From: Thermoplasmata archaeon
Lineage (GTDB): Archaea > Thermoplasmatota > Thermoplasmata > JAGHBH01
Assembly (NCBI GenBank): GCA_030673205.1
Contig: DAOVJP010000001.1
Coordinates: 1-26,536 of the forward strand
Direction: 5' to 3'
DNA length: 26,536 bases
The notes under the pieces: model-generated
The model's database searches: none
What the model was told of the DNA's origin: nothing
The model's input: only the letters and a program-made list of their open reading frames with translations
Part shown: one piece after another, positions 1 to 26,536 of the stretch
How positions within the stretch are numbered: position 1 is the stretch's first letter
Layout: the number at the start of each line of letters is the position of its first letter
Program-made: the position numbers and the translations under genes

Positions 1-646
1 ACCCACGGGGGCCAAGGTGCTGACACATTGCAACAGCACCGCCGCCGTCCGTTCGATCATCCGGGCCTATGAGCTGGGAAAGATCGATATGGCATACAAC
101 ACCGAGTCAAGGCCCAGATACCAGGGGAGGATAACAAGCCGCCAACTGGCAGAGGCCGGTGTGCCGGTGACCATGATCGTTGACTCAGCTACTCGCTTTC
201 TCATGCCCCATCTGGATATGGTCATAGTGGGGTCGGACACCATAGCGTCCAATGGGGCGGTGGTGAACAAGATAGGAACGAGCCAGGTGGCACTCTGCGC
301 CCACGAGGCCCGGGTGCCGGTGACCGTATGTGCCGAATCCTACAAGTTCTCCCCCCTCACCGTTTTCGGCGAACGGGTGGACATAGAAGAGAGAGACGTA
401 AGGGAGATAGCGGACCCAGAGGATTTTCCCGGGGTCAAGTTCTACAACCCTGTCTTCGATTTCACACCCCCCGAGTATGTGGACGCCATAGTCACAGAGT
501 TCGGGGTCATGAGCCCCTACACCGCCTACGAGCTCATCATGCGGGAGTTCTCAGACCAGGCACTTTTCACATTGGACAAAGGGAATGACAAGGAGTTGGA
601 CAAAGGGAATGACAAGGAGAATGAGGATCACAGCAAGGAGGTATAG
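1..646 (+). CDS. e2b2: Ribose-1,5-bisphosphate isomerase (eIF-2B/MtnA-like family), 5'-partial
   Basis: Frame is open from the window edge (PTGAKVLTHCNS...). Motifs THCNS (catalytic Cys), ESRPRYQG, VGSD (catalytic Asp), NKIGT and NPVFDFTP. Lies directly upstream of RuBisCO and AMP phosphorylase. Confidence 0.9.
   Translation, partial: PTGAKVLTHCNSTAAVRSIIRAYELGKIDMAYNTESRPRYQGRITSRQLAEAGVPVTMIVDSATRFLMPHLDMVIVGSDTIASNGAVVNKIGTSQVALCAHEARVPVTVCAESYKFSPLTVFGERVDIEERDVREIADPEDFPGVKFYNPVFDFTPPEYVDAIVTEFGVMSPYTAYELIMREFSDQALFTLDKGNDKELDKGNDKENEDHSKEV
572..619 (+). repeat. Perfect 24-bp in-frame tandem duplication (TTGGACAAAGGGAATGACAAGGAG x2)
   Basis: Read directly at 572-595 and 596-619; encodes LDKGNDKE-LDKGNDKE in the isomerase tail. 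Confidence 0.97.
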
Positions 647-648
647 AT

Positions 649-1884
649 ATGTTACAACTAGAGAGATATGAAGAATATTTAGATGACTACATCTTGTGCG
701 AATACCGAGCCAAGAGCACCTTCCCATTGGACAAAGCGGCCAGAGCCATAGCGACCGAACAGTCTACGGGGACGTGGACACAGGACATAAAAGGGAAGAG
801 GGGGGATCTGACAGCCAAGGTCTTGGCCCACGAGCCGAACATCATACTCGCTTTCCCCCTGGAGGACGCCGATCTCCACATGGGAGGCATAGCACAGCTT
901 CTCAGTCTGGTGGCTGGGAACCTCTTCGGCCTGGAAGAGCTCACATCCGTGCGGTTCCAAGACATGTACGTTCCCCCTGCGGCTATCAAAGAGTTCAAGG
1001 GGCCCAAGTTCGGGGTGGAGGGACTGCACGAATGTCTAGGACAGCCCATAGAGCGGCCCCTGGTGGGGACCATAGTCAAACCCAAGATAGGACTGGACCC
1101 AAAGGCCACGGCCGAATATGTGTACCAGGGAGGAATGGGAGGGCTGACGAATTCCAAGGATGATGAGACCCTGGTGGATCAGGGCTTCTGCCCTATAATG
1201 GACCGCTGTGTAGAGGTGTCCGAGGCGCTGGACCGTGTGGAAGCGGAGACAGGGCACAAGATGATGCACGCCTTCAACATAACCGGGCGGCCGGAGAAGA
1301 TGTTGGAACTGGGGGAGCAGCTCATAGAACAGGGCGCTCGGCAGCTCATGGTGGATGTCCTGGTCGCGGGCTTCGGCAGCCTGCGCATGCTTGCCGAGGA
1401 CCCATCCATAAAGGTGCCCATTCACGTGCACCGGGCCATGCACGCCGCCATGACCAGAGATCCGAAGCATGGCATCAGCATGAGGATATTCTCGCTGCTC
1501 ACCAGGCTTGCAGGGGGCGACGCGCTCCACGTCGACACCTTCGGAGTGGGAAAGATGCACGGTAGTGCCGAAGAGGACAAGGAAAGCCAACTCGCCCTGG
1601 AATCGAAGATGGGACATTTAAAGAGACCGCTCACTGTCTGCAGCGGAGGCATGCACCCAGGGCTCGTGGTACCTCTGCTGAAGATAACCGGAAGCAGGGT
1701 CCAGTTGCAAGCCGGAGGGGGAGTGGCCGGACATCCAGAGGGGATCACCGCCGGCTCCAAGGCTATGAACCAGGCCATCGACGCATATCTGGCCGGTGTA
1801 ACTGCCGGGGAATATGCGAAGGAACACATGGAACTCGCCCTGGCACTGGAGAAATGGGGAGAGGTCAGCGGAGGAGATTATTGA
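649..1884 (+). CDS. rbcL: RuBisCO large subunit, archaeal form III-like with divergent motifs
   Basis: 411 aa. Motifs ATEQSTGTWT, AGNLFG, GTIVKPK, KDDE, HVHRAMH, H..T...GK, SGG, QAGGG and GHP. SD AAGGAGGT lies just upstream. Confidence 0.9.
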   Translation: MLQLERYEEYLDDYILCEYRAKSTFPLDKAARAIATEQSTGTWTQDIKGKRGDLTAKVLAHEPNIILAFPLEDADLHMGGIAQLLSLVAGNLFGLEELTSVRFQDMYVPPAAIKEFKGPKFGVEGLHECLGQPIERPLVGTIVKPKIGLDPKATAEYVYQGGMGGLTNSKDDETLVDQGFCPIMDRCVEVSEALDRVEAETGHKMMHAFNITGRPEKMLELGEQLIEQGARQLMVDVLVAGFGSLRMLAEDPSIKVPIHVHRAMHAAMTRDPKHGISMRIFSLLTRLAGGDALHVDTFGVGKMHGSAEEDKESQLALESKMGHLKRPLTVCSGGMHPGLVVPLLKITGSRVQLQAGGGVAGHPEGITAGSKAMNQAIDAYLAGVTAGEYAKEHMELALALEKWGEVSGGDY

Positions 1885-1893
1885 GGTGCGACA

Positions 1894-3429
1894 ATGCTGG
1901 GAACCACATACAGGGTCAAACGCGTCGACATAGTATCGGACAGACGGACCGCCATATTGAACCAGAAAGATGCCATGGAACTGAGCCTGAGAGAACAGGA
2001 CAGGGTCAAAGTCTCCTCCGATGGAGAATGGGTCATAGCCATAGTGGAGACCACCTCCACACTAGTGGAGCCCGGAGAGATAGGACTTCTGGAGAGGTGT
2101 AGGGAGGCACTGTGCGTCGAGGAGAACAGCGAGGTCAGGCTCATGCCCGCGGAGAGACCCACCTCTGTGGAGGACATAAAGAAGAAGCTCCAGGGGAAAG
2201 AACTCTCCAAGGATGAGATAGTTGCCATCATAGATGATATAGTCAAGAGGAAACTAAGCGACATAGAGCTGTCCGCATATGTCACCAGCGTATACATCAA
2301 CGGCATGAACATGAGGGAGACTGCAGACCTCACAAGGGCTATGGTGGACACCGGAGATACCATATCCTTCGATACTGGCCCCATATACGATTTTCACAGC
2401 GTAGGGGGCGCACCGGGCAACAAGATAACCCTGCTAGTGGTGCCCATAGTGGCTGCCGGAGGACTGTTGGTCCCAAAGACCAGCAGCCGAGCCATAAGCA
2501 GCGCGTGCGGGACAGCGGATATACTGGAGGTGTTATGCCCCGTGACCCTCAAGGCCCACCAGATAAGATCGATAACGGAGAGGATAGGAGGGGTCATAGC
2601 ATGGGGAGGCGGGGTGAACATAGCTCCAGCGGATGATCTTATCATCAGGGCAGAATATCCATTGTCCATAGATCCACATCCACAACTTCTTGCCTCGGTC
2701 ATGGCCAAGAAAAAGGCCGTGGGTGCCGAACGGTTGTTGATGGACATACCCATGGGGCCGGAGACGAAGGTGCCGGATGAGAAGATAGCTAGGGGATATG
2801 CAAAGGATTTCATCTCCCTGGGGGATATGCTGGATATGCATGTGGAATGCGCTATAACCTATGGTGGACAGCCCATCGGCCGGGCCATAGGTCCAGCGGC
2901 CGAAGCCAGGGAAGCACTGGTAGCCCTGGAAGGAAAGCCGTCACCCAACAGCCTCCTCGACAAAGCCCTGGGAATGGCGGCCATACTGTTCTCCATGGAC
3001 GGCCATAGGGACCCTCTTAACTACGCGAAGGAACTCCTCTCTTCGGGAAAGGCGCTGGCCAAATTCAAGGAGATCATAGAGGCACAGGGGGGAGACCCGG
3101 ATGTCACGTCGGAGACCGTGAAGATGGGCAAATATTCGGCCCAGGTACGCGCCACCAAGGATGGTTATGTCAGTTCTGTGAGCAACCATGCCATAGTCAA
3201 GATGGTCAGGACGGCTGGCGCTCCCAAGGACAAGGGTGCTGCCCTCGTACTCGAGGTGAAAGAAGGGGATGCGGTGGACCCAGGGGACGTGCTGTTCACC
3301 CTCTACGCCGACAGCGAAAGAAAATTGGAGAAGGCCGTGGAACTATCTAGGAAGATAAAGCACCTATCCGTCGAAGGGATGATACTGGAGAGGATACCGG
3401 CCATACACGAGGTCGGTGGGAATAGGTAG
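1894..3429 (+). CDS. deoA: AMP phosphorylase (thymidine phosphorylase family, with N-terminal extra domain)
   Basis: 511 aa. Motifs DFHSVGGAPGNK, PKTSSRAISSACGTAD, WGGGVNIAPADD, SVMAKK, QPIGRAIGP and GAPKDKGA. Operonic with rbcL and the isomerase. Confidence 0.93.
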   Translation: MLGTTYRVKRVDIVSDRRTAILNQKDAMELSLREQDRVKVSSDGEWVIAIVETTSTLVEPGEIGLLERCREALCVEENSEVRLMPAERPTSVEDIKKKLQGKELSKDEIVAIIDDIVKRKLSDIELSAYVTSVYINGMNMRETADLTRAMVDTGDTISFDTGPIYDFHSVGGAPGNKITLLVVPIVAAGGLLVPKTSSRAISSACGTADILEVLCPVTLKAHQIRSITERIGGVIAWGGGVNIAPADDLIIRAEYPLSIDPHPQLLASVMAKKKAVGAERLLMDIPMGPETKVPDEKIARGYAKDFISLGDMLDMHVECAITYGGQPIGRAIGPAAEAREALVALEGKPSPNSLLDKALGMAAILFSMDGHRDPLNYAKELLSSGKALAKFKEIIEAQGGDPDVTSETVKMGKYSAQVRATKDGYVSSVSNHAIVKMVRTAGAPKDKGAALVLEVKEGDAVDPGDVLFTLYADSERKLEKAVELSRKIKHLSVEGMILERIPAIHEVGGNR

Positions 3430-3527
3430 ACATATAGACATCGAGCTATGCAGCCTGCGGGTCTGGCATAGGGCCCTCCCATCCGGCCCTATACATCTCT
3501 CTCCAATGCCCTTTCATTCAGGTTCCC

Positions 3528-4646
3528 CTATGCCTCCTCTATATCCACTCTCGTATCCATCCTGCCACCTTCCCCTACCTCTTCTCTACCACTCACTCCC
3601 CCCACCTCTCTACCATCCACTCCCCCTTCCTCTCTCTCCCCCTGGCTCTCGCGTCCTTCTCCCTCCCCAAAGAAGTGGAAGAACACCCACCAGTATATGG
3701 CTATCCACATGATGAATAGGAAATCGCCGAGGTGCTTGTGGACGGCCATGGTGGTGTCTAGGTCCTTGTAGTACATGAGCAGGGCGAGCATCACCATGCG
3801 TAATATGTTTATGAGAAAGGCACCGAGTATGCCTATGCCTATGCCAAGGGCCTTTTTCCTTCCCGATATCTCCATGGGCCAGATGAGGGCCATCAGGATG
3901 AAACTGAACATGATCAGGCTGCGGAGGCCTGTGCACCCCCAATCCACATGGAGGCTGGCGGTCTCATTGAGGCCAAACACCGTGAAGGTGCCTGGCTGTG
4001 CCACGAGATCCTCTGGATATAGGAGGGAATTGGGAGGCAGGGCATAACCGTATTGCGTCGGCGCCCAGCCCGGGAGCGAACCTGCCCAACCGGGCATGGC
4101 ACCGCTGTGCACCGGATACCCTAGTCCACCTGGACCGGCGAGGCGGGTTATGGCGGCGACGAACCAGTCGGCTATGGAGTCGAAATAGGCCGCGGAGATC
4201 AGTTGCAGGGCCTTGAGACTGAAGCTCAGACCACCCACCAGGAGCAGAGGGAGGTATATCTTCTTGAGATTCCTGTAGCCGAAGAACAGGAGTATGATGC
4301 CCAGGGCGAGTATGGTGTAGTCTGTTTGCCCATACCCACCTCCGAATATGCCCCTTGTGCCAAGGTCGAATATGAAGCTGGAGACACAGACTCCCAGGCC
4401 CACCAGGATCTCGTCCCATTTGGGAATGGGAATGTTGTAGTAGCGGGTCTCATCCACTCTGACTATGATGATCGCCAGTAAAGCGTAGAAGAAGAGGTTG
4501 AAGAATCCCTGGTCGGAAAATCCTGGGATGAAGGCCACGAAGGAGCTCAATACCATTGCGAGATAGAAGTAGCTCAGTCTGTTCTCCCGAAACCGCCTGT
4601 ACATTTCAAGACGGGTGTCCATATCCATTCTTTCCAAATATGCCAT
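3528..4646 (-). CDS. Archaeosortase/exosortase-family intramembrane transpeptidase
   Basis: Multi-pass hydrophobic protein with a Cys-Arg-His triad pattern: W-G-C-T-G-L-R-S, N-I-L-R and V-H-K-H-L-G. Glu/Gly-rich low-complexity C-tail. Confidence 0.82.
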   Translation of the reverse strand: MAYLERMDMDTRLEMYRRFRENRLSYFYLAMVLSSFVAFIPGFSDQGFFNLFFYALLAIIIVRVDETRYYNIPIPKWDEILVGLGVCVSSFIFDLGTRGIFGGGYGQTDYTILALGIILLFFGYRNLKKIYLPLLLVGGLSFSLKALQLISAAYFDSIADWFVAAITRLAGPGGLGYPVHSGAMPGWAGSLPGWAPTQYGYALPPNSLLYPEDLVAQPGTFTVFGLNETASLHVDWGCTGLRSLIMFSFILMALIWPMEISGRKKALGIGIGILGAFLINILRMVMLALLMYYKDLDTTMAVHKHLGDFLFIMWIAIYWWVFFHFFGEGEGRESQGEREEGGVDGREVGGVSGREEVGEGGRMDTRVDIEEA

Positions 4647-4745
4647 CTCCAGCGACGGACTCCACGGTAAAAGGGATCCTGGAATGAAAAAGGTTTTGCC
4701 CTATGAACAGGTATCTATTACAGATGTTCGACAGATGTCCTATGC

Positions 4746-5618
4746 CTATCCATCCCGACATCGATCTATCATCGCGGTCAGTTTGTTGTAGTTCTCATAT
4801 ATCGTCTGTTTGTCCCTGAATGAAGATGCTATCTCGGCAAGATTGCCGATGACCTTGTAAAGGCCTTCTTTCGTCGGGTCGTCAAAAGAAACAGCTGCCT
4901 TCCTGAACTGCTCCTTCACCATGAGCGTCCCCAGCTCATTATCGCCTTGGGCCTCTATGAAGCATTCTAGGACCGCATCCCGTACCTCCCTGGGGGAGAA
5001 TGAACCGTGGCAACTGGAAGTGCCCTGGGCACCCATCGGTTCCGTATGGTCTGCCATCGATACCTCCTTGCAAGAGGTCTTGGTGATCTCCCATTCACAA
5101 TGTTCATCACCTCTGCCCACGCACTTCGTGTGCTCCACGATCAGATCGGTGTTGATAGCACTGCCGACACCCGCATAGTACTGGGTGATAAACCGGCAGG
5201 ACACGGTATCCACATAGGCATCGTGTAGCTTTATGATCCCGCCACTGTCCGTAGACAATGTCTCCATGGTGCCGAAATCGTAGAATTCGGTCCAATATTT
5301 CGGCGCGTTCTTGAGCACCGCGTCGAAGGAAACGGCCCATCTGAAGAACACACCCACCACGCCTTTTCTCTTCGCGGCTTCGCGGGCTATACTGTCCAGC
5401 GTCTCCGGTCCATATATCTTCAGTATGGCCGTATTCATGATCTGAATGTGTTCTATGGGATATTTTTCCTTGAACTTTATGTCATCGATCCGGGATGGGC
5501 CATCATATCCTCCTTTTCTCATCTCGACCAATATATCTTTGAGGCCGTCCGTGCCGAGCTTCTTCTTGAGCGCCGAGATCCGTGCATGGAATACTCCGCC
5601 ATAAACATTCTTTGACAT
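4746..5618 (-). CDS. Two-domain protein: N-terminal V4R-like ligand-binding domain plus ~100-aa helical C-terminal domain of unknown function
   Basis: HTKCVGRGDEHCEWEI fits the V4R C-x4-G-D-x2-C signature. The second domain begins after a linker at M188. Confidence 0.6.
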   Translation of the reverse strand: MSKNVYGGVFHARISALKKKLGTDGLKDILVEMRKGGYDGPSRIDDIKFKEKYPIEHIQIMNTAILKIYGPETLDSIAREAAKRKGVVGVFFRWAVSFDAVLKNAPKYWTEFYDFGTMETLSTDSGGIIKLHDAYVDTVSCRFITQYYAGVGSAINTDLIVEHTKCVGRGDEHCEWEITKTSCKEVSMADHTEPMGAQGTSSCHGSFSPREVRDAVLECFIEAQGDNELGTLMVKEQFRKAAVSFDDPTKEGLYKVIGNLAEIASSFRDKQTIYENYNKLTAMIDRCRDG

Positions 5619-5690
5619 GGAAACCTGCCCCCAGTGGAACTAATCCATTATAAGCACTTCCCCGAAATAGTGGTGTAACAGACCATTCCT

Positions 5691-6107
5691 CTAGCCCCAT
5701 AGATCCGTTGTTGGCAGCTTCTCCTCCATTATCCGCTGCCACATCCTGGCCAATTCTTCCTCCGATGCACGCCTCGCCCTGTTCGGGTCCAACTCGTTCG
5801 GCCCGTGCACGGGAACCAGATGGATATGCAGATGCGGGATCGAAAGACCCTCGACCGCTATGGCTATTCTCTTGGCCTTCGTCGCAGCTTTCAATGGCCG
5901 CACCAACTCCTTTGCGGCCAGGAAGAGTCTGGAATACGTTTCGTCATCCAGATGAACCACGTCCTCCTGGTGGTCCTTGGTCACCAAAAGCGTGTGGCCG
6001 GGGTTGACGGGGTTTATATCCAAGAATGCAAGGAACTCTTCGTCCTCCCATAAGATGAAGCCGGGCAGTTCCCTGGTTATGATCTTGCAGAACAGACAAC
6101 CTTCCAA
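5691..6107 (-). CDS. hit: HIT (histidine triad) family nucleotide hydrolase
   Basis: CLFC, FLDINP..PGHTL and HLHIHLV; TTG start. Confidence 0.92.
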   Translation of the reverse strand: MEGCLFCKIITRELPGFILWEDEEFLAFLDINPVNPGHTLLVTKDHQEDVVHLDDETYSRLFLAAKELVRPLKAATKAKRIAIAVEGLSIPHLHIHLVPVHGPNELDPNRARRASEEELARMWQRIMEEKLPTTDLWG

Positions 6108-6154
6108 AACATCACATCCCTTTCTTCATACTCTCATGTGTCACATGCATAGGG

Positions 6155-7090
6155 CTATGGATACAATATGAACACCTCGTTGGAATCGCTTGTGAGGCCC
6201 TGCTCGTCCACCACACGTATCTTGAAATAGTATGTCTGGAGGTGGCCTGAAGGAGTTATGGAGGTGTCGGTTGTGCCCCTATCCGGTATAGTCTCTTCCA
6301 ATGTGGACGTGGAGGGTGTGAAGCCCTGTTCGGTGCTCATATGCACCTCGTATCTGTCGAAATCCATGTCGGCGTTGGGGCTCCAAAGGAGTTCTATCAC
6401 CCCTTCAAGAACATTGTAGACAGGTGGCTGCAGGATCACTGGCACAGGGGCTATATCGTCTCCCCTACCTGTCACACTCGTGCTAACCTCCTCCTCCAGG
6501 TCGAATGGGAGCGTCAATGTCTTCCATCGGAACAGGCCAAATGCCTTCACAGGGATGGTCACGTCTCCCTCTATGCGGAGGGTCGCGGTGTCCTGCGTTA
6601 TGAGTGTCAACACCGGTCCGCTCAGATCGTCCAGGTCTATGATGAGCGAGAAGAGATGGTCTTGAGTCCCCGATTTGATAGAGAATTCCCCCTTCTCCCC
6701 CTCACCAAGATAATCATCCTCCACATATATCTCATAAGCCAGGCGGTCTATGTCTATAGAGGTGAAGGTGGGGTTGTCGAACGTGAGCTCCACGGTCACG
6801 ATGAATGTGCCCACCTCCGCTCCCTGTGTGAACCCGGAGAGCGTGGTGTCCTCCAAGGATAGGGAAGAAGCGGCGTTGTATACGAACGCCATGTGCGCTA
6901 CGGAGCCTATTATCAAGAACAAGGTTATCGCTAGTTTCAACTTCAAGGAGAGACGCATCCGGCCTGTCTTCTTCTCTAGGGCGGCCAACCGTCCCTCTGT
7001 ATCATGCGAATCCTCTCCGCCCTGGTTGCTATCCACGCTGGGCGATCCGCTCTGGTTGCTGTCCGCGCTAGACAATGTCGATGTAGTCAT
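6155..7090 (-). CDS. Membrane-anchored LEA_2-like plus fibronectin type III domain protein
   Basis: One TM (LAITLFLIIGSVAHMAFV), then VELTFDNPT...IDIDRLAYEIYVEDDYLGEG (LEA_2/WHy-like). C-terminal LLWSPN.....YEVH...TYYFKIRVVD is FN3-like. Confidence 0.65.
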   Translation of the reverse strand: MTTSTLSSADSNQSGSPSVDSNQGGEDSHDTEGRLAALEKKTGRMRLSLKLKLAITLFLIIGSVAHMAFVYNAASSLSLEDTTLSGFTQGAEVGTFIVTVELTFDNPTFTSIDIDRLAYEIYVEDDYLGEGEKGEFSIKSGTQDHLFSLIIDLDDLSGPVLTLITQDTATLRIEGDVTIPVKAFGLFRWKTLTLPFDLEEEVSTSVTGRGDDIAPVPVILQPPVYNVLEGVIELLWSPNADMDFDRYEVHMSTEQGFTPSTSTLEETIPDRGTTDTSITPSGHLQTYYFKIRVVDEQGLTSDSNEVFILYP

Positions 7091-8354
7091 ATCCTTCTTC
7101 CACTGTGAAACAATATTGGACCTTGGTGAACTGGTGCTTCAAAACCTTCACATCCTCTTTGACGCTGGCCGTGCTTTCATGATCCACTATTATTCGTTTG
7201 AGGAGTTCTGCGACCTCCGCCATCTCCCCTTCTTTCATCCCTATGCGGGTGAGCTCCTGCACTCCAAGGCGTATGCCACTTGGGTTCTGGGCGGCGTTCA
7301 CGTCATCCCATGGCAAGAGGTTCTTGTTGGCTATGATGTTCGCCTGCTCCATAGCCTCAACCAACGGGGTCCCGCCGCCATTCTTCCTCACGTCCACGGC
7401 TATTGTGTGGCTCTTCGTGAACCCTTGGTCGGGGCATAGGACCCCCATATCCCTTTCATGCATAGCCTGACCCAGTGCCTGTGCGTTCTTAACGGTCTGC
7501 GCTGCGTATTCCTTCCCAAAGGCTAGATGCTCTGCGAGGCTGATGGCCAGGGCGGCCATGGTATGCAGGTGGTGGTTGCTTGAAACGCCAGGGAATACCC
7601 CGTAGTTGAGCTTGTTCTGCATCTTCTCGTTCCTGGGATTGGCCAATAATATACCTCTCTGGGGGCCAGGAAGGGTCTTGTGAGTGGATCCGGTCATCAC
7701 TTCCACCCCCTCTCTTAACGGGTCCTGGAACTGACCGCCAGCTATGAGGCCCAACACATGGGCCGCGTCGTACCAGACATAACAACCAGTCTCCTCCAAC
7801 GCGTCCCTCAGTTCCTTTAGGGGGGCTGGGAAGAGGAACACGGACATGCCGAACAGGGCCAGCTTTGGGCTGGTTTCCCGTATGAGCTTGTCCGCCTTGT
7901 CTATATCTATGTTCATTATATCGGTATCAAAGGGATAGGTCACGCCGTTCAGACCCCTCATTCCCACGGCGCCGAACTTGGCGCTGCTTATGTGAGCCCC
8001 ATCTGCTACATTGGGGGTCATTATCGTTCCTCCTGGTTTTATGAGACCGAACAAGGTCGCCATATTGGCCACGGTGCCGGATATGGGGCGCACATCCGCC
8101 CATTCTACCTTGAAAAGCTCTTTAGCAAGGTCTATGGCCTTTCTCTCTATGTCATCCACATATATGTTGCCTTGATAGTACCTAGCTCCTGGCAATCCCT
8201 CGGCATATCTGTTATGCAGATCACTTATGAGCATCTCGCGGGCCAGGGGGCTTATCAGGTTCTCCGACGCGATCATCGGCAGGGAATCGTGAAACCACTG
8301 GGTGTGCTCCTTCGCCAACCTTCTAATATCCATGGCCTCTTTCTCGTAATCCAT
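7068..8354 (-). CDS. glyA: Serine hydroxymethyltransferase, archaeal type
   Basis: Motifs IASEN, RYAEG...RYYQG, GAHISS, DAAH, GSTHKTLPGPQRG (PLP Lys), NKN and SGIRLG. Start placed at ATG 8354, preceded by GAGGTG, rather than 8435. Confidence 0.95.
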   Translation of the reverse strand: MDYEKEAMDIRRLAKEHTQWFHDSLPMIASENLISPLAREMLISDLHNRYAEGLPGARYYQGNIYVDDIERKAIDLAKELFKVEWADVRPISGTVANMATLFGLIKPGGTIMTPNVADGAHISSAKFGAVGMRGLNGVTYPFDTDIMNIDIDKADKLIRETSPKLALFGMSVFLFPAPLKELRDALEETGCYVWYDAAHVLGLIAGGQFQDPLREGVEVMTGSTHKTLPGPQRGILLANPRNEKMQNKLNYGVFPGVSSNHHLHTMAALAISLAEHLAFGKEYAAQTVKNAQALGQAMHERDMGVLCPDQGFTKSHTIAVDVRKNGGGTPLVEAMEQANIIANKNLLPWDDVNAAQNPSGIRLGVQELTRIGMKEGEMAEVAELLKRIIVDHESTASVKEDVKVLKHQFTKVQYCFTVEEGYDYIDIV

Positions 8355-8402
8355 CTCCGTCACCTCGATGAGGATGGAAAGAATAGAGCATACAAAAAGA
8401 TT

Positions 8403-8454
8403 ACCTACAAAATACTCACCTGTGAACCACTCCAAACCACCTACAAACTACTCA
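8403..8454. repeat. 16-bp direct repeat pair, 15/16 identical, 36-bp period
   Basis: ACCTACAAAATACTCA (8403-8418) and ACCTACAAACTACTCA (8439-8454), upstream of glyA. Confidence 0.85.
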
Positions 8455-8712
8455 TCCACGAGCAACTTCCAATTGCCTGCAGAGTGCCTCCTTCTCCTCT
8501 GGGTCCAGCTTCATCAATCGGTGTGCGGGTATGACTATATCCATTATAGGACATAGAGGGGCCATGTGCAGGTAATTGAGCTTTTCCAAGCTTCTCAATG
8601 CTTTCAGTAGCTCCTCCTTTGGGATATGTAGCTCGCTGGATAACTGGATGGTCGTGTAAGGGTGATCGCCGGATATCAAAAGAGCAACCAGCCGCTCCTC
8701 TAGACCGGTCAT
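8452..8712 (-). CDS. Small wHTH-like protein, paralog B
   Basis: 86 aa. Shares SGDHPYT and LEKLNYLHMAP with the upstream gene; ATGA-type 4-nt overlap with it. Confidence 0.75.
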   Translation of the reverse strand: MTGLEERLVALLISGDHPYTTIQLSSELHIPKEELLKALRSLEKLNYLHMAPLCPIMDIVIPAHRLMKLDPEEKEALCRQLEVARG

Positions 8713-9038
8713 TCCTCTCTCCCCGCCCCCACATCTACGGATGGAAAAGATAGAATACTATTCAGACCGTTCTCTAGTTCCTCTTTCTCTAGGGTCTCAC
8801 AGAGTTCGTCCTTCTCCTCTACGCTCATCTTTAGCAGGCGGTTCATAGGGACGATCATGTCGAGATTGGGAGACACAGGGGCCATGTGCAGATAATTGAG
8901 CTTCTCCAGAGCTCTCAACGTCCTCATGATTTCCTTTCTTGCCATATGAAGCTCTTTAGTGATCTGACCCGTGGTATACGGGTGATCACCAGACATTAGG
9001 AAGAGGACCACGTTCTCGTTTGTATCGGTCGTTGTCAA
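8709..9038 (-). CDS. Small wHTH-like protein, paralog A
   Basis: 109 aa. TTG start with SD GAGGTG. Pattern YTxxQIxxELxMxxxEIxxxLxxLExxxYL resembles a winged HTH. Confidence 0.75.
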   Translation of the reverse strand: MTTTDTNENVVLFLMSGDHPYTTGQITKELHMARKEIMRTLRALEKLNYLHMAPVSPNLDMIVPMNRLLKMSVEEKDELCETLEKEELENGLNSILSFPSVDVGAGREE

Positions 9039-9431
9039 GTTCGCACACCTCTAAGAAGGATATCTCGGATTGAGAGCGAACCCTCCTAAACTGTTTAACC
9101 CAAAGACTCCTTCACATATATGATATTCTCTAGATGGTTTAATAAGATTTCCACAAATAATGTAAATCTCCCTCCTTATAGATTTCCATTATCATACTTA
9201 GTATGGGTTTTGTATGCAAATAGTTGTCAAAATTCCATGCAGTGCTTTCATTGCACCCTGCGCCTACATCATCCACACCCCAATCATCCACGCCAGCTCC
9301 ACCTACGCCCACAACAGCTCCATGAGGAACGACTAGCCAGCAAGTCATCTTCGTGTGTGAACAGGGGAGAAAATGATATAAAGGGGGTACAGTGTTCCCC
9401 GCCCCACGTCCGCCCAAGGGAGGCAAGCAAA

Positions 9432-12400
9432 ATGCGGAAAAACCAATGGATTGGAATAATAGCAGCAGTACTAATGGTGCTCTCCACCGCTATGGTGGTC
9501 AGCATGCCGGAAGCACAGGCAGAGGATCTAAACAACCCGATAATCCAGGGTTTCGTTGGCATAACCACCAACGTCAACGTCACCGTCACCGAGGGACAGT
9601 CCACCTACCTGAAGGCCGGAAGCATAACGGTTCAGCTCTTCAAGACCTTTGATCTATACAACACCGAGCCCTACATGACCACCCCCACGGCTTCTGGAGG
9701 ATACTTCCACTTTGAAGTTCCACCGGGCAGCTACACCCTCGGTATAGAGAGCAAGGAGAGTGATGGGACATTCTATTACAGAGATGGGACCATCCTCGTC
9801 GAGGAGCTTGGCTACAATGACATAAACGCCTCTGCACACATTGCCATAGCAGAGGCGACCGTCGAATCCCACTTCCATGGCATCATAGCGGACGATGATG
9901 GCCCTGTGACGGGAGCGACAGTGACTTTTCACAAGGAGAACTTCGGCTTCACAGCCAGCGACATCACCGATAACGATGGGATATACGATGTGGACGTTTT
10001 CGCGGACACATTCGACATGAGTGTGGAGATCGATGGAACGGTCAGATACTATGGGGCCGCCACCGCCACAGTGAAGGCCAGCGATAACGTGGTCATGACC
10101 TTGAACGAGACACCCTACAACGGCGATGTCACAGTAAAAGTGAACGGCGCCGCACACGACGATGCAGACGTAGCTCTGGCAGGCCAGACCCTCACCGTAT
10201 CCGAACTGAAGAACAACGACAAGGTCGAGGTCAACTACTACTGGCAAAAACCCACTAACGAGTCGAAGAACACCTACGTCAACATAGACCCCGCCAAATT
10301 CACCCTCAGCCCCAGCCCCGTGGATGGCAGCATAACCAACGTGGGATACAAGAACATCACCGCGTGGTACACACTCAACGGTGACTACTCCTACGACCCT
10401 ACGACGAAGAAATTGGACGTCACGACCGTCATCAACGGCACCCTATATGCAGCCTACTCCTATCTTGAGCAGGATATAGCTGGAGCCAGATATGCGGGTC
10501 GCAACGTGAATGATGTGACCCTTTCTGAGATACTCTTGGGCGGCCGCGTCATGGACGACGACACAAGTAGCTACATTATGGAGGCAAATATCTACGCGGT
10601 CATGTATGATGGGACCCACATATACACCTCCGTGTCCCCTGGCCCATCCTTCAGCATAATGGTGCCAAAGGAGAACCCCGCCAAGGATTATACTCTCATA
10701 GTATATCCTGAGGGATACGCGCCGAGCACCACCACTCAGAATGTGGGCACGACCAACATAGATATTGATGATCTAGTGTTCACCTCCCTGGAGGACCAGT
10801 CCTCTTTGGAGACCCACATATTCTCTAGGGACGAGACATGGGACCACATAACGATAACGAAGACAATGGCCCTCAACGCATACGACTCGTTCCCCGGAAT
10901 GGACATGGACTTCAAGAACGTCCGTTTCCAGCTCGACGAGAACAAGGACGGTACGCTCAATCAGACAGAGCTCGATGACTTCACAGCAGACCTAGTGGCA
11001 AAGGGACCTGAGTTCCTCTCCACCTCCGGCTTCTTCTACTTCAACGACACGGACTACAACTCCGTGACAGGAAGCTATGGAGTCACGATCAACGTCCCCG
11101 GCCTAGATGCAACGCATCCGGTCCCGGTGAACGCTACCACCCCCATAACCGCTGTGTTCACCATGAACTACAACGCGAACGATCTCATAGCCGAGGATGA
11201 AGAGGAGTACCCCGCCGAACTGTTGTTCGACACTGACACTGGCGTATATCGCCTGACCCTCCTTGAGAACTATTCCAGAAGCGACAATTCCGCGTACAAC
11301 GAACCGAACGCCGCAGGGACCGTGGATGTCGTCTTCGATTCCAGCAGAGATCTGAGCCAGAGCATGACCATAAAGAAGAGATCGACCCCAGTGGCCGACA
11401 TAGTTGTAGGGGCCGGAGTCATCTCGAAGCTGGATGGCGAGAAATATTTCATCAAGAACGGCACCAACGTGACCTTCGACGCTAGCGGTAGCAGCGTTTC
11501 CGACGGCACCATCGAGCAATACAAATGGGACTTCGGAGCAGACCTGGGAACATGGAACGAGTCCGCTACTTCCTTCTACAACTTCACTGCGGATGATCAG
11601 GACGGAGTGACTGTAAAGCTGTGGGTCAAGGACACAACTGGACAGATCAACGACACCACCATTTTGATCATTCCAGACGGCCAGGCACCCACTGTCAACA
11701 TCGACGTGGACCTGACCCTTGCGGCTGGAGAATTGTGGATAGGACAGGGAGACAGCGTTGAGTTCAATGGAAATCAGAGCACCGATGGCGATGTAACGGA
11801 ATATGACAACCTCACCTTCAACTGGATGTTCGGCGATGGAGGCCTATCCAGTGAGGATATCGTATCCCATTCCTATGTCGACAACGGAACCTATGAGGTA
11901 ACGCTCAACATCACCGATGAGGTAGGCAACGTTGGCACCACCACATTGACCATACACGTGAACGACACGAATGATCCGATAGCCCAGTTCACCCCCGATC
12001 TGGCAAACCCACAAGAGGGCGACAATGTCACCTTCGACGCCTCCGCGTCCTATGACAGCGAGGGAAGCGTCATCACATACATCTGGGAGTGGGGAGACGG
12101 AACCGATGGTGATGAGGTCACAGATGCGAAGATCGAGCACACTTTCGAGAAGAACGGCACCTTCCAGGTGAACCTCACCGTGAAGGATGAGATGGGCAAC
12201 GAAGGGAAGACCAGCCGAAGCATCAACGTGAGACTGGGCCCCAGGCCGGACATAGAGGTCAAGGAGATAAACGTGGATGGCACTCCTGTCAACGGCAAAG
12301 CGGTAACAGTGACTGTCACCGTCATCAACACCGGTAACGAGAACTGTAGCGGGAGCGTGACCGTTGTGCTGAAGGACGGAGATGGAAACACGATCGGTAC

Positions 12401-12782
12401 CACCACCATCTCCGCTCTGGACAAGGGCGAATGGGGCAACGCCACCTTCTCATGGGAGCCTGCAGAATCCGGCGATCAGATGTTGACCGCCGAGGCAACC
12501 ACCGAAGGGGACATAACAGAACCATACATCCACCTCAGTGAGAGCGTCGCCGTCGAGCCCAGCGCCATGGAAGCCTACGGAACCACCATCATAGTGGTAG
12601 TGGTCATCGTTGTCCTCTTGGTACTCCTTTTCGGAAGGGACAAGATAAAGGACATCTTGGCTAAAGCAAGTGGTCCCAAGGAACCAAAAGAGCCTAAAGA
12701 GCCCAAGGAAAAGAAAGAGAAGAAAGACAAGGGCGAGAAGAAAGAGAAGAAAGACAAGAAGGGAAAAGAAGACAAACTCTAG
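9432..12782 (+). CDS. Large secreted/cell-surface protein (signal peptide, carboxypeptidase-regulatory-like Ig folds, 3 PKD, CARDB, C-terminal TM, Lys/Glu tail)
   Basis: Start MRKNQW.. at 9432 (SD GGGAGG) with a hydrophobic signal ending AQA. PKD motifs YKWDFG, FNWMFGDG and YIWEWGDG; PDIEV..VINTG is CARDB-like. About 25 NxS/T sequons by hand count. Confidence 0.85.
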   Translation: MRKNQWIGIIAAVLMVLSTAMVVSMPEAQAEDLNNPIIQGFVGITTNVNVTVTEGQSTYLKAGSITVQLFKTFDLYNTEPYMTTPTASGGYFHFEVPPGSYTLGIESKESDGTFYYRDGTILVEELGYNDINASAHIAIAEATVESHFHGIIADDDGPVTGATVTFHKENFGFTASDITDNDGIYDVDVFADTFDMSVEIDGTVRYYGAATATVKASDNVVMTLNETPYNGDVTVKVNGAAHDDADVALAGQTLTVSELKNNDKVEVNYYWQKPTNESKNTYVNIDPAKFTLSPSPVDGSITNVGYKNITAWYTLNGDYSYDPTTKKLDVTTVINGTLYAAYSYLEQDIAGARYAGRNVNDVTLSEILLGGRVMDDDTSSYIMEANIYAVMYDGTHIYTSVSPGPSFSIMVPKENPAKDYTLIVYPEGYAPSTTTQNVGTTNIDIDDLVFTSLEDQSSLETHIFSRDETWDHITITKTMALNAYDSFPGMDMDFKNVRFQLDENKDGTLNQTELDDFTADLVAKGPEFLSTSGFFYFNDTDYNSVTGSYGVTINVPGLDATHPVPVNATTPITAVFTMNYNANDLIAEDEEEYPAELLFDTDTGVYRLTLLENYSRSDNSAYNEPNAAGTVDVVFDSSRDLSQSMTIKKRSTPVADIVVGAGVISKLDGEKYFIKNGTNVTFDASGSSVSDGTIEQYKWDFGADLGTWNESATSFYNFTADDQDGVTVKLWVKDTTGQINDTTILIIPDGQAPTVNIDVDLTLAAGELWIGQGDSVEFNGNQSTDGDVTEYDNLTFNWMFGDGGLSSEDIVSHSYVDNGTYEVTLNITDEVGNVGTTTLTIHVNDTNDPIAQFTPDLANPQEGDNVTFDASASYDSEGSVITYIWEWGDGTDGDEVTDAKIEHTFEKNGTFQVNLTVKDEMGNEGKTSRSINVRLGPRPDIEVKEINVDGTPVNGKAVTVTVTVINTGNENCSGSVTVVLKDGDGNTIGTTTISALDKGEWGNATFSWEPAESGDQMLTAEATTEGDITEPYIHLSESVAVEPSAMEAYGTTIIVVVVIVVLLVLLFGRDKIKDILAKASGPKEPKEPKEPKEKKEKKDKGEKKEKKDKKGKEDKL

Positions 12783-12808
12783 GGTTCCTTAGCCTTCGAC
12801 CAAACACC

Positions 12809-12828
12809 CTTCCCCTTTTCCTTTTTTT
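12809..12828 (+). terminator. Probable archaeal oligo-T terminator
   Basis: Pyrimidine tract ending in T7 (12822-12828), ~40 nt after the stop codon. Confidence 0.55.
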
Positions 12829-12914
12829 ACCATCTAGCGGTCCTGCAACACAGAGGATCCGCATTGAGTATGCTCCTATACCCTTCGCCCATGCCTACCG
12901 CTGCATCTCAACCT

Positions 12915-14819
12915 CTACCGGTCCTTTCCATAGCCGATGGTTCCCATCGCCATCTCTATCTCCCCTAGGACGGCGGGGTCGTCTATGGTGGATGGGATCG
13001 CATATTCCTCACTATCCGCTATCTTGCGCATGGTGCCCCGCAATATCTTGCCGGAGCGGGTCTTCGGGAGCCGCTCCACCACCACCGCTTTCTTGAAGCA
13101 GGCAATGGCCCCTATTTCGGACCTGACACTTTGCACCACCTCGGAGGCCACCTCTTGGGGGCTCTTGCTGGCACCGGATTTTAGTACGAAGAGTCCTATG
13201 GGTACCTGGCCGCGTAGGTTGTCCGCCACACCCATCACCGCGCATTCTGCCACGTCGGGGTGTTCGGCCACGATCTCTTCCATGCTCCCAGTGGAGAGAC
13301 GATGGCCAGAAACGTTGATCACATCGTCCACGCGTCCCATGACAAATACATATCCATCTTCGTCCACATACCCACCATCCCCTGTGAAATAGTATCCGGG
13401 ATAGGGGTCCATGTATGTCTCTTTGAATCCCTTCTCATTCTGCCAGAGAGTGGAGAAGGTGCCGGGGGGCAGCGGGAGTTTGACAGCTATGATCCCATTC
13501 TCCCCTCTTGGCAGCTCTTCGCCACTGACTGGGTCCAGTATCCTTATGTCATATCCCGGCATGGGCACCGTGGCCGATCCCGGTTTCACCGGGAATTCTT
13601 CCAGGCCGCGGAAGTTCCCCGCTATCGTCCATCCCGTCTCTGTCTGCCACCAGTGGTCTATCACCGGCACCTTCAACAGGTTGGCAGCCCAGTGATAGGT
13701 GTCCGGGTCCAACCTCTCCCCTGCAAGGAAAAGGGTCTCGAAGGACGAGAGATCATATCCCTCCAGGTATTTTCCCTCTGGATCCTCTCTTTTTATGGCC
13801 CGGAAGGCCGTGGGGGCGGTGAACAGCGCCTTCACATTGTGCTGGGATATGACCCGCCAGAAAGCGCCGGGGTCCGGCGTTCCTATGGGCTTCCCTTCGT
13901 ACATCAGTGTTGTGGCACCAAGGAGCAGAGGGGCGTACACAATATAGGAATGGCCCACTACCCACCCAACGTCCGAAGCGGCCCAATAAACATCCCCCGG
14001 GTTAATTCCATAGATGTGTTTCATGGTCCATTTCATGGCAACTGCGTGGCCTCCGTTATCCCGTACCACGCCCTTCGGCAGCCCAGTGGTCCCGGATGTA
14101 TAGAGTATGTAAAGAGGGTCTGTAGCCTTCACCGGGACACAGTCCGCCGGGGAGGCGTTCTCCTCCTGCTCCATCCAATCCATGTCCCGTCCAGGGCGCA
14201 TCTCCGCGCTCACCTGGGGCCTCTGGAGTATCACGCATCTCTCGGGTTTGTGGGATGCGATGTCCACCGCCTCGTCCAGAAGCGGTTTGTAAGAGATAAC
14301 CTTCTGCCCCTCAATGCCACAGGATGCGGATAATATCACTTTGGGTCGAGCGTCATCTATCCTTATGGCCAGTTCCTTAGGGGCGAACCCTCCGAAGACA
14401 ACGGAGTGCACAGCACCCAACCGGGCGCAGGCCAGCATGGACATCAACGCCTCGGGTATCATGGGCATGTAGGATATGACGGTGTCCCCTTTGCCCACGC
14501 CAAGACCCTTGAGGAAACCAGCTATCTTGGACACTCTGTCCTTCAGTTCAGAATATGTGAACTTCGTGATGGTGTCGGTCACCGGGCTGTCGTAGATGAG
14601 GGCTGTCTGCTCTCCCCTTCCCTCTTCCACATGGTAGTCCAGGGCGTTGTAGCAGGTGTTCATCTCGCCGCCCACGAACCACTTGTAGAAAGGCATATTG
14701 GACGTGTCCAACACCTTGTCCCATTTCTTGTACCATGCTATATCCTCGCCTACATTGCCCCAGAATGCCTCCGGGTCTTCCATCGATTCCTTGAATGCCT
14801 TCTCGTATTCGCCGCCCAT
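12915..14819 (-). CDS. prpE: AMP-forming short-chain acyl-CoA synthetase, propionyl-CoA synthetase (PrpE/ACSS3)-like
   Basis: Motifs YTSGTTGLPKG and PKTRSGKILR. FLAGERLD and DHWWQTETGW resemble PrpE/ACSS3 more than Acs (VGEPI, DTWWQTETGG). Substrate not proven. Confidence 0.7.
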   Translation of the reverse strand: MGGEYEKAFKESMEDPEAFWGNVGEDIAWYKKWDKVLDTSNMPFYKWFVGGEMNTCYNALDYHVEEGRGEQTALIYDSPVTDTITKFTYSELKDRVSKIAGFLKGLGVGKGDTVISYMPMIPEALMSMLACARLGAVHSVVFGGFAPKELAIRIDDARPKVILSASCGIEGQKVISYKPLLDEAVDIASHKPERCVILQRPQVSAEMRPGRDMDWMEQEENASPADCVPVKATDPLYILYTSGTTGLPKGVVRDNGGHAVAMKWTMKHIYGINPGDVYWAASDVGWVVGHSYIVYAPLLLGATTLMYEGKPIGTPDPGAFWRVISQHNVKALFTAPTAFRAIKREDPEGKYLEGYDLSSFETLFLAGERLDPDTYHWAANLLKVPVIDHWWQTETGWTIAGNFRGLEEFPVKPGSATVPMPGYDIRILDPVSGEELPRGENGIIAVKLPLPPGTFSTLWQNEKGFKETYMDPYPGYYFTGDGGYVDEDGYVFVMGRVDDVINVSGHRLSTGSMEEIVAEHPDVAECAVMGVADNLRGQVPIGLFVLKSGASKSPQEVASEVVQSVRSEIGAIACFKKAVVVERLPKTRSGKILRGTMRKIADSEEYAIPSTIDDPAVLGEIEMAMGTIGYGKDR

Positions 14820-14843
14820 CGGATCACTTCCATCGAACTGTTC

Positions 14844-14947
14844 TATCTATCTTATTACATCCCTTACGATATCTATCTTATTACATCCCTTACGATATCT
14901 ATCTTATTACATCCCTTACGATATCTATCTTATTACATCCCTTGCGA
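14844..14947. repeat. Tandem repeat, 4 x 26 bp (TATCTATCTTATTACATCCCTTACGA)
   Basis: Copies start at 14844, 14870, 14896 and 14922; the last has one mismatch (14944) and overlaps the 3' end of the acyl-CoA dehydrogenase gene. No spacers. Confidence 0.97.
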
Positions 14948-16064
14948 TCACGAGACGCTGTATCTCCGACGTTCCTTCGTATATCTGGGTCACCTTTGCG
15001 TCTCTGAAATACCGCTCTACCACATAATCCTCGGTGTAACCATAGCCTCCATGTATCTGGATGGCATCTGTGGCGTTCTCCATCGCCGCCTCGGAGGCAA
15101 AGAGCTTCGCCATGGATGCCTCTCTGGTATAGCGTGATCCCGTATCCTTCAGGTATGCGGCCTTGTGAACAAGCAAACGAGCGGCGTCCACCTTCACAGC
15201 CATGTCCGCCAATTTCCACTGGATAGCCTGGAACTTGGCTATGGGTCGTCCGAACTGCTCTCGCTCCTTTGCATATTTCACACTCTCCTCCAACGCTCCC
15301 CTGGCTATGCCCACGCATTGTGCGGCTATGCCTATCCTTCCTCCGTCCAGTGCAGAGAGCGCTACCTTGAGCCCTGCGCCCTCGCCCCCTAACAGATTCT
15401 CTTGTGGAACATAACAATCCTCGAAGATGAGCTCGGATATCACGTCCGCATGCATCCCCATCTTCTCCTCTATCTTTCCAATGGTGAAGCCAGGGGTGTT
15501 TTTCTCCACGATGAAGGTGCTCAGCCCCCTGGAGCCCTTCGACCTGTCCGTCATGGCGGTGATTATGAGACATCCCGCATCTGGCCCGTTGGATATGAAA
15601 CATTTTGCGCCGTTCAGGACGTATCCCTCCCCTTTCCTCTCCGCCTTTGTCTGTATGGCCATGGCGTCGGAGCCCGCCTCTGGCTCGGTGATGGCAAAGC
15701 CCCCTACCATCTCACCTTTTGCGAGCGGCGGCACGTATTTCCTTTTCTGCTCCTCTGACCCGTATCGAAGTATAGGGAGGGTGCCCACGGAGGTGTGCAC
15801 TGCCACTATGACGGCGAGAGCGGCCCATGTCCTAGCGATCTCTTCCAATGCTAGGATGTAGGATATCATGTCCGTTCCGCCCCCGGAATATTCTTTTGGC
15901 ACGGGCATTCCAAGCAATCCCATCTTTGCCATCTTGGCCACATATTCCATAGGAAATTCCCGGGTCGCGTCCGCCTCTGAAGCGAAGGGGGCGACCTCTT
16001 CTTCCATGAATACGCGCACCGATTCCTGGATCATCCGTTGTTCCGGGGTTAGATCGAAGTTCAT
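14925..16064 (-). CDS. acd: Short-chain acyl-CoA dehydrogenase (butyryl-CoA dehydrogenase-like)
   Basis: Motifs FAITEPEAGSD, LNGAKCFISNG, EEKMG, GRIGIAAQ, R.QFGRPI, QIHGGYGY and IYEGTSEIQ. Confidence 0.93.
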   Translation of the reverse strand: MNFDLTPEQRMIQESVRVFMEEEVAPFASEADATREFPMEYVAKMAKMGLLGMPVPKEYSGGGTDMISYILALEEIARTWAALAVIVAVHTSVGTLPILRYGSEEQKRKYVPPLAKGEMVGGFAITEPEAGSDAMAIQTKAERKGEGYVLNGAKCFISNGPDAGCLIITAMTDRSKGSRGLSTFIVEKNTPGFTIGKIEEKMGMHADVISELIFEDCYVPQENLLGGEGAGLKVALSALDGGRIGIAAQCVGIARGALEESVKYAKEREQFGRPIAKFQAIQWKLADMAVKVDAARLLVHKAAYLKDTGSRYTREASMAKLFASEAAMENATDAIQIHGGYGYTEDYVVERYFRDAKVTQIYEGTSEIQRLVIARDVIR

Positions 16065-16165
16065 ATGCTCACCTCTGGAATAGAATTCACCTATGCTCTC
16101 CTAAGCATGGGTCGTTCGCTTGCCTCTGAGATGGCCTCATTTACCTCTGAGATATAGGCGCCCAC

Positions 16166-16996
16166 TCATTCACCTCTGAAATCCGGCTCTCTCTTCTCCA
16201 CAAAAGCCGCCATGCCCTCTTTCTGGTCCTTGGTGGCAAAGAGACCGGAGAAGAGCTTCGCCTCATGCTCCAACCCGTTGGCCAGAGTCATGTCCAGGCC
16301 CTCGTCCATCGCCTTTTTGGCGTTCTTCATCGCAACCGGACCCTTTGAAGCTATCTTGGTAGCCATGTCCATGGCGGCCTTGAGAACGGGTTCGTTGTCC
16401 TGCACCGGCTTTCCCTTTTCGTTCCTTATGCGCTCCCCGTTCTCATCCTTCTTGTAGCCCTCCACCACCTGCTGGGTCAAGCCTATGCTCTGGGCGGCTT
16501 TGGCGTTGATGATATCTCCGGTGTATATGAGTTCCTTGGCCTTGCCAGAGCCCACGAGGCGTGTTAGTCGCTGGGTTCCTCCAAAACCTGGGATGACGCC
16601 AAGGCTTACCTCTGGTTGGCCGAACTTAGCCGCCTCCGAGGCTATTCTGATATCACATGCCAGTGCCATCTCCGTTCCTCCTCCCAGGGCAAAGCCGTTG
16701 ACAGCCGCGATAACGGGGATAGGAAGCTGTTCCAGCTTTCTGAGCACACCATGGCCCAAATGGGCAAAGGCCAACGCTCCTTCGGGGTCCAGGTCCATCA
16801 TCTCTTTTATGTCGGCACCGGCCACGAACGCTCTCCCGGCGCCGGTGAGGACCACAGTCCTTATGGCGGGGTCCGAGCCTATGTCGTCGAGCGCCTTGTC
16901 TAGCTCGTTCAACAGCGCGGTGCACAGCACGTTCATGGGGGGGTTGTTGATTGTTATTACGGCGACCCCGTCCTTCTTCTCCATATCTATCATCAT
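16166..16996 (-). CDS. crt: Enoyl-CoA hydratase (crotonase) 1
   Basis: Motifs FVAGADIKE, GGGTE and GQPEV..G.IPG.GGTQRL (both catalytic Glu). Start placed at ATG 16996 after GGAAGGTGAG. Confidence 0.9.
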   Translation of the reverse strand: MMIDMEKKDGVAVITINNPPMNVLCTALLNELDKALDDIGSDPAIRTVVLTGAGRAFVAGADIKEMMDLDPEGALAFAHLGHGVLRKLEQLPIPVIAAVNGFALGGGTEMALACDIRIASEAAKFGQPEVSLGVIPGFGGTQRLTRLVGSGKAKELIYTGDIINAKAAQSIGLTQQVVEGYKKDENGERIRNEKGKPVQDNEPVLKAAMDMATKIASKGPVAMKNAKKAMDEGLDMTLANGLEHEAKLFSGLFATKDQKEGMAAFVEKREPDFRGE

Positions 16997-17012
16997 CTCA
17001 CCTTCCTGCCGT

Positions 17013-17867
17013 TCATCGAGTATATTCAAAGAATCCACGCCCGGTCTTCCTACCCAGGTAGCCCGCGTTCACCATCTTCTTCAATAGAGGGCAGGGCCGA
17101 TATTTGGAATCGGCGAAGCCGCCATACAAGACCTCCATGATGTACAAGCACGTGTCCAGGCCTATGAGGTCTGCCAGTTCCAGAGGGCCCATGGGATGGT
17201 TCATTCCCAGCTTCATCACCCCGTCTATGTCCTCTTTGCTAGCCACACCTTCCATGAGGCAGAACACCGCCTCGTTGATCATGGGCATGAGTATCCTGTT
17301 GGATATGAAGCCGGGGTAGTCGTGGGCCTCTATCGGGATCTTCCCCACCTGCTTTGCCAGCGCCACCACGCTCTCCGCTGTCTCATCGGACGTTCCCAGG
17401 CCCCTTATGACCTCTATCAGTTTCATGATGGGGACGGGGTTGAAGAAGTGCATGCCTATGAACTTGTCTGGCCGGGATGTGGCGGCGGCCATCTCGGTGA
17501 TGGGTATGGTGGACGTGTTGGAGGCGAATATGACATCCGGCCCGCATATCTCGTCCAGTTCCTTGAACACCTTCTTCTTCAATTCGATATTCTCCACCAC
17601 CGCCTCTATGATTATCTCACAGTCTTTCAGGTCTTCCACTTTGGTGGTTCCCTTTATCAGTGCCAGCGCCTGCTTCTTCTCCTCTTCGGTCATCTTTTCT
17701 CTGGCCACGCTCTTGGACAGGAACTTGTCTATCTTCTGCAGTCCGTTGTCCACATAGTTCTGCTCTATGTCCCGCATGATCACTTCGTGACCACTCTTGG
17801 CGGCTACCATGGCTATTCCGTGCCCCATAGTGCCTGCGCCTATGATGCCTATCTTCTTGATCTCCAT
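17013..17867 (-). CDS. hbd: (S)-3-hydroxybutyryl-CoA dehydrogenase, NAD-dependent
   Basis: Motifs GAGTMG, IIEAVVE, ASNTS, GMHFFNP, PGFISNR and HPMGPLELADLIGLD. Confidence 0.93.
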   Translation of the reverse strand: MEIKKIGIIGAGTMGHGIAMVAAKSGHEVIMRDIEQNYVDNGLQKIDKFLSKSVAREKMTEEEKKQALALIKGTTKVEDLKDCEIIIEAVVENIELKKKVFKELDEICGPDVIFASNTSTIPITEMAAATSRPDKFIGMHFFNPVPIMKLIEVIRGLGTSDETAESVVALAKQVGKIPIEAHDYPGFISNRILMPMINEAVFCLMEGVASKEDIDGVMKLGMNHPMGPLELADLIGLDTCLYIMEVLYGGFADSKYRPCPLLKKMVNAGYLGRKTGRGFFEYTR

Positions 17868-17919
17868 TCATCTCATCTCCCATATCTCGCTATTCTGCTA
17901 TCTGTAATTTATATGCAAT

Positions 17920-19098
17920 TTACATCTCCACTATCATAGCCACGGCGTTCCCGCCTCCGAGACACAACGTGGCCAATCCTCTGTGGTCGCCGCGGTCCTT
18001 CATGGCATACATGAGGGTGGTGAGCACCCGGGCGCCTGAGGCGCCTATGGGATGGCCGAGGGCCACTGCTCCGCCGTGGACGTTGAACTTCTCATCGGGT
18101 ATTCCAAACTCCTTCTGGACGGCCACGGATGCGGATGAGAATGCCTCGTTGTGCTCCCAGAGATCTATATCCTCCGTGGTCAAACCGGTCTTTTCCAACA
18201 ACTCCTTTATGGCAGGCACGGGGGCCTCCATGACATCCTCAGGAACGACGCCGGAAGTGTGATATCCAACTATCTTGGCCATGGGCGTTATGCCCTTCTC
18301 CTCCGCCTTCTTCCGGCTCATCACGACCACCGCCGACGCCCCGTCCGATATCTGGGAGGCGTTGCCCGGGGTGATGATCCCATCCTTCTTGAAGGCCGGC
18401 CTGAGACGTGCAAGCCTCTCTATGGTGGTGTCCGGTCTCGGTCCCTCGTCAGTATCGAATACGATGGGGTCGGCCTTTCTCTGGGGCACTTCTACGGGGA
18501 CTATCTCGGCTTTGAACTTGCCTGTGTCTATGGCGGCGCAGGCCTTCTTGTGGCTGTTGAACGAGAATTGGTCCAGCTCTTCTCTGGAGAGGTTGTAGTG
18601 CTCGGCGATGCGTTCGCCGGTGATGCCCATGTGGAAGTTGTTGTATATCTCCCACAACCCATCGTTCACCATGGAATCCACCAATTTCCCGTCACCCAGA
18701 CGGTAGCCGACTCTGGCATCTTGTAACAGATAAGGGCAGCGGGTCATGTTCTCCATGCCACCTGCCACAATTATGTCATGTTCTTCGGTCCTTATGGAAT
18801 TGGCGGCGAACATTATGGTCTTGAGCCCTGACCCACAGACCTTGTTTATGGTCGTCGCTCCGACGTTGTACGGTATCTTGGCGCCGATGGCCGCCTGTCT
18901 TGCCGGGTTCTGTCCCAATCCCGCCTGGACCACCAGACCCATGAGCACCTCTTCCACATCTTCCACGGAGATGTTCGCTCTCTTGATCGCTTCCTGGATC
19001 ACTATGGTGCCTAGCTTTGGCGCCGGAGTGCCTTTCAGAGAGCCGTTGAACTTTCCCATGGCCGTTCTTACCGCTGAAACTATGACTGCCTCTTCCAT
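17920..19098 (-). CDS. Acetyl-CoA acetyltransferase (thiolase II, bacterial PhaA/AtoB-like)
   Basis: Motifs NKVCGSG, GGMENM, HNEAF, GHPIGASG and CLGGG. Start placed at ATG 19098 (MEEAVIVSAVRT). Confidence 0.93.
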   Translation of the reverse strand: MEEAVIVSAVRTAMGKFNGSLKGTPAPKLGTIVIQEAIKRANISVEDVEEVLMGLVVQAGLGQNPARQAAIGAKIPYNVGATTINKVCGSGLKTIMFAANSIRTEEHDIIVAGGMENMTRCPYLLQDARVGYRLGDGKLVDSMVNDGLWEIYNNFHMGITGERIAEHYNLSREELDQFSFNSHKKACAAIDTGKFKAEIVPVEVPQRKADPIVFDTDEGPRPDTTIERLARLRPAFKKDGIITPGNASQISDGASAVVVMSRKKAEEKGITPMAKIVGYHTSGVVPEDVMEAPVPAIKELLEKTGLTTEDIDLWEHNEAFSSASVAVQKEFGIPDEKFNVHGGAVALGHPIGASGARVLTTLMYAMKDRGDHRGLATLCLGGGNAVAMIVEM

Positions 19099-19222
19099 CT
19101 GAATCTCTCCATCGATGTCGTGCCTGGTATTCACAATTGCTTGCGACAAAAGGTTACCATGCCTCTTCGCCTCTCCTGATCTGAGAGGCTGTCCTACACA
19201 TGTCAGGGCTATATGCGCTCGG

Positions 19223-19236
19223 GTTTAAGTATTTTG
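19223..19236 (-). promoter_or_regulatory. Putative BRE-TATA promoter for thiolase-hbd-crt-acd
   Basis: Minus strand reads CAAAATACTTAAAC inside a 234-bp intergenic gap. Confidence 0.5.
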
Positions 19237-19332
19237 TACCCCCCCCCTCCGCCCATGTTCATTCCTCTGAGCTCGCTCTCCCATGTTATAGCGGATCGCC
19301 TAAGCTATACCCTAAAACGACTCCAAGAGACC

Positions 19333-20121
19333 TCATCTATCCTCGAACTTGGGATGCCTTCCCTCAAGGAACGCTCTCATCCCCTCTTTCTGGTCGTAGG
19401 TGTCGAAGAGCTCTGTCCACCTCTCCACCTCGAACGCTAACCCGTCCTCTATGAAGCTCTCGTGGAGCTGGTTGATCGCTCTCTTCGCGTTGAAGAGGGC
19501 GTGCTTTCCTTTGCTGGCCATAGTCTCCGCCAGGGCCATGACCACATCCTCCAGGTTCTCCCTCGGCACCACGTGATTGACCAGACCGATCTCCATTGCC
19601 TCGTGGGCGTCTATTCGTTTGCCGGTGTATATCATCTCTTTGGCTTTCGCGATCCCCACTATCCTAGAGAGGCGCTGGGTCCCCCCCCATCCAGGAATGA
19701 CGCCGATGTCTATCTCCGGCTGGGAGAACACAGAGCCCTCCGCTGCTATTCGGATGTCGCAGGCGCATGCAAATTCCACCCCGCCTCCCAACGTGTATCC
19801 GTGGATGCCGATGATGACCGGCTGGGGCATGGTCTCCAGCTTCCGGGCTATCCGATGGCCCATCTGGGCGAACCTCTTTCCCCCCTCGCGGTCCTTCGCA
19901 CTCATCTGTTTGATGTCGGCACCAGCGGTGAAGGCCTTCTTGCACGCGCTTAGGAGGACGAGCACTTTGACGTTCTCGTTCCGGCCTATCTCGTCGAGGA
20001 TGCTAGCGAACTCGTCCAGGGTCTCTTCGTTGAACACGTTCAGGAACTTGGGCCTGTTCAGTGTTATGGTGCCTATCCCATTTTTGATATCGACCTTCAG
20101 ATTCGTGGGCTCTTTTTCCAT
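19333..20121 (-). CDS. crt: Enoyl-CoA hydratase (crotonase) 2
   Basis: Motifs FTAGADIKQ, GGGVE and SQPEI..G.IPG.GGTQRL. Confidence 0.9.
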   Translation of the reverse strand: MEKEPTNLKVDIKNGIGTITLNRPKFLNVFNEETLDEFASILDEIGRNENVKVLVLLSACKKAFTAGADIKQMSAKDREGGKRFAQMGHRIARKLETMPQPVIIGIHGYTLGGGVEFACACDIRIAAEGSVFSQPEIDIGVIPGWGGTQRLSRIVGIAKAKEMIYTGKRIDAHEAMEIGLVNHVVPRENLEDVVMALAETMASKGKHALFNAKRAINQLHESFIEDGLAFEVERWTELFDTYDQKEGMRAFLEGRHPKFEDR

Positions 20122-20157
20122 GAGATTCCCTTCCGATAAAAGACGTGGGCTGTTAAA

Positions 20158-21309
20158 TCATTTTCCACTTTTCTTCGTGGAAGACTTTTTGGAGACGCCT
20201 TTCTGTTTCGGCGGCTTTGCCTCTTCTCCCTTCACGCTTGACCTCTCTCTCAGCCATTCGGACACTTGGGGCCACATCTTGGCATGGGCGGCCGAACTCA
20301 CTGAGAGACCTATATGGCCAGTCTTGAAGAGCATCAGCTTTTTGTCCTTGCTAGGTATCAGGTCGGTGAAGGACATGCTCGACTCGGGGGGTACCAGATT
20401 GTCGTATTGTGCGACGATGTTCAATACTGGCATCGTCAGTTTGTTCAGATACACCCTCTTTCCGTCGAGTTCAAGCTGCGACTTCACTAGGAGGTTCTGT
20501 TGATAGCACTTCTTCATGAACTCCCTGTACGCCTCTCCTGCCAGAGGTATCCCATCATTTATCCACTTCTCCATCCTGAAGAACATCCTCACGAACTCCT
20601 CGTTGTCCGCCTTGCCTGTGAACATCACGTACTTGGAGTAGAGGTTGTTGACCGGGTTGAGAAGGAGGAAGCCGAAGTTCAGGAACTCCCCTGGCACGTT
20701 GCCCACCGTGTCCACCAGCTTATCGGTGTCGAAGTATTCTGGCCCGGCCCAGAGGCGAAGGAGACCCTGGTCCGCCTCGAAGTCCAGTGGCGTCACCATC
20801 AATACTAGGTTCCTCACCTTTTCAGGGTGGAGTGCCGTGAACATGGTGGAGAGGGTGCCGCCCATGCAATACCCCAATATGGAGATGGAGTCCAGGTGGT
20901 GCCGGGTTCTGATGAAGTCTACCACATCGTTGATGTACCAGTTTACGTAGTCGTCAAGGGTGAAGTATTTGTCCCCCTCAGTGGGCGTGCCCCAGTCTAT
21001 CAGATAGACATCAAATCCCTCGTTCAACAGCCTCCGGATGACGCTCCTGTCCGGTTGTAGGTCAAGGATGTAAGGCTTGTTCACGAGGGCGTAGACGATC
21101 AGGAGCGGTACCTTGTGCTGCTCCTCGGTGATCGGGAGGTAGTGAAGCAGTCTCATCTTCCCGTCCTCGAATACCACATTCGAGGGGGTGGTCCCCACCT
21201 CCACGTCCGGGGGGTTCAACAAGAGTTTGAGCGCCTGTTCTCTCTTGCGCCACATCTCTTGCGTCTCCTCGAACTTGACCTTGAGATCCTCTCTATCGTC
21301 GGATACCAT
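20158..21309 (-). CDS. phaC: Class III PHA synthase catalytic subunit
   Basis: 383 aa. Motifs PLLIVYALVNKPYILDLQP..S, GFDVYLIDWG, lipase-box GYCMGG, FFRMEKWINDG, catalytic Asp (YDNLVP) and His (GHIG). Confidence 0.95.
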   Translation of the reverse strand: MVSDDREDLKVKFEETQEMWRKREQALKLLLNPPDVEVGTTPSNVVFEDGKMRLLHYLPITEEQHKVPLLIVYALVNKPYILDLQPDRSVIRRLLNEGFDVYLIDWGTPTEGDKYFTLDDYVNWYINDVVDFIRTRHHLDSISILGYCMGGTLSTMFTALHPEKVRNLVLMVTPLDFEADQGLLRLWAGPEYFDTDKLVDTVGNVPGEFLNFGFLLLNPVNNLYSKYVMFTGKADNEEFVRMFFRMEKWINDGIPLAGEAYREFMKKCYQQNLLVKSQLELDGKRVYLNKLTMPVLNIVAQYDNLVPPESSMSFTDLIPSKDKKLMLFKTGHIGLSVSSAAHAKMWPQVSEWLRERSSVKGEEAKPPKQKGVSKKSSTKKSGK

Positions 21310-21343
21310 TTCCTATCACCTGGCGTCCATGGGTGGCAACCGG

Positions 21344-22168
21344 TCAGCCCTTCACCTCTCTATTGTCCTTGGAGGAGTTGACGGTCCGTGCCACCTCGCT
21401 GATCTTCCGGTCCAGCTCGTGGAGCTTCCGATATATCTCGTCTATGTGGTCCTTCGTGGGAAGGCCTACCGCGCTCAGGTATTGCTTCATGGACTGTTGG
21501 CTCTCCTGGAGCATCTCCAGGTTCCGAGTAAGGACATCACCGTTCATCTCCGCGAAGCCTGGACGCCCTATCGCGTCCATGATCATCTTCGAGCATTCCT
21601 CGGTCCAGAGGTCGTTCAGCTCCTTCCACTTGACGGCATAATCCTTATCTCCCCCATCGGAGGCGAGGATGCTCTGTGATCTCTCCCACATCTCCCGCCA
21701 GAACTGGCTCAGATCTTCCAGATGGGCCGCATCCTTCACGGAGAACGCGTCCATCCACAGTTCGTAGAGGTCCTTCTGTCTCTTTATCCTCTCGTTCATC
21801 AGCCCTGTCAACTGCTCTCCCATCTTCGTGGAGTCCTCCGACCAGAGTTGGTAGAGCTCTTTGTAGGGGATGTCCTTCTTGCCAAAGAGGTCGACGAACT
21901 TCTGCCCCATCCTGTCCGAGTATTCGCCCCAGAGCTTCTGCATCTCTTCGAACCCGGGTTTGTCCTCGGTTGACACTTCGCCGAGCTTCTCACTCATCAA
22001 CTGGGCGTATTCTGACCATAGGCCGTACAGATCTTCGTATCTCTTTGCGCCTTCTTTTGTGAGCTCTGGAATCCTGTCGGTGAGGTCTTTCGATAGATCG
22101 AGCCAAGCCTCATAGAACTTCTCGTAGTCCTTGTCGTTCTGCTCCTTTTTGCCTTCGTCTTTTGCCAT
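21344..22168 (-). CDS. phaE: PhaE-like class III PHA synthase subunit with 29-aa internal repeats
   Basis: Immediately upstream of phaC. C-terminal GLPTKDHIDEIYRKLHELDRKI resembles the conserved PhaE C-terminal motif; all-helical composition. Confidence 0.8.
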   Translation of the reverse strand: MAKDEGKKEQNDKDYEKFYEAWLDLSKDLTDRIPELTKEGAKRYEDLYGLWSEYAQLMSEKLGEVSTEDKPGFEEMQKLWGEYSDRMGQKFVDLFGKKDIPYKELYQLWSEDSTKMGEQLTGLMNERIKRQKDLYELWMDAFSVKDAAHLEDLSQFWREMWERSQSILASDGGDKDYAVKWKELNDLWTEECSKMIMDAIGRPGFAEMNGDVLTRNLEMLQESQQSMKQYLSAVGLPTKDHIDEIYRKLHELDRKISEVARTVNSSKDNREVKG

Positions 22169-22207
22169 CTAGACCACCTGGACATGATGGGTAAGGAGAA
22201 GGGGAAA

Positions 22208-23158
22208 TTAGTCTTTTTGCTCGTCCAACTTCTTTTCCAGGTCCGCGACCTTCTTATTCAGGTCTGCGACCTCATCTCGTACCTTCTGAGGGCCAAAGAA
22301 GGGGAACATCGTCCAGCCCTTCTGGAAACCCGCCATTCTCTCGAAGTACATCTTATAGAGGCCCTCGTAGTCGGTGCCGGAGGCCTGCATGGTGTTGGTC
22401 AAACGTGCACCCATCTTCTCGGTCTCTTTGAGCCAGGTGCCATAGACGTTCTCGTAATCGTTCTTTCGCCCGTCGAAGAACTCCATCATGCTGTCTCCGA
22501 ACCTGTCGGACATGGTGTTCCACATGGCATTTATCTCGTTGGTATGGACCTCGTTCTCCGTGACCATGGTGTCCGTGATCTTGGTCATCTTGTCGGTAAG
22601 GTCATTCCACAGCTCGACCACCTTCTCGTTCTCGTTGGGGAGGGATACGAGCCTCGCGAACTGTGTGTTTATCGTGTTCGAGAAGTCGAACCAAGAGGTG
22701 TAGATGTCCTGCAAGGTGTTCTTTTCCGTCCCCTCCATCATCGGGGTGTTCTTCATGCTGTTCATCACGAAGTCCTGGTACATATCGGTCAGTGCTCTGA
22801 TGTTGGTCGTGTTCCTCTCAACGATGTTCTCCAGGCGAACCCCTATCTTGTTGGAGTAGTTCTTCCACACGTTGAACATCTCCGTGTATCCCTTTTCCTC
22901 CGCCTCCTCGTTCATGGGGGGTTTCAGCCTCATCGTCATGCTCTTGGAGAAGTCTTTCCAACCGTTGTACATCTTCTCGTATTCGTTCCTGCTATCTTTC
23001 AGGACGCCTGTGATCTGGCTCTCCATCCGCTTCGAATAGTCGATCCACGGGTCGAAGACGGTGGGGGTGTTTGGCATCTCTGGTCTCTCCGGCCTCTTTG
23101 CCCCGGGGGTTTTGATCGGGTCCTGCGTTCTCCTTTTTGGTGTTCCTGTCTTTTTCAT
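22208..23158 (-). CDS. 29-aa repeat helical protein: second PhaE-like subunit or novel granule-associated (phasin-like) protein
   Basis: SD AGGAGAGG. Basic Pro-rich N-tail, nine W/Y-anchored repeats and a C-terminal coiled coil. Lies between phaB and phaE. Confidence 0.65.
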   Translation of the reverse strand: MKKTGTPKRRTQDPIKTPGAKRPERPEMPNTPTVFDPWIDYSKRMESQITGVLKDSRNEYEKMYNGWKDFSKSMTMRLKPPMNEEAEEKGYTEMFNVWKNYSNKIGVRLENIVERNTTNIRALTDMYQDFVMNSMKNTPMMEGTEKNTLQDIYTSWFDFSNTINTQFARLVSLPNENEKVVELWNDLTDKMTKITDTMVTENEVHTNEINAMWNTMSDRFGDSMMEFFDGRKNDYENVYGTWLKETEKMGARLTNTMQASGTDYEGLYKMYFERMAGFQKGWTMFPFFGPQKVRDEVADLNKKVADLEKKLDEQKD

Positions 23159-23208
23159 GTTTTTCCTCTCCTCATTTTATTCTATCATAAGCTATCTATT
23201 GAGCTTGA

Positions 23209-24027
23209 TCAGATGTACATGCCTCCGTTTATGTTCAATACGTGGCCGGTGATGTAGGATGCGTCATCGGATGTTAGGAACGCCACCGCCTTCCCTATCT
23301 CCTCCGGCATCCCGAACCGTCTCAAGGGTATCTGGGCCAGTATCTTCTCCTTGACCTTGTCAGGTATCCCGCTGACCATATCGGTCTCTATGAAACCGGG
23401 GGCGATGGCATTGACCGTGATCTTGTTCCTCGCCAGCTCCTTCGCTAGGGATTTCGTCATACCTATGACACCCGCCTTGGAGGCCGCATAGTTCGCCTGC
23501 CCTATGTTTCCCATCTGGCCCACGATGGAGGTGATGTTTATGATTCTCCCGTGCTCGGATTCCATCAGATGGTCAAGGAACGTGCTCGTGCAATTGAAGA
23601 CGCCGTTCAGGTTGACCTGGATGACCTTGTTCCAGCTCTCTTGATCCATCTTCTTGAACAGCATGTCCACGTTGATGCCAGCGTTGTTGACCAGTATGTC
23701 TATCTTTCCGAAGTATTTCTCGACGACCGCGCGCATCTCCTCCACTTCACCAATGTGGCTTATATCCGCACGGTATGTCCAGGTGTCCGCGCCGATGGCC
23801 TCGGCGCCCATGGCCACCATCTCTGCCTTCTCCTCGCTCGAGCGGTAGTTCACCGCGACATCGGCCCCCGCCTCCGCCAGTGCTTCCACGATCGCCCTCC
23901 CAATACCCCTGGACGCCCCAGTCACCAGTGCTTTCCTGCCAGTCAGCCTCTGGCTGGAGGCCCGGGTACCCGGGTTCACAGCCGGGTCCCGTGCTTTTAT
24001 ACCCTTCACAGACTCCTCTATGCTCAT
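23209..24027 (-). CDS. phaB: Acetoacetyl-CoA reductase (SDR, probably NADPH-dependent)
   Basis: Motifs TGASRGIG, NYRSS, NNAGI, S..GQ.GN.GQANYAASKAG, PGFIET and NINGG. First gene of the phaE/phaC unit. Confidence 0.85.
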   Translation of the reverse strand: MSIEESVKGIKARDPAVNPGTRASSQRLTGRKALVTGASRGIGRAIVEALAEAGADVAVNYRSSEEKAEMVAMGAEAIGADTWTYRADISHIGEVEEMRAVVEKYFGKIDILVNNAGINVDMLFKKMDQESWNKVIQVNLNGVFNCTSTFLDHLMESEHGRIINITSIVGQMGNIGQANYAASKAGVIGMTKSLAKELARNKITVNAIAPGFIETDMVSGIPDKVKEKILAQIPLRRFGMPEEIGKAVAFLTSDDASYITGHVLNINGGMYI

Positions 24028-24122
24028 GTTCTCTCTCCCCTACGTTTGACTCGCTCACGGCGATCACGTTCATATGTCGTTGTTCGATCATCGTGGACGA
24101 TAGTTACAGACAGAAATCCCTC

Positions 24123-24139
24123 TAATATATGCTTTCTTC
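24123..24139 (-). promoter_or_regulatory. Putative BRE-TATA promoter of the pha operon
   Basis: Minus strand reads GAAGAAAGC-ATATATTA, ~95 nt upstream of the phaB ATG, in an AT-rich divergent gap. Confidence 0.5.
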
Positions 24140-24200
24140 AAACTATGTTAAAGAATGAGTGTGTATACTGTACATTTTACTTACAAATCACCTACAATTT

Positions 24201-24217
24201 GAGAAACTCTTATATAT
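24201..24217 (+). promoter_or_regulatory. Putative BRE-TATA promoter of the wHTH-PAS regulator
   Basis: GAGAAACTC-TTATATAT 60 nt upstream of ATG 24277; SD GGAGG at 24261-24265. Confidence 0.65.
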
Positions 24218-24276
24218 CTATACGGTCATATATCAACCAGACTGTCCTTTACCCCGGGCAGGAGGCCTACATCAAC

Positions 24277-26082
24277 ATGCCCACATTAAAACAGACACTC
24301 TCATATCTGATATTGGGGAAGAGAGGGGGGCAGAACAGGATACAGATCATCGAACTGCTCAAAGAGCGACCATACAACATCAACCAGATGGCCGAAGTGC
24401 TGGGCCTGAACTATCGCACCATCAAACACCATGTCGATGTACTTCTGGAACATGAGTTGATCAACACATCCAAGACCGGAGGGTACGGAGAGGTATATTT
24501 CCTGAGCCCCGAGATGGAAGAGAACATGGATCTCTTCGAGGGAATAGTGAAGAAACTCGCGAACATCACATCCTCCCCCAGATTCTTTCAGAGCGTGGTT
24601 GAACAGACGCACGACGCCGTCATAATCATAGACACCGATGGTGAAACCCTATTCTGGAACAAGAGCGCAGAGAAGATATACGGCTACAAGGAGAAAGAGG
24701 TATTGGGCGACGCCGTTCCCATCTTTTCATATTCCCGTTTCCTGGAAAAGATGATAACCCAGGCCGTAGAGGGAAGGAAGATAACGGCTTTCGAGACCAA
24801 GGCCCGTCACAAGTCCAGAGAGCTCATCGACGTGAGCGTCACGATAGATGCCATCAAAGATGAGAACAAGCAGATGATAGGATTCTCCATCCTATCCAGG
24901 GACATCACCGAGCGAAAGCGGGCGGAATGGGCGCTCCAGATGTCGGAAAAGCGTTTCAAGGAGGTCTTCGAGAACACACCGATCGGCGTGTACCAGACCA
25001 CCCCTGATGGGCAGATACTCATGGCGAACCCTGCATTGGTAGATATGCTGGGCTTCTCCTCGTTCGAGGAGATCGCCCAACGGGATCTGGAGGGAGAAGG
25101 ATTCCATCCAGACTACCAGCGTGCCGAGTTCAAACGCCGTATCGAGAAGGAGGGCGAGATCAAAGGACATGAGACCATCTGGATGAGAAAGGACGGCTCC
25201 AGCCTGTTCATCCGCGAGAACGCGAGGGTCTTCCGGAACGAGAACGGGAACACGTTGTACTACGAGGGCACGGTGGAGGACATCACCGAGCACAAAAAGG
25301 CCGAGGAGGCCCTGCGAGAGAGCGAGGAACGGTTCAAACAGGTGGCCGAGAGTGCCGGGGAGTGGATATGGGAGTTGGATGCCAGTGGCCTCTACACCTA
25401 TGCGAGCCCCATGGTCGAGGAGATGCTCGGCTACAAACCGGAAGAGCTCGTTGGAAAGAAGCATTTCTACGACTTCTTTGCTCTGGATGTACAGGAAGAG
25501 TTAAAGGAAGGGGCCTTCAAGGTCTTTGAGAAGAAGAAACCGTTCAGGAACTTCGTCAATCCCAATCTGCACAAGAACGGCAAGAGGGTCATATTGGAAA
25601 CGAGCGGCTTGCCGATATTGGACAAGGACGGGGGGCTCTTAGGATATCGGGGGGCCGATACCAACATCACCGAGCGCAAGCGGGCGGAAGAGGCATTGCT
25701 GGAAGCAAAGGAAATGTACGAAACGCTCGTGAGGACCTCCCCAGATGCCATAACGGTAACCGATCTGGATGGGAACATCACGTATATATCAGAGCGGGCG
25801 CTCGAACTCCACGGCTTCGACGAATCAGAGGAAATGATCGGAAGAGGAGCCTTTGAGTTCATAGCTCCCGAAGACCATAAGAAGGCGATGGAAAATCTCC
25901 AGCGGACGTTGGAAGAGGGGGTTATAAGAGGTGTGAAATACACTATGCTGAGGAAGGATGGGACCCGTTTCATCGGTGAACTAGACGCCTCATTGATAAG
26001 GGACGCACAAGGAGAACCAAAAGCATTTATCGCCATCACGAGGGACATCACCGGGCGCAAACGGGCGAAAAAAGACCTCTAG
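24277..26082 (+). CDS. One-component transcription regulator: ArsR-like wHTH plus four PAS/PAC domains
   Basis: 601 aa. N-terminus RGGQNRIQIIELL.ERPYNINQMAEVLGLNYRTIKHHVDVL. Four PAS repeats, each ending in a DITER/EH/GR(K) motif; no kinase domain. Confidence 0.88.
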   Translation: MPTLKQTLSYLILGKRGGQNRIQIIELLKERPYNINQMAEVLGLNYRTIKHHVDVLLEHELINTSKTGGYGEVYFLSPEMEENMDLFEGIVKKLANITSSPRFFQSVVEQTHDAVIIIDTDGETLFWNKSAEKIYGYKEKEVLGDAVPIFSYSRFLEKMITQAVEGRKITAFETKARHKSRELIDVSVTIDAIKDENKQMIGFSILSRDITERKRAEWALQMSEKRFKEVFENTPIGVYQTTPDGQILMANPALVDMLGFSSFEEIAQRDLEGEGFHPDYQRAEFKRRIEKEGEIKGHETIWMRKDGSSLFIRENARVFRNENGNTLYYEGTVEDITEHKKAEEALRESEERFKQVAESAGEWIWELDASGLYTYASPMVEEMLGYKPEELVGKKHFYDFFALDVQEELKEGAFKVFEKKKPFRNFVNPNLHKNGKRVILETSGLPILDKDGGLLGYRGADTNITERKRAEEALLEAKEMYETLVRTSPDAITVTDLDGNITYISERALELHGFDESEEMIGRGAFEFIAPEDHKKAMENLQRTLEEGVIRGVKYTMLRKDGTRFIGELDASLIRDAQGEPKAFIAITRDITGRKRAKKDL

Positions 26083-26115
26083 GAGAACGAGGAGAAGTTT
26101 CGCCGGGCATTCCAA
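26083..26115 (+). pseudogene. In-frame relic of a fifth PAS linker after the stop codon
   Basis: L-TAG-ENEEKFRRAFQ aligns with the internal linkers LRESEERFKQVAE and LQMSEKRFKEVFE. Confidence 0.6.
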
Positions 26116-26168
26116 GGAGATATGGAGGTGCCCTCCCATCAACTCATATCCATCCTCGTGGCCTCTGC

Positions 26169-26536
26169 CTACCCCATGTGGTTCGGCTCGTATGGGTTGA
26201 AGGCCGGATCCCCGTGTAAGTTGAACTCCTCCATGGTGTCGTCGTTGGTGCCCCCGTTGTCGCTTCCCTCTGTCAGAATATAGGCGTTCTTGGCGAGCAA
26301 GAGCGCCTCCCCTATGGTGGCGTTCCCTGCGGTCTCTGCGGTCAGCCCTCCCTCCTTGTCGTATATGTAGCCCGTGAGGTGACCGTACATCAATAGGGCT
26401 AGATAGGAGCCGAAGGCCTCTCCGCTGTCGTCGATTATGGACAGGCCTCCCCAGGACAATCGGGAGGCGCCTATGTAACTGTTGAATCCAGAATGCATAT
26501 ATGCCTGGCTCAGCGCATTGTAGGGTTGTATGCCAT
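26169..26536 (-). CDS. C-terminal end of a peptidase C25 (gingipain)-like protein, 5'-partial
   Basis: Frame is open to the window edge. YIGASRLSW, TIGEALLLAKNAY and FNLHGDPA resemble the C-terminal part of the C25 catalytic domain; the catalytic His/Cys lie outside the window. Confidence 0.65.
   Translation of the reverse strand, partial: GIQPYNALSQAYMHSGFNSYIGASRLSWGGLSIIDDSGEAFGSYLALLMYGHLTGYIYDKEGGLTAETAGNATIGEALLLAKNAYILTEGSDNGGTNDDTMEEFNLHGDPAFNPYEPNHMG

Follow-up and report, generated by a model that had tools for sequence, protein, structure and literature searches.

Genes for the clostridial-type conversion of acetoacetyl-CoA to butyryl-CoA comprise thl, hbd, crt and bcd-etfAB, and the syntrophic butyrate oxidiser Syntrophomonas wolfei forms PHA from beta-oxidation intermediates. 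Among archaea, PHA synthesis had been treated in an earlier note on this DNA as a matter of haloarchaea and Thaumarchaeota. This view is too narrow, as PHA has been demonstrated experimentally in Candidatus Methanoperedens (PMC8561730) and is predicted in the Archaeoglobaceae (bioRxiv 10.1101/2025.05.06.652502). Here, we describe a locus within a window of 26,536 nucleotides (the whole stretch of DNA analysed), in which ten genes lie co-oriented on the minus strand between positions 12915 and 24027 (Table 1). All ten genes listed in the earlier note were recovered at their positions, with Pfam and NCBIfam assignments that agree with it. We assign a probability of roughly 0.6 to the reading that they constitute a functional operon for class III PHA synthesis, joined to the short-chain acyl-CoA module that is usual in the class.

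Table 1. Features of the PHA and acyl-CoA locus, with scores against the models that define them.
Feature	Coordinates	Strand	Model or basis
PrpE-type short-chain (C2-C3) acid:CoA ligase (lig)	12915..14819	-	PrpE NF007815, 751, below cut-off 955
Bcd/AcrC-like short-chain acyl-CoA dehydrogenase (acd)	14925..16064	-	All Acyl-CoA_dh domains present
crt2, crotonase of beta-oxidation-type block	ORF 16166-17038	-	PF00378
Hbd, NAD-type (S)-3-hydroxybutyryl-CoA dehydrogenase	17013..17867	-	NF004474, 464 vs 408
Thiolase, single-subunit (Cys-His-Cys) acetyl-CoA C-acetyltransferase (thl)	ORF 17920-19149	-	TIGR01930, 470.7 vs 240.55
Junction spacer crt1/thl, 234 nt	19099..19332	-	Largest gap in cluster; identical in second assembly
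crt1, crotonase-family enoyl-CoA hydratase	19333..20121	-	PF00378
Class III PhaC	20158..21309	-	TIGR01836, 449.9 vs cut-off 365.3
PhaE	21344..22168	-	PF09712, 41 bits vs cut-off 25.7
Trp-anchored helical repeat protein, 316 aa (rep)	22208..23158	-	Nine units of ~29 residues
PhaB-like NADPH-type SDR, FabG family	23209..24027	-	TIGR01830, 315.6 vs cut-off 297.75
HTH (ArsR-like) protein with four PAS domains	24277..26082	+	Pfam HTH_5 and four PAS

The host is an uncultured Thermoplasmata archaeon that looks anaerobic, non-methanogenic and non-halophilic. Neither COX1 nor McrA was found in the genome, and the only sequencing run holding the contig is a marine cold-seep metagenome. As a MAG, the genome is fragmented (485 contigs) and 72% complete, and close homologues of the thiolase, Hbd and ligase exist in bacteria (the best solved relative of the ligase, a 5gxd chain, scores 890 bits), both of which could point to a binning error or a chimera, the contig being truly bacterial or haloarchaeal. 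This explanation is already refuted by the other results. On the same contig, the flanks of the cluster hold genes of the archaeal AMP/RuBisCO-III pathway and one for an archaeosortase, and the best matches of its PhaC and of a housekeeping SHMT are MAGs labelled "Thermoplasmata archaeon", the SHMT being 80% identical to that of a same-family genome and at most 68% identical to others. Thermoplasmata likewise provide the top match for crt1, thl, hbd, crt2 and lig. GC content is even over the whole window, and so is read depth across the cluster. An independent assembly of the sole holding run tiles the full stretch with zero mismatch and bridges the crt1/thl junction (Logan contig), and the same gene order occurs on a second public MAG contig that is 99.25% identical. 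Further, the proteome is not that of a salt-in organism (median pI 5.6, with 24% of proteins above pI 8), in keeping with the earlier suggestion of an archaeal host that is not a halophile.

Like the haloarchaeal system, the locus encodes a two-subunit PhaE-PhaC synthase with a GxCxGG box and a Cys-Asp-His triad, alongside an NADPH-type FabG-family reductase and a hydratase gene in the cluster. The triad of PhaC is intact (C148 within GYCMGG, D303 and H332, aligned to the R. eutropha enzyme 5hz2). The enzyme also resembles the bacterial class III synthases of the Allochromatium vinosum and Synechocystis type in passing the TIGR01836 cut-off, in the near-identical numbering of its catalytic residues, and in having phaE directly upstream. 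It differs from haloarchaeal PhaC, to which it is 52-55% identical, in its length of only 383 aa and in ending in a Lys-rich tail, where the haloarchaeal enzyme carries a long C-terminal extension with an HhH domain. Methanoperedens PhaC (locus L013) is ~50% identical and belongs to another clade. In the PhaC tree, the present enzyme sits in a fully supported clade of Thermoplasmata sequences, where it groups with family f2, apart from the PhaCs of other Thermoplasmata PHA operons. Homologues occur in 44 (~11%) of the 401 genomes that were sampled in this class. The suggestion that PHA may be undescribed in this lineage consequently stands only in part: we found no paper describing PhaC in Thermoplasmata, but it is present in these 44 genomes and NCBI records of the class already name it by automatic annotation.

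One could also suppose that this PhaC-like protein is mainly degradative, cleaving PHA or some other ester by hydrolysis or thiolysis. A preprint suggests such a role for PhaC-like genes of Borgs (10.1101/2023.08.01.549754), the neighbouring genes encode enzymes of catabolism ((S)-crotonase, Hbd and thiolase), and the search for a separate depolymerase proposed in the earlier note yielded none of the PHB_depo_C, Esterase_PHB or patatin types in the 72%-complete genome. We nevertheless consider degradation very improbable as the main function. The protein passes a curated cut-off for class III synthases, its nucleophile is the Cys of GYCMGG and not the Ser of a hydrolase, its partners are PhaE and a reductase of NADPH type, and in Methanoperedens a related cluster goes together with PHA accumulation that has been demonstrated (PMC8561730). 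The polymerase is ordinary; the unusual elements are the predicted helper proteins and the fusion with the acyl-CoA module.

The first of these helpers is PhaE itself, in which five N-terminal Trp repeats precede a canonical PhaE C-terminal domain. Over its C-terminal ~130 residues, PhaE can be aligned to the short PhaEs found in Methanoperedens and in other Thermoplasmata; the Methanoperedens protein (181 aa) is without the repeat domain, and the haloarchaeal system likewise differs in this respect. The protein also departs from bacterial class III PhaE, scoring 39.5 bits on TIGR01834, far under the cut-off of 155. The second helper is the 316-aa repeat protein, which matches no Pfam or NCBIfam model and which similarity searches identify as a PhaE paralogue (BLASTP 3e-12 against PhaE; hhalign between the two families, 99.5% probability, E 1.9e-22). 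Its AlphaFold2 model is all-helical (pLDDT 72), its family is small, accounting for 50 of 1.84 billion clusters, and the nearest ESM clusters are those of Thermoplasmatota PhaE. Such an additional paralogue, like the archaeal host, sets the locus apart from bacterial class III systems, and it occupies the place that phaP has in haloarchaea. MaoC, AbrB-type PhaR and the known phasin families were not found in Pfam, NCBIfam and further searches, bearing out the earlier remark that MaoC, PhaR and PhaP were not recognisable; MaoC/PhaJ, AbrB-type PhaR and haloarchaeal PhaP are thus points of difference from the haloarchaeal cluster. The repeat protein is likely a phasin-like granule coat protein. 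Together with the Trp-repeat N-domain of PhaE, it would form a granule coat that replaces a classical phasin.

Upstream, the SDR carries the NADP-type motifs TGASRGIG and NYRSS as well as Y180xxxK184, and scores just below the cut-off of the acetoacetyl-CoA reductase model (TIGR01829, 290.9 vs 302.1). Because no ACP was found in the genome, this FabG-type enzyme should act on CoA esters, and in haloarchaea FabG1 serves as PhaB (PMC7137286). PhaB orthologues adjoin pha genes in several Thermoplasmata lineages. We presume from these features that the SDR is an acetoacetyl-CoA reductase giving (R)-3-hydroxyacyl-CoA. A 250-nt spacer with AT-rich, TATA-like stretches separates it from the divergent HTH-PAS gene, whose product is a possible regulator of the pha genes; the gene is not kept beside the pha genes of relatives.

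The dedicated crotonase, crt1, takes the place held by MaoC in haloarchaea. Both catalytic Glu residues are present, the gene adjoins phaC in two out of three clades of Thermoplasmata PhaC examined, and its tree mirrors that of PhaC. Since crotonases are (S)-specific, crt1 would contribute only indirectly to a pathway that yields an (R)-polymer. Beyond it, the thiolase carries the motifs NEAF, GHP and CxGGG and probably starts at the ATG at 19098 (gene 17920..19098). The earlier note had called it, along with hbd and the ligase, bacterial-type, yet this is no special acquisition: 378 of 401 genomes of the class encode a homologue. Its single-subunit form and a host that is not a salt-in halophile are further contrasts with haloarchaea. 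Hbd has GxGxxG followed by D33, an NAD-type motif, and crt2, which probably starts at 16996 (gene 16166..16996), clades with thl-hbd-linked crotonases (SH-aLRT 99). The dehydrogenase scores 528 on NF042972, under the cut-off of 640, and retains the catalytic Glu of YEGT. The ETF sought in the genome was found: EtfAB sits beside a paralogue on another contig (C301). The ligase reaches 659 on the Acs subfamily model (cut-off 657) and retains the Trp of WWQTETG.

What the earlier note called a complete cluster does contain all ten genes, but it is a species-specific joining of two modules, phaB-rep-phaE-phaC-crt1 and thl-hbd-crt2-acd-lig, each conserved separately. The order phaB-rep-phaE-phaC-crt recurs in several Thermoplasmata lineages, and other loci of the class (L007, L014, L023 and L042) share the reductase, one or more PhaE-like coat proteins, PhaE, PhaC and often a dedicated crotonase. 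The present locus differs from them in its marine cold-seep setting and its separate PhaC clade, and it is the only one among the Thermoplasmata PHA loci examined that is fused to thl-hbd-crt2-acd-lig. The thl-hbd-crt2 block is kept in families f14 and f15.

An alternative, less probable than the joined operon, is that two independent units merely lie side by side: a PHA core operon, and a class-wide beta-oxidation or butyrate-type module for general acyl-CoA catabolism or fermentation, sharing only a pool of acetoacetyl-CoA. Because the thl-hbd-crt block is near-universal in the class, including genomes that lack PhaC (such as G016 and G027), the coupling may be incidental. Moreover, the closest PhaC relatives (L010 and L011) have no thl-hbd-crt2-acd-lig block downstream, the nearest relatives of the two modules belong to different families (f2 and f15), and the largest spacer falls exactly at their junction, where it is a possible internal promoter and may separate two transcription units. 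Against this, the modules are co-stranded and tightly packed (gaps within them are 16-105 nt), depth is even, and a second assembly of this species shows the same arrangement. In locus L020, a 71%-identical ligase lies ~3 kb from a pha cluster, and in Methanoperedens thl is inside the pha operon. Neither module is present in a sister genome from the same family, and the two may therefore have come or gone together.

Other known systems resemble parts of the locus. Methanoperedens is likewise a non-halophilic anaerobic archaeon in which a Trp-rich helical protein, phaE and phaC follow in the same order. Its operon also encodes SDR reductases and a single-subunit thiolase, but the cluster is without the crotonase, Hbd, Acd and ligase found here. 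The clostridial-type genes and S. wolfei offer a parallel in co-encoding Thl, NAD-type Hbd, a crotonase and a Bcd-like dehydrogenase, in their anaerobic setting, and in the possibility of PHA from C4 intermediates; they differ in that EtfAB is here encoded away from the cluster, and that a C2-C3 ligase replaces the CoA transferase or kinase route. The idea of a distinct archaeal carbon and electron storage system is supported only in part: the host is archaeal but not haloarchaeal, and MaoC, AbrB-type PhaR and the known phasin families were not found, whereas its distinctness is overstated, given PHA outside haloarchaea and the separate conservation of the modules.

If the joined operon works as predicted, the PrpE-type ligase would activate acetate or propionate, and the thiolase would condense acetyl-CoA, alone or with propionyl-CoA, to 3-ketoacyl-CoA. 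The NADPH-type reductase would then supply (R)-3-hydroxyacyl-CoA for polymerisation by PhaE-PhaC to PHB or PHBV. Acd, with EtfAB, the two (S)-type crotonases and NAD-type Hbd would link butyryl- and crotonyl-CoA to acetoacetyl-CoA. Should flux run in this direction, C4 and C5 acyl-CoA could enter the polymer without thiolysis, with (S)-3HB-CoA passing through acetoacetyl-CoA to (R)-3HB-CoA, and the polymer could therefore be a sink for both carbon and reducing power.

The ten minus-strand genes between positions 12915 and 24027 are two modules joined: phaB-rep-phaE-phaC-crt1, where rep encodes a 316-aa repeat protein, and thl-hbd-crt2-acd-lig, where lig encodes a ligase. From their sequences, we consider it rather probable (about 0.62) that they constitute a polyhydroxyalkanoate (PHA) synthesis operon joined to an acyl-CoA module and working as proposed below. 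The earlier note had described a complete cluster for PHA synthesis and acyl-CoA supply, and all ten of its ORFs lie exactly where it placed them, with identities assigned from Pfam and NCBIfam models (see table). What does not hold is the cluster as a single entity, as each module is conserved separately and the two are joined only in this species. The true starts of the thiolase and crt2 are probably 19098 and 16996, because the model alignments begin there and a second assembly calls the genes there.

Genes of the cluster, with family scores in bits against the model cut-off
Gene product	Coordinates	Strand	Family evidence
FabG-family SDR (phaB-like)	23209-24027	-	TIGR01830 315.6 vs 297.75; TIGR01829 290.9 vs 302.1 (just under)
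316-aa repeat protein	22208-23158	-	no family match
PhaE-like	21344-22168	-	PF09712 41.1 vs 25.7; TIGR01834 39.5 vs 154.95
Class III PhaC	20158-21309	-	TIGR01836 449.9 vs 365.3
crt1 crotonase	19333-20121	-	PF00378
Thiolase	17920-19149	-	TIGR01930 470.7 vs 240.55
Hbd	17013-17867	-	NF004474 464 vs 408
crt2 crotonase	16166-17038	-	PF00378
Bcd/AcrC-like acyl-CoA dehydrogenase (acd)	14925-16064	-	all Acyl-CoA_dh domains
PrpE/Acs-type ligase	12915-14819	-	closest solved chain 5gxd

The window is an entire contig of a 2.04-Mb metagenome-assembled genome (MAG; 485 contigs, 72.5% completeness, 1.2% contamination). Its flanks encode the enzymes of the archaeal AMP pathway (ribose-1,5-bisphosphate isomerase, form III RuBisCO and AMP phosphorylase), together with an archaeosortase, a serine hydroxymethyltransferase (SHMT) and a 1220-aa PKD/CARDB protein. 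The AMP-salvage trio is a complete set at 2-3429, with the isomerase gene cut by the contig end. The SHMT shares 80% identity with its counterpart in the one good same-family genome and no more than 68% with those of other families, and the contig therefore fits its bin. GC content is even throughout, and the window contains no tRNA genes. The best PhaC matches (66-75% identity) are without exception labelled 'Thermoplasmata archaeon', with haloarchaeal PhaCs at 52-55%. A crude proteome has a bimodal pI distribution (median 5.64; pI above 8 for 24% of the proteins) and a (D+E)/(K+R) ratio of 1.38, which is unlike a salt-in halophile. The only public run that holds the stretch is a cold-seep metagenome, from which independently built contigs tile 12500-24500 with no mismatch and even depth, one of them bridging the crt1/thl junction. 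Neither COX1 nor McrA was found in the incomplete (72.5%) genome. That the contig was mis-binned is extremely unlikely, given the archaeal AMP pathway and archaeosortase that it carries, the fit of its SHMT and the independent tiling. The archaeal flanks, proteome, SHMT identity and independent assembly together rule out a bacterial, haloarchaeal or chimeric origin; and the non-halophilic archaeon posited from the sequence alone is borne out by the Thermoplasmata best matches, the archaeal flanks, the non-salt-in proteome and the cold-seep source.

The synthase is the best-defined member of the pha module, and a search of the genome returns it with the same TIGR01836 score. Its box GYCMGG (C148), D303 and H332 align with C319, D480 and H508 of the solved Ralstonia eutropha enzyme (5hz2). 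It has 383 aa, the size of a class III PhaC (~40 kDa), and is encoded beside its PhaE partner, with the end of phaE 34 nt upstream. Strong PhaC matches occur in 44 of the 401 sampled genomes of the class, spread over at least 11 families, and 32 exceed the curated cut-off. In the tree they form at least three clades, and the haloarchaeal enzymes are the sister group of one of these. The window's PhaC ends in a Lys-rich tail (20158-20220) whose character is conserved in its clade, including L010 and L011, the loci of its closest relatives; haloarchaeal and soda-lake PhaCs end instead in a PF14520 HhH domain, and the N-termini of the repeat protein and PhaE are basic. The tail, the basic N-termini and the HhH domain could be tethers between granule and DNA. 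Among the other loci compared, L039, a 4.3-kb contig labelled Synechococcus sp. UW140, has a PhaC almost identical to those of two Bacteroidota MAGs (L037 and L038) and is probably mis-binned.

The two genes upstream of phaC encode related proteins. The repeat protein consists of nine Trp- or Tyr-anchored units of ~29 residues, and the N-terminus of PhaE holds five units of the same type. The remainder of PhaE, a C-terminal domain of ~130 residues, can be aligned with the short PhaEs of Ca. Methanoperedens and other Thermoplasmata. The position of phaE directly upstream of phaC is conserved. BLASTP aligns the two window proteins in several registers (3e-12), and their families match with 99.5% probability in hhalign (E 1.9e-22, 263 columns); by sequence comparison, they are homologous over nearly their entire length. 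The repeat family is small: a full HMMER scan of 1.84 billion representatives yielded 50 clusters at E ≤0.001. A word-based search for homologues of the repeat protein retrieved only the protein itself, the ESM clusters closest to it are those of Thermoplasmatota PhaEs, and the one distant family member inspected also lies upstream of a PhaE gene. AlphaFold2 models the repeat protein as all-helical, with seven long helices (pLDDT 72, pTM 0.59), and a Foldseek search of the PDB with this model gave nothing significant. None of the phasin models PF09361, PF05597, PF09602 and TIGR01837 matches it, even at E values up to 10. Weak profile matches to apolipophorin-III and apolipoprotein A-I are probably compositional, reflecting amphipathic helices only, and we draw no homology from them. 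Its position, paralogy and helicity make the repeat protein a candidate coat or phasin-like protein.

The reductase passes the FabG model, falls below both the TIGR01829 and the NF042966 (232.5 vs 436) cut-offs, and is closer to solved FabG enzymes than to the PhaB of R. eutropha. Its motifs TGASRGIG, NYRSS and YxxxK are the signature of an NADP-type classical SDR, and its orthologues adjoin pha genes in several lineages. No acyl carrier protein (PF00550) was found in the 72%-complete genome, which fits a role on CoA esters for a FabG-type SDR, as for FabG1 of Haloarcula, the PhaB of that organism (PMC7137286). The gene divergent from phaB, at 24277-26082, encodes an ArsR-like HTH protein that has four PAS domains and lacks an output domain. 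A 250-nt spacer with AT-rich, TATA-like stretches separates it from phaB, and it is not conserved beside the pha genes of relatives.

The enzymes of the second module retain their expected residues. The thiolase keeps NEAF, GHP and CxGGG, Hbd has GxGxxG followed by an NAD-type Asp, and Acd keeps the Glu of YEGT. Both crotonases retain two catalytic Glu residues, and neither reaches NF004475. The earlier note had called the thiolase 'bacterial-type'; thiolase homologues occur in 378 of the 401 sampled genomes, and this is therefore a trait of the class. The class-wide thiolase is accompanied by hbd in all 11 of the relatives' loci examined and by crt2 in 10 of them, and the genome also encodes the archaeal DUF35/OB-fold partner protein, so that the thiolase need not be the mevalonate enzyme. 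On these grounds, a housekeeping role in the mevalonate pathway was dropped. The bcd-etfAB module has EtfAB beside the dehydrogenase, whereas the window holds no ETF gene and EtfAB was found on another host contig, C301. There, at 2027-5047, etfA-etfB and an acd paralogue that is 55% identical to the window's acd are arranged divergently. The reading frame of etfA is long, at 402-469 aa, and that of etfB runs off the contig.

Among solved structures, the ligase is closest to chain 5gxd (890 bits), which we take to be a bacterial PrpE. In acetyl-CoA synthetases, the Trp of WWQTETG restricts the acyl pocket to small acids. Because the ligase keeps this Trp, its substrates are expected to be acetate, propionate or acrylate, and not butyrate. 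A ligase 71% identical to it occurs in L020, a record labelled Candidatus Aenigmatarchaeota, ~3 kb upstream of a Thermoplasmata-type pha cluster (2838-12807) with two PhaE-like proteins, PhaE, PhaC and two reductases. The PhaC of this record groups with soda-lake Thermoplasmata, and the record may be mis-binned or its pha genes transferred.

The two modules are conserved separately in the class. Several Thermoplasmata lineages (loci L007, L014, L023 and L042) share the order phaB, Trp-repeat protein, phaE, phaC, crotonase, and the closest relatives, L010 and L011, carry rep-phaE-phaC-crt1; in none of these loci does thl-hbd-crt2-acd-lig follow the pha genes. The thl-hbd-crt2 block, in turn, is conserved (65-74% identity) in other families, whether or not PhaC is present, and in one genome an acd and a ligase of 75% identity lie no more than 12 kb away from it. 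Trees agree with this two-module picture, in that PhaC and crt1 group with family f2 (support 100 and 97) and crt2 with beta-oxidation crotonases of family f15 (support 99). The crt1/thl junction has the largest spacer in the cluster, at 234 nt. Within it lies a run of ~10 G residues (19240-19250) that is identical in the second assembly. Between acd and the ligase gene, a 26-bp unit repeated 4.0 times with 98% identity (14844-14948) occupies most of the spacer and extends over the stop and final codons of acd. Elsewhere, the joined arrangement appears only on L069, a 99.25% identical contig from another MAG of the same species, which confirms the assembly and says nothing on evolutionary conservation. 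PhaC and the thiolase homologue are both absent from a 93%-complete genome of the same family. Clean insertion boundaries were sought in the same-family genome G001, where synteny is confined to SHMT and the PKD protein, too short a stretch to distinguish gain from loss. That the modules are two independent units which happen to be adjacent is an explanation that we consider unlikely without being far-fetched.

If the joined operon works as proposed, the classical route to PHB or PHBV would start at acetyl-CoA, alone or together with propionyl-CoA, and run through thiolase, NADPH reductase and PhaEC, and the ligase would bring C2-C3 acids into it. Acd with ETF, the (S)-crotonases and the NAD-type Hbd would tie butyryl- and crotonyl-CoA to acetoacetyl-CoA, from which the NADPH reductase would produce the (R)-monomer. 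The conserved pairing of phaC with a crotonase points to crotonyl-CoA as a regular point of entry, and, as no (R)-hydratase was found, stereo-inversion would fall to the Hbd/PhaB pair. In Haloferax, the hydratase of the PHA cluster, MaoC/PhaJ, serves mobilisation and not synthesis (PMC7137286); by analogy, crt1 may be catabolic. A mainly degradative role for the PhaC-like protein is very unlikely. The genome search for a depolymerase suggested by the earlier note found none of the PHB_depo_C, Esterase_PHB or patatin types in the 72%-complete genome.

Archaeal PHA synthesis is established in haloarchaea, and the genes are known in Thaumarchaeota. The haloarchaeal maoC-phaR-phaP-phaE-phaC cluster includes a MaoC/PhaJ (R)-hydratase and an AbrB-type PhaR beside the pha genes, whereas the window has a crotonase, with no PF01575 in the window or the 72%-complete genome and no AbrB-type domain in the scanned window ORFs. 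Together with the failure of the phasin models on the repeat protein, this upholds the reported absence of MaoC, PhaR and PhaP. Haloarchaeal PhaC matches have 455-540 aa with PF14520, whereas the window's PhaC has no long C-terminal extension; and the haloarchaeal host is a salt-in halophile, unlike the host here. PHA accumulation has been demonstrated experimentally in Ca. Methanoperedens (PMC8561730) and predicted in Archaeoglobaceae, in a study whose screen of Thermoplasmata genomes detected no PhaC (bioRxiv 10.1101/2025.05.06.652502). Our literature search, which covered sources outside subscription journals, turned up no description of PHA synthesis genes from Thermoplasmata. The suggestion that PHA may be undescribed in this lineage thus stands for the literature covered, and not for the databases, in which Thermoplasmata phaC genes are already named through automatic annotation of public MAGs, besides being as widespread as our sampling indicates. 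The core enzymology is not new; particular to the window are the marine cold-seep host, the separate PhaC clade and the fusion with an acyl-CoA module.

We speculate, tentatively, that in Thermoplasmata, and in related form in Methanoperedens, a coat drawn from a PhaE-paralogous family of Trp-anchored, 29-residue helical repeats replaces phasins, while an (S)-crotonase with NAD-Hbd and NADPH-PhaB replaces the (R)-hydratase. Anaerobic seep heterotrophs living on short-chain acids might then use PHA as a sink for carbon and reducing power, and abundant sediment archaea might be a PHA-storing group not described so far. If the operon works, it would provide a mesophilic archaeal PhaEC with new helpers, namely a PhaE-derived coat family and a dedicated crotonase in place of PhaJ. 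PHA storage would extend to anaerobic, non-halophilic Thermoplasmata of marine sediments, which are not discussed as polymer-storing in the literature found, and models of carbon cycling in seeps and sediments would have to include a pool of carbon and reducing equivalents for which they do not account.

What the first reader, a model, noticed from the sequence alone, without database searches (positions are those of the whole stretch)
21344..23158. Two adjacent pha genes built from the same 29-residue Trp-anchored helical repeat
Hand count: the 274-aa protein has W22, W51, W80, W109 and W138, exactly 29 apart. The 316-aa protein has W38, W67, W98, Y127, W156, W184, W213, W242 and Y271 (spacings 29,31,29,29,28,29,29,29). 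Shared consensus is roughly Y-E-x-(L/M/V)-Y-x-x-W-x-(D/E)-(Y/F)-S-x-K-M-G-x-x-(L/F). 29 residues equal 8 turns at 3.625 per turn, close to an unstrained alpha-helix, so one hydrophobic stripe could run straight along the chain, as in apolipoprotein/perilipin-like surface binders. Only the 274-aa protein has the PhaE C-terminal motif. Inference: a possibly undescribed repeat family of granule-coat proteins, one fused to a PhaE motif and one acting as a phasin analogue.
Basis: partly seen in the sequence, partly recalled or inferred. Interest (0 to 1): 0.85.

Follow-up and report, generated by a model that had tools for sequence, protein, structure and literature searches.

The report
Trp-helix repeats: PhaE and its paralogue
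Two neighbouring genes in an archaeal bioplastic (PHA) operon are built from one 29-residue tryptophan-centred helix; this helix is also an apparently unreported building block of archaeal PhaE synthase subunits and has given rise to an unannotated family of probable storage-granule proteins.

Summary
The 274-aa protein is a genuine PhaE. It has five canonical Trp-anchored 29-residue helix units, two degenerate units and the conserved PhaE C-terminal core. The 316-aa protein upstream has eight to nine units of the same type, a basic N-terminal tail and its own C-terminal zipper-like helix, but no PhaE core.

The two repeat arrays are homologous (hhalign 99.6%). The pair is syntenic in several Thermoplasmata lineages, whose pha loci carry one to four such stand-alone paralogues. 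All NCBI-named members I looked up are annotated "hypothetical protein".

The main new result concerns haloarchaeal PhaE. The experimentally characterised Haloferax mediterranei PhaE has its only four Trp exactly 29 residues apart, aligned in register with units 4-7 here, and the other haloarchaeal PhaE(-like) proteins checked show 27-29 spacing. So the periodicity is a shared archaeal PhaE feature. I did not find it described in the papers searched, and it was absent from the bacterial PhaEs examined.

The new points are the expanded array and the core-less paralogue family. A phasin-like or synthase-accessory role is plausible from operon position, fusion/fission pattern, amphipathic helices and the lack of canonical phasins. 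It is untested, and one paralogue subfamily occurs in genomes where no PhaC was found.

The parts
23209..24027 (-). SDR/FabG-type reductase (PhaB-like), first gene of the co-directional block examined here
   Evidence: ORF. The same gene precedes the repeat protein in relatives L007, L008, L009, L010 and L011.
23063..23158 (-). P0002 residues 1-32: basic Lys/Arg/Pro-rich N-terminal tail (pI 11.05)
   Evidence: The tail is conserved in orthologues L007, L008, L010 and L011. It is disordered in the AF2 model.
22307..23062 (-). P0002 residues 33-284: array of 8-9 Trp/Tyr-anchored ~29-residue amphipathic helix units (anchors W38, W67, W98, Y127, W156, W184, W213, W242, Y271)
   Evidence: AF2 (pLDDT 79) gives helices 35-78, 89-136, 145-171, 174-200, 206-259 and 264-279.
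22211..22306 (-). P0002 residues 285-316: Phe/Pro-rich turn followed by a conserved heptad (a/d) helix, DEVxELxKKVxxLEKKL. This is the hallmark of the stand-alone paralogues.
   Evidence: Alignment A1, C-termini of family representatives, heptad spacing V293/V297/L300/V304/L307/L311, helix 290-315 at pLDDT ~90.
21719..22135 (-). P0001 residues 12-150: five canonical Trp-anchored 29-residue units (W22, W51, W80, W109, W138)
   Evidence: The array is homologous to the P0002 array at 99.6%, E 4.4e-24.
21347..21718 (-). P0001 residues 151-274: PhaE core. It holds two degenerate Trp units (W161, W188), the (S/R)PxFA motif, and the GLPTK...DEIYxKLHxLDRK C-terminal helix.
   Evidence: hhalign to short PhaEs: 99.1%, E 1.3e-18. 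hhalign to H. mediterranei PhaE: 97.1%, E 4.9e-11. TIGR01834 and PhaR_Bmeg matches fall at residues 175-268.
20158..21309 (-). Class III PHA synthase PhaC, apparently intact
   Evidence: TIGR01836 scores 449.9 bits against a cut-off of 365.3. Lipase box GYC148MGG, D303, H332 and RMEKWIND are present. The C-terminal tail is Lys-rich (pI 10.5).
19333..20121 (-). Enoyl-CoA hydratase (crotonase family), downstream in the same block
   Evidence: ORF. ECH_1 follows phaC in relatives.
17920..19149 (-). Thiolase (PhaA-like)
   Evidence: ORF and translation. Assigned from sequence features; not profile-tested here.

Best explanation
SHOWN.
- The locus is a class III PHA synthesis operon of an uncultured Thermoplasmata archaeon from a cold seep.
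- P0001 is the PhaE subunit. Its conserved C-terminal core is preceded by an array of Trp-anchored amphipathic helices spaced about 29 residues apart.
- The same array, with four units, makes up the N-terminal two-thirds of haloarchaeal PhaE. Here it has grown to seven units.
- P0002 is a paralogue derived from this array. It has 8-9 units, no PhaE core, its own C-terminal heptad helix and a basic N-terminal tail.
- Such core-less paralogues sit directly upstream of phaE-phaC in many archaeal lineages, in 1-4 copies. They include lineages where PhaE itself is short, which is a fusion/fission (Rosetta-stone) pattern.

INFERRED.
- The units fold into a soluble helical bundle with the aromatic faces buried.
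- That bundle can open onto the hydrophobic surface of nascent PHA, as proposed for phasins and exchangeable apolipoproteins.
- PhaE would then tether PhaC to the polymer through this array.
- P0002 would supply extra surface-coating or scaffolding capacity, in effect a PhaE-derived phasin analogue.
- It would oligomerise, or pair with PhaE, through the terminal zipper-like helix.
For: Homology and anatomy:
- Full-length profile comparison of the two families: 99.2%, E 1.4e-19, 258 collinear columns. Arrays alone: 99.6%.
- PhaE core.
- H. mediterranei PhaE aligns W9/38/67/96 with W109/138/161/188 of P0001 (97.1%) and with units 1-4 of P0002 (89%).
- Six haloarchaeal PhaE(-like) proteins from five genera keep 27-29 spacing. 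Four Trp all equally spaced arose in 23 of 200,000 random placements.

Linkage to PHA:
- Synteny fabG - repeat protein - phaE - phaC holds in several families.
- Loci carry 1-4 stand-alone paralogues before a short or long PhaE.
- Of 40 sampled genomes of the class with a strong PhaC match, 36 also match the repeat profile.

Physical properties:
- Most units have a hydrophobic moment of 0.32-0.50 with Trp within 25 degrees of its direction.
- The AF2 model of P0002 is all-helical, with pLDDT 79 and pTM 0.64.
- Sub-threshold hits go to ApoLp-III, Apolipoprotein, Phasin_2 and Perilipin.
- Protein-language-model neighbours are PhaE clusters.
- Phasins are described as amphipathic-helix proteins, often with leucine zippers and in PhaF with a basic DNA-binding tail (PMC5658603).
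Against: - There is no experimental or expression evidence. No RNA run holding the locus was found, and the source is a cold-seep metagenome.
- P0002 is 37 kDa, larger than typical phasins, and unrelated to the only characterised archaeal phasin.
- Nineteen sampled genomes, nearly all in one family (f15), have a single ~390-aa paralogue and no PhaC match. It lies next to a DtxR-like repressor gene. The fold is therefore not exclusively tied to PHA.
- In Haloarcula, PhaE was reported not to stay on granules (review PMC7137286). The array may therefore mediate protein-protein contacts rather than polymer contacts.
- The AF2 model of P0001 is poor (pLDDT 51).
- Foldseek finds only generic long-helix bundles (best E 0.009).
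Confidence: 0.55

Rival explanations
1. P0002 is an accessory or regulatory subunit of the synthase complex (a 'PhaE-prime'). The Trp-helix array is a protein-protein module that pairs with the homologous array of PhaE, or with PhaC, and controls assembly, priming or the lag phase. It does not coat the polymer.
For: P0002 is a collinear paralogue of PhaE. In lineages with a short PhaE the array is encoded separately but adjacent, as if one subunit had been split. Both proteins end in a heptad helix that could pair. PhaE was reported not to be stably bound to granules in Haloarcula (PMC7137286). AF2 predicts a closed bundle with buried aromatic faces.
Against: P0002 lacks the conserved PhaE core, the only part shared by all PhaEs. 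Copy number varies from 1 to 4 per locus, which fits a structural coat better than a stoichiometric subunit. Some paralogues occur where no PhaC was found.
Confidence: 0.27
2. The Trp-repeat proteins are general amphipathic-helix scaffold or stress proteins, binding membranes, lipids or hydrophobic surfaces in the manner of apolipoproteins, PspA or BAR domains. On this view their position next to pha genes is not functionally specific.
For: A ~390-aa paralogue occurs in 19 genomes with no PhaC match, next to a DtxR-like regulator and unrelated genes. Weak profile hits go to Apolipoprotein and PspA_IM30. The nearest folds are F-BAR and other long helical bundles. Trp arrays with 29-residue spacing also appear inside some 900-1300-aa proteins.
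Against: The window's protein and its orthologues sit between fabG and phaE-phaC across several families. Thirty-six of 40 PhaC-bearing genomes carry the family. The array is physically fused to the PhaE core in P0001 and in haloarchaeal PhaE.
Confidence: 0.12
3. The periodicity is a chance or compositional artefact of helical, low-complexity sequence.
For: The profile search also picked up unrelated helical repeat proteins: poly-HAMP arrays with a 92-residue period and a phage tape-measure protein.
Against: Lag-29 z=8.7, and 0 of 5000 random placements reach the observed Trp chain. The independent HMM scores 32.2 bits against 6.2 in shuffles. The anchor Trp is conserved unit by unit across 15 and 34 homologues. 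Exactly 29 is the modal spacing across 56 representatives.
Confidence: 0.01

Closest known systems
[quoted passage not shown]
   Same: P0001 shares the C-terminal core and the four preceding Trp-anchored helices in register (97.1%). It lies directly upstream of class III phaC. P0002 shares only the helix array (89%).
   Different: P0001 has three extra N-terminal units, seven in all. P0002 has 8-9 units, lacks the core ((S/R)PxFA motif and GLPT...D.DE helix), and carries a different C-terminal zipper and a basic N-terminal tail. The bacterial PhaEs examined do not show the 29-residue array. Short ones (172-199 aa) have a single such Trp helix. Bacteroidota ones (375-494 aa) have 2-3 Y-x-x-W-L helices about 36-39 apart plus an N/Q/W-rich region.
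Bacterial phasins (PhaP1, PhaF and others; Pfam PF05597, PF09361, PF09602, PF09650)
   Same: All-helical, with amphipathic helices of comparable hydrophobic moment. P0002 has a terminal leucine-zipper-like helix and a basic tail reminiscent of PhaF, and its gene lies next to the synthase genes.
   Different: No hit reaches the threshold of any phasin family; the best is Phasin_2 at E=5e-4 in one relative. P0002 is larger (37 kDa). It is built from a regular 29-residue Trp-anchored repeat derived from PhaE.
Haloarchaeal phasin PhaP (H. mediterranei, 154 aa)
   Same: It occupies the same position in the operon, immediately upstream of phaE.
   Different: There is no detectable homology (hhalign 0.6%). 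PhaP has a single Trp, no 29-residue periodicity and a very acidic C-terminal part. No AbrB-type phaR gene was seen next to the repeat-protein genes in the window or the archaeal relatives' loci inspected.
Exchangeable apolipoproteins (apoA-I/A-IV/E, PF01442; apolipophorin-III, PF07464) and perilipins
   Same: They are tandem amphipathic helices whose period is a whole number of helical turns, so the hydrophobic faces stay in phase. Some are helix bundles thought to open on a hydrophobic surface. Relatives give sub-threshold profile hits.
   Different: All hits fall far below the gathering scores (for example 43 bits against 90). The period is 29 rather than 11 or 22. The anchor is an invariant Trp. 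The proteins are archaeal and cytoplasmic. This is an analogy, not membership.
PhaR subunit of class IV PHA synthase (Bacillus megaterium, TIGR02132)
   Same: Residues 180-264 of P0001 match its N-terminal half weakly (E 5e-6, 26.5 bits). This is the shared PhaE/PhaR core.
   Different: The score is far below the cut-off of 148.4. No Trp-repeat array is implied, and the PhaC here is class III.

Membership tests
PhaE (PF09712, class III PHA synthase subunit E): P0001 | Profile match above the Pfam gathering score | tested here: met
   41.1 bits against 25.7, residues 16-258 on profile positions 85-309. The whole-genome scan finds only this locus.
PhaE (PF09712): P0001 | Conserved C-terminal core shared with short PhaEs and with an experimentally characterised PhaE | tested here: met
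   hhalign 99.1%, E 1.3e-18 to 11 short PhaEs. hhalign 97.1%, E 4.9e-11 to H. mediterranei PhaE.
PhaE (PF09712): P0001 | Gene immediately upstream of a class III phaC | tested here: met
   A 34-nt gap separates it from phaC, which scores 449.9 bits on TIGR01836.
PhaE (PF09712): P0001 | Required together with PhaC for synthase activity | not testable with these tools
   Needs co-expression and enzyme assays.
Bacterial PhaE subfamily TIGR01834: P0001 | Score above the NCBIfam cut-off | tested here: not met
   39.5 bits against 154.95; only residues 175-268 match.
PhaE (PF09712): P0002 | Profile match and presence of the C-terminal core | tested here: not met
   P0002 has no PF09712 hit. One of 8 relatives hits at E=0.0037. 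The C-terminus aligns to the PhaE C-terminus at 7-73% probability only, and the (S/R)PxF motif is absent.
Phasins (PF05597, PF09361, PF09602, PF09650): P0002 | Profile match to one of the four phasin families | tested here: not met
   P0002 itself has none. The best among relatives is Phasin_2 at E=5e-4 and 2.3e-4, below the cut-off of 24.9 bits.
Phasins: P0002 | Predominantly amphipathic alpha-helical protein | tested here: met
   Hydrophobic moment is 0.36-0.48 in 8 of 9 units, above most shuffles. The AF2 model is all-helical.
Phasins: P0002 | Localises to PHA granules and affects their number or size | not testable with these tools
   Needs localisation, granule proteomics or genetics.
Haloarchaeal PhaP: P0002 | Sequence homology to H. 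mediterranei PhaP | tested here: not met
   hhalign probability 0.6%.
Exchangeable apolipoproteins (PF01442, PF07464): P0002 family | Profile match above the gathering score; 11/22-residue repeat | tested here: not met
   Best E is 8.1e-6 for ApoLp-III and 0.0091 for Apolipoprotein among relatives, all below cut-off. The period here is 29.

The most novel reading that the evidence does not exclude
The ~29-residue Trp-anchored helix array is the polymer-binding module of archaeal class III PHA synthases. On this reading PhaE is a phasin-synthase adaptor. Its array was repeatedly copied into stand-alone, core-less proteins that form a fifth, PhaE-derived and archaea-specific phasin family. Copy and unit number would tune granule surface coverage and size. 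The PhaC-independent ~390-aa subfamily would have been recruited to coat another hydrophobic inclusion or surface.
Probability: 0.35. Interest if true: 0.75.

Novelty: new variant of a known kind. Interest (0 to 1): 0.6.

Why it matters
PhaE is essential for class III PHA synthases, yet it has no solved structure (no PDB relative found) and, to my knowledge, its role remains poorly defined. Archaeal PhaE can now be read as a countable array of Trp-centred amphipathic helices plus a conserved core. The array also exists as separate genes. This gives a modular hypothesis that can be tested in the genetically tractable Haloferax mediterranei: the four Trp, unit deletions, and supplying the array in trans.

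The work also defines an unannotated family that is rare in public data (135 representatives among 1.84 billion at E<=0.001, some of them unrelated helical repeat proteins). It marks pha loci in Thermoplasmata and, in a divergent form, in Ca. Methanoperedens. [quoted passage not shown] Regular amphipathic repeat proteins with an intrinsic Trp reporter could also serve as PHA-binding tags.

Tried and rejected
1. The word-index homology search with P0002 alone found nothing. With the 34-sequence profile it found only one other protein. Whole-genome six-frame searches and the exhaustive HMM search were needed.
2. Solved structures: no sequence relative of either protein. Foldseek of the P0002 model against the PDB gave no hit below E=0.009, only F-BAR and designed bundles. 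No fold assignment was made.
3. The AF2 model of P0001 with 15 sequences was too poor to use beyond secondary structure.
4. I tested whether the C-terminal helix of P0002 is homologous to the PhaE C-terminal helix. The register was the same in three comparisons, but probabilities were 7%, 12% and 73%. This is inconclusive.
5. A unit-by-unit orthology matrix was meant to show whether the array predates the gene duplication. It showed no clean diagonal and is inconclusive.
6. The window-derived unit HMM does not detect the very acidic haloarchaeal units. Only profile-profile alignment and the Trp spacing show the relationship.
7. The long hits from the big search turned out to be poly-HAMP arrays, a tape-measure protein and large proteins with weak apolipoprotein hits. 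The poly-HAMP arrays and the tape-measure protein were not counted as relatives; the other large proteins are left open (see noticed in passing).
8. Expression: only DNA runs of a cold-seep metagenome hold the locus.
9. Literature searches for a description of the PhaE Trp periodicity or of Thermoplasmata phasins found none. The library lacks most subscription journals, including the original PhaE papers.
10. An attempt to reach cyanobacterial or Chromatiales PhaE through a MAG labelled Synechococcus yielded PhaEs like those of MAGs labelled Bacteroidota instead. The classic A. vinosum and Synechocystis PhaE were therefore not examined.
Full report
**1. What is there**

On the minus strand the window carries a tight, co-directional block:
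- fabG/phaB-like reductase, 23209-24027
- a 316-aa ORF, 22208-23158 (P0002)
- a 274-aa ORF, 21344-22168 (P0001)
- phaC, 20158-21309 (P0003)
- enoyl-CoA hydratase, 19333-20121
- thiolase, 17920-19149

The gaps between these genes, from fabG to the hydratase, are 34-50 nt, and each start codon is preceded by a Shine-Dalgarno-like purine run.

P0003 is an intact class III PhaC. It scores 449.9 bits on TIGR01836 against a cut-off of 365.3 and has GYC148MGG, D303, H332 and RMEKWIND.

P0001 passes the Pfam PhaE threshold, with 41.1 bits on PF09712 against 25.7. It does not pass the bacterial subfamily model TIGR01834 (39.5 against 154.95), which matches only residues 175-268.

P0002 matches no Pfam or NCBIfam family.

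The nearest relatives are MAGs labelled Thermoplasmata archaeon. The only runs holding the DNA are from a cold-seep metagenome.

**2.

Aligning the 16 units reproduces the stated consensus.

- The similarity autocorrelation peaks at lag 29, with z=8.7 in P0001 (harmonics at 58 and 87) and z=5.0 in P0002. The maximum in shuffles was 4.9.
- Five equally spaced Trp were reached in 0 of 5000 random placements.
- An HMM built only from P0001-family units finds eight in-register units in P0002, at 32.2 bits against at most 6.2 in 1000 shuffles.
- The anchor residue is conserved unit by unit in 15 PhaE orthologues and 34 relatives of P0002. Y127 of P0002 is a local W-to-Y change, with W in 23 of 34 sequences. 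The ninth anchor is always Y or F.

**3. The two proteins are paralogues with different C-termini**

Family profiles align collinearly over 258 columns at 99.2%, E 1.4e-19. The repeat regions alone align at 99.6%, E 4.4e-24.

The C-terminal half of P0001 (residues ~150-274) aligns to eleven short PhaEs (161-199 aa) from archaea and bacteria at 99.1%, E 1.3e-18. This is the PhaE core: (S/R)PxFA, then GLPTK...DEIYxKLHxLDRK.

P0002 has no such core. Instead it has a conserved Phe/Pro-rich turn followed by a heptad helix, DEVxELxKKVxxLEKKL. That helix aligns to the PhaE terminal helix in a consistent register, but at only 7-73% probability.

**4. The key new result: the periodicity belongs to archaeal PhaE itself**

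I fetched the characterised H. mediterranei phaR-phaP-phaE-phaC locus. Its 182-aa PhaE has exactly four Trp, at 9, 38, 67 and 96, each 29 apart. Four Trp all equally spaced arose in 23 of 200,000 random placements.

Other haloarchaeal proteins show similar spacing:

| Organism | Trp positions |
|---|---|
| H. larsenii | 9, 38, 67, 96 |
| Halogeometricum borinquense | 15, 42, 70, 99 |
| Haladaptatus caseinilyticus | 41, 68, 97 |
| Salinigranum marinum | 13, 42, 70, 99 (also W19, W65) |
| Natrinema caseinilyticum | 13, 42, 70 (also W19, W65, W159) |

Profile alignment puts W9/38/67/96 on W109/138/161/188 of P0001 (97.1%, E 4.9e-11) and on units 1-4 of P0002 (89%, E 2.2e-6).

P0001 is therefore a PhaE whose native four-unit array has gained three N-terminal units. 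P0002 is a core-less derivative of the same array.

The bacterial PhaEs I could examine lack the array:
- Short PhaEs from Planctomycetota, Verrucomicrobiota and Vicinamibacteria MAGs, and the Rhizobium PhaE, have a single such helix, F-x-K-M-W-x-D-F-A-x-K-M, before the core.
- PhaEs of 375-494 aa from MAGs labelled Bacteroidota have two or three Y-x-x-W-L-x-x-Q helices 36-39 residues apart, plus an N/Q/W-rich region.

I could not reach the classic A. vinosum and Synechocystis proteins. No paper in the searchable library mentions the periodicity.

**5. A family of stand-alone paralogues tied to pha loci**

An exhaustive profile search of 1.84 billion representative proteins found only 135 hits at E<=0.001, with 75 at <=1e-10. 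Most are 250-410 aa with Trp every 29 residues. Their ends are of three kinds: P0002-type, PhaE-type, or neither. The NCBI-named members I looked up are 'hypothetical protein', and one JGI entry is called 'polyhydroxyalkanoate synthesis regulator protein'.

The locus architectures seen were:
- fabG - one paralogue - long PhaE - PhaC (the window and its closest relatives)
- two paralogues (~400 aa and ~278 aa) - long PhaE - PhaC
- one paralogue (310-319 aa) - short PhaE - PhaC
- four tandem paralogues - short PhaE - PhaC (L072)
- in a Ca. Methanoperedens MAG (identified from PMC8561730), a divergent 362-aa Trp-rich protein - short PhaE - PhaC

This is a fusion/fission pattern: the array is either part of PhaE or encoded next to it.

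In 301 sampled genomes of the class:
- 55 match the repeat profile and 40 have a strong PhaC match.
- 36 have both.
- 4 have PhaC only. At least two of these have the PhaC match at or cut by a contig end, and a third assembly is in about 420 contigs.
- 19 have the repeat profile only. Nearly all belong to one family (f15) and carry a single ~390-aa paralogue next to a DtxR-like repressor gene.

These genomes are related to one another, so the counts are descriptive and not a test.

**6. Physical character**

Most units are strongly amphipathic as alpha-helices, with hydrophobic moments of 0.32-0.50. The Trp lies within 25 degrees of the moment direction in most units.

Because 29 residues equal eight turns at 3.625 residues per turn, successive faces stay in phase. 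The global hydrophobicity spectrum peaks at 100 degrees.

AlphaFold2 with 34 sequences gives a confident all-helical model of P0002 (pLDDT 79, pTM 0.64). Units 1+2, 3+4 and 7+8 fuse into helices of 44-54 residues, and there is a separate terminal helix at 290-315. These helices are packed into a bundle. The nearest PDB folds are generic long helical bundles such as F-BAR domains and designed maquettes, none significant.

Relatives give only sub-threshold hits to ApoLp-III, Apolipoprotein A1/A4/E, Phasin_2 and Perilipin.

P0002 has a basic N-terminal tail (pI 11.05) on an acidic body (pI 4.9). PhaC ends in a Lys-rich tail.

**7. Function: what is shown and what is inferred**

Shown: the homology, the architecture, the synteny and the amphipathic nature of the units.

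Inferred: the array binds nascent PHA, or assembles the synthase on it, and P0002 acts as a PhaE-derived phasin analogue or accessory subunit.

Support:
- its position in the operon, which matches that of haloarchaeal phaP
- the fusion/fission pattern
- the general description of phasins as amphipathic, zipper-bearing proteins (PMC5658603)

Against:
- there are no expression or localisation data
- P0002 is unrelated to haloarchaeal PhaP
- PhaE was reported not to remain on granules in Haloarcula (PMC7137286)
- one subfamily occurs where no PhaC was found

**8. Verdict**

This is not a new kind of system. It is a previously unannotated variant within the PhaE/phasin world. It also brings a broader point that I did not find described in the papers searched: archaeal PhaE is itself a Trp-anchored 29-residue repeat protein.

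Noticed in passing
window 24277-26082 (+); L013:3169-3828 (+): The ArsR-like wHTH protein with PAS domains, divergent from the pha operon, has a close N-terminal homologue (same HTH sequence pattern). The homologue is placed divergently next to the second pha cluster of a genome from another family (G009). This suggests a conserved regulator of these loci.
   Followed up: partly
L066:6201-7367, L067:6117-7322, L068:6066-7235, L069:6134-7297: A ~390-aa Trp-repeat paralogue with an N-terminal extension of ~110 aa lies directly downstream of a DtxR/iron-dependent-repressor gene in one Thermoplasmata family (f15). Many of these genomes have no PhaC match. Its function is unknown.
   Followed up: partly
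L072:2046-7721 (G217:C54); G009:C7:96577-103403: Some genomes hold four Trp-repeat paralogues around one pha locus. In G217 they are tandem (413, 270, 307 and 283 aa) and precede a 161-aa short PhaE and PhaC. In G009 they lie in two groups on either side of phaC, with a 171-aa short PhaE before phaC.
   Followed up: partly
P0125, P0150, P0156, P0162 (900-1300 aa); P0133 (2065 aa): Large proteins of unknown origin contain stretches with Trp every 29 residues and weak Apolipoprotein-domain hits. One (P0133) is a phage tape-measure protein (PhageMin_Tail). Whether they share ancestry with the PhaE array is open.
   Followed up: partly
P0068, P0078, P0097, P0138 and others: Poly-HAMP array proteins with Trp every 92 residues matched profile positions 172-262. 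I take these to be spurious helical-repeat matches.
   Followed up: yes
window 20158-20244 (PhaC residues 356-383); window 23063-23158 (P0002 residues 1-32); P0099, P0111, P0154: Lys/Arg-rich tails occur on PhaC, on P0002 and on several family members; some are long K/R/G/P-rich C-tails. They recall the DNA-binding tail of the bacterial granule protein PhaF.
   Followed up: no
L025:2351-3439 (Ca. Methanoperedens LFW-280_3_2); P0147: A 362-366-aa Trp-rich protein lies upstream of a short PhaE and PhaC. Its Trp spacings are 11, 29-31 and 40-45 rather than a clean 29. It is a divergent branch of the family in methane-oxidising archaea.
   Followed up: partly
L059:1420-2871, L064:1405-2874, L065:1117-2601: PhaE proteins of 483-494 aa from MAGs labelled or resembling Bacteroidota carry a Trp/Asn/Gln/Met-rich low-complexity segment with up to 21 Trp in the whole protein (23 in relatives L050/L051). 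It sits between the N-terminal helices and the core.
   Followed up: no
L074, L078, L079, L080: Several haloarchaeal plasmids carry a MaoC-phaC pair with no annotated phaE; in three of the four (L074, L078, L080) it lies next to a phage-type integrase gene. The same flanking genes recur (a SHOCT-domain protein and a 196-aa hypothetical protein). It looks like a mobile phaC cassette.
   Followed up: no
L001:~4009-4108, L002:~4346-4447: Stretches of N (masked sequence) interrupt the P0002 orthologues in two complete Thermoplasmata chromosomes (CP070672, CP070751). Their full N-termini therefore could not be read.
   Followed up: no

Follow-up and report, generated by a model that had tools for sequence, protein, structure and literature searches.

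A winged-helix protein with four PAS domains encoded divergently from a PHA synthase cluster in a Thermoplasmata archaeon: a candidate one-component regulator

What is known of PHA regulation comes mainly from granule-binding repressors of the PhaR types in bacteria and haloarchaea, namely the bacterial PhaR/AniA type and the haloarchaeal AbrB-type PhaR, which is encoded with phaP beside phaEC. We know of no description of how carbon or reductant storage is controlled in uncultured, non-halophilic archaea. Other regulators are comparable by domain type. The ArsR/SmtB metalloregulator subfamily is defined by a CXC metal site in helix α3. Among PAS proteins, LOV reacts through a cysteine in an NCRF-type motif, FixL and DosP bind haem through a histidine, and PAS domains can also bind fatty acids. 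The redox-sensitive MsvR of methanogens contains a V4R domain and is encoded divergently from an oxidative-stress operon. The phaRP genes are reported beside phaEC in Haloferax and Archaeoglobaceae (preprint 10.1101/2025.05.06.652502). A preprint screen of moderately thermophilic Thermoplasmata genomes is reported to have found no PhaC. Among the genomes of this class analyzed here, PhaC is carried by 45 of 401.

The window, i.e., the whole analyzed stretch of 26,536 nucleotides, comes from an uncultured cold-seep archaeon of the Thermoplasmata. The three sequencing runs listed for it were all DNA runs from a metagenome study of a cold seep, one being the probable source. It contains a class III PHA synthase cluster and, divergent from it, a gene for a predicted regulator. 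Like PhaR, this protein would be a DNA-binding regulator encoded beside genes for PHA synthase and granule proteins and is expected to control them and itself. Unlike PhaR, to which it has no sequence or domain relation and which is thought to sense the granule surface, it has four PAS sensor domains, implying a soluble signal.

Domain architecture of the regulator

The following features were assigned to the regulator gene:

24277..26082, plus strand: gene for the wHTH-4xPAS one-component regulator, 601 aa, stop included (translation and Pfam/NCBIfam domains)
24261..24265, plus strand: GGAGG ribosome-binding site, 11 nt 5' of the ATG
24331..24465, plus strand: ArsR-type winged-helix DNA-binding core, residues 19-63 (Pfam HTH_5, PDB phmmer, AF2 model)
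24562..24942, plus strand: PAS1, residues 96-222 (alignments with relatives, self-alignment, fold neighbours)
24943..25317, plus strand: PAS2, residues 223-347 (Pfam, self-alignment)
25318..25698, plus strand: PAS3, PAS_3 type, residues 348-474 (Pfam, self-alignment)
25699..26079, plus strand: PAS4, residues 475-601 (Pfam, self-alignment)

The reading frame at 24277-26082 gives a stop-free translation with an N-terminal ArsR-type winged helix (residues 19-63) followed by four PAS units. Translation likely begins at the ATG at 24277, since the N-termini of homologues align there (at least 10 have an ATG at exactly the same aligned position) and the GGAGG sequence is located upstream. The 645-aa protein database entry, starting from the ATG at 24145, is probably over-extended. 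This layout of a winged helix and four PAS domains with no kinase or other output had been proposed from the sequence alone and is supported by Pfam, NCBIfam, and the self-alignment of segments. No HisKA, HATPase, GGDEF, EAL, or similar enzymatic domain was found by Pfam and NCBIfam profile searches, and the C-terminus lies about 10 residues past PAS4. In this protein, the same searches detected only HTH_5 and PAS, without a PhaR or AbrB-type DNA-binding domain.

The HTH_5/ArsR family (PF01022) matches residues 19-63 with 27.6 bits (gathering cut-off 22). In the AF2 model, residues 4-76 form four helices (4-14, 18-30, 35-42, and 46-58) and a beta-hairpin wing (strands 62-66 and 72-76), with a pLDDT of 93-94 for residues 21-60. 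The nearest solved sequences detected by phmmer in the PDB are PH1932 (1uly, E 1.2e-4) and Pyrococcus Phr (2p4w, E 2.5e-3). Thus, the domain resembles ArsR/SmtB and Phr/PH1932 in passing HTH_5 and in being modelled as a helix-turn-helix with a beta-wing. It differs from ArsR/SmtB in scoring 32.4 bits with the NCBIfam metalloregulator model NF033788, under the curated cut-off of 55, and in the absence of the CXC site, because residues 1-100 contain no cysteine; the fused PAS domains take the sensor role. The sequence-only reading had described this HTH type as a small stand-alone protein, and such proteins of about 100-140 aa do occur in many genomes of the class, one of them (in G039) 11 kb from a pha cluster. 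The HTH is present in 161 of the 401 genomes, often in PAS fusions. The fusion, whose rarity had been implied, is therefore a large multi-paralog family in this class.

Pfam PAS families were found in four stretches of the regulator (PF00989, 187.5 bits, E 7e-56), as was the NCBIfam family TIGR00229 'PAS S-box' (313.5 bits). Segments 96-222, 223-347, 348-474, and 475-601 align with one another as four units, each of which terminates in a (D/N)IT-x-(R/H)K-(R/K)-A junction. The HTH and PAS1 are conserved together throughout the family (45-67% identity over residues 1-225), and PAS4 is missing in the pha-linked relatives of 465-480 aa. The model of PAS1 has a PAS fold, in which helices flank a five-stranded sheet, with a Foldseek probability of 1.0 to FixL, NifL, DosP, and LOV and TM-scores normalised to the target of 0.7-0.79. 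These neighbours are sensors of O2, redox state, or light that use haem, FAD, or FMN, at an identity of only 14-26%. Assignment of a cofactor to PAS1 from sequence and fold failed due to this low identity and to the lack of conservation of ligand residues. In contrast to LOV and FixL/DosP, the invariant columns of PAS1 across 24 relatives hold neither cysteine nor histidine. No full-length two-domain match was found among the best 50 PDB matches listed (TMq at most 0.48).

In having PAS domains joined directly to a DNA-binding domain without a kinase, the protein resembles PpsR/CrtJ of purple bacteria, NifL-type redox PAS proteins, and Bat of Halobacterium. It differs from these one-component factors in the N-terminal position and ArsR type of its HTH, and its NCBIfam match to PpsR is weak (51 bits, far under the cut-off of 275).

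Divergent pha clusters in the class

The genes next to the regulator are listed below:

23209..24027, minus strand: phaB-type acetoacetyl-CoA/3-oxoacyl reductase (SDR), first gene of the divergent cluster
22208..23158, minus strand: 'rep316', a 316-aa protein with no family match and with orthologues in other pha clusters
21344..22168, minus strand: PhaE-like subunit (PF09712, 41.1 bits, cut-off 25.7)
20158..21309, minus strand: class III PHA synthase PhaC (TIGR01836, 449.9 bits, cut-off 365.3)
19333..20121, minus strand: enoyl-CoA hydratase (ech), conserved partner in pha clusters

Both PhaC and PhaE exceed their profile cut-offs. The genes follow each other on the minus strand from the spacer in the order phaB-rep-phaE-phaC-ech, with gaps of 34-50 nt, which suggests one operon from phaB to ech. 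The next gap, between ech and the thiolase gene, is 183 nt. In total, ten genes are co-oriented after phaB within the window, and ech, thiolase, hbd, acd, and acyl-CoA synthetase occupy positions 12915-20121. A weak, sub-threshold NCBIfam match to phaR_Bmeg belongs to the PhaE-like protein and not to the regulator.

The divergent position of the regulator beside the pha operon, noticed in the sequence-only reading, was confirmed, with a spacer of 249 bp. The same arrangement was found for its nearest full-length relatives, both in genomes (P0004 = G159, P0110 = G062, P0003, and G009:C7) and on two unbinned metagenome contigs (L104 and L161). The pha cluster is directly upstream of the regulator gene in five further places, or four when near-copies are merged. 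At least three other families of the class are represented among these genomes, whose PhaC proteins are 44-50% identical to that in the window. Gene order within the clusters varies, phaB being the first gene in the window, L052, and L161 and phaE/phaC being first in G009 and G159. The conserved partners at these loci are phaB, phaC, phaE/rep, and a single ech gene, and no gene for thiolase, hbd, acd, or the synthetase was detected at them.

Synteny with pha genes, which the sequence-only reading had made decisive for a role in PHA control, thus exists beyond the window. As to co-occurrence, which it had named as a check, the divergent adjacency is recurrent, but most family members are located elsewhere and about 90% of the PhaC-bearing genomes sampled lack such a neighbour. 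No pha genes were found within approximately 5 kb of 58 other family loci. The adjacency is present in only 4 of the 45 PhaC-bearing genomes, contigs ending too soon in two more, and is absent from the closest PhaC relatives (G058 and G048). The genes P0071 and P0009 start at contig ends, so that their upstream neighbourhoods lie outside the sequence. P0047 was ruled out as pha-linked, having a TPR gene upstream. The L097 locus was first counted as pha-adjacent (PhaB 1.3 kb upstream) and is now considered ambiguous, with two hsp20 genes in between; the N-terminal part of its regulator is identical to P0090. In-frame stops in the PhaC matches of one genus were an artefact of matches overrunning gene ends, and two PhaC loci, when inspected, had an open reading frame without internal stops.

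On the tree of HTH and PAS1, pha-adjacency is clustered, requiring 4 changes against a mean of 7.8 for shuffled labels (0 of 500 shuffles as low). A single clade of all pha-linked sequences was not recovered in a quick free search. The tree with this clade enforced was 10 log-likelihood units better than the free-search tree and was not rejected (p-AU 0.645). The pha synteny may come from one ancestor, so the individual cases are not independent.

The divergent spacer and its cis-module

The following elements were found between phaB and the regulator gene:

24028..24276, no strand: divergent intergenic region, 249 bp
24123..24130, minus strand: TAATATAT, a TATA-like box directed toward phaB and presumed promoter element; the family module has TATATAT at the aligned position
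24136..24153, no strand: imperfect palindrome CTTCAA-ACTATG-TTAAAG (consensus TTTCAA-N6-TTGAAA), putative operator beside the phaB-side TATA
24182..24199, plus strand: direct repeat TACAAAT-CACC-TACAATT with an 11-bp period, putative operator just 5' of the regulator TATA
24209..24218, plus strand: TATA-like box CTTATATATC, inferred own promoter of the regulator, aligned with CTTAAATAT in paralog promoters

The module thus consists of a TATA-like box, a palindrome, an 11-bp-phased direct repeat of the form T(A/G)CAAAT-N4-T(A/G)CAA (boxes 24182-24188 and 24193-24199), and a second TATA-like box, and it aligns end to end with the modules of paralogs. The phaB-side box and the phaB ATG are about 100 nt apart, a distance also seen in L052. 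Five modules have annotated neighbours, and in four of them the side with the palindrome and its TATA box points to the start of a gene, just as it points to phaB in this spacer.

Both motifs are rare in the organism's own 2.04-Mb assembly (G000, 72% complete). The pattern YTTCAAN6TTRAAR has a single match, which is this spacer. The direct repeat has two sites, one in this spacer and the other (C474:1779) on a 2.6-kb contig, where it falls within a long reading frame and is attributed to chance. No other intergenic match to either motif was found in this assembly.

Within the family, the strict direct-repeat pattern was found in 17 of 102 non-redundant 300-nt regions upstream of family genes, always on the strand of the gene; the expectation from dinucleotide shuffling was 0.065. 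The pattern was defined from four sequences, and 13 of the 17 positives are outside those four. Genome-wide, the repeat is rare and clusters near regulator genes: of the 15 sites in G028, 6 are located within 5-6 kb of one, as are 5 of the 16 in G058. G009 has just one site, located within its pha cluster 5' of the rep316 orthologue. The strict repeat is absent from the regulators' own spacers in the G009/G159 subclade, and the pha locus of G058 has no site. The strict palindrome is not clearly enriched genome-wide (10 matches against 5 for the control in G028, 20 against 8 in G058), because the right half varies in many module copies, good conservation being confined to the left half, TTTCAAAATCT.

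Candidate function and alternative explanations

On balance, we favour the reading that the regulator is a one-component transcription factor controlling the pha operon and its own gene through the spacer module. The link to PHA is drawn from the conserved divergent synteny and from the rare, family-shared module. The protein would be a cytoplasmic factor composed of an ArsR/Phr-like winged helix, a helical linker, PAS1, and three more PAS domains. Probably as a dimer or higher oligomer, it would bind the composite module, its predicted targets being the palindrome (6-N6-6) beside the phaB-side TATA and the direct repeat beside its own TATA. Binding would control both the phaB-rep-phaE-phaC-ech operon and the regulator gene. 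DNA binding would change in response to a signal reaching the PAS array, with redox state, oxygen, or a metabolite as candidates. The sequence-only reading had suggested that small-molecule or redox signals could be integrated; the only hints of this are the O2, redox, and light sensors among the structural neighbours of PAS1 and the paralogs encoded near oxidative-stress genes.

Across the family, the module is primarily the promoter of the regulator itself, and autoregulation alone could account for its presence in this spacer. It is oriented here as in the paralogs' own promoters. Alternatively, the protein could be a general stress or redox regulator like its paralogs, acting on itself and perhaps on distant genes, and its position beside pha would have no regulatory meaning. 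Such a regulator would agree with the location of paralogs P0106 and P0076 among oxidative-stress and hsp20 genes, with the two hsp20 genes separating the L097 regulator from phaB, and with the lack of this neighbour at most pha clusters. We nevertheless regard it as unlikely. The adjacency recurs in three other families and on two unbinned contigs despite rearrangement, no distant regulon is visible among intergenic motif matches in G000, and the sole direct-repeat site of G009 is inside its pha cluster.

Two further alternatives appear less likely still. With ten co-oriented genes after phaB and the known ability of PAS domains to bind fatty acids, the protein might regulate fatty-acid/acyl-CoA catabolism (12915-20121) via a PAS-bound acyl ligand, PHA genes being co-regulated merely as part of the cluster. 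This is improbable given the 183-nt gap that precedes the thiolase gene and because thiolase, hbd, acd, and the synthetase were not found at the other pha-linked loci. There is similarly little reason to expect that the module is bound by another factor, such as a stand-alone HTH homologue or a general promoter factor, the wHTH-PAS protein itself working at other sites or through contacts with other proteins. The class does contain stand-alone homologues whose recognition helix is similar, including the one 11 kb from the G039 pha cluster, but only one gene with this HTH was detected (E<=1e-3) in the 72%-complete G000 assembly, and the module accompanies the fused genes in different families.

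Control of the pha operon by this regulator, if true, would mean that archaeal PHA storage in anoxic sediments is turned on and off by an intracellular signal that PAS domains perceive, in place of the granule sensing of PhaR. This would be a control logic not yet described for PHA. Full-text literature searches found nothing on PAS-type regulators acting on PHA genes, nor on such genes in Thermoplasmata. The locus offers a concrete candidate, with a defined protein, an 18-bp palindrome, an 18-bp direct repeat, a 249-bp spacer, and orthologous loci.

More tentatively, the whole family may use a bidirectional operator made of the palindrome and the T(A/G)CAAAT repeat, one orthologous branch being dedicated to pha and switching PHA storage by a PAS-sensed signal. 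Redox state or oxygen would be the most plausible signal because of the paralogs linked to oxidative stress. An operator could then be assigned to a large unnamed group of archaeal factors annotated only as 'PAS domain S-box protein'. In related archaea, the family and its module appear to be markers of local stress regulons. P0106 and P0076 are surrounded by genes for rubrerythrin, ferritin, superoxide reductase, flavodiiron protein, peroxiredoxin, thioredoxin, cupin, and hsp20. For this paralog clade, MsvR provides an analogy without a claim of homology: it has a V4R domain rather than PAS and is likewise divergent from rubrerythrin/oxygen-detoxification genes.

Architecture of the regulator and its relatives

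The translation of the regulator gene is stop-free and gives a protein of 601 aa.

24277-26082, + strand, regulator gene

An ArsR-type HTH_5 domain was found at residues 19-63 (Pfam; 27.6 bits vs. a cut-off of 22). PAS-clan families (Pfam; PF00989, E 7e-56) and TIGR00229 (NCBIfam; 313 bits) were each found in four stretches of the protein. Mutual alignment of the segments 96-222, 223-347, 348-474, and 475-601 resolves four PAS units, every one ending in a (D/N)IT-x-(R/H)K-(R/K)-A junction. No kinase, cyclase, or any other output domain was found by the Pfam search. The architecture proposed in the sequence-only reading, a wHTH with four PAS domains and no output domain, is thus borne out.

The regulator belongs to the PAS-containing one-component transcription factors and has an N-terminal ArsR/Phr-like HTH. 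Assignment to the sensor kinases was rejected, as no kinase domain was found (Pfam, NCBIfam). Residues 1-100 are free of cysteine and thus lack the classic ArsR metal site, and they scored 32.4 against the NCBIfam ArsR/SmtB subfamily, below the cut-off of 55; a strict ArsR metalloregulator was therefore rejected as well. Nor is the protein a PhaR, since it shares no domain with PhaR of the bacterial or haloarchaeal (AbrB) kind (Pfam, NCBIfam). A full-text literature search found no paper that describes such a PAS regulator or deals with Thermoplasmata PHA genes.

Residues 1-230 were modelled with AlphaFold2 from 24 relatives (mean pLDDT 81, pTM 0.69). The model contains, in order, four helices with a beta-hairpin wing, two helices, a low-confidence stretch (pLDDT ~50 around residues 101-110), and a PAS fold. 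The closest solved relatives of the HTH, PH1932 and Phr, are both from Pyrococcus; among the best 50 structural matches listed for the model, none covered the two domains together.

ATG 24277 is the likely start, since the N-termini of homologues align there (an ATG at this position starts at least 10 of them) and GGAGG is located 11 nt upstream. The frame is open far upstream, with a mechanical ORF from 23551. The protein-database gene call (645 aa, ATG 24145) probably starts too early; its 44 extra codons (24145-24276) would span the putative operators and a TATA box.

Matches to the first 100 residues of the regulator (E<=1e-12) were found in 161 of the 401 sampled genomes of the class. Those at 52-72% identity lie in open frames of 330-950 aa, and all that were extracted or looked up contain PAS domains, some also GAF. 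Thus, the HTH-PAS fusion is ordinary for the class, with many paralogs. Matches at about 36-55% identity lie in frames of ~100-140 aa, in agreement with the earlier remark that this HTH type occurs as a small stand-alone protein. The HTH, linker, and first PAS unit (PAS1) are kept as a single block (45-67% identity over 225 residues). Among pha-linked relatives the number of PAS units varies: about three (465-480 aa), four (the window), or more (the 719-aa homologue P0003). Their fixed core is the HTH and PAS1 only. Family members are named merely "PAS domain S-box protein" in the database.

Linkage to pha genes

A run of minus-strand genes, beginning with a PhaB-type reductase, is divergent from the regulator gene at a distance of 249 bp. 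Nothing lies on the other side except a convergent ORF cut off by the end of the contig.

23209-24027, - strand, PhaB-type reductase
22208-23158, - strand, 316-aa protein (rep316) without a family match
21344-22168, - strand, PhaE-like protein
20158-21309, - strand, class III PhaC (TIGR01836, 449.9 bits vs. a cut-off of 365.3)
19333-20121, - strand, enoyl-CoA hydratase (ech)
26169-26534, - strand, peptidase C25 fragment (C-terminal part only, E 7e-6)

The gaps from phaB through ech are only 34-50 nt. After ech, genes for a thiolase, Hbd, a second hydratase, an acyl-CoA dehydrogenase, and an acyl-CoA synthetase were found. The peptidase fragment is unrelated to the regulator. The window is an entire contig of a MAG (2.04 Mb, 72% complete), in which one gene with the regulator-type HTH was found, and a cold-seep metagenome is the only run containing the window sequence.

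Upstream of phaC in related archaea (L051:4894-9391 and L050:7762-9763) lie 3-5 consecutive genes for 160-380-aa proteins without a family assignment, with sub-threshold matches only, to PhaE, phasin, and apolipophorin-III. These proteins are probably granule-associated and related to the 316-aa and PhaE-like pair of the window.

PhaC was found in 45 of the 401 sampled genomes of the class. A 2025 preprint reported no PhaC in the moderately thermophilic Thermoplasmata genomes screened, so PHA genes seem under-reported in the class.

The regulator and PhaC genes are divergent on the same contig, ~2-5 kb apart, in the window's assembly (G000) and in the genomes G009, G159, and G062, representing three families in addition to that of the window. 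G042 and G088, both congeners of G009, are undecided cases: their pha contigs break off within the cluster or shortly after it. The best full-length homologues, looked up by protein identity, are also pha-linked: P0004 on the G159 contig; P0110 on the G062 contig, where a small AsnC-type gene intervenes; and P0003, which on its ENA contig is directly divergent from PhaB, like the regulator of the window. Scanning of JGI metagenome contigs with an HTH-PAS1 alignment gave 80 loci. Linked to pha among them are L104, which is nearly a copy of G009, and L161, which has the window's phaB-rep-phaE-phaC-ech order and an HTH only 54% identical. The synteny with pha genes that the sequence-only reading set as a check was therefore recovered outside the window. 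At a further locus (L097:475-1493), PhaB is 1.3 kb from a 770-aa wHTH-PAS-GAF regulator, with two hsp20 (alpha-crystallin) genes intervening.

No wHTH-PAS gene was found at ~20 other pha clusters inspected with 7-10 kb of context, including those of G058 and G048, whose PhaC proteins are most similar to that of the window; at 58 family loci whose upstream sequence was long enough, no pha gene was found. A quick ML tree built from 130 HTH+PAS1 rows requires 4 changes in pha-adjacency; the shuffled mean is 7.8, and 0 of 500 shuffles were as low as 4. The regulator of the window falls with the G009/G159 clade (SH-aLRT 90). A tree constrained to a single clade of pha-linked rows plus their nearest relatives whose context is unknown was not rejected (p-AU 0.645) and outscored the unconstrained quick search by 10 log-likelihood units, so a single orthologous pha-linked branch is possible, not shown. 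The pha-linked loci differ in cluster gene order and their PhaC proteins are only 44-50% identical; the retained pairing is thus as functional coupling predicts.

A cis-module in the spacer

An 11-bp-phased direct repeat, T(A/G)CAAAT-N4-T(A/G)CAA(A/T), recurs in four spacers: that of the window and those of L052, L097, and L161. The repeat is accompanied, ~45 nt to the left, by a palindrome (consensus TTTCAA-N6-TTGAAA) that follows a TATATAT box. The consensus of 13 aligned module copies is TATATAT-N5-TTTTCAAAATCTnTTGAAAAA ... ATACAAATTATTTACAATT ... GAnAAAnnCTTAAATAT, and every block of it is matched by the window:

24123-24130, TATA-like box, phaB side, TAATATAT
24136-24153, palindrome (putative operator), CTTCAAACTATGTTAAAG
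24182-24199, direct repeat (putative operator), TACAAATCACCTACAATT
24209-24218, TATA-like box, regulator side, CTTATATATC

The strict direct repeat was found in 17 of 102 non-redundant 300-nt regions upstream of family genes, always on the strand of the gene; 13 of the 17 took no part in defining the pattern. Dinucleotide shuffles gave 0.065 (maximum 2 in 200). The retrieved loci, 1.45 Mb in all, contain 48 matches, many directly upstream of regulator genes or at neighbouring promoters. Whole genomes contain 15 (G028, 6 of them <5 kb from one regulator gene), 16 (G058, 5 within 6 kb of its regulator gene), or 3 matches (G062, one upstream of the pha-linked regulator). The only match in G009 (L037:8389-8501; G009:C7:98455-98471) falls within the pha cluster and precedes the rep316 orthologue (39.7% identity). 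The window's assembly has two, in the spacer and within a long open reading frame on contig C474; a relaxed palindrome pattern has exactly one match there, in the spacer.

At annotated loci, the palindrome/TATA side faces the starts of genes for cupin (twice), DUF1059, and hsp20 (twice, one case resting on an assumed internal start). In the window this side faces phaB; its distance from the phaB ATG is ~100 nt, as it is in L052. One full copy (L095:8330-8404) occupies an intergenic gap where NosD-like and DsrE genes converge stop to stop, and neither flank has an annotated gene start; the site may harbour a small gene or RNA missing from the annotation.

Proposed regulation and signal

Most economically, the regulator would be a one-component factor binding the spacer module, controlling its own gene from the direct-repeat side and the phaB-rep-phaE-phaC-ech operon from the palindrome side. 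That the protein binds there, whether it activates or represses, and what it senses are inferred. The PHA-regulatory idea of the sequence-only reading holds in part: comparison makes a link between regulator and pha genes likely and points to candidate operator sites in the spacer (24028-24276), but the architecture itself is common in the class. On balance, we lean towards regulation of pha by this protein.

Sensing of redox or oxygen is a more doubtful proposal. Hints at the signal come from the PAS1 fold and from the neighbours of two paralogs. The PAS1 model superposes on FixL, NifL, DosP, and LOV domains (14-26% identity), which are oxygen, redox, and light sensors, PAS types that dominate the PDB; neither a haem-ligating histidine nor a LOV cysteine is conserved in PAS1 among the aligned relatives. 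The wHTH-PAS-GAF paralogs P0106 (L094:1-19758, Logan contig) and P0076 (L095:8300-16300, CP070672.1) lie amid genes for several rubrerythrins, ferritin, superoxide reductase (desulfoferrodoxin), flavodiiron protein, rubredoxin, peroxiredoxin, thioredoxin, cupin, DsrE, hsp20, and DJ-1. The palindrome and direct-repeat module was found at several neighbouring promoters, and these surroundings look like a local stress regulon. Since the module in L097 faces the first hsp20 gene, this type of regulator may be common to PHA and heat/oxidative-stress genes in certain lineages.
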